Assembly (NCBI GenBank): GCA_001179505.1
Contig: CDMY01000531.1
Location: 124,001 to 188,000, forward strand
Reading direction: 5' to 3'
Source of the DNA: Vitrella brassicaformis CCMP3155
Taxonomy: Eukaryota; Protista; Chromerida
Length of the DNA: 64,000 bases
Under the pieces are notes generated by a model, which did no database searches, was not told the DNA's origin, and saw nothing but the letters and a program-made list of their open reading frames with translations. Positions 1 to 64,000 of the stretch are shown in pieces. Numbering within the stretch: position 1 is the stretch's first letter; every line of letters begins with the position of its first letter. The translations under genes and the position numbers were made by a program.

Positions 1-1905
1 ACTGAATGTGTTCCCTTTTTGGTCTCATTTCCTCACGTGTTCGGCCGTGAGGTCCTCCGGCAGTGGACGCGGCTCCTTGCCCGCATCTGGCGATTTGGGG
101 GGCGTGACCTGTATACCTATCGAGGCCGTCTTTGGCAGCTTCAGGTCCTCCTCCTTGACAAACATGGGAGACAGTGAGCCCAAATTGGAGCCCTGCACAG
201 ACATCGAGCAGCAACCATCGTGCACATGCCATCTGCACTGCATCTCGTGGACCTTCATGCCGAGGTCGCCATGAATTGGAGGTTCCTGTCCAGCTTCGCG
301 ATGTCTGGCTCGGCCGCGTCACCATTCCCCCTCTTTGGTGGCCTGGCGGAGAAAGACACGTGCAACAGTGTCGCGTTCCTGCGAGCAGACAAAGGACGCC
401 CGTCGACACATCAGCGGGCATGTCTTTCATCGTTGCACTGATTCACCTATATCGGAGTGCCCGAGCCTCTTGGATTTCAACGATGAGGCACAGGAGAGCT
501 GCCGCCATACGGCCGGTGGCTCTTGAGCACGGAGGCATGGCTAGGGGGAACCTGCGAGCTCGGAAGTCGGACGTGGGGGCGGCCCCCCTTCTGACGCATG
601 CATGCAGTTTGACACGCAGACATGCATTTAGGATGTGTATGAGTCATGCAGGCACGAACACACATATGGCGGCTGTCCGTGAACGTTGAGGGCAAGGCAA
701 GGCATGCACCAGCAGGCTGAGACAGGAGGCGAGACTGAGAATCAGACAGACAGACAGACAGACAGACAGATAGACAGACACACAGGGAGATAGATAGACA
801 GACACGCAGGCAGGCATCAGATGGTCAGTGCACTTGTGCTCCTCCTTGAAATTCCCTCCATTCATTCTCAGAGAGACAGACAGACAGACAGACAGGTCAC
901 TCATCATCTACATACCCATGCACATATGCGGACAGTCAGCATCAAAAATAAGAACGAAACAAAAGAGAAAACACGGGAGGGAGCTGTGGCATGCATGTAT
1001 GGGTGGATATGTGTGTGTGAGTGAGTGTGAGTGTGTCTGTGTCGTGCTGTGGGGTCTCTCCTTCCTGCTCTGTACTGCTCTTTTAGGGATGCAGCAAGCG
1101 GAAACGATCCGACCATGCATTGCAGGCACCGACATACATACATACATGGAAGAAAACGGAGAGAGGGAGGGAGGATGGGGCAGCCATTTGCAGTGAGTGA
1201 TATACCCCTCTCAATCAATCGACAATCCAAAATTGACGACTGACCCACTTGTCTCCTCCTTGGCTCCTTCCCCCCGCTTATGTAAGCATACCCACCTACC
1301 TACCTACAGAGATAGAGAGATACCGCTGGCTGCCTAGTCTGCCGGCCTGCCTGACACGTGACTCACTGTTTGTCATACCACACGCCCACGCACGCATAGC
1401 ATTACTCAGTCGACCAGGTCAACCAACTGTGCTGTGTCTGTCCATTAAATTCTACCGCCAAGATATGCATCCATCACCTTGTATGTTCCCCTCCCCGTCC
1501 CCGTCCCCCTCACTGTTGCAGCAGAGAAATAGTAAGTAGGTAGGAAGGAGGCAGGCGGGCTGGCAGGCAGGCAGGCTGGAATAAGTGCACTCGTCTCCTC
1601 TCGTCTCGTCTCGTTGTCTCACAAAAGCAATATCGACACCGCTCGACCATTCAGGCAGCCACTCACACCGACACTCAGACACACAGACCAATACGGTTGT
1701 ATGTGTTAAGAAGGGGGGCGGGGGAGGGGGGTGAACGGGCGACGGACGAGTGGATGGATGGCTCACATCATCTGATCGCCGGTTCGTGCACGCGCCTCTC
1801 TGTCTGCTGCTTCGCTTCCGGCCGTGGACCGACAAACCAGCCAGCACAAAAGAGGAGGCCGTGAGAGAGAGGGAGGGGGGGTGGAATGGGGTGGGCGGGG
1901 TGTGT

Positions 1906-4650
1906 CTAGCCTTCGGCAGGTGCCTGTCGCTGGTTCCACACTCTCACGGTGCGGTCTATCGAAGTAGACACCAGGAAGGACGCATCGGGGCCAAACCTAC
2001 CCACACACAACACAACCACACAGAAGCCCATGAGCTAATGCAATGCATCCTGGCTCGTTTGTGTGTGTGTCTAACTGACCTGACGTCGGTGACATCGGCT
2101 GTGTGGTCTTCGAACGTCGTGACGGGCGCCAGGCTGGTTTTGCTCTCGAAGTGATGCACCGCCAGACGAGAACCAGCCGCAGCCAGGTACTGGCCTGCAC
2201 ACGCACACATACAACACAGAGAGAGACGTCGCATGTGCCCTGTGTGTGGTCGCATAGCAGTGTGTGTGTGTGATGACTGACCGCTGTGGTCGAACATGAC
2301 ACGGTTGACCGGTCTGCCCTCCTCAGCGGGGATGGTCTGGAAACATGATGCCTTGCGCAAATCCCACAACTTGACCTGCACAACCACACCAAAGGTGCAG
2401 TCGGATCGCCGTCACGACTAAGCGGACGTGATGCTGACCTCGCCCGACTGGGCTGACGTGGCGAGGAAGTAGCCATTCTCGGAGATGGCGATGCTCGTCA
2501 CACACGACTGCACCACACACGCACTTACATGAACAGGTGTGTGACAGCATGTTGGTCCCTGGCTCACCTCTCCCTCGAGTGTGGCGATGACGTCCATCTG
2601 CTGCATGCCGTAGATGGACACCACACCGTTGATGCCGCCGCCAGCCATGATCACACCGTCCGGATGGAACGTCAAACACGACAACTGCACACGCACACAC
2701 ACACACACACACACAAACACACACACGCTTTTCCATAGGGTGGACATGTATGTGTGTTGGGGTGGCTGGGCTGCCTGACCGTTGTGTTGAGGTCTTCGAA
2801 TGACTTGAGGCACCTGCCTGCTCTCAGATCGTGGAAGGCCCACACGCCGTCCTTGCCGCACGTCACGAAGTAGTCACGCAGCGGATGAAGACTTAAACCT
2901 GCACACGACCACAACACAACAACGGTGTGGGCACGATCGTCAGAAAGAATCCAATGGCAGGTTGTGTGTGCTCACCGGTAACTTCTGCCTTGTGTTTCCG
3001 GATGGTGTGAACGTTCTTGTACTGCAGGCCGCCCTCATCCTCACTCGCAGACCACAATCTACACACACCCCACACACGCATGTTGTCGGGGTATGACCAC
3101 GAATCCATCTGCTTTTGCCCTGTACCTGGCCGTCTTGTCGTCGGACACAGAGAGGACGAACGATCCCTTGGGGTCTGCGGCGACCTGGTTGACCTTCCGT
3201 TGGTGTCCGTGCAGCTTGGCGAGTGTCTTGCCAACGGCAGTGTCGAACACCACCACCTGGGCGTCCACACCTCCCGTCACGATGCGGTTGCTCTCGTCCA
3301 TGTCCACACACAATATACCTGCACACACACATCATTGACACAGCAAAGGCAACCAGATGAATGCCAATCGACGCGTGCGCATCGGGCCATGCATTCATCA
3401 GAAGGACAGTCGAGCTATGCGCGAGTCCAGTCACGACGGAGCCATCCATCCATCCATCCATCCAAGAGAGCCCCTTTTCCTCTGTCCGTCCGTTGATCCG
3501 TCCCCTTGTTTGTGTATCCATCCATCGGTCGGTCGGTTGACCGGTTGTGCATACCAGGGGGGGCAGCGGAGTGGACTGGGTAGTGGCCCGCACACGTATA
3601 CGCCCTGTCCGCAGGCACGTGCGTACACATACAACGTGCAGTGCCCACGGATACACGTGTGTGGGTGTGGGTGTTGACTTGATTTGGTCGGGGGGTGTGA
3701 GGTCCGGAAACTGCCTCCCCTTCCTCGTGGGCTTGAGCTGCTTGGCCAACGCCTCCATCTCGTGAACTATCGCCTCGCTCACACCTGCAACCGACACCAA
3801 TACCAATACACATAAGTGATGTCAACGGCAGGCCGCGTTTATGCTCGCGTGTCTGCGTGCATACCAGGCTCCTCATCGTCGGATGGAGCACCGACTCTTG
3901 CCGTTGCGAGTTGCTGCTGCAGCTGCCCCACCTGTGCCCGTGCAGCGTCCCTCTCGCGCATCAGCCTGGCGATCACACGACACGCGGCGTCGTGCTGATA
4001 TAAACTGTGACTCAACTGGTTCCGAACCTGTCATATCCACACACACACACACACACAATGACTGACACGTGTGTTGGTGGCTGGTGTGTGGGTGCTTACA
4101 GTGTCCAGGTGCATTCTGAGCTGGAAGGTCTCCGTCATCAGTGCATCCCATTCGGTCTGGAAGAGATTCAGCATGCCAGGAATGCTCGACGCCGTCACAG
4201 GCCGGGGCTTCACCGCCTTGTTGCCTGAGTCATCAAATCAGTCACGCACAAACACAGACAGTCGATTCTATTAGCGACTTTGCGAGTGTGCAGATCCATA
4301 CGAATCAGCCATGACACCACAGGTACGCACACACGGCCCAATCAGCCCGCGATGGCCTAATCTCACTGATGTCTCTGTGACGATTCCCACTCGCTCTCTC
4401 GAGACACACCGGTCAGCAACATGGCATCGATCACACCCTCACGCCCACTCTCACATACCCTTCCCTGCCTGCCCCTCCTCTCACCTTTGATGGGTATGAG
4501 GTCCTCCACAGTGAGCTCTTCCTTGGTCACAGGGCACGTGTGTTCGTTCTGGAGGTGCTTTTCGATGAGCCTTCTCTCGAAGATGCAGCCATGCTTGGTG
4601 GCCACCGGGTCTTCAGGCGGGTTGCCGGAGATGCCACAGACGAGCGCCAT
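1906..4650 (-). CDS. PRP19: Pre-mRNA processing factor 19 (U-box, coiled coil, WD40), multi-exon
   Basis: U-box MALVCGISGNPPEDPVATKHGCIFERRLIEKHLQNEHTCPVTKEELTVEDLIPIK from ATG 4650 (donor after 4485). Prp19 helix SIPGMLNLFQTEWDALMTETFQLRMHL. WD40 exons (GILCVD..VTGGVDAQVVVFD, LHGHQRKVNQV, LSLHPLRDYFVT, FHPDGVIMAGG, SIAISENGYFLAT, VKLWDLRK). Last exon FGPDASFLVSTSIDRTVRVWN..* with TAG at 1906-1908. Confidence 0.95.
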
Positions 4651-5352
4651 GGTTGTTGTGTGAGGCGGGAGGGGCGGGAGGGGTCAGGGCAGCACAGCAA
4701 CGGGTGGGAGGGGAGATCTGCTCGAGATCTTCTCGTTCGATCCCCTCACCACTTCACCATCGCCCTCGACTGCCCCAAAAGCACGATAAGGTCCTTGTTT
4801 CGGGTTGGAGCACCTCCGCTTCCCCTGATCGCGAGCTCGGCAAGCTCGCTGACGAAGGAGGAAGGGACGACGTTGATTTTGTGGTCCTGCGGCTGCGTAA
4901 TGCAAGCACAACACGAGTACGACGAAAGTGAGGCGTGATCTGGATCATCCCATGCAGACATACCGTGAGGCAAAAGAGGTCCTGCCAGGAATTGAACCTG
5001 GGCTACTGGAATGTCCTGCGAAACGCATCAGAATCCAGTGTCCTACCACTAGACTACAAGACCGCTGACATCCAATTGTCCTCAGAAGGCCGCACGCCGG
5101 AAGTCGAGACTTTTGGCCCGAGGGGCGGTTGTTCCCCTCCGCTGCCTATGGACGTCTCGCGTGATATCTGTTTCACGGTGAGCATTCCGGCAAGCATTCA
5201 CACTCCGCAGACCAAGCTTCCGTGGTCAGGAATTGATACTGAGGTGTGACAAAAACACTGCCGCCATTCAAGAGATCCCTCAGTGTGTCTGTCTGTCTCT
5301 TTTTCTGCCTGTGTGTTTGTATTGCAGATCTCTCGCCGGGGAGTGGTGTGCG

Positions 5353-6716
5353 ATGTCAGGATCATCTGCTGCCTGCATCGATCTGACCGACGAGTCAGAG
5401 AACACCGAACTGACAGAGGATCCGTCTGCCCTTCTCGCACGGAAGCTGCAGAACGAGGCGCTGGCCGAAAGCGGCTTTCGTGGAACCTTGCAGGCCTACG
5501 CCGGCTTCGCAAGGGTGAGGAGCTCTGCAGTCATCAAAAAAGGGCGCTGATCTCGTTCTTGCTTCAGCACGTCAAGCGCAAGAGAGACCCACCGTCATCT
5601 GCCGCTGCTGCAGCCGCTGCGTCGCCACCCGATGAGGACAAGGAGATGGAGGGGCAAGGGCATGTCGAGGGAGACGTAGACATTCCGGTAAAACCTGTGC
5701 AGATGACACCCGTGCAAATAAATCCTTCGTGTCCTTGTGACGGTTTGCATCTGTCAGGCTGACGTTGATGAAGCCATGCTCGAAGATGTTGAGGACATCA
5801 TCGCTCAAAGGAGAGAGTGATCAATCGTTACTACTCCCTGACGGCCACCGGCAGGGTCCCTGACTTTTCCAAGCCGAAAAAATGGACGCCTGACGATGTG
5901 AGGCCCCCCGCACACGCTCAACACACACATCCACGGCCGGCCTGCGTGGATGGTGAGCCTCTGTGTGTGTGTGTGCACTGACAGGACAACCTGTTGATTG
6001 AGGCGGCGGAGAATTGCCGCCTCAAGGGCCCGTTTGTCGATTGGGAACGGATGCTAGCAGTAAGCGGAATCAGTCGCCATCCGTCAACAGAGAGACAGCA
6101 CACAGAGAGGTCAAGTCATTGTGTGTGTGTGTGTGTGTGTGTGCCTATCAGGACCCACGATACTCACGGTTGTTTGACGGGGTTCAAAGGAGCAGGTGAT
6201 GCAGAGATTGAGGACCGCTAGACGCAACAGGTGTGAGAAGGAGCAGGAGCAGCAGCAGGCAGATCAGGGAGATAGTGAGCCGCCGAGGGACGGCGGCAAA
6301 GAGGGAGAGGCTGCAGCGGCAGCTGCCGGACTCCCGCCTCCCATGACGGTCGACCCGCAGCCGCCAGCTGCAGCAGCTCATGAGCCCGGCCCAGCTGCCC
6401 CCCTGCCACCGAATGCACCGCTCATCCCTCCCGTCCCCCCATTCCCCACTGACCCCATATTCTGGAGCGCCGGCGTGGGGGTGTGAGGACTGGTGAGTCC
6501 TTTTCTGCCGCTGGCGCTGCGGCTGCGCAGAAGTCTCCTCCCACGGCCACCGAGCAGTCATCACCGTCCTCATTCGCACCGGCACCAGCAAGACCGGCGG
6601 CGGCGGCGGCGGGTCATGGTCCAGATCCGCTGTGCCCAGAAGGCGAGGCGGAAGAGAACGGGCCTGACGACGATGAGGGCGGCCGGCGGAGAGCCAAGCG
6701 TCAGCGGCGTGAGTGA
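5353..6716 (+). CDS. Low-complexity protein with a Myb/SANT-like segment, multi-exon
   Basis: GT-AG exons can be joined in frame to give MSGSSAACIDLTDES..LARKLQNE..., then KWTPDD|DNLLIEAAENCRLKGPFVDWERMLA|DPRYSRLF, followed by Pro/Ala/acidic tails. Downstream frame continuity needs short introns at about 6196-6230 and 6475-6530. Confidence 0.5.
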
Positions 6717-7290
6717 GACTTAGGATGGGTGTGAGTGAGTGAGTGAGTGAGTTCGTGGAGTGTGGGTGTGAGTGAGTAGATGACCTGACCGTGTCATTTA
6801 AGCATGGCGGCGCCTCAGGCAGGCAGGCAGGCAGGCAGGCCTGCCTCTCTGTCTTTACTTTTCTTGTGTACTGAGCGTGTTCAGCCCGCCACCGATGGCG
6901 ACATACATACACACAGACACACATAAATGGCTGCCTGCCTCTTTGCCTCCGTGTCTTTTTCGGTGAACCCGACTTCATCCATCCGTTCTGTCTCTGTGCA
7001 TAGGCCGGGCCTGTATGTCTGTCTAGAAATCGATCATGTGTGCTGTCTGTTAGAACGAAAGACAGAGGGACTCGCTCGATATGGGCAAGACGAACCACGA
7101 GTCCACTGCATCCAATGCATGTCTGTCTCTGTCCATGTCACACGCACACGCACACCGACAGACGGACTCGCAGCAATTGCTGCATGTCGGCCGCCCGGCA
7201 CCCATCCGTCCATCCATTCATCCATCCATCCATCGACAAACACACAACGGACTCGCTGCCACAATCAGACCGCTGCTGTGCCGCTGTTGC

Positions 7291-8181
7291 CTTGGCTTCT
7301 GTCCGGTCGGGGATGGTCTCGAACACAATGCCGTCGACCTTGCCGGTCTCCAACAGCACAGCCAGCCGCTCTCGGTGAAAGTCGCGCAGCACGTCAGGAT
7401 CGACGCCATAGTTGCCCCGATACTCTGCCCCGTCAGCCAGATAGGCTGCACACACAACACAACACAACACAACACAACACCATCAGAGAGTCACACAGGC
7501 CATCATCATCATCCATTTGGGTGTTGTCGCTTACCTCAGGAAGGGCCACATGACCCGATAATCAGTTTGCCGGCGTCCTTTCCCCTCCGCTGCCTATGGA
7601 CGTCTCGCGCCTCGGCCGCCAAATCGATGGCCCTGTGGAAGAGCCCCTGGCTCTCGGATGGGCTCAGACCTGCCAGTAACACACATACGTCACATAAAGA
7701 CAGGCAGTGAGCGAACGGCATGGGTGGTGTGTACCTTGCTGTGCGAAGCCCGGGAAGGACGCTTGATGACAGGTGTGTGTGCAGGCAGGGCCACTAACTA
7801 ATCTATCTCAGTCACATACGTCATCAGGTGTTCGCATTGCCTGGTAAGTCGATGTGATAGCGACGTCGGCCGCCCCTGAATGAAACACTCACACGGACGA
7901 TGTCAGCAGGTGTATCGCAGACAGCGCAGATCAAACAGCCAGACAGCCACACCCACCTGCGTCGAAGAAGCGCAGATGGGCGTCACGGATGGCCGCCAGA
8001 TTTTGCACAGAGAGCATGTTTGTGCCTCATCTATCAGTCCATCCATCCGTGCTGTGAATGTTCTTCTTGCCTCAGTGAGTAGCCGGGTGCTCCACAGCGG
8101 GTGGTTGAGGTCATATCCCTGCCGCTCTAGCTCCACCGCCGAGCCTCCGTCCAGCAGCACAACGGATGCTGAGCGTCCCAA
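7291..8181 (-). pseudogene. HMT: Homocysteine S-methyltransferase homologue, apparently disrupted
   Basis: Motifs VVLLDGGSAVELERQGYDLNHPLWSTRLL, AIRDAHLRFFDAG, AITSTYQ|ASFPGF, IIGSCGP, AYLADGAEYRGNY, VFETIPD. In-frame TGA at 7536-7538. Two homology-defined acceptors read CAA. No in-frame ATG was found, and no C-terminal GxNC or GGCC motif. Confidence 0.7.
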
Positions 8182-8366
8182 GTGAATTTACGAGGCTGTA
8201 CGTGCGCTACAGCGTGGCCTCACGAGGGCTCGCAGGGCACTGTTCTGATGATCGCTGACTGAACACACTACACCACTGTGCTGACTATCGAAAAGGAGGC
8301 TCTCCACGCTCGCCGAGACCACGCACCGACACCCAGCAACGCACAGAGCGGCCAGGAGGCTTCGGC

Positions 8367-10699
8367 ATGATGAGCTGCATGTATCGCATTTTTTGTCCGG
8401 CCACCGACGGCCGGATCCTTTCTTCATCGACTTCATCTTCATCGCCGCTGCCCCGCTCCCGCCCCCTCCCCCTCTCGCTCTCTCTCGTGATGCTCACGCT
8501 CTCTCTCTCAACAACATCGCTACTGCCCCTGACTTCGGCCCTCCCACTGGTTGGCCGTGGTGTTGTTGGTGGTGGTGTTGGGCCACTCAACCGCAACGGG
8601 CGCCGCCCCGCCATCCCTGAGGACGTCAAGGTGACTGACGGCCTGTGCAACCTCAACAATCCCTGTGTGCCCACGGCCAACTGCACACTCACCGTGCCTG
8701 TGGTGGGCAAGATGGTGTGCGAGTGTCCCAAGGGTTTCCAGGGTGACGGCAAGAAGGCGGGCACCGGCTGCCAAGACGTGGACGAGTGCAAGGCGGGAAC
8801 GCACACGTGTGGGTCTGAGAAGGACGGGGCCATGTGCAAGAACACCGAGGGGTCCTTCGAGTGCGGCTGCCAAAAGGGGTGGGAGAAAGGCAAGGGCGGC
8901 AAGTGCTTCGGTGAGTGAACAGCCAGCCAGGGAGGGACGGAGAGGGGTGGATGGCGATCGATTGACGCGGATGTGGGGTGGGTGGTTCGTTCAGACGTCA
9001 ACGAGTGCGCCAGTCCTCTGACCAACACGTGCGGTGGCGATAGTACATGCACCAACCTACCTGGTACCCGACCATAAACGCCTCTCTCACCCACGTGCAC
9101 TTCTCACTCTCTCCATCGGCTTGATTGATACAGGCACGTATCGGTGCGACTGTGGTGACAAGACGATGAAGGCGGCGCTCAACGGCACGTGCGTCGACCT
9201 CAACGAGTGTGAGGACGAGGACGGCAAGTACAACGCATGTGCGCAGAAGTGCAAGAACACACTTGGGGGCTTCACCTGCTCGTGCAACGAGGGGTACACA
9301 CTCAACGCCGACGGCCATGCATGTGACGGTGAGCCCGTGATCGCCCAACTACACATGGCACATGGTGGCCCATGACGGCTGGTGTGTGGCATGGTGCAGA
9401 TATCGACGAGTGCACCGCGGGGACACACAAGTGCGGTCAGCACAAGTGCGTCAACTCGGTGGGGAGCTACCGCTGCGAGTGCAGTGCCGAATTGGGATAC
9501 CAAGGGGCGGAAGACGGAGTCACCTGCATCAGTACGCTCTCTCACAGCTTTTCCTGCCGACCGATCAGACACACAGGATGGTCTCCATGTGATGTGTCTG
9601 TAGATCTGAATGAGTGCGCCATGAATCCCAACATCTGCGGTCGTGAGAACTGCTGCATGGACCTGGAGCCCGAGCGGGGCCGCTACAACTGCAGCAGGGC
9701 CATTGCCGTCCCCTCAGCATCATCATCACTCTTCCGCTCACCACTGCAAACAGCAACAGCAGCCACCCACGGCACCGTCTCCGCCCTTGGGGCAGGCGCA
9801 CCATCAGCATCATGCGTCGGCCTTCTCTGCCCGGCCCATCAGCGCATCCAGCAGCAACAGGCAGAGAGAGAAGCCATGGCTCAGATGCTCGCGGCTGCCA
9901 GTGCCGGTGCCCCTGGTGCTGGTGCCGTGAAGTGCCTGGAGCGAGACGTCGAGTACCAGGGGTGGGACATCCGGACGACCGACGGCGTCATGGCAGTGGC
10001 CGATTGCCAGCAGGCGTGCCGGAAGGACCCCGGGTGCGACTTCTTCTCTTACCGTGCCGAAAGGAGCCTGTGTGAGCTCAAGGCCTCCAACGCGGGACGT
10101 ACACAGAGCGGAGGCGTCGTTTCCGGACCCAAGGTCTGCCCACAGGTTATGCAGGCCATGGGCGGAGCACTACCAAGACAAAGTAAGCACCCCTGCACCC
10201 CCCTCTCTCCCCCCCAACGCACCACCATCCCTCCCTCCCTCCCTGTGTGTTGTCTCATCGTTCCTCAGGGTATCCCCGCTTTGGCGGTCGTCGCGGCCGT
10301 GGCCTTCAGCCTCTTCAGCGCCGGTCAGAGGTGATGTGGTCGTGTCCTGAGGGCTACAAGTACGCCTCCGACTGGGCGAGAGAGAAGAAGAAAGAGCGGC
10401 GGCAGAACTTCGTCGACACCGTGGTCAAGGAGACGTCCGTCCAGGACCTCGGCAGCCTCGCCACCGACAACGTCTTCTCCGACCTTGCCTCAGCCGGGCT
10501 GACCGGGCTGATCAAGGGCAACAAGACGGAGTCGGGCCAGCAGCAGCAGCTAGGCCAGGGTGAGCAGGACGGCACTAGCAGCACTCTCCCCGTTTCGTCA
10601 ATGATGCCCAAGGCGCCTAGCGGTCTGGCGGGTTTCCTAGACTCGTTGCTGGCGAGCGACGTCGAATTCAGCGATGTAAGTTGGCCGTGGGAGACGTAG
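8367..10699 (+). CDS. Secreted calcium-binding EGF-repeat plus PAN/Apple domain protein (microneme-adhesin-like), multi-exon
   Basis: Hydrophobic signal-like stretch LSLSLVMLTLSLSTTSLL. Repeated D[VIL][DN]EC...CxNTxGS[FY]xCxC units, with phase-1 introns before the D. PAN motif CLERDVEYQGWD..DCQQACRKDPGCDFFSY..CELK..VSGPKVC. TAG at 10697-10699. Confidence 0.85.
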
Positions 10700-12358
10700 C
10701 CGTACGGTACAATGGAGCACGCAAGCAGTAGACACAGGAAGGAGTAAGCCGTACTGAAAAAACGGGGGGAGCGAGCCAAAGGGGAGGGATGGAGGGATGG
10801 TTGGTAACCGCATCCATTCACGCATGCACGCACACACACGTCCATGTGTGCCCGTGATTTTCTAAGATGCATCCATCCATCCATCCGTTTAGTTACACAC
10901 ACTGCAGCACAAGTGGCCAATTGATCACCGTCTCTCTCTCTGTCTCTGTCTCTGTCTTGCGTGCAGCTCTCCCAAATCGCGAACTTGGCGCTCAACATCG
11001 CGGGTATCGCCGGCGACTACTCCATCTAATCCGGCGGACCGGCGCCCCGGCACGATTCCCAGCGCGTCCACCGCCATCCATCGCATGTTTGTCGTGAGTG
11101 ATTCCTTCCTGTGTCCGTCCGTGGGAGTCCTTGCCCGACAGTCGCAGCCCTCCCCGCAATCGCCGTTTGAGCGTTGGCGTCGTACGAAGGCTGCCCTCGG
11201 GTCACCAGAGACTCCCACGAGTGATAGACGAGAGATGAGATGACATGAGATAAGACAGAAGGGAAGGCACATCGATATGTTTATGGGTTTGTCCATAGGT
11301 CTGTATGTATGTGTGCATGTATGTGTGTGAATGTATGTGTGTGTCTGTGTATGTGTGTATTGCTTTGATCGGTCGCTGAGTGCAGAGAAGGTGTCGTATG
11401 TGTGTGCGTCGACTGGACCGTTTTGCCTCCCTTCTTGGCTTGGCTTTTTTCCGTGTTCGTGTTTCATTGACTGACAGAGACAAGAGAGAGAGTGAGCGAG
11501 ACGCTACATACATATCGTCGATCGCATACATGTCTGTCTGTATGTGTACATGCGCATGACTGATGTCTATCGCTAGCAGGCAGCCCTCCCGCCTGCCCAC
11601 CCACCCACCCACCCACCCACCCACCTGGTTGTCTGCCTCCAATGGATTTCATCAACTACTCGTTTTTCCCTCTGTCTCGCACGTTTCTTTTTGACCTCCC
11701 GTCCCTCCCTTCATCCCACGATGGATGGATGGATGCGTGTGCATGTATACGTACATTCGCAAGTGAGAGAGGCGAGCCAGGGTTTTCTCCGTCGCCCTCG
11801 TTCGCCACTCCCTCCTCTCGGATGTGTGTGTGGGGGTGCGTGGATGCCTGTGTGATGTGCTATATAAGTCGGTGTCTGCCTGCTTTTATGTGTGTATGCT
11901 CGTGGGTGCATGGCGTGGCACGGCTGTGGGGCGTCATCATGCCCGTCCAGCCAGCCACATACACTTCTCTGTTCGTGTGCCGTCCGACCCTGTAGAAAGA
12001 TAGACACATGCAGATATTGCATTGAAGGTCAGCCAGCAGGTAGCGTGCCTCCCTCAGCTCAGCTCATTTCCATCCACAGCGTGTGACAGCCAGGCAGACG
12101 ATACGAGCCAGATGGCGCCCAATGGCGCGTCTCAGGCCGGTGACGGCTCAATGCAGCCTCTAAGGCCGCTGATGCTGTGGCTGATCGATCATGGACCGAC
12201 GCGATGCAGGCAGATACAGACAGGTCGATGAGTGGACGGATGGATGGATGGATGGGCAGGGCAGGAGGGCGGGTGTTTCGTGAGACACTTCATCAGTGCG
12301 TGTATCGTTTTACGTCAATCAATGTGTCAGCTTCTCACCCACTCATCTCACCTTTCGG

Positions 12359-13771
12359 TCATTCAAGCAGCAGCCCATCCATGTCGTCATATTTCTGTGT
12401 GTCTCGCATGAATCTCTCCCAAACCACATCCCACAGCGCATCACTCGGGTCATCAGGCATGTTCGCAGGCCCGCTCGACTTGCGTACTCTCGCCCGCAGC
12501 CACCGATACAGCCGCATATCCATATCCTTCGCCTCCCCTTCACTCCGGGCCGCCGCTTCCATGTCTCTCAATCCAATGGCGTCCAGAGAATCCATAAAAG
12601 CCCCAAGCACAGCCAATGGACAGATGTAATCATCTTTTGGGTCCCCTGTGTCCGTCTCGCACTCCCATTTGATCTCCCAAATGTGGTTGAGATGGCGGAA
12701 AGCCATGAAGAGGTGCATCGTTGGGGCGGGGTCGAATTCGGTGGCTTCCACGGGACACACGTGGACGAACAGGTCCATTTCGAAGAGCAGTTTCCTTAGC
12801 TCGGGCACATCCTCCGCTTCCCATGCTTTAGTATCCATGTCGATGTCAGGCTTGCTCTTTTCGCCACTGTAGATGTCCTCTGCTTCCCAAGCCCGGCGGG
12901 CTTTCCCTCTCCGCTGCTTTCTTGTTGCTGGCGGCCTGTGCTTTTTTGCGTCGGCCGCTATCTTTTCGGGGTCGATCCAGCCGGTCAGGGGCGTCGCTTC
13001 GATGACGGCGAACAGGAGACCTGCATCATTCACATGGGATCAAGGATGGAGGGAAACCAACAACCCCGACCTGCAGCAAGAGAGCTTACGTCGACTCTGC
13101 TGTGGGGTCTCAAGATTCCGTTCTTTCATCCTCTGCAGCATTGCTGCATGCCTCCGCCCCACGTCGGTGTTGGCCATACTCCTGCCCGCCTGCCAGGTCC
13201 AGAACATTTCCCGGCCCTTGTGACAAACCCACAGATACCGAGACCAAGGGGAGTAGCTTACAATTTGTGTCGTTTGGGTGGCATACCTTGATGCGCATGG
13301 CGTTCAAGGCAGCTTTCTCCCATATGTCTTTCCTCATATTCGTCTTGGGACACGTGTAGAGGTGCTCCGAGAGGCCGGGGACGTCTCGGTAGAGAGTCGT
13401 TTCGAATCTCACCAGGCCGGGCCGCTTCACTTGCTCTGCTGGAGGCTTGATGTTGAGCCTCTTGTTTATCTTGTCCTGAAGGTGGTACCGGATGTTTTTC
13501 TGCATGCCCAGCCGGCTCCCCAGTTCCGTCCTGTGGATGTTCTCGACGAACTCGATGAAGAGCTGGCTGACTGCACTGGAGACCAACCTGTATCATGTCA
13601 CACAGACACAGCTGATCAGACCAAGGAAACCTTTCTTGTGCGTTCACACCTGTAGGATAACGTCGCCACAGTCAAGGTTGCCGCGATGGAAGGAGAAAAT
13701 GCGACGAGGCTCCTTCCGTCACGCTCATCTTCCTTCGCCGTTTCGACGGCGGGACCATTCCATGACGCCAT
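12359..13771 (-). CDS. Hypothetical protein, about 4 exons
   Basis: Protein-like ORFs 13110-13586 and 12359-13033 join through GT-AG introns (..SYR|LVSSAV.., ..MRIK|GREMFWTW.., ..QSR|..LLFAVIEA). No family recognised with certainty. Confidence 0.6.
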
Positions 13772-13878
13772 GCACCGGCAAGAAACGAACCCCAGCAGCA
13801 GCCAGATGGTGACGGTCATTGCAAAGAGGCACGCTGACGTAGTTTTCATCAGCCCTTCTGCCCTTCTGCCCCCCGAGC

Positions 13879-13894
13879 AGTTTCACGGAATGCC
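13879..13894 (-). promoter_or_regulatory. Candidate cis-element TTCCGTGAAAC, copy 1
   Basis: GGCATTCCGTGAAACT on the minus strand, between the divergent starts at 13771 and 14034. Confidence 0.45.
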
Positions 13895-14033
13895 CCCGGC
13901 AAGCCCGCAAAGAGTTGCTGAACAACAGGGCACACCAGGTATGCACAGAGGCCCGCAAAGACTCCCAGTGAGCCGAAATCATCTTCCTCTGTCATCCTCT
14001 TTGGAATTCAGGCTGCATCTTCGCATCTTCCTC

Positions 14034-14975
14034 ATGTCGGTGGTGTTCTCGGAAGGTGCGTCGCCATCAGTAGTGACGATGGACGCCGATGTGCTCCTCT
14101 CCCTCTCCCAAGACCACCGCCACACGCAGCAGGCGCTCATCGAGGAGCTCACCAGGCAGCGCGATGAGTTGAGGGGTGAGCTCGGTGACTACAAGCGACG
14201 GCTGGAGGCGGCAGAGCAACGCGATCGAGACGCGGAGGCCCACATGAGGCTGCTCGAGGCCCAGCTGGCGAGGGAATCGGCACTCAGGACGGAGGTGCAG
14301 CGGCAGAGGGACGAGTACCTAGCAGAGCGAGATGAGCTGAAGACTGAGCGTGATGCCTATCGGCAGAGGCACGATCAGGCGGAGCAGCATCGTCATCAGG
14401 CGGAGGCACGCAGCCAGGAGCTTGCGACTGAGCTGGCTCGTCAGAAGGAGAATGACGCTGGCCCGCTCGTCCCCAAGACGATCGTGTGGAGTGGCGGACT
14501 GTATTACGGCACCGTGCAGGACGGCAAACCTCACGGCAGTGGCGTGCTGCGGACACTGGACGGGAGCCGCAAGGTATACGAGGGAGACTGGATGGCGGGC
14601 TGCCGTCAAGGAACTGGCACAGCATACTGGTCGAACGGCGGCGCACGCAAAGGCCAGTGGGCAAGTGGGCAGATGGTGGGCGAGGGGAGAGCCGACAAGA
14701 TGCCCTTGGGGGGCGGCACCACATACACTGGCCCACTGCTTGCCGGCAAGCCTCATGGCCACGGCACCAGCTACCATCAGAATGGCAACAAGCTGTATGA
14801 GGGCCAGTGGGAGAATGGACAGCGATACGGCATCCTCTTCGATGGTCAGTGGAACAAGGGTTTCGCTCCCGAGGGGACATTCTACCCTAGCTACTCTCAG
14901 CAACACGACTACGGAGGGCCCCCTGCGTGGGTGCCCAGCAGCATGACGCCAACATACCCTTACCACACCCCCTAG
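14034..14975 (+). CDS. Coiled-coil plus MORN-repeat protein, intronless (subfamily A)
   Basis: Start MSVVFSEG is chosen because the paralogue at 30304 starts the same way. Long E/Q/R heptad region, then MORN units (YYGTVQDGKPHGSG, YEGDW..GCRQGTG, YEGQWENG). Confidence 0.85.
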   Translation: MSVVFSEGASPSVVTMDADVLLSLSQDHRHTQQALIEELTRQRDELRGELGDYKRRLEAAEQRDRDAEAHMRLLEAQLARESALRTEVQRQRDEYLAERDELKTERDAYRQRHDQAEQHRHQAEARSQELATELARQKENDAGPLVPKTIVWSGGLYYGTVQDGKPHGSGVLRTLDGSRKVYEGDWMAGCRQGTGTAYWSNGGARKGQWASGQMVGEGRADKMPLGGGTTYTGPLLAGKPHGHGTSYHQNGNKLYEGQWENGQRYGILFDGQWNKGFAPEGTFYPSYSQQHDYGGPPAWVPSSMTPTYPYHTP

Positions 14976-15370
14976 CGCCAGGGGGGGGTATGACAAGGGG
15001 TGAGGTGCTTTGTTGTAGATTGTGTGGACACAGGCAGATTGTGACTCCCTCTGACACCCATTCGTGCCTTCAATGCCTTTTTCGGACCATGAGTAGGAAA
15101 TGCTCAGTGTCTCTGTATGTTTGTGGAGCTTTATGCAATTACTTACATAAATGAGAATGGATGAAGTTTCTTCGCGGCAAGGCAAGCCATTGCTGCAATG
15201 CACATATGCCTGCCTGCCTTCAGGTCCATCCCATCCACACACATACAAAGCCGTCCATCTAGTGATGGAAAGCAACACGATGTCTATCAACATACATACG
15301 CAACCATTGCAGCAAAGCAAGCGTCATTGCTCCCCACCTCACCGCACCTCACCGCACCTCACTCGCTCAC

Positions 15371-16758
15371 TCACGCGGCCCCAGACTTGACAGAGCCAGG
15401 TGTGGACGGCGTCACGCCCCTCATGGCCACATCCACAGCGCCCTCATCATCCACTGCCATGCCAAACATAAACCTGCTCGCCACATCCGGCGTCCCCTCT
15501 CGCTCGAACGACCGCCGCACCATCTGGTCAGCCGTCAACAAAGTCGACTTGGGAGCCGGCCTCTTCAGCTTCGCTCCCGCGGCAGCCGCAGTGCCCGCCA
15601 GATAGAGCGTCCCGTCGCTCTTGATGGCCAGCCGCTTGGCTATGGCGCTGTAGCTGTTGTGAGACTCTGCAAGCGCCTTTGTGTGTGTCTTCTCGTCAAG
15701 GATGAGCTCGAGATGGGCGAGGGAGGGGGGCAGGGTGGGTGAGGGGGCTTCTTCCGAGTCGGCGGTGATGGTGAGGGTGCGGCCGTCGACCAGGAACTCA
15801 ATCAGGTAGAAGCGGCCATCCAGCTTGCGGCCCTCTTTCAGCACGCGCCTGCAACCAAACAAGCACAGAGACATGCAGACAGACGGCAGAGACATGACGT
15901 CATGAAAGCGCATGCATCCCTAGCGGCCTGTTACCGTGGTCCCGCTTCGCCTGCCTTCTTCTTGGCCCTCTTCTGCGTCGATGCGGCCGAGGGGCCGCCC
16001 ACCATTCCCGCCTTCATCACACTGCTGGGCTCACTCTGTACCCACCGGTGACTCGCCATGCCATCCGTCTGTGCCATCCCACCCTCAACCGTCGTGTGGT
16101 GGGGCTTCAATGGCGGCAGCCTCACCGCCTCCCGTGGCTTGCGGGCGCCGAGCGTCACGGGGAACTCGCATATGTTGTTAAGGTACCTTTCCTGCTCGAC
16201 GGCGGCCTGCACCCACTCCCTGTGGTTGTAGACGGGCCGCACCCTCTCGAGCCGCTTGAGCAGCCGGTGGTTCTCGTGTGTGATGCGGCCGACCTCCTTC
16301 TTGCGATATTCACGGTTGAGGGAGACGGGGCCGGGCACGCTGCGGATGGCACTGAAGGTGGGCTTGCGCATGATCTCCGCCATGCGCCTGCACGCCAGGC
16401 AGAGAAAGACACGACCATGAGAGGCCCCGACAGACAGCCAGTCACCCATTCCCCCACGCACCTGAGTAGGAATTTGTTTTCCCTGTCGATTGCGGCGTAG
16501 TGCTCTTCGAGCATTATCTCCCGCTTGCGGTTGGACAGCAGAAAGGTGGGGCGGGTGGGCTCCTCGTTGTCGATGTACCCCTTCATGCCCTGGGTGCACC
16601 CCATGCATCCCGTTCACACTCGGACATTCCACTGCGTATGTACATCCACACGAGTACATCATCATACGTACCTTGAGTCGTCGTTCGTGCCTCTCCTGGT
16701 CCTCCTCCTTCCATTTCTTGCTGCAGATTTTGCTGGCGCACGGGATGGAACGAAACAT
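15371..16758 (-). CDS. CFAP97/Hemingway (KIAA1430) domain protein, multi-exon
   Basis: HERRLK|GMKGYIDNEEP..NRKREIMLEEHYAAIDRENKFLL|RRMAEIMRK..SLNREYRKKEVGRITHENHRLLKRLERVRPVYNHREW matches the family pattern. A further exon reads RVLKEGRKLDGRFYLIEF. Confidence 0.8.
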
Positions 16759-17346
16759 GATGGCGGGGGAGAGACAGGTAGGCCTCTTCGAGGCCGAATA
16801 CGGAGGGGATAGAGTTACAGGAGGGGCCCGAGAAAAGAGTCTGCCAAATTGCCCGGTGCGGTTGCCTCTGCCTGTCAGCTGCTGAAGGGCACAACTGACG
16901 ACAAGCAATGAGTGTGCTGCTCGGCGATTTCGAGACCTGGGGGGCCTGTGGGGGACGGCGTCTGCATGCATGCATCGAACAAATAATGCATTCACAACGC
17001 ACGAAGAAAGCATCCATTCTTAATTAGAGTCCGACTATCGATCCTACTATGACTGGGCATGTCTACAGATGAGCACTTGCTATGCGAACGCCAGCCGATC
17101 TGTCATGGCTTCGACAGAAGAAGGGCTGTCGTCCGCAGGGCAAATCTCATCTGCAGCTGATCCACACCCAGATCACCCGGCCTGCTCCCAGCCACTGACC
17201 ACCCATCCACCCTTTCACTATCCCAGTAATCTACTAATCATCTGGCCACAACAGGCGGCCATTAAGTCCCACGGAAAAAGGGTGCAGCAGCAGCCAGCAG
17301 CCCGCCTTATCGTGTGTCTGTGCACAGAGGTGCTCTCTGCGTATGC

Positions 17347-18917
17347 TCAGCGTGTCTTGGCTTTGTGCAGGAACGGTGGCAGCCAGAACAAGTAGGAGAT
17401 GACCGAAGCCGCACAGAAGGCCCATCCCCAAGAAGGGCACACATACTGCAGCCAGTGCAGGCAGGCAGGCACGCACACAGCCACAAGAAGGCGCGTTTCC
17501 CACCTGCCGTAATGATCACTGGCTGCTTGCTCAGCTTAGCTTACATGTGGTGACGACATGGCGTCCATCATGGTGACGGCCAGGAACCCCGCCCACACCC
17601 GCCAGAGCCACTGGTGGCGCAAGGGGACAAACGGCATGGCACAGACGCCGAACAGCGCCACCGACAGCGTGCACATCGACCACTCGGACGGCTCTTGCTG
17701 CTCAGGCTGCTTGACAGTGAACCTCAGCAGGGAGTGATGCGGCCACACATGGGTGTTCCTCGCCCACCTATAAGCAAACCACCCAGAACACGACACTATA
17801 AAGGCCGGCACACGTGTACGTAGCCTCGTTGCTGGCTTCTCACCATCGGTAGGTTAGTATCTCGGGCGTGAGGAGTGCATGAAATGTCGGCGCTTTCAGC
17901 AGGGCAAAGGGGAGCTGGCACGCCGAAAGGCAGAGGACGGCCACGTGTCCCAGCACCACAAGAGACTTGACAGTCTGCACACACAAACGGAGAGAATGAA
18001 GACATCCAACACACGCCACGAACCACGCAAGCACCTGCTTCCCCTCTCCCTCACCGTGTTCTGCCACAATTGGGCGAGGTTGTCAGGTGACCGACAGAAG
18101 AGAATCGCCCCCACCAGCAGCCCCCCGGCCGTCTGAGATACCCGCCACAAGTGGTGCGACCCGCGAAACAGCATCGGCAGCCACACGAGGCCCAGCATGA
18201 GGATGATGGTGTGCCACCGCACTTCGATGTTGAAGGGCAGCAGACGGGCGTAGGGGTTGTTGCGCAGCCCTTGCGGATACACACGCTGAACACATACAAA
18301 CACGGGAGAAGGCAATTAACTATGCACATCAGTCCGTGTCTGTCTGTCTGCTCGCTCACCGGGTTGTGCAGACAGATGTATGCCAGCATGGCAAACAGCA
18401 CCGTGTCGAAACCCGTCGAGCAAAGGCCCCCGAAGAGCCACACCTTGGTCATCTGAGTCCCGGCCGCTATCAACACCAGGTGCAGCAACGCCATCCACTC
18501 GCTAGTGCCGGCAATGTCGTACAGCCAGAAACCGACCCAGAAGCACAACAGCGGCGCCACAAACACCCAATAAAACCACGAGTAGTCGGAAAAGTACGCC
18601 AGGGACGCTGCGAACTTCCACCACTTTGTCGCCATGGGCGTGGTCTGGTCAACGCACACGTCGGCATGGTCGATGTGTAAGAGCCACACGACGACCAAGG
18701 ACAGCCAGGGCAAGAGGCCGAGGAGCGTGGCGATGATGGGAAGCCGCCCGCTGCAGATGTGGTAGTGGATGAGGTGGCATGAGCGCCATAAGGTGTCGAA
18801 GGACAGCGGGCCCGGCAGCCCGGATCCGTCATTGATGATGTTCGGCGCCCTCTCGGCCACCATCCACAGGCCCGCTCCAACAGCCACAACCACAGTCAGC
18901 GTCACAAGATCTGCCAT
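17347..18917 (-). CDS. Polytopic rhomboid-like membrane protein, probably catalytically inactive, multi-exon
   Basis: Several hydrophobic segments. CSTGFDTVLFAM aligns by eye with RHBDD1-type CAVGFSGVLFAL, and VSQTAGGLLVG with VSFAGHLAGILVG. Additional hydrophobic 3' exons end FLHKAKTR* (TGA 17347-17349). Confidence 0.6.
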
Positions 18918-19166
18918 CTGCGAGCATCAATCAATAAAGCGCAGTTTCGCTGCGAAAAGCGGTAGATCCCGAACAAAGCAACAGGGAACTCGTCTGTTCC
19001 CCTTTCTCTCCCTTTGAAAAACGCGAGCTTAGCCATTGTGAGCTTGCATGCCTTTCCTGGGCGCGACAAACCGCTCGCTCATTCTGGCGCGAGCAGCAAT
19101 TGCTGAGAAGCGAGGGCTCTCACGAGAGAAGCCTTCCCTTTCGTGCCCGCGTCGTTAGGTTCCTTC

Positions 19167-20049
19167 ATGGCTTTCGCCCCGTGTGACCCCGTTGACCGAG
19201 TCAAGCACAGCCTCAGCAACAGCGTCGCAGGGGTAAGCCACCAGCAAGAGAAACGACTCATGGAATGGCATCAGAATGACTTTTTTCATGCCTGCCTGTC
19301 CTGTCAGGACCATGACTTGGCCTCGTGGAAGCAGCCGGCATGGTGGCTGACGGCCGGCTCGCCAGACACTGTCGGGGACTTCGGACCGAAGGACCGCGGC
19401 ATCAGGCCGCCGCCCTCAACCCCTGTGTGAGCAAAAAATTCCGTTCACACGAGATGAGCTGGATGGTGTCCTTCACTCTCTGCTGCATCGATGTGTGTGT
19501 GGTGTGTGGTGTTGTGACAGGACTGGCGTGCCGCTTAGGCATCGCTATCGGCAGCTGTATCTGTCGGACCAGGAGGACTTCAGGCGGCGCATGATGGAGC
19601 AGCTCGAGCAGGAGCGCATGCGTCACGAGATGACGTTCTCCCCCAGCTCCCCTCTCACCAACACCAGCAGCAGCAACAGCAGCGGCGGCGACGGCGTCAG
19701 CCTCCCCGACTCAGACGCCTACCCGCCCCCCCTCCACTTGGCCCCCTCCCCTTTCTACTTCAGCGCACAGCCCAGCCCGCAGATGTCCTTCATCCCCGCC
19801 ACCAGCTACTCCTACATCCCCCTGCAGTACAAGACCGACCCCCTAAGCTACTCGAGCTCCCGCATGCCCCACACCATGTCGGTCCCAATGACGATGCGTG
19901 CCGGTGCGAGGGACAGTGGGGCCGGTGAGGAGAGAGATAAGGGTGAGGATGAGCCGACGCAGGCCGTGGACCTGCCGGACAGGGGAGGTGGGGAGACCAC
20001 TAGGGAGGAGGGCTCCGAGGCTACCGAGGAGTCGGCGGGGTCTGACTGA
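19167..20049 (+). CDS. Hypothetical protein, 3 exons, divergent from the rhomboid-like gene
   Basis: Phase-consistent GT-AG joins give MAFAPC..VAG|DHDLASWKQPAWW..TPV|TGVPLRHRYRQLYLSDQEDFRRRMMEQLEQERMR, then a Ser/Pro/acidic tail. Confidence 0.45.
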
Positions 20050-20676
20050 CTGACTGACTGACTGACTGGGTGGACGGGGTAGCGAGATAGACGGATGGAT
20101 GGATGGGTAGATAGCGGGAAGCTGCAAGAGGACAGAAGTGACGGACGGAGCTCTGTGTTGATACGGGTGGCTGGGTGGATTGACCCTTGGCCTGCTGTGA
20201 AGGTCTCGAACCAACCCACATTTTCTCCGCCGGAACACTCACTGAGCCATATGCACAGCCCACCACACTGTTCTTCGTTCATCGTGGATGGATTGAGGGA
20301 TGTATGTAAGTGGATGTAATAGCGAGAGTCACACACGCCACTAAACAAGGAGAGGGCCGGAGGGAGGGAGAGGGGAAAGGCAGAGGGGCGGGGGCGAATG
20401 GCGACCTGATGTGTACAGCTCGTCTGTCTGTGAGTGAGAGAGTGGACGGAATGACATGGCCAGACGTCGCCCATGCTTCCGTGTAAGTCAACTTCACATG
20501 GCCTGGCCGGCAGCCAGGCAGCAGATAGGTGCGTGCATGCGCCAAGAGAGGGCACCACACACACACACACACACAATCGACGAGGAATGAAGGAAGGGCG
20601 GTGATTTGCACCCACACACCACCTCTCACCCATCCATGTGTTTGTGGGGATTCCCCCTCCTCAGCTCTCGAGGGCG

Positions 20677-20693
20677 CGGTTTCACGGAATGCC
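20677..20693 (-). promoter_or_regulatory. Candidate cis-element TTCCGTGAAAC, copy 2
   Basis: GGCATTCCGTGAAACCG on the minus strand, about 820 bp upstream of the ankyrin-like gene. Confidence 0.35.
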
Positions 20694-21515
20694 CAACTCG
20701 TCGCGAGCCGAAGGGAAGAAGGGCAATGATGGGCAGGTTGCGGCGGCTGCTTTGCCTTCGAGCCGCTTGAGACCTCTTGAACGAACGCTGAACAGGTGAG
20801 CAGCAGCCGTGGCGCAGCAAGGCATTGAGGCTGACAACCACGAGTGAATGAATGGATCATCGTACACATTCATCATTCTCTTGTTGTCCGTCTGTCTGTG
20901 TGTTTGCATCCATCAGCCAGCGTTGAGCATCAGCGGCAGCCCGTGCGCCGTCGTTGATCGTGCACAGTGACCGTGGGTGAGAGGAGGCATAGCCGGGAGG
21001 AGTGGAGCGATAACACACACATTGCAGGGTACGCCCGCCGGCAGAGAGGGATGATACGACTGTGCACCACTGCACCTCTGCGTGTGTGTGAGCAGACTGA
21101 TCCACATCACCGGCGTGTGACTGCCTACACTCAGCTAGGCTGTGGTGCGGTGTGGTGTGGTGCCCGTGCTGCAGCACAGCTCGTCTACTCGTCCCTCCCA
21201 TAGCGACACCCACACGCACTGGGAGATGGAGACTCTTGGTGTTGGGGCTCTGATAGTGCTTGGTCTTCTTGACGCCATACGCCTCCTCGCGTGTGCCTTC
21301 CGCGGTGTTCGTCGTCATGCCAGCTTCCCCCTTCTCAATGTCGCTGGCGTGATGGTCGCGCATGCAAGACTGATCATCGCCATACTCCTCTGTAAGAAGC
21401 GATACAAGCACAGCAAAGCAATGGCAGAACCCCGAATCCTGTCCTCTCTCCGTGTGTGTGCTTCTCCGTTCCAGATGTGTGCTCAGGGTGGGGTGGTGTT
21501 GGGGTTGAGTCGGTG

Positions 21516-23477
21516 ATGGACATTCTCCTGAGCCCATTCTTCAACACCATTGCCCTCATCCTCGCGCTCATACTCTTGGCTCGGACGCCCGACGACGCCC
21601 TCATACTCTTGGGTCGGACGTCCGACGACGCCAACAGACCATACGCCGCCATCATTGAGGGGGACGGCATCCACCTGCCCGACAATGCGACTCAGCCCAC
21701 CAGAGACCTCGTGATTGGCATTCTGCTCCGCAACATCAGCCTCGACGGCGTACGGCGGCTCATCAGTCTTGGTGCTGATGTCAATGTCCTGATTACGCAG
21801 ACGGTCCGAGCTACCCAAGTGCAAGCAATTGCCCAAGTGTCGATGCGACCCAGAACTCATCGGAAAAGCATCCTCTCTCTCGCCATCGACACCAGGAGCA
21901 GCTGCTCGCCCCTGGGTGTGTTTCGTCTGCGCTGGCCAGGATCAATCACACTGCCTGTGTGGCCGACGCGAGAGCTGCAGGCCGCCATCATGCATGAGCT
22001 CATCTCGGCAGGGGCGCATGTCGACGGACAGCAACTCGAGAACGTCGTACCTATCCGCATCGCCAAGGACTCGCTCAACATGACGGCCGTCGAAGTGCTC
22101 CTCGACCACAACGCCGCAGTCCGTAGCCATCCCAGCAGACCCCTCTCCAATCGCCTCCCCTTCATTCACGGGGAGGCTCTCGCTGGTTTCGAGAACCTGG
22201 AGGAGGCAGAAGACACCCTGTTCAACATCTCTGCCCGACTGCTGCAGCGCGACTCCTCCCTCGCCACCGAGAGAGAGGGACTCGACGGACACACGACAGT
22301 GCATAGCGTCTGCCGCGTGTCTTGCGTCAGTCTGTCGCGGAGCTTCGTCGGCCGATACCTGGACATGTTGGTGCAGCATGGAGCCTCGCTGACCCAGGCT
22401 GATCGAGTTTTTCTACTTTCCGTCGGTGGGAGCGGAGGGCTGTCGCCATTGCACCAGGCGGCCTTGACGGGCAACCATTCGAGTGTGGTGTGTCTACTCG
22501 ACCGCATCCCTTCGACCGAGATCCACCGGACCGCTCTCCAACAGGGCAACCCCATGACGGCCCTTGCGTGGGCGGCACAAGGGGTCGATTTCCTGCGAAT
22601 CGTCCTCCGACCCATCATCCGTGAGAGGATCGATGACGCCAAGCGCTGCATCCGCACTCTCCTGCGTCACGGCGCGTCCGTCGCCGACACCCCACAACAT
22701 CAGCTCGACCGGGCCCGGATACTGCAGGAGTATGCGGTGATGCTCAACGAGCTGCCGCAAGTCGTGGAGCATGCCATCAATGCCGCCCTCGAGCCGCAGC
22801 GCGACATCGCCGCCCGCATCGGCTGCCTGCTGCCCATGGTGCCGCACCACGATGATGGCACGGATCAGCCGGTGGAGGGCGAGACGTGTCGCCTGACCTA
22901 CAAGCACCACGGCGAGCCACCCCACCGCGACCCCCGCGACCTCACATTCGGTCCGTGCGAGGCCACATCCATCGCCTGGAAGATCGGCGCATTTCTCCAC
23001 GACCCGTCGGCTGCCCGTGCCGTCATCGACGAGTACCTCATCGGCGACTCGCGGCTCAAGCGCCGTGTGAGTGCCGCCGTCGACCATTTCGTCAAGCAGG
23101 CGGCCACCAGGACGGCCAGCAACCGGGAGGTGGTGGGCAAGACCGAGAAGGGCGAGGGCGGACGGCCGGAGGGGGCGCTGCTTCGGTGGTGGAATCGTCT
23201 GAGGGGTGTGACGGGGGCTGGACAGGGCGGGCTGACGGTGCGCGTGCCGGCACTGCAGTGCTTCGCCATCCACGGAGGAGGACGGCATCCTCACAGGCGT
23301 CTCGGCGTGCGCGAGGTGGTGCATCGGGCGCGTCTGGACGAGGCAGCCGCATACAGGGTGCGCGGAGTCGTCAAGGGCTTCAACAGCCACTTGGGCGACA
23401 CCGACTGCCGGTTTCGGTGGGGGCAGCTGGGCTACATCGACCAGCCGGGCTGCTTCGTGTCGCTGGGCATCAACTAA
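21516..23477 (+). CDS. Intronless ankyrin-repeat-like protein of a lineage-expanded type
   Basis: About 650-aa open frame with ankyrin-like motifs (RRLISLGADVN, ELISAGAHVDG, LVQHGASLTQ, SPLHQAALTGNHSSVVCLL, TLLRHGASV) and a hydrophobic N-terminus. Confidence 0.8.
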   Translation: MDILLSPFFNTIALILALILLARTPDDALILLGRTSDDANRPYAAIIEGDGIHLPDNATQPTRDLVIGILLRNISLDGVRRLISLGADVNVLITQTVRATQVQAIAQVSMRPRTHRKSILSLAIDTRSSCSPLGVFRLRWPGSITLPVWPTRELQAAIMHELISAGAHVDGQQLENVVPIRIAKDSLNMTAVEVLLDHNAAVRSHPSRPLSNRLPFIHGEALAGFENLEEAEDTLFNISARLLQRDSSLATEREGLDGHTTVHSVCRVSCVSLSRSFVGRYLDMLVQHGASLTQADRVFLLSVGGSGGLSPLHQAALTGNHSSVVCLLDRIPSTEIHRTALQQGNPMTALAWAAQGVDFLRIVLRPIIRERIDDAKRCIRTLLRHGASVADTPQHQLDRARILQEYAVMLNELPQVVEHAINAALEPQRDIAARIGCLLPMVPHHDDGTDQPVEGETCRLTYKHHGEPPHRDPRDLTFGPCEATSIAWKIGAFLHDPSAARAVIDEYLIGDSRLKRRVSAAVDHFVKQAATRTASNREVVGKTEKGEGGRPEGALLRWWNRLRGVTGAGQGGLTVRVPALQCFAIHGGGRHPHRRLGVREVVHRARLDEAAAYRVRGVVKGFNSHLGDTDCRFRWGQLGYIDQPGCFVSLGIN

Positions 23478-23487
23478 GAAGGAATAG

Positions 23488-23536
23488 AGGGAGGGAGAGA
23501 GGGAGAGAGGGAGAGAGGGAGAGAGGGAGAGAGGGA
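23488..23536. repeat. GA-rich tandem repeat (GGGAGAGA)n
   Basis: About five consecutive GGGAGAGA units immediately after the ankyrin-like gene stop. Confidence 0.9.
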
Positions 23537-23874
23537 GGGGGGGGGCTGGAGGAGTCGCTTCATGTCTGTCCGTCGGTCTGCCTGTCTGTCTGTCTGAAGG
23601 TGAGAGCCCGGTGTGCTTTGCCAGCTTGGCACACAAGCAACACGGCACCGCTCTCTGCCTGTCTGTCCCGCTGTGCGTGTTGGCTGGCGGGTGTTGGTAG
23701 TACATGGTGTGGTCTGGTGTGTGCCTGCCTGACGACTGACTGTGAATAGACGCCCATCTGTCTGTCCGTGGTGATCTGTTTGGCCGTGGTTTTTCTTCTT
23801 TGGCCTGTGCATTCATACGGTCTCTGCGTGCGCTAAGTGCCGTGTTATGGGGCGTTGTTGGATGGCGTCTTCCC

Positions 23875-23956
23875 GTTTCACTCAGCATAGGTTGAGGCCT
23901 TCTCCTGCTGGCGAGCCGATCAGCTCGAGGATGCCTCAACCGATGCCGAGTGAGAC
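23875..23956. other. Ungapped imperfect inverted repeat (hairpin)
   Basis: Base-by-base pairing of 23875-23911 with 23920-23956 gives 29 Watson-Crick pairs, 3 G-U pairs and 5 mismatches, with no bulges. Confidence 0.75.
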
Positions 23957-24379
23957 ACGGAAGGAGCTTCCCGACACACCGACAAATGGACAACACTATG
24001 CCAGTGGGTGGGTGTATGCATGTATATAGCTTCGTCAGACTTGCGTGCGTGGCTGTGTGGGCGGGTGGGTGGACGTCGTCGCACACGGAGTCGTTGAATT
24101 GCCCTCTAACATGCCCAGAGCGTGTGTGTGTGTGTCCGTTGTGAATGAATGAAGACCGCTAATACACATCTGGATGGATGGATGGACAAGTCGGACGGTA
24201 TTTCCGATCAGTGCACCAGCTGCGATTGTCATCTCAGGTATCGACATTCTCACACCCACACATGAATGCATCTCTCGACACGGCTGCCCATCACACGAGC
24301 ATTGTCCGCCGCCGATCCTTTCTGTACACGGCAGCAACGTCTCTCATCCATCCATCCATCCATTCTGTCTGTCAGCCCG

Positions 24380-26882
24380 TCAGTCGCTGTGTGGGTGCTC
24401 CCACGTGCAGCCGTTGTGTGGATGGCCCTTGCCCGTTGCCTCGCGGATGCTGGCCTCGGTGGCTAGGAGGATGTCGAACACGGGCAGCCCGCCAGGGATG
24501 AACGCACCGCCGCCCATCGTCGGCACCTTCTTCTCCTTCACGATTAACGCATACTCCAGCACGTCCTACAGACACGCAAGACAGAGAGATATGCACACCT
24601 ACCTACGCGGGTCTGTCAGTATGGTCACTCACCATGCCGTAGAGGGACATGTCGTCGAGGACGAAGCCCGCATTGCCGTGCCTCAGCTTGGTCTCGAACT
24701 CGGTCATCTTCTTGTCCAGCGTCGCCGCCCACTGCACACAACTCACGCGTGACGTGACACATACGTGCACACGGACGTGCCTGTGTTTACATACCAGGCC
24801 CTTGGTGGTGGGATGGTTGGCTGTGAGGCCCATCTGTCTGACGGTGTCGGTCAGCTCCTCGATGCCCTTGTCCTCCAGCTTCTTGACATACCGGTACAGC
24901 GTCTTGATCGGATGCAGCACGTGGTGCACGTTCTTGGTCACCTGCAGACAGGCAGGGAGACCACACCATACAGTGGGGTGTGACGCGGCGCCCACCCACC
25001 TACCTACCTCTGATGTGAATCTGATGTCGACAATATGTCCTCCCTTGGCGGCCTCGATCATCACATCTCCTCGGAGGTTGCCATCGGTGAAGTTGGAATG
25101 ATGGCCGGTAGTCATGTTGACACGGGAGTGGTGGAATTTGAGGAGGTCGCACACCTCACGGTGGCTCTCCCAGTCCGCCTCCTGACACACCTGAAGCCAG
25201 GAAGGACGAAAGGACACACGATTGGACTGCTGTATGGCCATGTATGGTATGTGGTCGTGTTGACAGTTGACCTCCGAACAGTACGTCGCATGCAGACAGT
25301 GGATGCATCGCTGAACACAGACACACACAACCACAACAGCCATCCATCCATCCCTTTTTGTGTCTCCTCCATCCTCCCTCCCTCCCTCCCTCCCGTGTCT
25401 CACCATGTGTGCCTTCTTGCCGCAGACGGTGCATCTGGTGGCGGGCGGCAGACCACCGGGCGGCACCGAGGTGAGGGGGACGAAGGGAGTGTCTTTGTAC
25501 CCCTTCAGCTCCTCCGTCTCCTCGGTCTCCACACCCAGCAACTTCAACATAGTCAAGCACGACTGACACCCAGCACTGCATGGTCCACGTGTGGATGGAT
25601 AGGTGCAAGTCTCTCTTCGCACCTCATTCGAGCATGTTTTGATGTGGAGGTACTTCTCTCGGCCGTCGGCTTGCGTCAACACCTTCAAATGGCCCTGCAG
25701 GGTACAATGAATCGAAGCGTGTGAGCGCATTCACACAGGCAATATTGTCTGACCGTGACGGCTGGGCCCGAGCAGAAGTCGCATTTCATGCTGGCCCATG
25801 GTGACGACTGGGCGGCGGAGGGGGCAGTGTTGGTGTTGGTGGGGGTGGCCTGATTGTGTGCAGCAGCGAGTGTCTTGCACGCCTTCTTGTGGCCCAGGTC
25901 ACGCCAATCGACCAGCTGACACTCCTACATGGACACAAGAAAGAAGACAACCCACCCAGGTCTCCATCCATCCATCTCTGTCGTCCGTGTGTGTTCCACT
26001 GCTGACCTTGGAGCAGTACACACGCCGGTAGCAGCTCCCGCAACGCTGAAATCGACACAAGGCAACAGCCATGTGCTCTTTCTCCCCCTATTCTCCTCCT
26101 CTCTCTCTCTTGTCGACACCTTCGGCTGTGTTGCCCTCTTGGAGCAGACGTCACATACCGATGTAGTCGACACACCACCACCACCACCAGCAGATGGGGT
26201 CGGCTGCTCCTTGTGTGCCGCAGGTGTGTTCTTGATGCGGTCGAGGGCCTCATTGGCGGGCTGCTGGTGCTGTTCGAAACAACGCTGAATGAGCAAACCC
26301 CAACATACACACAAATGGCGGTTATATGCCTGCGTGTTGTGTATACGTCGGAGCACATGTAGAAGTAGTCGAATGCGATGCGGCCGCCAAACTGACACAT
26401 ACCGAAGCGCAACTGACACACAAACAAAGATGAACCAGGCACGAGGGTCAGCCGATGGCGAAGGTGGCTTGGTGGCTCACCTTGTTGGTCTTCTTTCCAC
26501 ACTGGTCACACACCTTCTGCCTGTCCATCTGCTTGTCCATCGAGCTGAGCTGCGCCGCGCACTCCTGCACGGACAGGCCCATGACAAGGACAACTGCAAT
26601 GACACCCTCTCGCCTCCTCTCCTCCGGCCGACGGCCTCTCGCTTGCCTTGGAGCAAAAGTGGACGGGCATACTGACCTTCTTACCAAACAACGTCACCGC
26701 CATCTGACCAGCCTGCATGAGCAGATCAATGGATACGGAGAGGAGCCCTGGCCGGTCCTGTGGTTGGTTGAACGTACCATGGTAGCCTTCTTCTTGCAGA
26801 CGTAGCACTCCATGCCAGCAGCAGCCGCAGAGCTGCTGGACTGGCGCTGCTGCTTGCGCTTGGACGTTTTCGCTCGCTGCAT
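24380..26882 (-). CDS. Multi-zinc-finger protein with two MYND fingers and three FCS/TRASH-like fingers, multi-exon
   Basis: MYND: CDVC..|RCGSCYRRVYCSK|ECQLVDWRDLGHKKAC and CTVC..|RCIHCLHATYCSE|VCQEADWESHREVC. Other units: CYVC..FCSK|EC, CDQC..MCSD|RC, CDFC..TCSNE|SC. Stop at 24380. Confidence 0.85.
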
Positions 26883-26985
26883 CGTCAGGAGATGCACGAA
26901 ACAACAAAAATGATGGGGAAAAGGGAACGGTATGTAAACAGAACGACTGCGAGCTTAGCTGCGAGGGAGATCCGAGGACCTGTTC

Positions 26986-28902
26986 ATGGGAGCGATGGTG
27001 ATGATGCAGAGGACTCTCTCTCAATTGATAGTCCGTCTTTCCCTGATCTTGCTCACTCAAGCTGCTGCTGGTGTCCTGGGAGTCGTCACAAGCCTCAAGG
27101 CATCATCATTAGCATGGCGAAGGCCGCCTCCCACTACATCTTCTCTCGGCTTTGTCGGATCTTCATGGGCAAGCGTCAGATCTGCGGACCACCTCGCGCA
27201 CAAGACTCCCTATCGCTCTGCTCGGCCCCTGTTCTCCGGACCGTCATCGCCTGATGTGAAGCAGCCGCAGCAGCCACAGGCCAGCGATACGGTCGATCCG
27301 CGCATTGTGGAGCGCGTCAACGCGGAGCTGGGTGCTCGGTTCAACATCGATGTGGATCAGCTGATGAACCCGCTCAAGGTGCTGGGTCTGGAGCAGGAGC
27401 TGGAGACCCTCAACGCCGAGATGGAGACGCTCAAGGCCAAGCCGCAGACGGCCGAGGTGCAGGCAGCCATCAGCGAGCTGGACAAGACCATCACCAAGAA
27501 GGAGAAGATCCTCGAGACCGAGAAGACGCTATACGTCAGGGGCTGGCTCAAGGCCGTGTTCCTGGGGCAGTCGGCTCTCGCGGCGGCCATCAGTGCGATG
27601 CTGGTCTACAACAACGTGCCTGGGGTGGGTGAGGTGGACCTCTCGCTGCAGGTGCTGGGGTTTTGGAACTGGTGGCTGTTCATCATACCCTCACTTAGGG
27701 CTCGCAAGCCCGCCAAGAAGGAGAAGAGGGCGCTCGACTGGGCTTTTTTGGCCGTCTTGGTGACCACACTCGCCGCGCCGTCATTCACCAAGGCAAGCGG
27801 GACAGACAACGCACGTGAATGCATCGCCCATTGTGTGGTGTGTGTCGTTCAGGAGCCGTCGACCATCTACTGGATCAACGCTGCCGTCCTCGGCATCTCT
27901 TATGCCATCAGCTACAGCGCTCCCTTTCCCCTTTTCGACCAGGGCGACGCCCAGCAGGAGGAGCAGGAGGGCCCCGAGTGGCTGAGCTGGGCTTTCAAGG
28001 CTCTCGACTTCGGCAGCGGCCAGGAGAGGGGCCTGCGCGGCGAGGCCAGAAAAACATTCTTCGAGAAATCCACGAAACGAGACAGTGACGATGATGGAGG
28101 TGATGAGGGGCAGCAAAGGGGTGGTGGGGGGAAGGTGCAGGCGAATGGTGACGTGTCAGCGTCTAAGGCAGCCACTGCAAAGCAGTCATCGGCCGCCGGC
28201 GTCCTCAAGTACCATAAGTCGAGTGAGAACGGTGAAGATGTGCCGCCTCTCTTCCCCACCCCTGATTCGACATCAGCCTCCGTCTTGCCGTCCCCCACAT
28301 CCTTCGGCCAATGGCCTGACTCTTCCCTCGCTTTGGCCATGACGGCCGCCCTTCTCCCCTTTGCCCCCATCCCCTCTCCCGTCAGCATGCGCGCCACTGC
28401 CGCAGACATGGCGCCTACCGCTACCATGGCGACGTCGACCACCAATGACTTTTTGCTGAGCACATCGTCCCTCCCCTCGCCGGCCTCGCCCGACTCGCTG
28501 CTCCAGGGCAATCCCTTCTTGAATGTGCCGGGGCTGCAGCGCTTCAAGGGCGAGCAGCAGAGGGAGGGCGAGAGTCTCTACGAGCAGTACGGCGGGGAGG
28601 AGCAGGCGCAAAAGGAGCTGGAGAGCCTCACCGAGCAGCAGAAGAGGGAGATGGAGGCCAAGGCCCTTGCAGAAGAGTTCGATGAGTCTTACAAGCAGCC
28701 CGACAGGAAGCTGCCGTTGCCGGCATTGGCGCTTTATGCGTGTGTGGGTGGGGCGGTCTTGTGGTATCAGCTGAAGCTGGGGCCGCAGGAGGCCGACTCG
28801 ATGGAGAAGAAGATGAGCGGCTCAGCCGCCTACAAGGCTTACCAACGAGAGAGGGGATTCTTCGAGAGGTCGCGGTCGGGCGACCTCAAGCTCGGCGACT
28901 GA
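26986..28902 (+). CDS. RPH1: Plastid-targeted RPH1 (Resistance to Phytophthora 1)-like membrane protein with a long C-terminal extension
   Basis: Signal-like hydrophobic segment followed by a Ser/Arg-rich transit-like leader. LGFWNWWLFIIPSLRARKPAKKEKRALDWAFL resembles, from memory, Arabidopsis RPH1 GMWSIWMFTIPSLRARDCPSKEKEALNYLFL. Probable in-frame GC-AG intron at 27793-27852. Confidence 0.7.
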   Translation: MGAMVMMQRTLSQLIVRLSLILLTQAAAGVLGVVTSLKASSLAWRRPPPTTSSLGFVGSSWASVRSADHLAHKTPYRSARPLFSGPSSPDVKQPQQPQASDTVDPRIVERVNAELGARFNIDVDQLMNPLKVLGLEQELETLNAEMETLKAKPQTAEVQAAISELDKTITKKEKILETEKTLYVRGWLKAVFLGQSALAAAISAMLVYNNVPGVGEVDLSLQVLGFWNWWLFIIPSLRARKPAKKEKRALDWAFLAVLVTTLAAPSFTKASGTDNARECIAHCVVCVVQEPSTIYWINAAVLGISYAISYSAPFPLFDQGDAQQEEQEGPEWLSWAFKALDFGSGQERGLRGEARKTFFEKSTKRDSDDDGGDEGQQRGGGGKVQANGDVSASKAATAKQSSAAGVLKYHKSSENGEDVPPLFPTPDSTSASVLPSPTSFGQWPDSSLALAMTAALLPFAPIPSPVSMRATAADMAPTATMATSTTNDFLLSTSSLPSPASPDSLLQGNPFLNVPGLQRFKGEQQREGESLYEQYGGEEQAQKELESLTEQQKREMEAKALAEEFDESYKQPDRKLPLPALALYACVGGAVLWYQLKLGPQEADSMEKKMSGSAAYKAYQRERGFFERSRSGDLKLGD

Positions 28903-29209
28903 CCTACTGACCACCTTGTTGCTGAGTGGTGCGGGGTGATGGGTGGATGGATGGAGTGTAGTATGGGCGCTTTATGACATGACGAGTGAGTGTTCAGTCA
29001 GGGAGGGGTCGATTGAGTGTTTCAGTGGGTGTCTGGATGTGGTGCGTGCGGCTTGAGGGTGAAACGAGAGGACAGCACAAATGCGATTCACAGAAGAGGT
29101 TCTCATGAATGATATCGACACACACATAAGAGAGAGGCGCACTACTGTCTACCACGTCTGTGTTGCACATATCACAAACGGCAAATCTATCCGAATCCGC
29201 CGAGCTTCA

Positions 29210-30304
29210 CTAGCGTCGGTCGACCAGTGCAAGCGTCGAACGCTGGGACGGCAGGCCATCCGTGATCACAGCAGGGGCTCCCTTCACCCACTGCCCCTCG
29301 TGCCGTACAGCCCCACGGCCGTCCTCGAGCTTGCCTCTGCCGTGGGGCTCGCCGTTGAGGGTCTGACCGGTGTACCGCATCTTGCCGTCTTGGCCCCATG
29401 GGTGGCGCGTCATCTCCCCCTCGCCGTGCATCTTGCCAGCCACCCAGCCGCCCGTGTATGTTTGGTTGCTGTTCACGTCGTACAGCGTGCCCTGGCCGTG
29501 CCTCTTGCTGCATATCCACTGCCCGTCGTACTCCACGTCGCCGTTTGCCTGGTGGCTCGTGCCCTGACCGTTGTAGTGGTCCTGCTTCCACTGACCACTG
29601 CACTTCGCTGGGTTGCTTTGGCTGTTGTAGTACCAGTAGTAGCTGGTGCCGGCCCCCTGGCGACAGCCCGCCCTCCATTCTCCCTCGTATAGCTTGCGGC
29701 TCCCGTCCACTGTCCGCAGCACCCCCGCCCCGTCAGGTTTGCCGCCGAGCAGGGACCCGTAGTAAAGCCGGCCACCCCACACAATCGTCTTGGGGACGAG
29801 CGGGCCACCATCGGACTCCTCCCGACGAGCCAGCTGAGCCGCAAGCTCCTGGCTGCGTGCCTCCGCCTGACGACGCCGCTGCTCCGCCTGATCGTGCCTC
29901 TGCCGAGAGGCATCACGCTCTGCTCGGTACTCGTCCCTCTGCCGCTGCACCTCCTCAATCAGGCGCTGCTGTGTCCGCTGCTGCTCCAGCAGCTGCTGCC
30001 GCACCATCTCTGCACTGATGTCACCGACCTCAGATGACGCCGACGTCGACGTCACAGCCGAGTCCTGGACCCGCTGGGCCTCGAGGTCCCTGATCTGGGC
30101 CTGCGCCTGTCGGTTGCGCTGCTCCGCCTCATCCAGCCGCCGCTTGTAGGCATCGAGCTCACCCCTCAATTCATCACGCTGCCTGGTGAGCTCCTCGATG
30201 AGCTTCTGCTGTGTGTGGGGTTGGTCTTGGGAGAGGGCGAGGAGCACATCGGTGCCCATCGTCACCACAGAAGGCGACGCACCTTCCGCGAACACCACCG
30301 ACAT
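29210..30304 (-). CDS. Coiled-coil plus MORN-repeat protein, intronless (subfamily A)
   Basis: MSVVFAEGASPSVVTM..LIEELTRQRDELRGEL and GPLVPKTIVW are near-identical to the 14034 paralogue, followed by multiple MORN units. Confidence 0.85.
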   Translation of the reverse strand: MSVVFAEGASPSVVTMGTDVLLALSQDQPHTQQKLIEELTRQRDELRGELDAYKRRLDEAEQRNRQAQAQIRDLEAQRVQDSAVTSTSASSEVGDISAEMVRQQLLEQQRTQQRLIEEVQRQRDEYRAERDASRQRHDQAEQRRRQAEARSQELAAQLARREESDGGPLVPKTIVWGGRLYYGSLLGGKPDGAGVLRTVDGSRKLYEGEWRAGCRQGAGTSYYWYYNSQSNPAKCSGQWKQDHYNGQGTSHQANGDVEYDGQWICSKRHGQGTLYDVNSNQTYTGGWVAGKMHGEGEMTRHPWGQDGKMRYTGQTLNGEPHGRGKLEDGRGAVRHEGQWVKGAPAVITDGLPSQRSTLALVDRR

Positions 30305-31185
30305 GGGAAGATATCCACTGGGCTGCTGATTGATCCGGGCCCCAAGGTTTGAGCTCGCTAGTTGGGGGCGCGACCTCCCCCCTTGAGGCAAGGAAAAGCT
30401 CACCCTCCCGTCCACGCGCATTGCCACAGTGAATGAAGTTGGCGAGATTTCTCTACGAGAGACAAATCTCGCCGAGAGACAAAAAGGAGACAGACCATTC
30501 TTTTGGAAATCGATTTCATCCACACAGCTCCCATTTCCTCAGCTTCTGCCCTCTCTCGCTCGTATCTGCTCCATTTTCGCCTCTCTCCGCCTGGTGTTTG
30601 CCTCACATGCCTCGCCACGGCCTCTCCCAAGACACCCTGCAAACGCGCACTTCAGACGTCACTTGTCCCTTCCCCGGGTGAGCGCTGGCGCCACGTGCGT
30701 GTGTTTTGTGGAAGCGCACACGAGTATGTGTGCGCTGCAGTGCGCACCCTAAGTGGCCAGTGCTGCCCCGTACTCCGAAACCACGAAACAGTATGTTGAG
30801 AGTATGGCAGAAGACAGCCATTTCTTCACTGACCACCATGCTCTCTGACGTGTTGACTTCTTTGGTCCTCTGCTCACAGACCATCGGCCTGATTTTATAC
30901 CATCACACTCGCGCATCGAGCAGCTATACGTAAGAATCATGGACAGCACGAGTTTGGTCCCTGCACCGGGCAGCGTGTTTGTGCACACAGGTCGTCACCG
31001 TCAGCAAGTACCACTCCTGCCGGTCCCTACGGTGACCCTCTCGCTCATCCTGCTCGCCTCATGGTCGGACGACACCGTCAACAGCCTCTTCGTTGTCCTT
31101 CGCTTGTCGTGGCGAGATTTCTCGACGAGAGACAGAAGACGAACCATAAAAGTGTTTTCTCTATAAATAACGATGTCATCTCCTC

Positions 31186-33405
31186 AGGGCGTGCAAGGAG
31201 GAGCAGAAGTTGGCCAAGCAGGAGGGCGAGCGTGACAGAGGCCACGAAGGCCACAGGGGACGTGGCGGAGGCCACACTGCACTGCAGAATGACATTCTGA
31301 CTTATGTGTGAATGAATGCAGGACGAGGAGATGTTGAGAGGGATCCTTCAGAGGCTGACGGGATTCGCCCCGACCCGCGCATCGATGAACTCTGCGTACG
31401 TGAGAGGCACAAACTGATTGCCTTTGGAGCATGCAGCACATTTCTTGCTGTGCGTCTTGCGTGTGCGCAGGCCATTGTCATTAGCAAGCAGGAGAAGGCC
31501 AAGCTGGAGCGGCGGGGCTGCCAATCGCCATTCGACATCAACTTCGTCAGCGCCACAAGTGGCGGAGAGCTGAGGCTCAAGGTCATCCCGCCATACCTGT
31601 AGCCCCGCACACAGGTGAGCGGACGGGCACACAGAGGGAGGGCAGGGCTGGGTGGATGGATGGTTATGTGATGTCTGTGTGTGTGGTGGTGCGTGCAGAT
31701 AGTGGACATGTTTGGTTTGCCGGCCACGGGGTTCGACACCAACTGCGAGCACTACCGTGACCTGCGGCACCCCGTCATCCCCGCCATACTCGAGATTATC
31801 GTACATAATGGCCTCAAGGGGGTGCTCATGGAGGGCGGAGGAGGTAAGTACACGGACAGGGAGACAAGCAGGCATGCACGCAATCGCATGACTCTCTATT
31901 TCAGCGCCGTTGGCTGAGTACGTCGAGACGGTGGCCATGACAATGGCGCAGGCCAAGGCGGAAGGGGCGACGCCGGGTATGGTGAGGGCGATCGGATTCC
32001 GGCTGACCATGCCGGTCATCCACAGCGCCCTCCACTTCATTAGCTGGGCCGCTCGCCTCGGCGTCGTCATCGACGGCATTCGGGTATGTCCGTGAGCTAG
32101 TGGGCGGTGCAACATACAAAGCCATGTGTGTGTGTGTGTGTGTGCAATCTCTGTCGATATGACAGTGAAGTTGCACGAGTCGGGCAGAGGGCAGCTGAAG
32201 CTGTATGTCCTAGAGTATCTCCGCCGTGCGTCCGATGCCAAACAGTTGGTACGCCCGCAGATTTCCTCTTTCTCATTGACGTGTGAGCATGCCTGTGTCT
32301 GGGACGACTCACAGGAGACCATCACCGCCAAGGACTTCGCCGCCGTGAGCGATGTGTGCGTGCACATGCTCAAGATGATACCAGGCTCGGTAACGGACAG
32401 CACAGCCTGTGAATGCCGTCCGTGTGTGTGCAGAAGTGGGCGTCCGTGTGTGTGTGCAACTTGTTGACGATACTCCCGGCGGAGAAGGACTACGCCATGG
32501 TGAGGCTACAGAGACAACCTCACTCATCCATCCATCCATCCCTCCGTCTGCAGGCTCTGTCGTTCGTAGAGGACTACTGGCCCGACTTTTGCCCCCGGCA
32601 ACAAGTATCCTACGAAGAGGTGAGCAGGCAATCAACCGAGAGAGCATTACTAACAGACACTGACACGCAAATGTGCGGTTCTGTTCTGTGTCCCTTTTCA
32701 GGAGCTGGCCGCTGAGTTGGCATACCGACAGGCGTTCAACAAGGTCCACAGCGTCTTCCACCTCTGTGTAAGGGAGCCAGCCAATCCAACCAAAGAACAA
32801 CCGGGCAACAAAGACCTGCATGCTCACGTGTGTGTGTGTGTGTGTATGTGTGTATGTGTCTTCTTACCAGTACGACATACAAGAGGCGCGCAACCTGTGT
32901 TACGTCTGCGAGTTGTCCATGCCCAATGAGTGGCGTGACACCTTCGTTGGCCGGCTGGCCTTCTTCCACGATGATCCCGCCAAGAAATGGTCCATCCTAG
33001 AGGTCAGCAGACAGACCACACACTCACACAAGGACAGCCAAAACGGCACACCCACTCCCCTCCACTCCCCGTTTGTTTGTCAGATCACCGACGACGAGGG
33101 GATGCCGTTGCCTGCCTGGGAGGGTGTCAGGAGTCTTCCAGACGACCACCCCTTCCTGATTCGTGGTGACGAGGTGATGTATGGGCCGCTCAGAGGTGTA
33201 CTGTTCGAGTGGATAGGAGGTACGCCGGTGGGTGGAAAAGGCGGAAGATACATGAAAGGACGGCTCTGTGTGTGTGTGTGTGTGTGTGCGGATGCAGAGG
33301 TTGGAGAGACCTGGTTGGACACGAGCCGCACGTGCCGCACCACGTGTGAGGACGGCCAGGCAGGAGTACGTCGCGGCCATCAACAGATCGCACGCCACAG
33401 CTGTT
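31186..33405 (+). CDS. Hypothetical multi-exon protein (boundaries approximate)
   Basis: Series of protein-like segments between GT..AG microsatellite introns (IVDMFGLPATGFDTNCEHYRDLRHPVIPAILEII, LKLYVLEYLRR, YDIQEARNLCYVCELSMPNEWRDTFVGRLAFF). No family recognised. Confidence 0.5.
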
Positions 33406-33699
33406 GAGGAAGGTACGAGAGGAGAGACACGGCGTATTGTGACGCATCGTATTTCTCATCAGCAGAATCGGTGCCTACATTTTATATCCCAAGACTTTTC
33501 AAAACAACCTCTGCATTCTGCGCCCGTCTGACCAACACTGATGTGAGCATGCGTCAGAGACCTACATGAACACGTACACACACCTGTCTGCATCATTACT
33601 TGGCTGTGTGTCTGCCTGTGTGTGTGGATGGATGGCTGCAGGATACCGGCAGCCCGTCAGTAGAAGACCCGAGCCGCCTCGGTGCAGCAGAGGGCTATG

Positions 33700-34195
33700 T
33701 GCCGCGCATGCCCTCTCAAGGCGCCCAAGTGGCACGGTATGCCCACTCGTGCCAGACCTTCTGGAAGCCGCCATCGACAAGTACATCAACCCAGCGGTGG
33801 CACCTGCCCTCACACACCTCCACCCCCACCCGCACTACCAGATCCAGACCCAGCCCGAGCAGCCTGTCGTGGCCCTCACACCGAATCCCCCCAGCCCCCA
33901 CCGTGAGAACGCCGCTGCATGGCCGCCCCCAGAGTCGGCCTACGAAGGGAGATGGCTGCCGCGCGGCGCGGCACTGCCCAGCCACCCTCCCCCAGTGCCG
34001 TACGGGCACATGCTGCCGCTCGAGTGGTCGGTGGAGGGCTTCCACGTGCCCATCGAGATAGGGGCTGCCGGGAGGGTGACCAAGGCCATCCATCTGCCTG
34101 GTGCGTGGGTAGCTGGCCAGGGTGTGGCGGGCAAGTGGGTGTGGCTGCCGCCAGAGGTGGCCGTGGCGGAGGGCATTGGGGCGGGGTATGGGTAG
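33700..34195 (+). CDS. Hypothetical Pro-rich terminal exon or ORF
   Basis: Open frame DLLEAAIDKYINP..LPLEWSVEGFHVPIEIG..GKWVWLPPE..*. It may belong to the preceding gene. Confidence 0.3.
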
Positions 34196-34751
34196 CGATA
34201 TGCGGTCCCGCACCAGAGGCAGTAACGGAGCTATTAGTTGCGTCCAGCTCAATATGACGGCCAAGCAGCCAACAATTGTGTCGTGCGGATGGAATCAACT
34301 CAACCAAGTCACAACACACACCTATCTGTGTGCCATATGGGCATTGTACGTATGTGTGTGTGTGTTGTGTGTGTGATGTAGGATTTGGATTTGGATGAGT
34401 GCCTTGTCTCACCATTTTGCTTCCAGCAACATGTCCGACGACGCGAGCCTCGTGGTGGAACAGTACGTCGTGCAGGTCTCTTACGAGGGATGTCCATTCT
34501 GCCCGGCAGTGGAGAAGGAATGTTGGAGATATCGGGGAACTCTAAGAGGGAGAGACGGCAAGGGCTCTGCTTCCAGCAACATGTCCGACGCCACGAGCGG
34601 GAAGCGGGCCCTTGCCGTCGGACACTTACCCGTCGGCAATTGCTGCCTGCATTTTATATCTCGCGGGCCTCTTCTTTGATGTCTCGGTGCTTGCCTCGTA
34701 GGCCAACCAGACCGCCTCGCCATGCCAAGAGGCTGGACATGGCGAGGCATG

Positions 34752-34988
34752 GAGCTGTACAAGCAGCTGGGGCCGGGGCATGCTAATGGGATGGCGCCCG
34801 AGGCCATGTGGAAATTGATGGATAAGTACGGCAATGATGTTCTGAATGGTACGGGCGGCAAGACCTACACACACCCACACACACACACACACACACACAC
34901 GGAGATCAGGCAAGGGAGGAAGAAGAGCAGATGATGTGTCATTGGCATGGTGGGTGTATGTGTGTCTTGCTCTCCTGCCTACAGAGCT
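34752..34988 (+). repeat. Duplicated exon plus intron, copy A (copy B at 36864-37080)
   Basis: ELYKQLGPGHANGM..MW..MDKY versus QLYRELGMGHADGM..MW..LDKF. The intron stretch ACGGAGATCAGGCAAGGGAGGAAGAA..GATGATGTGTCATTGGC..TCCTGC is near-identical over about 80 bp. Confidence 0.9.
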
Positions 34989-35200
34989 GAGAACTTCAGA
35001 AAAGCGTCTGAGCGAGAGAAAGAAAGACAGAGAGCGAGAGCACACGACGCCACGAGCCTGTGAGAGTTTGACAAAAATTGGACGCCATGACGCCGACGAC
35101 AAGGTGAGGAAAGCCCTTGCCTGCCGCTGTGTTATGGTGCACACCATTGCAGATGCGCTGCAAGTATGTTCAATTTGTATTCCTTGCCTGCCCTGTCTTC

Positions 35201-36961
35201 AGGCGCCGCGACTTTCAGAGGACGCGGAGCGTTCTGGCGGGGACGTGGGTCGGGAAGGCCATCGCCAGAACCTGCGAGGCCATTGTCAAGACCAGCACCG
35301 CCATCGCCAAGCTCCCTGACGGTGCAATTCCTGAAGACGGTAGGCCATAGCTGCACAGCACATACGCACAAGCACAGACGTGGCAGTCATCGGTTGGCGC
35401 CGGGCCGTTGTCAGGGCCTCTCGCAGCCGCAACCCCAGCCTCAGCTGTCTGCCCCCCCAGCCACCCTCCCCACCACCCTCCCCACCACCCTCCCCACGAC
35501 CTCCCACCCGTCCATCCCCTCACCCTCACCCACCAGCCCTCCCCGCACCACCACCACCAATGGACCCGCCAGCCCGACGGTCACGCACACCACTTCCACT
35601 ACCCCGCCCTCTTCGCCCTCGGCACCCCCGACAGGCACAAACACAGACGGTGACCTGGACCGTGGCGGGCATGACAAAGCGAGGGTGTCAGAAAGGGAGA
35701 GGGAGAGGGCGGCATCGTCGATCGCCCAGCCAGGCCACCGGGGAGGGGGCCACCCCGGCTGGCAGCTGGGTCGTCACCAAGTCGGTGTCCGGCCTTGTGC
35801 AGGCTGGCGTGGGTCGGGAGAAGGTGCGGGCCAACGTGCAGCGAGACTCGGACACGCTGCGGCTGCTGTACTTTGCCGCCAGCGACATCCGGCAGCACCG
35901 GCTGCCCGATCTCCTGCACGGCCGGCGGTACACAGGGGTGAGGCGGTGTGTGCCTGAGTGGCCGGGGTTCCTCAGCCAAGAGGAGCTGGCGGCGGGCAAG
36001 GTGGCGATGAGGGAGGCGCGGGAGGGAGGGGCGGCTGTGAATAAGCGCATGACGGACCTGGTGGCTGAGGAGGGGGTTTGTTACGTGATGGGCATGGTTG
36101 TGGGCACGACGGACAGAAGTAAGTAAAGCGGAACGGACACAAAAGGAAGGAACGTGCCACACGTACGCGCGCACGAGCCGTCACTGTGTGTGTCATGCAT
36201 GCAGGGGGCCACGTATTCGGTGCCGACACCGTGGACCACTTGTGCCGGCCCCCCATCCCCAGCCGCCGCCCCCCTGGACCGCTGCTGCGCGGCGCCGTGT
36301 CGGTCAACATGGTCCTCGCCCTTCTCCACATCCACCGCCACCACCACATCACACACAACGACTTCCACTACCGGAATGTGCACATTGTGGCGGACCTGGA
36401 GACGGGCGAGGTCATGGTCATCGACTTCGAGAGCGCGCGCCACATGCAGTCGGAGGAACTGGAGAGCCCCGTCGATTTCTCTCGTGTCTCGGTGCGCCAC
36501 CTCGACACCACACTGGACCGGCGGGAGGTGGTCGACGAGACGGTCATCTACGCCACCGACTGCATTGGGGCGGCCTCCTCCTTCATGCTGCTGGCGTCCC
36601 CGACAGACGCCACCGCCAAGGGCGTCAAAAAACTGGCCGAGACGGAGCTGGAAGAGCTCCTCAAGGAGTGCGAGGCGGCCCGCAGCCAGCAGGGCGAAGG
36701 GGAGGCGGCCCAGGCGACGCGCGAGGGCGCCAGGGAGGCATACAAGGCAACGGTCGCCAGCATCGCAGCGGCGGCCAGCAGCCACATCGAGGAGGCCATC
36801 GAGGCCTCTGAGCAGCCCGAGGCGGCCAAGTGGCAGTGGAAGGCCCTCGGCGCCCTCAGCGTCCAGCTGTATCGCGAGCTGGGGATGGGCCACGCTGATG
36901 GGATGGGGCACGTGGAGATGTGGGCGAGACTGGATAAGTTCTACAATGATACCATGACTGG
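35201..36961 (+). CDS. Divergent protein-kinase-like protein, multi-exon (boundaries approximate)
   Basis: LLHIHRHHHITHNDFHYRNVHI (HxDxxxxN catalytic loop) and VMVIDFESA (DFG-equivalent). The upstream exon has WVVTKSV and VCYVMGMV as candidate N-lobe and hinge elements. Confidence 0.65.
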
Positions 36962-38899
36962 TAAGACAACACACACACACACACACACTGACGGAGATCA
37001 GGCAAGGGAGGAAGAAAAGCAGATGATGTGTCATTGGCCTGGTGGGTGTATGTGCGTCTTGCTTTCCTGCATGCAGAGCTCTTCCCAGCTGCGTAGACAA
37101 GTTGGTGGTGGCGGTGGTGCACCTCAGCGCTTCGAGACCGATCAGTGGGGGGTCGGTGCCAGCAATGGAGGATTGGTCAGTCGATTGCTGCCTACATTTT
37201 ATATCTTGAGGACTATTTCTCTCATGTATCGGTGGACCAGCTCGACGCCACACTCGAGGGGCGGGAGGTGGCTGACGAGGCGATCACGTACGCCACAGAT
37301 TCGTGTGTGTACCGAGACACATTCGTGCGTGCATCCGTTTGTGTCTTCTGATTGTGTTCCCTGGTTTGCAGTGTGTTGGGAACCGTTGTGCGGTGAAGAG
37401 CCCCCCTCGTCACCCGACACCTCGCCAAGGCGTCGCCCAGGTATCTTACCCACACACATCCGTATCTCCCCTCTCTGCTTTCTTTCTTATGTCGTCGTTC
37501 TTTTCACTCTTCCTCAGAAAGACGCAATGAGACCGACAACGACGACGAGACCACCAAGAAGGACGGTGACGACACCAAGAAGGACCCCGACGCCGCCTTC
37601 CCGACGCTGCAGCGGTCGGTCTCTCCGCCGCACTCGCCCACTCACCGGCAGACAGCCCATTTCCCCCGACCAGCCGGCCGCGGCGTCTCCCGGCCGCCGC
37701 CGCTCCTTCTATCTCAGATTGCCTCAGAGTCTGTGTCCAGCCTTCCTGTCGGGAGGGGGAACGGGCCGGGATGCGCCGCATGAGGATCTCAAGGTGTGCC
37801 GGAGGAAAAGGCGAACCATTTTGACAGCGGCCGCGGGTCACAGCGTGACACTGAATGAGGAGCAGATCTTTCAGCAGGTCAAGCGAGCTGATGAACATGA
37901 TGCCTCAGTGGCAACCGCTGCCTACACTTTATATGTCGCCGGCTCTATTCTTCACGTCTCCGCCTGTCTCCGACCAAGTGCGAGCCGTGCATAGCCTGTC
38001 AACCAAGAGGGTCCCTCTGAAGAGAGAGACGGCGGAGGATGCAACAAACAAGGGTGGGTGGTAGGTGGGTTGGGGCAAGGAGGGACAGCGGGTGTGGTGT
38101 TGGGAAAAAAGGATGGATGCCAACCTGTTCTTGATACGTGTCTCTCTGTCTGTCTGTCTGTCTGCCTGTGTCTGTTTGTCAGCTGAATGGACGGCCGCAC
38201 GTGACATGTTTGGCCCCGCACGGCCAAGCCAAAGCACATACGTGGAGATGTGACCTGTGGGAGGATGGGAAGGAGACGGATGCCTCATATGCGGCCATGC
38301 AACTCCCTCAGCTATCAGCGTTCCCATTTCCCCCAACGGACAACGAAGACGCCGAGCTGCCCGACGGCATTGTGGGGGAGAGGGTCAAGCGGGCCATCCG
38401 TCATGGAATGATATGGACACAGCCACCGCTTATCTCACGCCGTTGTCGTCAACAGCTCTGCAGGCAGCAAAGGCAAGTGAGCGTTGTTGTCTGTCGTCAG
38501 ACAGCATGTACGGCCAGCCAGGCGGTGGCCCCGGTCCGCCGATGAGCCTCGTCACACGGGGCGTCCCGGTGCGATGGGTGCCGATGGCCAGCCCAGTGAC
38601 CATCTCTGCAGAGGTCGGCAGCAAGGCCTTCAGCTCCAGCATGGCTTTCCAGGACGACGTGTCAGCACTCGGTAAGCTGAGAACATCTGTTGCGGCGGTC
38701 AATGCAATGTGGACCGTGCATGCCACTGCGTTTCGTTTGCATGCATCAAGATATGGTGTGGCAGAGATCGTGGACGAGCGCAGCGGGCCCTCATCGAATG
38801 ATATGGACACCGATGGTACACCATTGCAAGCCGTTCCCGAACGAACGAATGAATCTTTTTGTCTCCACTGCTTACTGCACTGCAGATATCGTGAGCGAG

Positions 38900-40350
38900 G
38901 AGCCCCGTGAAGCGACGAGCGTGAGTAGCGTGACGACCAAGAAGAAATCGAAGAGCCCGAAAGGTAATACTATGGGCACTTGGGAGATAGATCAGCACAA
39001 TGTGTTCATCCAATTGTGCTGCGTTGCTATGGTGCCCAGGTGTGTCTAGTTTTGTCGTTGCTGAAGTGGCGCATCAGGTGCGGGGCAAGAGGAAGCGCAC
39101 GCCCAAGAAGCTACCCGAAGACGGTATGGAGACAGACATACAGATAGACATAGAACAAAGCTGCACCTGCCACCCCATCAGCCGGCCTGATCGGTGTGCT
39201 TTCTGCCATGTATCTTAATTCCATTGATACATACAGAGGTGGACCCCACCAAGGGCCGGCTGCTCAACGGTGGCCTACACCTACCGCCAGCCCGTCCCCG
39301 TCGCACGCAAAGGAAGAAGGCCGCCATGCAATCAAAAGTCCAGGAGGAGCGGCCCCCCATGCTCAAGTCATCGCAGCCCCTCCCCACCTGCCCCACCCCT
39401 CACACCCCAGACCATCTCCTGCCCCCCACCCACCAGGCCGACACCGAGATTGTGGTCAAAGATGGCTAACGAGAAAGCCGACCGTCTGGCCATGCCCCCA
39501 CCGCCACTGCCCGAAGGCTTCGTCGTCAAGAAGGCACCGGCCACCAAGAAGGCGGCCAGCAAGCCGAAGCCGAAACCCAAGGCCAAGAAGAGGAGCAAGA
39601 GGGCCAAGGTGACCAAGGAGGAGAGGGAGGCGGCGACCAAGGAGAGGCAGGAGGCGAAGATGCGCCATTGGAACCACCAAAGCTTCATGAAAGAGCACGG
39701 CTGGAAGCGACAGCTGGACCCCCTCTACCTGCCGGGCCACTCGTGGCCGTCGAGGGAGCTCTCTGCGCGCCGCGCCAGAGAGAGGGCGGAGGCCGGCGAC
39801 CACGACAGCTCCGATGAGGACGATGACGGCGGACAGTGGGCACACAAAGGTAGGTAGATACGTGGATGGAACGGCGAGACAACGATTTGTGTGTGTGTCT
39901 GTGTGTGTGTCTGTGTATGTGTCTCAGGCGGCGTGTCTTTGGCGAGGAGGCGGACACTGAGATGCCCTCGTTCAAAAGGGCGCGTGTCAAGACTGGGGGG
40001 GCATGGGGATGGGAGCGGCGACGGCAATTCGGTGCGGAGCACCGCCAGCGTGCCATCGTGGGCCGGGCGATATGGGTCGGGGCTTCTGACGGAGAGAGAG
40101 GAAGATGACGACACGGGCATGGGCTGTGGACACCCAGCTGACGGAGGGCCACGCGGATGGTATCAGAGGGGAGCTGCCGGGATGGGGCGGGTTAAGGCTG
40201 GCCAGCGAGGATTGTGATATGGATGATGACCTGGCGATTCAGTCTCCCATGGCCGCCCCGTGGCCGACACTGCAAGAAGACGGCGAGCAGGACCACCTCA
40301 GTGACGATGACCTGTTGCATGATGACCCGTTTGCATTCATGTGCGAGTGA
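38900..40350 (+). CDS. Hypothetical Lys/Arg-rich and acidic low-complexity protein (boundaries uncertain)
   Basis: Segments TKKKSKSPK, VRGKRKRTPKKLPED, KKAPATKKAASKPKPKPKAKKRSKR..MRHWNHQSFMKEHGWKR and an acidic end DDDLLHDDPFAFMCE*. Exon joins are not fully resolved. Confidence 0.35.
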
Positions 40351-40935
40351 CAACACACCGCGTAGCGCAGCAGCACGGTCTCCATGGGCGCTAAGTGCCG
40401 AATCGAGGGGCTGACTGCCTATATTTTATGTTTGAGGTTTCTGACAATGTGTCTATCGCTGCTTACATTTTATATCTCTGTCCGTGCTTATGAGATGATA
40501 CTCATGGATGGGAGACATGTTGGACGATGGACGACGAGCGATGCCCATTCCCCATTTCTCCCTGTGCTCGCACTCACAGGTTGTCGTCGAACCACATACG
40601 GTGCGAACCGCATTCACTCATTCATGGAATGTCTCCCCGCTTCACATAGTACACAGCACAGCCACATCGATCCGTATATGTAGCAAAGATCCGTCCGTGC
40701 AGCCACCCATACAAATGGTCTCTGCCGACACACGGCACGACATCTCCTCGATGCATGCATACCGCCCGCCGTCACACACGCAGGCAGCCACGGAACGTTA
40801 CAAATCTCACTCACGCGGCCATCCATCCATAGACAGGCTGAGAAAAAGACCGTTGCCCAGCAAATGACTAATTAGCCCCCCTCCCGTCTCCCTCTCTGCC
40901 TGCCATGAGTCTCCGGACTGTCGACATGCAGCACG

Positions 40936-42087
40936 TTACATGTCTTCGGGCAGGTCTTGTCGGGAGTGGAAGAGGTTTGAGGGGATGTTGCCCGTCAAGG
41001 GGGGCAGCGGCGTGAGCGGCTGCACGCCCAGCTGCGTCTCGAGCTTGCGGATCTTGATGACCAGCTCGCGATCCGTCGGCTCCAAACTGTGCAGCCTGAT
41101 CAGAGACGTGGGACGTCAAGCCATCGCAGGTGTAGGCCGATGGCTGCGCACTGACCTTCTGCAATAGTCGAGAGCCTCCTCGGGGCATCCCAGCTTCTCA
41201 GACAGGTCAGCCAGCATGTTCAGCCCACCCTGAGACAGCAGACACATCACACACATCAGACACATCCGCCGTTCGTGAGTGTGGTTCCTTCTTCCCCGCC
41301 CACCGACGGACCCTGTTGTCAGGCTGGAGCCGCAGTACTTGTTCGAACATGTGGTGCGCCTCCTGGAACTTGTTGTGCTTCTTCTTGACCACACCCATGC
41401 CGAACAACGCCCCAACGCTATGCGGGTCGCGCTCGTGCGCTATCTGGAAACAATCTGAACGACAGACAAACAGATACGTCCGGGCACTTGACGCGTTGGT
41501 GCCGGTGTGTGTGGATGTGTGTGTGGTGTTGGTGCCCGGCTGACCGAGAGCTTCGTTGTCTTGGTTCATCTTCTGGTGAGTGCCGCCCCTTTTGTACCAG
41601 TGGGCGTAGGACGAGGGGTCGTGGTCACACGCCTCGCGGAAGAACAACAGCGCCTGATCGATCAGACGGGCAGACAGAGATGGATGATGCCATCCTACGT
41701 GAAGCGTGAGAGCGCTGCGCACCTTCTCGTTGACATCCCTGTCGTCGTGTAGGTTGTTCTCCAGCGTCACCTCGCCAATCTCATGACACACCTCAGCCAA
41801 CTTCTGCACACACACACAGACGTACACACGCGCCTCGCACCACTCTCACTGTCCCCTGCCCACCCACTCACCAGCTCAATCTCCTTCCTCTTAGCCTCAT
41901 TGTGCTCGACACTGTCGGTGGACACCACGTGGCTGCCCTGGGCCAGGTACTTGAGGTTCTCGAGCATCATCTCGCGGCACTTGCCGTAGGCGTGGAGGGC
42001 CAGGGGGAAATCGGACGGCCGCCCCTCCTCCAACATGCGCTGGCGGTAGAACCGGGCACGGCTCAGCGCCTCCTCGGGCGTCTCTGT

Positions 42088-42123
<36 letters not shown>

Positions 42124-42347
42124 GTATTGATGTGCTCTGTGCGTGGGTTTGGTGAAGACGAGCACGGCGTACCGTAGTCTTGAAACGTGAGTGGGTGCCT
42201 GCAGCACCTGGTTATCGACTGGCAGCCGCCCCCATTGGTGACGTACACAACTGCAAGACGCACACACACACACACACCCCCATGGGCAATCAACCACAGC
42301 AGAGTGTGACGTGCGCCGCGTACTGTCTGCGGCTCCAGCGCTGTCAT
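40936..42347 (-). CDS. TPR-repeat protein, multi-exon (5' end uncertain)
   Basis: ALLFFREACDHDPSSYAHWYKRG, DCFQIAHERDPHSVGALFGMGVV..FQEAHHMFEQVLRLQPDNR, GGLNMLADL..EEALDYCRR|LHSLEP. TAA at 40936-40938. Confidence 0.75.
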
Positions 42348-42946
42348 TGAATTGCGGCGTCCGTATCTGGGCTGACTCGGGCGGGTAGAGACAGCCCTCG
42401 CCACGTGACTGCAGAGAGATGCAACACACACACACACAACAGAGACCAGGGAGAGACAATGACAACCACGATTTGCTGTCATCTTTGCTGCGTCTGCACT
42501 GTACTCAGCTGGGCTGGCTACAGGACCGGCTGACTCAGAGCTCTTCTGCTGTTCTGTTCTTTCTGTTCTTCTCTATGTGACCTGTGCGTCTGGCTCAGCT
42601 ACTGGAGTTGAACAGTTGCAGAATACCATTTCATTCCCCATCCTTTGTCCTTTGTCGGCCACAGCAACAGAGGCTCTTTCGTTTTCACCCCTTCTCGGCT
42701 TCGAGCTCGCCCAAACAGCTCGCAGTCGAGCGAAGAAATGGCGCTCCATCGTTCCCTTCTTCTCACCACAGCAACAGACCTGCAAGCCAGCCTGCCACAC
42801 ACAAGAGACCGCCAACCTTCGGAGACTTCGTGAGCTCTTCTTTCCCCTCACTCATTTAAGAGCAGCGAGCAGTGGCAGTGGTGTAGGGCGGGCCCAGAGA
42901 GTCTGCGTGCGTTGGAGGGTTGTGACTCAATCGACTCAAGCAATCC

Positions 42947-45900
42947 ATGTCGACGGTAGAGGACCAGAACGGCGAGCAGCCCAGCGCTCGCTTCGGCCAT
43001 ACGACGACAGTCGTCGGCGGCACACGCGTCATTCTGTTCGGAGGGGCCACCGGAGGTCAGTGAGTGAAACAGAATTGACGGGCAATGAGGCGAGAATCGT
43101 GAAGTGCATGTGGTCATCTGTTTTGTTTTGTGTGGGTGTGCGTGTGTTGTGTGTTTGTGGGGTGTGTGTGTGTGTGTGTCTGTGGGTGTGTGCAGATGCC
43201 GGGAGATACACCATCACGGCTGATGCGTATGCGCTTGACTTGTCGTCGAACACTTGGCAGAAGATACAGCCAGACGGTAGGATGAAAGCTCTCTTAAGAT
43301 GCCCACCCGTCGGCCAACCATTGCCATTGCATGTGTGTGTGTGTGTGATGCAGGCACTGCTCCAGCTGCACGCGCTGCTCACGCAGCGGGTCAGCAAGGG
43401 AGGGAGGGAGGGAGAGGGAGGCCGTATAGGTCTTGTAGCTAAGTAGATGGGAAGATCTCTTCCTTCATCTCATCTTTCTTCCCGATGTCTTCGTGCGTGT
43501 GGTGCAGCGTGTGTGGATCAGTTCCAGCTGGTCATCTACGGGGGCGCAACGGGGGGAGGCTCACTCTCATCAGACGAGGTAGGTACCGACCGACGGACGG
43601 GCGTGAGCTCACACACACACAAATCCCCTGCCCAATGAATGACCTTTGTGGTGACTGTGCATGATCACTGTGTGTGTGTGTGGCTTGTCTGTCGCAGCTG
43701 TATTTGTTGGATTTTCGCAACGACCAGTCCGCGTGGATGCTGGTGCCCGTCCTGGGCAACACACCCGGGCGCAGATATGGTCAGTCAGTGGGCACACACA
43801 CACACACACGCACACAGACACACACACAGACTCACACAGAGGCCTGTGTGTGCGCGCGTGTGTGTGTGTAGGTCACACGATGGTATTTCACAAGCCGTTG
43901 CTGATAGTGTTTGGCGGCAACAACGGGCAGACGGCCGAGAACGACATCTGGTACCTCGACGTCGAGAGGGCACCTTTCCAGGTAGGTATACACACAGACA
44001 CACACACGGAGAGAGAGCACGAGGCGAGCATTGTGTGTCATGTGTCTGTGTGTAATCTAGTGGAACAAGGTTCAGTTGGCGGCGGGGGCCAAGGCACCGA
44101 TGCCGCGCGTCTACCACGCTGCTGAGGTGCGTTTCGTATGGGCGGCCATGTGCATGGCAATGACGTCCTCCCGCACTCGCCCACGCCCTCTTCTCTTTGT
44201 GTTGGCGTGTGTGCAGGTGTGCCAAGAGGGGCCGGCCAACGGCATGATGGTAAGGAACCACACAGACTCTCTCGAGGCAAGAAACTCCTGTGTTCTCATC
44301 TCATCGGCACCCACCCTTGCTGCCGTCCGTCCATGTGCTGACCTTCAGGTGGTCTTTGGAGGCCGCACGGGCGATAACAAGTAAACCACCGCCGCGCAAC
44401 GAGAGAGCAATGAGTGAGGCTTTTCACGTGTGTCGGGTCATGCAGGTCGTTGAAGGATGCGTGGGGTCTGCGTCAGCACCGTGACGGCCGGTGGGACTGG
44501 GTGGAGGCGCCCACCAAGAAGGGGTCGTCGCCAGAGCCGAGATTCCAACACTGTGTGTGAACACGCTTGAGCAAACCAACACCTCTCACATACCTACTGT
44601 GGTTGAGTTGAGCCTTTTCTGTCTTTGTGCGCGTTGGACTGGATGGCATTCAGCTGCGGTGTTCTTTGGCCCGAAGTTGCTGATAGTGGGCGGCAGAGGG
44701 GACGATGTCACCAAGTTAGCTGACGGGCATCCGTCGGTCGATATGTAATCACTGTGATGTCACTCACTCACTGCAGGAGTTTGCCGACGAGTGTGTACGA
44801 CACGGAAACGTGCGAGTGGAAGAACCTCATCTCCATCAACAGGGTACGGCACGGCACGGCACCCTCTCACACACCAAGACGGAACCATTTCCGCTCGCTG
44901 CACTCACGTGTGTGTCGGCTGTCGTCGTGTCAGTTTCGGCACAGCTCATGGCACCTCTCGTCCCTGCTCTTTGCCTACGGCGGCTTCAACCACAAGCACC
45001 CGTCCGCACCCACTGCCGACCTGCAGGTCATCGACCTCACCCAGCAGCCCGAGCTGGGCGTCACTCGCAAAAGCACACCAGCGGCGCCCACTGCCGGCCG
45101 GGCCGCGGCGTTGCCCGAGACCCCACCGACCATCGGGAGGGGGCTGGGGCCTGCACAGGCGCCCGGCACTGCACCCCCTGGCAACTTGGCCAGAAGGTGA
45201 GTGAGGTGGTTGTGTGCAAGCACTGTGATATGGCCTGTGAATCTGTCTGTCTGTCTGTCTGTTTATCTGTGTGTCTGTGTCTGTGTCTGTGTGTGTGTCA
45301 GCCCCACTCCCCCCCGGTTGGCTGGGACCGCCCAGGCGGCCAACAGGCGGAAGGAGCTCGTGGGACAGGTATGTGGTGTGTGTGGGTGGGTGTGTGTGCG
45401 TCGGCTTGCCTGCCACAGACAGAGAGAGCCGTGATGATGTGTAATGTGTAGGACATCCGCATAGCCCACCAGGTGTATGTGGGCGTCCCGAAGGAGTTCT
45501 CCGCTCTCGTCAGGAAGGTACCTACCACGCCCGTCACGGGCACACAGAGCGAGACAGACGCCTCTCTCACGTCGCATGTGTCTGTCTGTCTGTCTGTTGC
45601 TTAGATCTCGATTGACAAGTTGGAGGACGAGGGCAAGAAGATCAACAAGCAGGCCAGCCCCCTGGCCATCGTCCACGAACACGACGGGCCAGGCATACAC
45701 AACAGGGTCATCAAGGAACTCCTCAAGGTCACCAACCCCCCCCCCCCACACACACACACACAGCTCAGCTTGTGTGTCTTGACAGCCTGGTGAGGATTAC
45801 GAGTCAAGTGTGGGTGACGACTCGTTCATTCTTGATGCGCGCGAGGTGGCCGACCTCTGCGACCAGGTATACCGGTGCACATCAGCCTCACACCACAACT

Positions 45901-48075
45901 TGCACATCGAGTGTGTGTGTGTGTGTGGTCAGACTTTTGACCATATTCAGAAGGAGCCGATGATGCTCCGACTACGAGCACCCATCAAGGGTACGTCTCT
46001 GGGGGGGGAGGGGGAGAGGGGGAGGGGCCGGCCACCAGACACACCCACACTGCCTCTCTCTCTCTGTCTGTGTGTGTGTGTGTGTGCAGTGTATGGCGAC
46101 ATCCACGGCCAGTTCCCGGACCTGATGCGTCTGTTCAAGGCGTTCAAGGCGCCGCACGACCTCAACGAGGATGGCGACATCGACACGCTCGACTACCTCT
46201 TCCTCGGAGACTACGTCGACAGGGGCGCTTACAGGTGAGTGCCCCGCCCCCATCGATGAGATGAGTGTGTGTGGGTCACCCGCACGGGCTGTTTCTTCTC
46301 TTGTCAATCGGTCAGCCTGGAGACCATGTGTCTGCTCTTCGCTCTCAAGGTGAGAGACCTCCCTCCCGGCCTGACGTCGCCTTCATCTGTGTGTGGTGGA
46401 TGTGTGTGGTGGATGTGTGTGTGCAGTGTCGGTACCCTGCCCAGATCCACCTCATCCGGGGCAACCACGAGGACCGCACCATCAACCAGATCTACGGCTT
46501 CAGGGACGAGTGCAGAAGGCGACTCGGCGAAGGTGCGCGCTCGGCTGGGCACCTCATTGATTGGTTTGATGGGTCGTCGTCGTGTTTCGCCGGTTCTGCA
46601 TTCAGACCCCGACCACCACGCGTCGTGCTGGAGCAAGTTCAACAAGTGCTTCGAGTGGATGTCTGTCGGGGCGATCATCGAAGTAAGTAACGAAACCAAC
46701 ACGACACCGCCACACACTCGCGAATGGTTGCCTTTGCCCTGCCCTGCAGCACCGTATTCTGTGCATCCACGGCGGCATCGGTGGCGCCATCCACACCTTG
46801 GACGACATCGGCTCGATGCAGCGGCCGCTCGTCGTGGCGCAGGTGCCCTCCACCGATCAGGAGCAGAAAGTCACTGACCTACTGTGGAGCGACCCAACGG
46901 TAAGTCCACGCCGTCCCCCCCCCCCCCCCCCCCCCCCCCNNNNNNNNNNNNNNNNNNNNNNNNNNNNNNNNNNNNNNNNNNNNNNNNNNNNNNNNNNNNN
47001 NNNNNNNNNNNNNNNNNNNNNNNNNNNNNNNNNNNNNNNNNNNNNNNNNNNNNNNNNNNNNNNNNNNNNNNNNNNNNNNNNNNNNNNNNNNNNNNNNNNN
47101 NNNNNNNNNNNNNNNNNNNNNNNNNNNNNNNNNNNNNNNNNNNNNNNNNNNNNNNNNNNNNNNNNNNNNNNNNNNNNNNNNNNNNNNNNNNNNNNNNNNN
47201 NNNNNNNNNNNNNNNNNNNNNNNNNNNNNNNNNNNNNNNCCCCCCCCACACACACACACACGTCGCCTTCATCTGTGTGTGGTGTGTGGTGAATGATGGT
47301 CGCAGGACAATGACTCGATAGAGGGCGTGACGGTCAACGAGACGAGGGACCCTGACGGCAGCGGACGGATCGTCAAATTCGGTCAGACAGGGAGGGAGAG
47401 GATTGCTATACTATGTGTGGTTGTCAAAAAGAATGTGTGTGTGGCATTCTCGTGTGTGTGTGTGTGTGTGTGCAGGTCCCGATCGTGTTCACGAGTTCCT
47501 GAAGAGCAACGACCTTTCCATGATCATTCGGTGAGACCTACCTGTCCCTCCCTCCCTCATGCGGATGAGGCTGACGTGTTGGGCCGGTGTTGTATTGTGC
47601 TGTGCAGGGCCCACGAGTGCGTCATGGACGGATTCGAGCGATTCGCGGGCGGCAAACTCATCACCCTTTTCTCGGGTGAGTAAACCACACAGACACACGC
47701 ACACACCCCAACCCCACACACGCCGCGCCTTGATGCCTCCTTGTCTCGTGTTGAATCGTGTGTGTCACCACACACACAGCGACTGACTATTGCGGCCACC
47801 ACAAGAACGCCGGTGCGTTGCTCTTTATCCGGCGGGACCTCACTGTCGTGCCCAAGATCATATACCCCACCGAACGGAGCCATGCTGTCTGGTACGAATG
47901 TGGGGGTGCGTCAACAACACCCAACCACACACACACACACGGTTGACATGTACCTTTGTTTGTGTGTCGGGGTGTGTGTGTGTGTGTGTGCAGGGACAGT
48001 GCCATCACCCAGGCGCGTCCCCCCACCCCCCCGCGGCCATTGCCGAGAGCGAGGAGGGAGGACTTCCCTTCGTGA
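42947..48075 (+). CDS. PPKL: Kelch-repeat Ser/Thr protein phosphatase (PPKL / BSU1-like), multi-exon
   Basis: Kelch repeats ([33 protein letters not shown]). PPP motifs [44 protein letters not shown]-terminal RPPTPPR, with TGA at 48073-48075. Confidence 0.95.
46940..47239. other. Assembly gap (300 N) flanked by poly-C, inside a PPKL intron
   Basis: N run with C homopolymers on both sides, directly after the donor following DLLWSDPT. Confidence 0.95.
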
Positions 48076-49578
48076 GGATCCTGGCTGAGGGACCAACCCG
48101 TCTGTATGTGTGCGGGAGCCTCTCTCTCTCTCTCTCTCTCGCGGCCTGTTTTCCCGAACCTATGCCTTCTTCCTCCTTGTGCTGCGTAGCTGCTTGTGGA
48201 CGGATGTGCGCGTGTTCCTGCCTGCGAGTAGGAGCGCACCTGTCTGTGGTCCTCTGCGCATGTTGAGACCAGAGAAGGAAGAAGCTGAGTTGTAGCCTCG
48301 ACGTGGTCTTTCTCGGTGCTTTGGGTGGTGGCGGCGTCATCCAGAGACCTGTAGCCTGTCTGTCTGTCTGTCTGTTTGTCCGGCTGGTCGGTCGGTCGGC
48401 CCGCTCTACTCCACTCTATCGCACTCTCATACACACATACACATCTCTCTCTCTCCCTCTACATATACCTGTACAGTCCACACACACACACGCACACACA
48501 CGCACACAAGGTGTGTGGGGCGCCACCAGCCCAGCTCTCTCTGTCTCTTGCCTGACCGACGTCACTCGTTCCATCCTCTCCATATTCGTTGGTGCAGCCG
48601 CTCGGCGCGCTTTGGTTTTATTTTTCTCTAGCGCACTCATACATATTGCGTAAAGCCATACATACACACACATATACACACCTTCCTTCGCGCATACGTA
48701 CGTATTTACTTGCAAGTGTCCGAGAATCCCGTGGTGTGGATGCGTACGTACGTGGGGTGAGTGATTGTGCCATGTGTACTATAGCTAGCTATATTGGTCG
48801 CCCGCCCCCCCGCAACCAACCAAACTCCCTCCATGCATCCATCCGCCTCGGTTTTGCCCGCCTGCCTTCGCCACTGTCTGTCTGTCTGTCTGTCTGCCAC
48901 TGTCTGCCTGATTTTCGCGATTTAAAAGTGGCCTGATTGGTGCTCTGCATGATGTGTGTGTGTGTGTGTGTGTCTGTCGAATGTGCTGTGTGAGTGTGTA
49001 TGTGTGTTCGTGAAGACCTTGAAGACCCGGTCACCTTACTCTTCGCCTAACTGCCTGTGTGTGAATGATGGATGCACGACGCCCGCTCACAACCGAACGA
49101 AGGAACGAACGAGCGAAGGCTTAACTCTCAGCTTATTAGGTGAGGGAGAGTAGAGGAGGTGTCCTTGGTTGAAAGACACACACACAGAGACCAGCACACA
49201 CACAGGCAGATACCCATCTGAGAGTGTTCATCAGCTGGACTCAAGGCACGCTACACAACGAGGTCCGCTACTCGAAGACGCTGTCGACACACCCTCTCTG
49301 GTGTCTGTCGGCCGCGTCTCGAGCCTCGGCCGCTGGTATCAAGCCGAGACTGATTCGAGCAATTCGGCGGTGAAGGCTCGAATCAGTTGCGGCTCCACAC
49401 CGACGGAAGAGACCCGAAAACGGCAGCTCAACAACCAGACCCAAGGATAAAGAAAGCCCCCATCCACTCAGTCGGCCCTCACCCATCCAATACACCAACG
49501 CCCGAAACCCGCTCGCCACACATTCAAAAGCCACACCCACAACACGATCGCCATTCACCACACCACACACCCCCACGA

Positions 49579-51661
49579 TCAGCACATGTCCATGTAGCTG
49601 CGTGGCACGAAGGGCTGGTTGGCCTCCTCCTCTTCCTCCTCCTCACCGCCCGTCTCCTCCTTGCAGCCCTTGTCGTCTGCCTCGCCCTCCGACGACAGCA
49701 GCGGGCCCAGGACAGGGGGGCGGCCGCCGTGGGCCGCCTGACGAAGGATGCGCTTCTTCTCGCCCTCAGACTCCACATCCGCATCAGCGCCGCTGTCCTC
49801 GGCACCTGACACACATCAGATAGATGGATGGACTAGTGTGTGAGTGAGATACGTGTGCGTACCCCCGATGGAAGCCACGCCCTCTCCGCCACTAGCCGCT
49901 CCTTCGGGCATGTGCGCCTCCTCCTCCTCAGGGATGCGCTGGAATCGCATTGGGGTGCCGCTGGCGGATGCGGAGGCCAGCACACCGAAGCTCTGGCCGC
50001 CTCGCTGTGCCCATGGGGTGGGACCCGAGCGGCTCTCCAGGACGATCCGGCGACTGCTGCGGCCACTGGTGTCCACATCGCCGTCGGCACTGATGACACA
50101 CAGACACACACAGGGATAGAGAAAACGAGATAAAGACGCTTGAAGGTTATGTGTCTGTGGGTGCCGACGGACTGACCTTGCGGCTTGTGCGTCGTCATGT
50201 GGCTGTCCTGTCGTGTCGACGGTAGCGTCCCTTCCCTCGAGGATGGCCCTGTGGTCCTCGAAGCTCTCGTCTTCTTCCTCGTCCTCCTCCAAGTCAACCT
50301 CGACATCCATCGCAGACTTGCCCTCACCATTCTCCAACTGATACACGACACACACACACACACAGACACACACACACCTATGTGCGTTCTCCCGTCCATT
50401 CAATGAGACGGAACGTACCAGTTTTCCCGAGCCAGGTCCCGGCACGAGCTCGAGCCGCTTTCGACGCTTTGGGCCCCGCTTACGCAGTGACAGGGCCCCC
50501 ATCTTGCCGTCGAGGTCGTGTGCGCCGCCCCGCCCCCTGCCGCCACGGAAGGGCACCAGCGTCATGCCGCCCGCTGAGGTCTTCTCGCGGCGGTCGCGTT
50601 TGCGGCCCCGGGAGGACTCGGCCGACGCTGCCTGGGAGAAGGAACGACGGTGGTCGGCGCTCCGACGATGATGATGCTGCTGATGCTGCTGATGAACACA
50701 CACACACGCACACAAGGTCAATCCCCTCCCTCACGCCATGTGTTGGTGTGTGTGCGTGTGTGTGTGTTTGTTTGTGTGGTTCTGACCATTTCAAATTGGT
50801 AGTACTTCGATCGTCTGCCGCTGTGTCCGGGCCGCTTCTTGTCGAGTGGCGTGGCGGGCCGCATGTGGAGGATCTGTGGCGGCAGGGTGGGAGCGACCTG
50901 CTTGAGCTCTGTGCGGCGCCACGGGGCGTCCTGCGGCACCTCGATGGAGACGTTGTCGATGGCGCGCTGGGGGGCGATGTTGTCGCCGAACACGACGTTG
51001 CACGACGAGTCGTCGAGCCACTCGATGAACTTGGGATTGTACTCCATGAACACATCCAGGATCTGACCAGACAAAAGGAGAAACGGTGATGCGCCATTCA
51101 TGTGTGTGTGGATGTAGACAGGTGTGCATATAGCTGACCTGCTGCGTGTTGAGCAGGTCCACTCCGAAGACGTGTATGGCCTCGGATCGCACCCCCTCGC
51201 TCATGTCGAACTCGCGCCGCGCCTCCGTCCGCTTGACGTGCATCGCCCGGTCCACGTCGTCGCCCCTGACGCCGCCGAACCGCTCCGCCCGCCGGCGCAT
51301 CTTGTCCAGGCTGTCGAGGGCCGCCTCGCCCTCCTGGGATTCGGGCTCGGGTGAGCTGCCGAAGCGCCGCAGCCTCTCGCGCTTCTTCTCCTCTTCCTCG
51401 GCGCTTTGTGGGTTGACATCCGACATGAACTCGACGTAGCCGCGGTTGCGGTACTTGTGCTCGTGAGGGACGCCGGACGGCGTGGCGGCGATGTCGCGAG
51501 CCTTCCGCCGCTCGTCCTCTATCTGCATGCACCACACACGGAGGGAAACCACGACACACAAACACATGGCCTCTGCCCTGCCTGTCATGATGCTCTGTTC
51601 TTCAGCTGATGCGTACAATATCGTCGAGCGACGGGAGGTCTCTCCCTTGCGTGAATGACAT
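49579..51661 (-). CDS. NCBP3: Nuclear cap-binding protein subunit 3-like, multi-exon
   Basis: KRERLRRFG..RRRAERFG, VRSEAIHVFGVDLLNTQQ|ILDVFMEYNPKFIEWLDDSSCNVVF, RPATPLDKK..SKYY match the NCBP3/DUF2414 pattern, followed by an acidic/basic tail. Confidence 0.85.
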
Positions 51662-51865
51662 GCCGAGATGCCGTCTGACGCCGACGGGACTCCTTGCTGC
51701 GGCTGTATGCCGGAGATTACCGGAGATGCTCACTCGGTCTTGCGGCAAGTTGCGGCAAGGCCGTCGATTCCCGGAATGACACAAACAGTTCAAGCACGTC
51801 GACAGCACAGGCAACGAATAATGCTTCAACACCTCGCTGTTCTTGAGAAAGCTCGCATGGAAGGG

Positions 51866-51879
51866 ATTCCGTGAAACCG
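51866..51879 (+). promoter_or_regulatory. Candidate cis-element TTCCGTGAAAC, copy 3
   Basis: ATTCCGTGAAACCG between the divergent starts of NCBP3 (51661) and the 52306 gene. Confidence 0.45.
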
Positions 51880-52305
51880 CTCTTCGCGGGAGGAAAGGTG
51901 AAGCTATAGGGGTTTGCCAGGCCTCGAAGGCAATGTCAGGAGCTGCCTCATCACCAACTTACATTGCCTTCGAGGCCCGTCACGCTGGCAGACGTCTGCA
52001 TCAATCCGTCTGTATCATTCATCGCCCGAAGTTGATGTAGCACTGCCAACTGTTTGATATGGGCAATGACGACTGAACAGCCGAAAAGGTAACCAAAAGG
52101 GCAGGCGCAGATCATCCGTCAGCAGGCTCTGTGGTGGTGATTGTGGATGGCATGCATTCTCAGGTCCACCTAACATCATACCAGCACAGCATCTGGACAG
52201 AACCGCACACAACCATCTCCGTTCCGCACGGGTACGCCCAACATGCGGTGTGGTGTTTTTATTTTCACCCTGTGTGATTTCTCTATCGGTGTTACTACAG
52301 GGCAG

Positions 52306-53577
52306 ATGGCCTATTCATCGTCAGTGACGGCCGACGTGTGGTGCGCTCACGTGGTGCCCTGCCTCGACGCGAGCAGCCTTGCTGCACTGGCAGCCACCAG
52401 CAGGGCTCACACCTCTCTGGCCATTGACACGTTCTCGGCCCGCATCGACGCGTCCCTCACCCGCAACTCCCTCGATGGCCTCATCGACATCGAGCGGGGT
52501 GTTCTGGGGTACCTGATGCGCTGCTACTACTCGCTGCGGCGCCGCATGAGTCGGTTGCTGCTGCTGGTATGTCTGGCCCTCATGGTGGTCACCGTGGCTG
52601 CCTTGGCGCTGCGACGCATGGCTTCCCTCTCCCTCAGCTCGCTCGGCGGACTGATCGGCCTCTTCTTGCCCGGTGCGCTTGTCGGTCGATTCAAGGGCAT
52701 TTCACGCCACCAGCTGCGGCGCTTTGGCTACCTGTCTCGGGTGGCTTATCTGCTGGAGCAAGGCGACAGTGAGTGGCGGCGGATCGGCCGGGTCATCCAA
52801 CTGGCCTTTACCCTCGGTCTCTTGACGATGCCCCTCCTCATATCGCCAGAGTGTGTGGCGGCTCTGCTGTCCACCAGGGGCGCCTTCCGTCAGCCTGTTG
52901 TGATGGCCCTATAGCTGATCGGGGACCAACTTACTCTCGGCTGGTTCGGCATGGCGTTGCGTCGAGTGCGGGAGGGCGTGTATCAGATGGACGGCGACTT
53001 CAGCGCCCTGTTGCGTGTGGTGCCAGTGGGCGACCTGCCCGCTCCTCACAACTGGACCGTGCGCAACTACTACTACTACGCCTTGCACGCGCCCGATCAT
53101 CCGTTTGCCTGGCGCTACAAGAAAGGCGATCCCGTCATCCGCTGCAGAGGGAGTGCCGACCAGAGGGTGCTTCATTACCTCTACAACTCCTTTTCGTCCT
53201 TTCTCTGCGACGCATTTCTCAACGCCTGGCACCGCGTGTACCGGAATAGAGTGCTTCTTGCACGCATCGGTTATGAGGGAGGCTATCGGTCATTGCTGAC
53301 CGGTGCCATCAGCGAGGACGAGGCCATTGTGGTGGACCGCCTTGACGATGGAGACGACCTGTCCGATGTGACGCCCAGCCGTCTGGTGATCGCCAGCGGC
53401 TTCCGACCAGACGAGACCACTGCGGCATGGCTCGTGGTGAGACGCGGCGATGTCGAGCTCTGGACGACAGAGCTGTCGCTTGCGGCCCGGAGGTTTGATG
53501 CTCGGTTCCCCGTGTCGGCGCCTCACTGGCGTCGAGCGCTGCGCCGATTCCGCCTCGAGAATGCCGTCATCGGGTAG
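52306..53577 (+). pseudogene. Intronless lineage-specific protein with an F-box-like N-terminus, interrupted by one in-frame TAG
   Basis: ORFs 52243-52914 and 52951-53577 share a frame and are separated only by TAG 52912-52914 (..VVMAL*LIGDQLTLGWFGMALRR..). N-terminal VWCAHVVPCLDASSLAALAATSR is weakly F-box-like. Confidence 0.6.
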
Positions 53578-54031
53578 CCAGCTGCCCATACACGGCTGGC
53601 TGCATTGGGGGATACACATTGTGCTGACAGTGTTTATGGTCTGCATGCCTCCATGTGTCAATGACTGAGTAGACGGGTGCGTGCGCGTGGACTGACTGGC
53701 TGGCTGGCGTCGTGACATGCATGAAGGCGACAAGAGTGTGCAGATGAAGTTGTGTTGGGCATGAGTGGCTCAGATTTGAGCCGCAGCTGAGCTCCTGCAC
53801 AATCTCTGTATTCACACACAACCACACACATACACACGCCTTGATCCGCATGCACTGCATGGCTCTCTCGACCACTCAGTGACACAGAGACGAACGTCTT
53901 AACGAGTCCGCAAAAATCAGCCTTCACAGCTCAACACTATGAGTGCAGTGCAGTGCTCATGGTTAGCAGCATCGGATTATCATACACACAGAGATACATA
54001 CACACATACACAGCAGTGTCCCCGCCTTCCC

Positions 54032-55744
54032 TCATTCATTGGGCAGCCAGTCAGGGATCCTCCCACAGTCGTTGTGCAGCTCCGTCTTGACGCCCCATCT
54101 GATGGTCTGACCAGCCCCCCACGGCTGGTAAAACGGAAAGCCGCGGTGCTTAGGGTAAAGTGTCCCATCCTGCGGCTTCCCCTTCGCGAAGTGTCCCTCG
54201 AATACCACCCCAGTCCATTAAGAAATGCACGAGTAGACCTTACCCTGCTGCCACTGCCCACTCTCCCACTGCCCCTCGTACTTCTTCTTGCCGTTGTCGT
54301 AATACGAGGTGCCCGTGCCGTGTTTGTGTCCGCACAGCCACTCTCCCTCGTACGCCTCGTGCCCATTGTGATGATAGCTGGTGCCCTGGCCTTCTGGTTT
54401 GCCATTGCGCAGCGGGCCTGTGTAGGTGGTGCCATCCTCCAAGGGCATCTTGTCGGCTCTCCCCTTGCCCACCATCTGGCCATGCTCCCACCGGCGATTG
54501 CAGCAGCCGCCGTTCGGCCAGTGTGCCGTCCCGCTGCCGTGAGCGATGCCGTTGAGCAGAGGGCCTTCATAGTGGTACCCCTCCCACGGCAGCCGATGAG
54601 CCGTGCCCTCTCCGACCATCTCGCCGGCAGACCACTGCCCCTCGCAGGCCGTGGAGCCATCTGAGCTCTTCAGGAGTATGCCGCGGCCGTGGGGTATGCC
54701 GTTGAGCAGAGGGCCAGTGTAGGTGGTGCGTCGATCACCAGAGGGCATCTTGTCCGCTGTCCCCTCGCCGACCATCTGCCCATGCTGCCATGTGCCTGTG
54801 GACGTGCCGCCGTTCGGCCATCGCGCTGTCCCCTGGCCGTGTGGCTTTCCATTGTGCAGAGGGCCGGTGTAAGTCTTGCCGTCCCCTAGAGGGATCTTGT
54901 CGGCGGTCCCTTCGCCGACCATCTGCCCCCCCCGCCATCCACCCCGGTAGAGCTGAGAGCCCCTCGAGTCGTACTGGGTGCCGTGGCCGTCATACATGCC
55001 ACTCACCCAATGCCCCTGATACTCCACATGGCCATTGGCGCGGTAGCTGACGCCCTGACCATAGTATTTCCCGTCCCTCCACTGGCCCTCGTACTTCTTG
55101 TTGCCATTATCGTGATACGAGGTCCCTTCGCCGTGCATCTTTCCATTCTTCCACTGCCCCTCGCACTCCATCCTGCCATTGGCGCGGTAGCTGGTGCCGT
55201 GGCCGTGCATCCTGCCGTCTGCCCATTGTCCCTCTTTCTCCTTGGTGCCATTCTGATCGTAGCTGACGCCCTGACCATGGTACTTGCCGGATTTTCACTG
55301 ACCATCATACTTCTTGGTCTTGCCGTTTTCATGATAGCACACGCCGACTCCCTCATACTTCTCAACAGCCCACTGCCCCTCGTAGATCTTCTTCTGCCCG
55401 TCCATGTCGGTCTGCTTGCCGGGGCCGTGCGGACGGCCGTTCTTGACGCGGCCATAGTATTTGCTGCCGTCATCCAGGATGAGCTCGACGGGCTGACGCT
55501 CACTCGCTGCACGCAGCTGAGCCAACTCGGCCTCAAGCTGCCTGTTGCGCTGTTCTGCCTGCTCCAGCTGCCGTGTGAGCATCTCCACCAGACGAGCCTG
55601 TGTCCTCATGTGTTGTTCGGCCTGCATGCGGATCTCCCGCTCGGCCACGTCGGTGAAGGCACTCGACGAGGCGGCATCAGGAAGAGTGAGGTCCGCAAGC
55701 TGACCCTCGAGCTGCTCAAGCCGCCGACGCAGCTCCTCCATCAT
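54032..55744 (-). pseudogene. Coiled-coil plus MORN-repeat gene (subfamily B) with two in-frame stops
   Basis: Single frame from ATG 55744 to TGA 54032-54034. TGA at 55295-55297 (KYDGQ*KSG, where the other repeats have W) and TAA at 54218-54220. Homology to the 60167 paralogue continues past both stops. Confidence 0.8.
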
Positions 55745-55880
55745 CAAGTTGCGGCGCAAACGATGCTGCTGAGTCGGTTGGTTGGTTATTGTGTTTAACG
55801 GGACTCGTGTCTGTAACCCCGAGGGGATCCTGTCCAGGTCAAGCACTCGGTGAATGCGCTCGGGGAGGTGATGGCAAACG

Positions 55881-55893
55881 TTCCGTGAAACCG
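55881..55893 (+). promoter_or_regulatory. Candidate cis-element TTCCGTGAAAC, copy 4
   Basis: TTCCGTGAAACCG between the divergent starts of the MORN gene (55744) and ART-1 (56116). Confidence 0.45.
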
Positions 55894-56115
55894 TTCTCAC
55901 TAGCTCGCAAGAGGAGAGCGGAGAAGAGGAGAAAAGGCACGAGGAAGTGAGGAGGGGGTTGCTCGGGCCTTCTCAGCCTCCGCCACCATGGATCAGCGTG
56001 CGAGGAACCACTGGAGGAAGAAGGCGCTTCGCTACACGGTAAGAGCATGAGGGAGGGACACCTGGGAGATCCCGCCTTCATTTTCGTTGCTGTCGTTGTG
56101 CGGTAGGTCTACCAC

Positions 56116-56967
56116 ATGTACAAGGCGATGGCGGAGTGGAATCAGCGGGAGGTGGATTTCCTCACACGGCGGTTCGCTCTCGACCGACATCACGAAGACG
56201 AGATGCGGTTGTTCGAGCGAGTGGTGAAGCTAACCCTTCGTCACATAGAGGACCTCACTGGCAATATCGAGGAGCTCGAGCGCATGGAGGCCAAACTGAC
56301 TGAGGAGCTGCAGCAGCTGGAGGAGGCCACAGTGGTGCTCGTGGATGACATCTCTGCCCAGCACGAGCTGAACCGCCTTCATCGTGAGGCCATCCAGGCC
56401 CTCGATAGCGCCATCGCGGCGCTCCAGGAGCGGCGCCGGGAGCTGGAGAGGACCCACCGCAGCCTCACCTTGATCGAGCGGCAACAACAGCAGCGCAAGC
56501 AGGCCTTGCTGCTCAGCAACGAGCAGCTGACACAGCGCAAGAGGGCTGTCCTCAAGCGCAAGGAGGACCTCCAGCGGCGCATTCAGCAGGAGTGCATGAA
56601 GGCGAGCAGCAACGGGGCGGCGGTGCTGTACCACCAGACGGACCACGCAGGCGCCCACAGCCTGAAGGCCCACGGCGTCGATATGAGCAGGTGTCGGTCG
56701 ATTGGGTGGGGCAACATCAGCATCCCGGGGTTCTTCTGTGCGAGCACCGAGGCCATCACGAGCCAGCCTGACAAGGCCCAGCGTCGGGGCTGGATGGTCA
56801 AGCTGCAGGTGCGGCTGGGGCGCGTGAGGGAGCTGCACACGGGCCCCAGCCCTGCTGACGGCGACTTCGATAGCGTGGTGATTCAGACGAACACTGGTTT
56901 GGAGTTTGTGGTCACCAGAGCTGAGCAGGTGACCGTGACAGAGATCTATCCCGTGGGGAGCAGATAG
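56116..56967 (+). CDS. Coiled-coil protein with a C-terminal PARP/Gig2-like ADP-ribosyltransferase domain (ART-1), intronless
   Basis: About 160-aa heptad region, then VLYHQT..PGFFCAS..MVKLQVRLGRV..FDSVVI..LEFVVTRAEQV. The order and spacing match the H-Y-E clade ART core. Confidence 0.75.
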   Translation: MYKAMAEWNQREVDFLTRRFALDRHHEDEMRLFERVVKLTLRHIEDLTGNIEELERMEAKLTEELQQLEEATVVLVDDISAQHELNRLHREAIQALDSAIAALQERRRELERTHRSLTLIERQQQQRKQALLLSNEQLTQRKRAVLKRKEDLQRRIQQECMKASSNGAAVLYHQTDHAGAHSLKAHGVDMSRCRSIGWGNISIPGFFCASTEAITSQPDKAQRRGWMVKLQVRLGRVRELHTGPSPADGDFDSVVIQTNTGLEFVVTRAEQVTVTEIYPVGSR

Positions 56968-57258
56968 GGGGGAGGAGGGACAGTGGCCTCGTGCTCTTGT
57001 GTCGGCCGTCTGAGGATCTGGACGGTCTCTGCTTGTGCTTGTTCATGTGTGCTGCATGGGCGTGCGACGCGATTGGCGTTTATTCAGTGTGGTTTGTGTG
57101 CGCTGTGGTGCCGATTCCTTCATGTGCGTGGATGGCTTCCGTGTGCATGTGTGACCCATGTGACATTTATTGCATCTTGATCGATCATTGATGAGTCTAA
57201 CAGACATGAATCATGACACACCACACCCAGACATTGCGCCCTCCTTCGGGCCCCCTCG

Positions 57259-58269
57259 CTAGCCCTGATAGGTGGAGATCACCTCCACCTGGTCACCGCT
57301 ATACACGACAAACTCCAGGCCATGGCGATCCGTCACTATCACGGAATCGAAGCCACGCTGCTTCACCCGCCTCTCGTCGAGCTGGCTGTCTGGACCCCTC
57401 CCAAGCTCCAGAGGCCGCCCGAGCCGCAGACCCACCTTGACAATCCAGTCAGTGTGCCCCGGCTGGTGACGAACCTTGTGCCTCGTCAGGTCCGGGCGCG
57501 ATGCGCAATAGAATCCCTTGCCCGCGTAGCCGTTCGAGCACCGGTTGATGTCGACCCCATGGTTCTCGATGTTGAGGGCGTGCTCTCGAGTGGTACGATG
57601 GTAGGCAATGATGCCGTAGGGGCACTGCAGGCAGAAGTGGCCGGAACGGCGCCCTCGGTTGTTGGGGCAGCGGGGGGTGTGGCGGCCGCTCGCATAGCGC
57701 CGCAGCTCCTGCTCCAACCGCCTCACGTTGGCCTCCTCGTCTGCCACCTCGTTGCGAGTCGACTGGACCTGCCTCTGCCGCGCCTCGTTCTCGGTGTTGA
57801 GGCGCTGGACCTCCCGGCTGAGGGCGTCGTTGGAGCGAGAGAGATCTTCGTTGGCGTCCTCCTGTCGCTGCTTTCTCGCCTCCTTCTCCTCCTTGATGCT
57901 CGTCAGTCGGTGCCCCTCAGCCACAGCCATCGAGTGCTCCTCACGCAACCTCTCCTGCAGCGCTTGCTGTTCGCCGATCTGGCTCCTCAGCTTCTCATTC
58001 CCCACCATCAGTGCGGTCTTCCTGTCCGTGAGGGTCCCCTCCCGCTGACGCGCGTCATCCAGACGGCCTTGGATCTCCACACGCTCAGCCGTGTGTCGCT
58101 CGGCCTGCTGATTCGCTGACTTGGTGTGGCGGTGGAGCTGTTCCGACGTGAGATCAGCGTCCCACTGCCTCAGCTTGGCCTTGAGGCGCTCCATGCTGCC
58201 TCTCCTGCGGTCAGAGTTGGTGGAGGAGGGACGGGAAGAGGGGGAAGATGACGGGAGGGGAAGATGCAT
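57259..58269 (-). CDS. Coiled-coil protein with a C-terminal PARP/Gig2-like ADP-ribosyltransferase domain (ART-2), intronless
   Basis: Heptad region, a Cys/His cluster, then IAYHRT..YAGKGFYCAS..IVKVGLRLGRP..GFDSVIV..LEFVVYSGDQV. Compare PARP FGKGIYFA and NEYIVYDIAQV. The start could be ATG 58269 or 58194. Confidence 0.8.
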   Translation of the reverse strand: MHLPLPSSSPSSRPSSTNSDRRRGSMERLKAKLRQWDADLTSEQLHRHTKSANQQAERHTAERVEIQGRLDDARQREGTLTDRKTALMVGNEKLRSQIGEQQALQERLREEHSMAVAEGHRLTSIKEEKEARKQRQEDANEDLSRSNDALSREVQRLNTENEARQRQVQSTRNEVADEEANVRRLEQELRRYASGRHTPRCPNNRGRRSGHFCLQCPYGIIAYHRTTREHALNIENHGVDINRCSNGYAGKGFYCASRPDLTRHKVRHQPGHTDWIVKVGLRLGRPLELGRGPDSQLDERRVKQRGFDSVIVTDRHGLEFVVYSGDQVEVISTYQG

Positions 58270-58504
58270 CAAAGACGATTGACGACGGTCCGCCAACCTA
58301 CCTACCAAGGACTCGGAACAGCCGGAGGCTCACTTCACACACCGGTTTCATCTCATACCCTAAACCACATCTGAAGGGGTGGCCCTGTGCAGCCTACATG
58401 ACCGAAAAAGGCAGCTGTCCTGCTATGCATCTATCCGTCCGTCTATCTTATTGTTGCTCGTCAGCTTGCATGTCAGTCAGTCAGGCAATCAGTCGATCAG
58501 TCAG

Positions 58505-59706
58505 TCAGAAGGGCTTTCTACACAGGGGACACCTCGGTTTCGGCTCTGGCTGGCCATCCATCTCGCCCCGCCCACCCGCCAGAATGCGCTTATGACACGA
58601 CGCACAATAGCATGTGCAACCTGACACACACCCATGCACATTCAAAACGGCACAGCGAAATGTAGGTCCGTGCGAGTATCCGTGTGAGTGTCTGACTGCG
58701 TCTGCTGCTCACCACATGGCAGCTTCACAGCCTTTGGTTCGGACCAGCATGCCATGCAGACTCGTTCCCTCTCCTGCTCGGCCCTCTCGGCCTCCACTCG
58801 CTGCGACTCGGCCGCGGCCTTGAGCTGCGTCAATCGGGTCATTTCTGCATTGATGTTGCCGACGAGGCATGACAGCTCAGCAGCGCTGATGTGCTGCAGC
58901 CGGTCGCCACGAAGCTGAGCCCCGTCCAGTGCGGCATTCTGCCGACCCAGACGGTCATTCTCGCTCTCGAGGGAGTGGATGGAGCTCTCGCACGTGCGGA
59001 TGGTCCGGCGCAGCCCCGCGATTACAGTGTTCTTGAAGGCGCTGGCCTGCTCGAGTGACTCGAGAGTGGCCCCTTTCGCCTGGATGACGCTGTCCCTCTC
59101 CTGAATGGCCTTGTCCTTCTCCGATATCACCATGTCCTTCTCGCTGACACACGGACACAAGACGAGAAACAGTAAAGATGGAGAACGGGCCTCCATATCT
59201 CTCTGTGTGTGTGAATGGATGCAGACTTCAGGGTGCTCTTCTGCGTCTCGATGAGCTTCTGCAGTCTGTCAATCCTCTGAAGGGACAGCAAAGCGGCAAG
59301 GCATGAAAGATCAGTTCATATGCCCTTCCCGCCCCTCTCCTCTCTCGGTCTGTCACCTTGTGCGGTCCGACGAGCATCTTGAAGTATTTCGTCTTGCCCC
59401 GGTGTAGGCCACCGCCGTGCTCCTCCTTGTGCATCAACTCATCCTGCAGCAAGAGGGAAGGCCCGTACTCATCTGCACTTATGTGTTTTGTCCGCAACAC
59501 ACCTCCTCTTCCTTCCTGAGGGCCTTGAGCGCCTGTAGGTGTTTCTTCGAGCGCTCGTGTGACGCCAGCTGCCCTTCGCTGCGGTAGTGTTTGTTGCAGA
59601 TATCACAGTAATAGATGAGGACATCGCCGCCATGCTCGTCGTCACTGGACTCATCAGAGTAGGGGCTGGGGTCCATGATCTCCCCCTCACTCCTCTCCGA
59701 GCTCGC
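58505..59706 (-). CDS. C2H2 (JAZ/dsRNA-type) zinc finger, coiled coil and RING-like E3 ligase, 5' end in the gap
   Basis: YYCDICNKHYRSEGQLASHERSKKH; coiled-coil exons; VCMACWSEPKAVKLPCG|CTCYCASC..CPLCRKPF* with TGA at 58505-58507. All joins are GT-AG and phase-consistent. Confidence 0.75.
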
Positions 59707-59709
59707 ACG

Positions 59710-59745
<36 letters not shown>

Positions 59746-60045
59746 NNNNNNNNNNNNNNNNNNNNNNNNNNNNNNNNNNNNNNNNNNNNNNNNNNNNNNN
59801 NNNNNNNNNNNNNNNNNNNNNNNNNNNNNNNNNNNNNNNNNNNNNNNNNNNNNNNNNNNNNNNNNNNNNNNNNNNNNNNNNNNNNNNNNNNNNNNNNNNN
59901 NNNNNNNNNNNNNNNNNNNNNNNNNNNNNNNNNNNNNNNNNNNNNNNNNNNNNNNNNNNNNNNNNNNNNNNNNNNNNNNNNNNNNNNNNNNNNNNNNNNN
60001 NNNNNNNNNNNNNNNNNNNNNNNNNNNNNNNNNNNNNNNNNNNNN
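59746..60045. other. Assembly gap (300 N) flanked by poly-C
   Basis: N run with long C homopolymers on both sides. Confidence 0.95.
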
Positions 60046-60166
60046 CCCCCCCCCCCCCCCCCCCCCCCCCCCGGCGGCCCCTCCCCTCTCCTCCTTTTTT
60101 TCTGGGGAGGCCATCCTCCCCCGAGCGCATTCACCGACTCAGCAGCATCGTTTGCGCCACAAATTG

Positions 60167-62464
60167 ATGATGGAGGAGCTGCAGAGGCGACTTGAGCGCC
60201 TTGAGGGGCAAGTTGCGGAGCTCACAGTCCCGGAAGATGCAATGACGAACGCTATGGCACAGCACCAACGGTCGAAAGAAGAACTGGTGGAGATGCTCAA
60301 ACGGCAGCTGGAGCAGGCAGAACAGCGCAACAGGCAGCTTGAGGCGGAGTTGGCTGAGCTGCGTGAACTGGTTCACCGTCAGCCCGTCGAGCTCATTCTC
60401 GATGACGGCAGCAAATACTATGGTCGAGTCAAGAACGGCCGTCCGCACGGCCCCGGCAAGCAGACCGACACGTACGGCCAGAGGAAGATCTACGAGGGGC
60501 AGTGGACGGACGGCAAATACGACGGCATCGGTGTGTCATTCCATGACACGGCAAAGAAGTACGATGGCAGATGGAAGAACGGGCAGATGGTCGGCAAGGC
60601 AACAGCACAGGAGATGCCCTTGGGTGACGGCAGTATCTATGCCGGCCCCCTTCTGAATGGGAAGCCACACGGCCAGGGCACAGCGACGTGGTCAAATGGC
60701 GGCAGCTGCACGGGGGAGTGGGAGCATGGGCAGCTGACTGGCGAGGGGGGAGCCGACAAGATCCCTCTCGGGGACGGCGAGACTTACACCGGCCCACTGC
60801 ACAATGGAAAGCCACACGGCCAGGGGACAGCGAGATGGCAGAACCGCGGCACATCCACAGGCACATGGGAGCATGGGCAGATGGTCGGCAAAGGGACCGC
60901 CTACATGATTCCCTTGGGGGACGGCACCACCTACACAGGCCCGTTGCTTGACGGCAAGCCGCATGGCCAGGGTACGAGCTATTATCAGAATGGCAACAAG
61001 GTGTATGAGGGCCAGTGGGAAATGGGGAAGAAACACGGCCAGGGCATACTCTACAACAGCTCAGGATCCTCTCAGAAGCGAGACATGGTATGCGAGGGCC
61101 GGTGGGCTACTGGAGAGATGGTGGAAGAGGGCACAGCGCATCGGCTGCCATGGAAAGGCTATCACTACCAAGGACCCTTGCGCAACGGCATCCCTCACGG
61201 ATGCGGGACGGCACACTGGTCTGACGGCAGCTGCAAAGGCCGGTGGGCGAATGGCGAGATGGTCGGCGAGGTGAGAGCCGTCAAGATGCCCTTGGGGGAT
61301 GGCACCACCTACACAGGCCGGCTGCTTGACGGCAAGCCTCATGACCAGGGAACAGTGCAGGGCAGCATACAGCTAGAGGATCGCACCACCTATAGTGGGC
61401 CCCTACGCAACGGCAAACCACATGGCAGAGGGACAGCAAGCTTGCCGACCGGCGGTAGTTACACAGGGCACTGGGAGAATGGACTGCAGATTGCTGCTGC
61501 GGGGTGGGCGAACAAGCTGCCTTTGGCGGACGGCAGGCGCTATGACGGTTCCCTCTTCAACGGCATGCCTCATGGCTACGGCACCAGCTATCAACAGAGT
61601 GGCAAGAAGGATTACGAAGGGGAGTGGAGACACGGAAAGCAAGATGGCGAAGGGACTCAGTTCAACCACGCAAACGACTCAAAAGCCTTCGACGGGCAGT
61701 GGGTTGCCGGCAAGGTGGTGGGAGAGGGCAAAGCTCACCGGTTCCCGTGGGAAGTGTACGACTATGAAGGGGCCCTCCTGGATGGCAAGCCCCACGGCAA
61801 AGGGACGGCACACTGGTCAAACCCACGCACAGGATGGACGGGCAAATCCACAGGAAATTGGGCCAACGGACAGAAGGCGTCTGGTGATGGCAAGGCAGAC
61901 AATATGCCCTTGGAGGATGGCAGCATTTACACAGGCGCGCTGCTCGACCACAAGCCACACGGCCGGGGCACCAGCTATTGTCCGAATCGCAGAGAACGGT
62001 ACGAGGGAGAGTGGAGAGAAGGACAGAGGAACGGCAAGGGCATCAGCTATCAATCCGATGGCAAGACAAAGATGCATGAGGGCCAATGGGAAAATGGGCA
62101 GATGGTCGGTAAGGGGACAGTATCAAAGATGCCCTTGGAGGACGGCAAAGTCTATGATGGCCAAGTGCTCAATGGGATTCCACATGGCCAAGGCACTAGC
62201 TACACGGAATCCTACACCCACGGCGGAGGACCCCAGTCTAAAATGGACTTCAATGGAAGCTGGCAAGACGGGAAGTGGCATGGGCAAGGCACAGTCTGCG
62301 ACCGCAACGGCAAGTCAATGTTCGAGGGAAGATGGGAGGACGGGCTGCCGCAGGAGGGGACTTTCTTTCCTCATTCTGGTGGCTACAATCAGAAGTGGCG
62401 AGCTGGCGAACGGCTGCCTGCTGGCATCCCCAAGATGCTCCATGAGCGTTGGACGATACCCTGA
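60167..62464 (+). CDS. Coiled-coil plus long MORN-repeat protein, intronless (subfamily B)
   Basis: MMEELQRRLERLEGQVAEL..QPVELILDDGSKYYGRVKNGRPHGPG is shared with the 55744 paralogue, followed by more than 20 MORN-like units. Confidence 0.9.
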   Translation: MMEELQRRLERLEGQVAELTVPEDAMTNAMAQHQRSKEELVEMLKRQLEQAEQRNRQLEAELAELRELVHRQPVELILDDGSKYYGRVKNGRPHGPGKQTDTYGQRKIYEGQWTDGKYDGIGVSFHDTAKKYDGRWKNGQMVGKATAQEMPLGDGSIYAGPLLNGKPHGQGTATWSNGGSCTGEWEHGQLTGEGGADKIPLGDGETYTGPLHNGKPHGQGTARWQNRGTSTGTWEHGQMVGKGTAYMIPLGDGTTYTGPLLDGKPHGQGTSYYQNGNKVYEGQWEMGKKHGQGILYNSSGSSQKRDMVCEGRWATGEMVEEGTAHRLPWKGYHYQGPLRNGIPHGCGTAHWSDGSCKGRWANGEMVGEVRAVKMPLGDGTTYTGRLLDGKPHDQGTVQGSIQLEDRTTYSGPLRNGKPHGRGTASLPTGGSYTGHWENGLQIAAAGWANKLPLADGRRYDGSLFNGMPHGYGTSYQQSGKKDYEGEWRHGKQDGEGTQFNHANDSKAFDGQWVAGKVVGEGKAHRFPWEVYDYEGALLDGKPHGKGTAHWSNPRTGWTGKSTGNWANGQKASGDGKADNMPLEDGSIYTGALLDHKPHGRGTSYCPNRRERYEGEWREGQRNGKGISYQSDGKTKMHEGQWENGQMVGKGTVSKMPLEDGKVYDGQVLNGIPHGQGTSYTESYTHGGGPQSKMDFNGSWQDGKWHGQGTVCDRNGKSMFEGRWEDGLPQEGTFFPHSGGYNQKWRAGERLPAGIPKMLHERWTIP

Positions 62465-62794
62465 ATGGTTGGTATTAAAGCTCTAAAGCAGTGGGCCTGC
62501 ATGTGATCTGCATATGACATTGCTCACTTTGTAATATGAGCAATCGATCGGACTTTTGGCTTTTGTGTCTCTGGTTTCAATCCATACAAAGACAGAATTG
62601 CAAGAAGATATAAGAGAACACACAACCAAATTTCGTGGGTCTGTCATTCTGTCACCCTGTCTGACCACACATGCACATGCAATGCTATCCACAGATGGTC
62701 ATCATATCACCACACATGCCTCGATCGTGCCGTTGCTTGTTGCATCCGTGTACGTAGCAACAAAGAAACTCTCAGTCATCGATTGACTGTCGAT

Positions 62795-63772
62795 ATGGTG
62801 TCTCGTGTCGAGCTGTCTCTCTTCCTTTCGCTGCTTGTCGTGGCGGGCGCCGAATGCTCGCTCAGTCGCCTCTCGCCTCTCGACAAATACACACGCATCC
62901 GCAACCCCCCTCCATCCAGGCTGGTCAAGGATGTCACACAGCCGCTTGACGTGCCTGTGAGACAGGCGATGCTCGACACAGACAAGCACAAGAAGAAGAG
63001 AATGGTGAGCGCGGAGGTGCGGCTGTCGTGCAGGACGTGCGAGAGACTGATGAAGCGATACATCGAGAGAATGGTGGAGTTCGACGGCACTGGCTTCGGC
63101 AGCTCGTCCTTCAGACAGTTCTGCGAGGCAATCGCACAGACAGAGACCGACCAATTCACAGAAGCAGACGTGAGCGGCAGGAGACAAGAGACACGCACAA
63201 TCAAACATTCACTGTTGCATGTCTGCTTGTGTGTGTGTTGGTGTGTCAGATTCGTGAGTGCATCAGCATGGCTGCCAATCTTCAGGCGAGAGCTGGCACG
63301 GTGGTGTCGGCCTCCCCCTCCCTCCCTACACCAGGCTTCGCCGCGAGATTCCTGGCTGAATGCTCCAAGAAAGGCGGGCCACCAAGCTGCTACAAAGGCA
63401 AGAAATCACTGCAACGGCCCATTGTGATTGAAAGCTCTGTCGTGAGTGCAGGGTACTGTGAGCGAGAGGCTTCCTGCGTGGAGTGCCCGACGGGTGTGCG
63501 ACTGACAGACAAATCAAGCAAAGACAAGATGACGAGTGGATTTTGGATTGTGTGTGATGTCAAGGTCCTTTCATGATCAACGAGGGCCGCCGCATGATCA
63601 ACGCGACGTGCTCAAATCACGGCGCGTGTCGGCTCAAGAAAGGTGCCTTCACTCGTGTCGCTCGTGTATGTGTGGTCACACTGTCATTCATTATTTGACA
63701 GGCGGTGGTGTCTTCTGCCTGTGTGACGTCAAGTATCATGGCAAGAGCTGTGAGCACAAAGAAGCGGCATAG
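62795..63772 (+). CDS. Secreted Cys-rich protein with saposin-B-like and EGF-like segments (3' structure uncertain)
   Basis: Signal peptide MVSRVELSLFLSLLVVAGAEC. Six-Cys pattern CRTC..FCE..|IREC..ECS..SC. A downstream exon reads FCLCDVKYHGKSCE. The first ORF stops at 63576, so a second intron is needed to reach the EGF-like exon. Confidence 0.5.
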
Positions 63773-64000
63773 GCGCATGATCCATTCACTCGAGCGTCCC
63801 ACAAACAGCCAGAGCCAGGCGGACAGACAGACACACAGAGCAGAATGACACGAGCATGACGTGACAAGTAATGATATCAATGGCTGTACAAGGTCACTCA
63901 TCACAGTTCACTCATCTCTCCGCCCCATCTATCATGCTCATCTTATCTCCCACCCTCTCCCTTCCACTCCTGACCGCCGCCAGCAGCACCGCCCATCATC

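Follow-up and report, generated by a model that had tools for sequence, protein, structure and literature searches.

We characterized five neighbouring genes on contig C531 of Vitrella brassicaformis CCMP3155, within a stretch of 64,000 nt that is here called the window and whose numbering is used for all features. Gene models read from the sequence, Pfam searches and RNA contigs agree with the order and strands originally predicted, namely MORN-A (minus), ART-1 (plus), ART-2 (minus), ZnF-CC-RING (minus) and MORN-B (plus), and with the divergent spacers proposed between MORN-A and ART-1 and between ZnF-CC-RING and MORN-B. Spliced RNA contigs from three runs span ART-1, ART-2 and ZnF-CC-RING. 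The ART, MORN and C2H2-jaz domain calls held, whereas the RING call corresponds to a Cys pattern with half-domain matches below cut-off, and the coiled coils to a crude heptad scan with weak Pfam matches to coiled-coil families. Elsewhere in the window, a CFAP97-like gene lies at 15931-17013.

The two outer genes each encode MORN repeats preceded by a short coiled coil. MORN-B (60167-62464, plus strand) specifies 765 aa, with a coiled coil at about aa 30-78 and at least 16 MORN repeats (Pfam MORN, E 4e-58, 16 stretches). MORN-A (54218-55747, minus strand) is interrupted by an in-frame TGA (55295-55297) at a site where MORN-B has a conserved Trp; the pieces on either side lie in one frame and both match Pfam MORN (E 7e-32 for the C-terminal and E 0.0018 for the N-terminal piece), and DNA and RNA contigs over the site show no differences. 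This stop codon means that MORN-A is either truncated to ~150 aa or a pseudogene. The genes are indeed the mirror-image paralogues that were thought to bracket the block, since the inverted arms at 55318-55591 and 60284-60557 are 86% complementary and the N-terminal parts of the proteins are 67-72% identical; inverted repeats I1 and I12 connect the two. A shared 5′ flank, which had also been proposed, exists but reaches merely ~32 nt upstream of both ATGs (I12 ends at 55778 and 60133). The end of the homology is marked by a dispersed, unstranded repeat of ~75 nt (55773-55848) in the spacer between MORN-A and ART-1. This element is not part of the module. A search of the organism's own genome gave 132 first-look candidates, 40 of which were scored, with 90-97% identity; contig depth at the repeat rises ~100-fold in DNA and RNA runs alike, and checks for a tRNA, an Rfam family or a stable fold found none. 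At the other end of the block, an unstranded poly-C tract read directly from the sequence (59706-60072) holds a 300-N assembly gap (59746-60045), located between the start codons of ZnF-CC-RING (59676, minus strand) and MORN-B (60167). The gap is bordered by C runs (~36 C to its left and 27 to its right), independent DNA contigs end within the C run, and RNA contigs stop at 59681-59700. It touches no coding sequence, and open reading frames that read through it were rejected as poly-Pro or poly-Gly artefacts.

ART-1 (55938-56967, plus strand) and ART-2 (57259-58194, minus strand) each combine a coiled coil with a C-terminal minimal PARP-like domain. Translation of ART-1 begins at an ATG at 55988 in the 5′ exon, crosses an intron (56039-56106) whose splice joint is present in three RNA contig sets, and stops at 56967; the 303-aa product is identical to P0008 / CEM20893.1, with the PARP-like domain encoded at ~56620-56964 (plus strand). 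ART-2, also found on spliced RNA contigs, encodes 311 aa, with the domain at 57262-57612 (minus strand). The two domains are 37% identical (E 3e-19). According to alignment A1, ART-2 has an intact H-Y-E triad and ART-1 has H-F-E, Phe replacing Tyr; His7 and Thr9 are invariant in the alignment, and Gly35, Thr45, Lys48, Asp91 and Glu102 nearly so. Pfam placed ART-1 and ART-2 of the window below every cut-off; relatives do pass the PARP cut-off of Pfam, and some Vitrella paralogues carry the UniProt name 'PARP catalytic domain-containing protein'. When profile A1, built from 21 ART copies of the Vitrella genome, was searched against PDB sequences, it matched PARP3 (E 6e-6), followed by PARP13, PARP12, PARP4 and exotoxin A. 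An AlphaFold model of ART-2 (pLDDT 88.5, pTM 0.82) yielded 202 Foldseek matches at E ≤ 0.001, and all 50 of the 50 matches listed were PARP catalytic domains (TM 0.6-0.7, probability 1.0). Structural matches in the ESM Atlas reached TM 0.70-0.82, the neighbours being mini-PARP clusters. Taken together, the profile search, the modelled fold and the Atlas neighbours uphold both ART calls, and by predicted fold and motifs the description of ART-1 and ART-2 as small PARP-like ADP-ribosyltransferase domains of ~115 aa is correct.

The modelled domain shares its fold with the PARP/ARTD catalytic domain (PF00644; PARP3, PARP13/ZAP, PARP12, PARP4 and tankyrase) at TM 0.6-0.7. Vitrella 'YH(Q/R)T' aligns with PARP 'WHGS/T', 'G-x-G-F/I-Y-x-A' with 'GKGIYFA', and 'L-E-F/Y-V-V' with 'SEYLIY', and a conserved Thr eight residues past the Tyr is in register with what we take to be Ser904 of PARP1. 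In contrast to the 170-200 aa of PARPs, the Vitrella domain spans only ~115 aa, lacking the helical regulatory domain and long loops; the Gly of PARP H-G-S/T is replaced by Gln or Arg and the second Tyr of PARP1 by Lys. Its N-terminal fusion partner is a coiled coil, whereas PARPs carry modules of the WGR, zinc-finger, macro or ankyrin kind; other partner domains on ART relatives elsewhere include C2H2 fingers, ankyrin repeats and somatomedin B. In size and in its bare catalytic core it resembles giant-virus and phage mini-PARPs, whose clusters (100-140 aa) are the nearest in the Atlas by both features (0.93-0.94) and structure (TM 0.70-0.82). ART-PolyVal (PF18760) matched 9 of the 21 family members weakly and below cut-off (best E 2.3e-4), and matches to Tox-ART-HYD1 (PF15633), which we class with the viral mini-PARPs, were below cut-off as well. 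Unlike their viral and phage counterparts, the genes of Vitrella contain introns, encode coiled-coil extensions and sit among eukaryotic neighbours, and the resemblance implies no direction of transfer.

ZnF-CC-RING (58508-59676, minus strand) encodes 284 aa in five exons (59676-59503, 59443-59357, 59276-59227, 59143-58713 and 58620-58508). Each of its four introns is seen in three RNA contig sets, and the exon phases close to give 855 nt. A zf-C2H2_jaz finger lies in exon 1 (Pfam, E 4.5e-10) and a coiled coil in exons 3-4, followed by an eight-Cys, C4C4-type RING that is divided by the intron between exons 4 and 5. The pattern C-x2-C-x10-C-x-C-x3-C-x2-C-x22-C-x2-C continues across this intron, and exon 5 alone weakly matched RING profiles over their second half (E 0.027-0.054, below cut-off). 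None of the 15 other genomic matches to the coiled-coil/RING exon is near an ART gene, the sole one to share a contig with an ART being at 79.7-80.2 kb of C531, 100 kb from the pair; no ZnF/RING match was found in the 10-kb flanks of other ART loci (the C469 contig ends after its pair). The copies on C331 leave no room for such a gene, and ZnF-CC-RING occupies what is, at C331, the divergent spacer between ART-2 and MORN. Membership of the RING gene in a cassette is thus not borne out, and we judge it to be a bystander, added locally.

The arrangement that does recur is MORN (minus), ART1 (plus), ART2 (minus), MORN (plus). A complete second copy is present on C331 (44.9-51.0 kb) and partial ones on C331 (57-61 kb) and C469, so that convergent, tail-to-tail ART pairs occur at C531, twice at C331 and at C469. 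Each pair has one member with the Tyr and another, of ART-1 type, with Phe (C531, C331) or Ser (C469). The C331 pair agrees with that of the window in gene order and Tyr/Phe split, with ART proteins 57-70% identical, but it lacks a ZnF/RING gene, its MORN genes are of another subfamily, and it is tandem-duplicated. A Pfam scan of the open frame of one ART at C331 showed no RNA-binding domain. Phylogenetically, the ART-1 and ART-2 clades both branch as (window, (C331a, C331b)), and the placement of the C469 pair is unresolved. At dS ~0.1, C331a and C331b are, by sequence divergence, recent copies from a tandem duplication; window and C331 ARTs differ at dS ~1 or more. The dN/dS ratio ranges over 0.13-0.33 for the ART domain and over 0.33-0.51 for the coiled coil, and such ratios show the ART genes to be under purifying selection, with no arms-race signal in the sequences compared. 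The loci are related via segmental duplication, and the recurrence of the layout is therefore partly inheritance. A predicted complex of ART-2 with ART-1 attained a score of 0.56 and was rated as weak support; the best of three controls, themselves without coiled coils, stood at 0.00. The mark that the complex attained is one passed by 51 of 78 solved complexes, as opposed to 2 of 108 mismatched pairs; those passing it with 0.60 or less were just 5 of the 78 solved complexes, together with all four passing mismatches (of 180). Across the prediction runs at least 84% of contacts agreed, with a partner pLDDT of at least 81.

A MORN gene lies alongside (within ~1.5 kb) at six of the nine coiled-coil-ART loci of the genome, oriented divergently from the ART at C531, C331 and C469 and in tandem at C724 and C924. 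MORN neighbours are absent at the remaining three (C206, C86 and C738) and at four short-form ART loci whose flanks were fetched; a fifth short-form locus, C1064, had no MORN match in the genome MORN searches, which brings the ART loci without a MORN neighbour to eight. RING paralogues adjoin none of the other ART loci examined. Within one locus the two MORN arms are more closely related to each other than to any other MORN gene; between loci, the flanking MORN genes fall into different subfamilies and are not orthologous, which argues against MORN as a fixed partner. MORN genes abound on contigs C531, C331 and C469, making chance adjacency likelier; we nonetheless consider the ART-MORN gene link unlikely to be chance.

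A rival reading explains the block by descent alone. An old inverted ART duplicate pair may simply have been copied with its adjoining genes, in which case ART, MORN and RING would be functionally unrelated and ART-1 and ART-2 independent or redundant. The density of MORN genes on C531, C331 and C469, the differing MORN subfamilies per locus and the eight ART loci without MORN all fit such a history, as do the further unrelated genes common to C331 (51.9-56.8 kb) and C924 (0.5-5.8 kb), which indicate block duplication. Moreover, the 150 best relatives include no ART-MORN or ART-RING fusions, bar one doubtful gene model, and in two relatives from outside Vitrella the neighbours are unrelated. 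Descent alone accounts less readily for the occurrence of ART beside MORN in two gene orders, for MORN on both flanks at two loci separated by dS ~1, for a Tyr versus Phe/Ser split in every pair, or for the predicted ART-1/ART-2 complex, which outscored its controls and was rated as weak support, and we regard it as a rather doubtful explanation of the whole. A cytoskeletal or flagellar role is less probable still. In alveolates, coiled-coil MORN proteins typically serve as scaffold components of the pellicle, the basal complex and cilia, and MORN proteins function in basal-complex and radial-spoke structures; coiled-coil ARTs could be stage-specific regulators that modify such scaffolds. The CFAP97-like gene and the coiled coils in all the proteins would suit this idea, but the tie to CFAP97 is one of proximity alone, over 40 kb, and ART relatives elsewhere have partner domains of other kinds (C2H2 fingers, ankyrin repeats, somatomedin B).

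The original prediction saw in the locus a cassette of five parts for defence or toxin immunity, in which the MORN proteins would sense or inhibit, the ARTs would be the effectors and the RING ligase would act as terminator. All five genes are present and ART-1, ART-2 and the RING gene are transcribed; the family is expanded and clustered and shows gene death (the MORN-A stop, truncated copies), as is often the case for conflict genes, and the Atlas clusters nearest by sequence features are giant-virus mini-PARPs. However, RING is missing at every other ART locus examined, the MORN partner is not fixed, the ART domain evolves under purifying selection, PADLOC returned coiled-coil noise alone from the locus, and PHROGs matched no family. 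The survey of fusions among the 150 best relatives and the neighbours of the two relatives from outside Vitrella likewise gave no evidence for such a role. Likeness to PARP9-DTX3L extends to the adjacency of ART and RING-type genes and the pairing of an enzyme with a degenerate relative, and nothing further: the Deltex C-terminal domain of DTX3L was not found at the locus, and no search detected a relationship. Bacillus YwqK-type proteins also have MORN-like repeats, and MORN_2 matched MORN-A below threshold (27.5 bits vs. a cut-off of 29.6), but the MORN proteins of the window are eukaryotic MORN (PF02493) arrays of the classical kind, preceded by a coiled coil, without toxin-immunity gene logic or a PADLOC match. 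The cassette is accordingly unsupported, and we hold it to be very improbable.

We instead lean, by a modest degree, towards a proposal whose core is the tail-to-tail ART pair, forming a hetero-oligomer, loosely tied to MORN genes and joined locally by the RING gene. Because the layout recurs, RING has no other ART neighbours and the MORN flanks vary, the unit would be an ART pair among MORN genes and not a five-part cassette. The pair lies in a region of the Vitrella genome that is rich in MORN genes and prone to duplication, in which C531 and C331 hold a palindrome of two ART/MORN units, each with a divergent spacer, and in which the MORN arms within a locus are kept alike, probably by gene conversion. 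Since these arms differ between loci, the functional tie that we infer between ART and MORN is likely a loose one, through shared regulation or compartment. With its NAD-binding and catalytic H-Y-E triad kept, the ART-2 type would be the catalytic subunit, and the ART-1 type, degenerate through loss of the Tyr, would probably be regulatory. The two may assemble through their coiled coils, and the resulting ART complex would mono-ADP-ribosylate some target.

ART-1 and ART-2 of Vitrella brassicaformis lie tail to tail at the centre of the locus, and each encodes a coiled coil followed by a minimal PARP-like domain. No ART or PARP match was returned by a Pfam scan of the two window proteins, neither of which reached the gathering threshold for PARP (PF00644), and a single one of 21 family members gave a PARP match in Pfam, with an E-value of 0.2. 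A word-index protein search with ART-2 recovered the query itself and one JGI protein, and nothing else; a single-sequence phmmer search of the PDB with a window ART gave a lone lipocalin match, which was judged to be due to chance. The approximately 21 ART copies of the Vitrella genome (72.7 Mb in 1064 contigs searched) were then represented by one alignment, A1. The A1 profile matched PARP3 best (E = 6e-6); PARP13, PARP12, PARP4 and exotoxin A came next, and the motifs His, G-x-G-x-Y-F-A and E-Y-x-V were in register between the profile and the PARPs. The ART-2 domain was modelled with AlphaFold (pLDDT 88.5), and a Foldseek search with this model had 202 matches at E ≤ 0.001; the 50 that were listed are PARP catalytic domains without exception. 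Structural matches in the ESM Atlas (TM 0.70-0.82) independently placed the domain with PARP-like clusters, 100-140 aa in length, from giant viruses, phages and fungi, and the Vitrella core is indeed similar in size to the mini-PARPs of giant viruses and phages. The ART-1 domain was assigned the ART fold by homology to ART-2 (37% identity, E = 3e-19). Since the A1 profile reaches the PARPs, PARP3 foremost, and the modelled fold agrees with PARP catalytic domains, the original prediction was right to call these genes ARTs.

Within the ART-2 domain, the H-Y-E triad consists of the His in 'YHRT', the Tyr in 'GFYCAS' and the Glu in 'LEFVV', all aligned to the PARP3 motifs. In ART-1 the His and Glu are retained and Phe replaces Tyr ('GFFCAS'), giving H-F-E; the same position holds Phe in the ART-1 counterparts on contig C331 and Ser in that on contig C469. 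Because ART-1 keeps an aromatic residue, its sequence would still be compatible with activity. Judged from these motifs and the modelled fold, the window ARTs appear to be a variant of the known H-Y-E/PARP enzyme kind. Among 1.84 billion representatives, 2054 ART relatives were identified by profile, several of them above the Pfam PARP cut-off; the best-scoring relatives were mostly Vitrella or metagenome proteins, and some Vitrella paralogues already carry the automatic UniProt name 'PARP catalytic domain-containing protein'. In the dinoflagellate Effrenium voratum, a tandem array of five proteins (CAJ1386253-57) was observed in which five C2H2 fingers precede a minimal ART domain in each member; the core is the same as in Vitrella, whereas the fusion partner differs.

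The Vitrella family falls into two classes. The coiled-coil ARTs form a class of 13 copies in the tree (support 100/99), apart from the short forms with a 'GIYFA' motif. The latter comprise eight genes of approximately 150-200 aa on contigs C718, C801, C238 and C1064, with a 'G-x-G-I-Y-F-A' motif and without a long coiled coil, and include head-to-head pairs on C801 and C238. When the 10-kb flanks of the ART loci (C1064 excepted) were scanned, the arrangement MORN (-), ART-1 (+), ART-2 (-), RING (-), MORN (+) of the window, which is contig C531:124001-188000, was found to recur in part. Contig C331 carries two ART pairs: MORN (-), ART-1 (+), ART-2 (-), MORN (+) at 44.9-51.0 kb (C331a), and ART-1 (+), ART-2 (-), MORN (+), the left MORN gene being absent, at 57.2-61.2 kb (C331b). 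On C469, MORN (-), ART-1 (+) and ART-2 (-) occupy 65.7-70.4 kb and are followed by the contig end. C724 and C924 each have one ART followed by a MORN gene on the same strand, and C206, C86 and C738 each have a lone ART with no MORN gene within 10 kb; the same absence within 10 kb was seen at the four short-form loci on C718, C801 and C238.

Each of the four ART pairs combines a member that keeps the Tyr with one in which the residue is Phe or Ser. The ART-1 and ART-2 clades both branch as (window, (C331a, C331b)), and this matching topology indicates that the pair was copied as a unit. The dS between the window and C331 copies is approximately 1 or more, and dN/dS in the ART domain is 0.13-0.33, so both genes are constrained. 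A block of genes that are neither ART nor MORN is common to C331:51900-56800 and C924:500-5800, in inverted order, with one of its ORFs 65% identical over 339 aa and no counterpart of the block in the window; from this common block it is clear that segmental duplication spread these ART loci. Tandem ART-to-MORN units lie at two contig ends, C924:7475-9931 and C724:390-4252; compared in inverted orientation, the two share 97-99% identity over the spacer and the 5' part of the MORN gene. The assembler may have split what is a single palindrome, with these units as its arms and a divergent ART pair in the middle. An RRM domain suspected on the ART-1-type gene of C331b was unconfirmed by Pfam on the stop-to-stop frame.

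Gene models were corrected against assembled contigs from four runs, three of which behave as RNA, with canonical splice joints in the contigs, and the fourth as DNA, without joints. ART-1 (+) starts at an ATG at 55988 in a 5' exon, is interrupted by an intron at 56039-56106 and encodes 303 aa identical to CEM20893.1; ART-2 (-) starts at 58194 and has a 311-aa product. Coiled coils in the proteins of the locus were predicted from a crude heptad scan and many sub-threshold matches to coiled-coil families. The ZnF-CC-RING gene (-) runs from its start codon at 59676 to its stop at 58508 in five exons and four introns, and exon-by-exon translation closes the exon phases to 855 nt, or 284 aa. MORN-B (+) starts at 60167. 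Between the last two start codons lies an assembly gap (59746-60045) with C runs at both edges, approximately 36 nt long to its left and 27 nt to its right; three independent DNA contigs end within the C run beside the gap and the neighbouring RNA contigs end at 59681-59700. Long ORFs across the gap were rejected as poly-Pro/poly-Gly artefacts, and no coding sequence depends on it. A second gap of 300 N (46940-47239) is outside the ART/MORN locus. In the three RNA runs, unbroken contigs connect ART-1, ART-2 and the RING gene; they span the RING stop codon and the ART-2 start (noted for 57228-58618), and also the 290-nt interval between the convergent ART 3' ends. Therefore, the ART-1 and ART-2 3' ends may overlap and RING and ART-2 may share read-through transcripts; the contigs could mean either read-through or antisense overlap.

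The MORN assignments of both flanking genes were borne out by strong Pfam scores, above the PF02493 cut-off in each case: 190 bits in 16 stretches for MORN-B and 108 bits in eight stretches for the C-terminal piece of MORN-A. An in-frame TGA of MORN-A (55295-55297) falls at a conserved MORN tryptophan, which is Trp in MORN-B, and no difference is seen there in either the DNA or the RNA contigs. MORN-A is thus either truncated to approximately 150 aa or a young pseudogene that is still transcribed. In the spacer between MORN-A and ART-1, a dispersed repeat of approximately 75 nt (55773-55848) was observed, and MORN-A/MORN-B homology stops at its edge. A genome search gave 132 first-look candidates for this repeat, 40 of which scored 90-97% identity on many contigs, and contig depth rises approximately 100-fold over it in DNA and RNA runs alike. 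It is not a tRNA and has neither an Rfam family nor a stable fold. Two further MORN genes, 55% identical to each other, are present in the window at 13686-14975 (+) and 29210-30523 (-), as are an EGF_CA/PAN-domain gene (9372-10334, +) and a CFAP97-like gene (15931-17013, -).

The proposal that ART genes neighbour MORN genes genome-wide held in part. MORN genes stand alongside six of nine coiled-coil ART loci, but are absent at C206, C86 and C738 and at all short-form loci surveyed. Assuming roughly 100-200 MORN loci in 72.7 Mb (the 467 repeat candidates being a lower bound), a MORN gene would be expected within 3 kb of a random site in approximately 1-2% of cases, a rough estimate that the observed six of nine far exceeds. 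This adjacency is tempered by descent through block duplication, by local MORN richness (C531, C331 and C469 are MORN-rich) and by flanking MORN genes that are not orthologous between loci. MORN-A and MORN-B are most closely related to each other and to two MORN genes on C531 that are without an ART neighbour, at 115 kb and 227 kb, and the MORN genes of C331, C469, C724 and C924 form a separate group. The two MORN arms of a locus are mutual nearest relatives in the window, in C331a (left and right) and in C724/C924 (98% over 97 aa), and their sequence similarity fits palindromes homogenised by gene conversion. We read the ART-MORN association as real but loose, with no fixed partnership.

In the ZnF-CC-RING gene, the zinc finger was correctly called: a C2H2 jaz/zf-met finger in exon 1 exceeds both Pfam cut-offs (PF12171, 39.9 bits against 22.6; PF12874, 39.7 bits against 21.2). 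The RING call stood as regards the eight-ligand cross-brace spacing, C-x2-C-x10-C-x-C-x3-C-x2-C-x22-C-x2-C (C4C4, eight Cys ligands), a pattern match only, read over the RNA-defined exon 4/5 junction, where the last intron splits the domain. Profile evidence fell short: exon 5 alone gave sub-threshold matches to RING_XB3-XBAT31 (E = 0.027) and to zf-C3HC4_3 (E = 0.054), in each case to the latter half of the profile. A RING domain is probable from the cysteine spacing. Membership of the RING gene in the cassette was not upheld. No ZnF or RING was found in the 10-kb flanks of the other ART loci (C1064 excepted), and the coiled-coil/RING exon has 15 other genomic matches, none near an ART gene; the only one on an ART contig, C531:79.7-80.2 kb, is 100 kb from the pair. 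At C331, the ART-2-type gene and the MORN gene are separated by only 300-550 nt, leaving no room for a RING gene, which in the window fills exactly this spacer position. The C469 contig ends 70 nt past the ART gene, and a RING gene beyond that point would be outside view. The RING gene is a bystander and is not countable in the unit.

What the ART pair might do was approached by complex prediction. The predicted complex of ART-2 with ART-1 had a score of 0.56 and the best among three controls one of 0.00, a result that the tool rates as weak support; the runs had at least 84% contact agreement and partner pLDDT of at least 81. Among 78 solved complexes, 51 attained the score mark, as did 2 of 108 mismatched pairs, and scores of 0.60 or below include five of those 78 solved complexes and all four passing mismatches (of 180). 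The controls were without coiled coils, and hence generic coiled-coil pairing is compatible with the score as well. The best reading is a mono-ADP-ribosylating ART-1/ART-2 hetero-oligomer, which we infer because the complex score is joined by conserved pairing and by the split between Tyr and Phe or Ser. ART-2, as the catalytic mini-PARP, and ART-1, as its degenerate paralogue, would assemble through their coiled coils, and the resulting complex would act as a mono-ADP-ribosyltransferase on some target.

The original prediction went further and proposed a five-part defence or toxin-immunity cassette, with MORN proteins as sensors or inhibitors, ARTs as effectors and the RING ligase as terminator. 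Its five genes exist, and ART pairs accompanied by MORN genes do recur, but RING membership did not stand and the defence function found no support; the components do not co-occur everywhere, the RING gene accompanying the ART pair in the window copy only and MORN genes lying at six of nine coiled-coil loci with non-orthologous flanks. Likeness to known defence proteins was not found, as PADLOC gave coiled-coil matches only (segments of JetC, LmuB and DruC, E at least 7e-4), which we regard as noise, and PHROGs gave none. Among the 150 best relatives there were no ART-MORN or ART-RING fusions, save one doubtful Vitrella model, CEM37036.1 (C924, 591 aa). This deposited model fuses the ART ORF with the coiled-coil MORN ORF that follows it, leaving out the ART stop and the six codons before it; the MMETSP transcript ORF at C924 (375 aa) terminates at the ART stop. 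It is doubtful as a 'Rosetta stone' fusion, since the transcript ORF keeps that stop, and reflects either an annotation error or an alternative isoform. The neighbours of two non-Vitrella relatives are transporter, CNOT11 and exocyst genes, and a search of the open literature for Vitrella or chromerid PARP-like enzymes, or for a PARP-MORN link, found nothing. A role in conflict would be compatible with the expansion and clustering of the family and with its occasional gene death, seen in the MORN-A stop and in truncated copies. However, a defence or toxin-immunity function of the locus is unsupported, and we consider it improbable that the locus is a four-gene palindromic conflict module of new design, directed by the chromerid against viruses or other invaders, in which a heterodimeric coiled-coil mini-PARP, one subunit active and the other degenerate, would be co-regulated through divergent spacers with interchangeable MORN sensors or inhibitors and the arms kept alike by gene conversion.

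The practical yield of this work consists of corrected gene models, the placement of the RING gene outside the unit, and a caution that the defence reading is at present only an analogy. To our knowledge, ADP-ribosylation has been little explored beyond animals, fungi and bacteria. In Vitrella, a stripped-down PARP core has expanded to approximately 21 copies, and one branch has become fixed as a tail-to-tail coiled-coil pair in which one member is without the catalytic-site tyrosine. If this pair is a heteromer of enzyme and pseudo-enzyme, it would serve as a small, tractable system in which to study how minimal ARTs are regulated, and the same heteromer would offer an entry to NAD signalling in free-living relatives of apicomplexan parasites.
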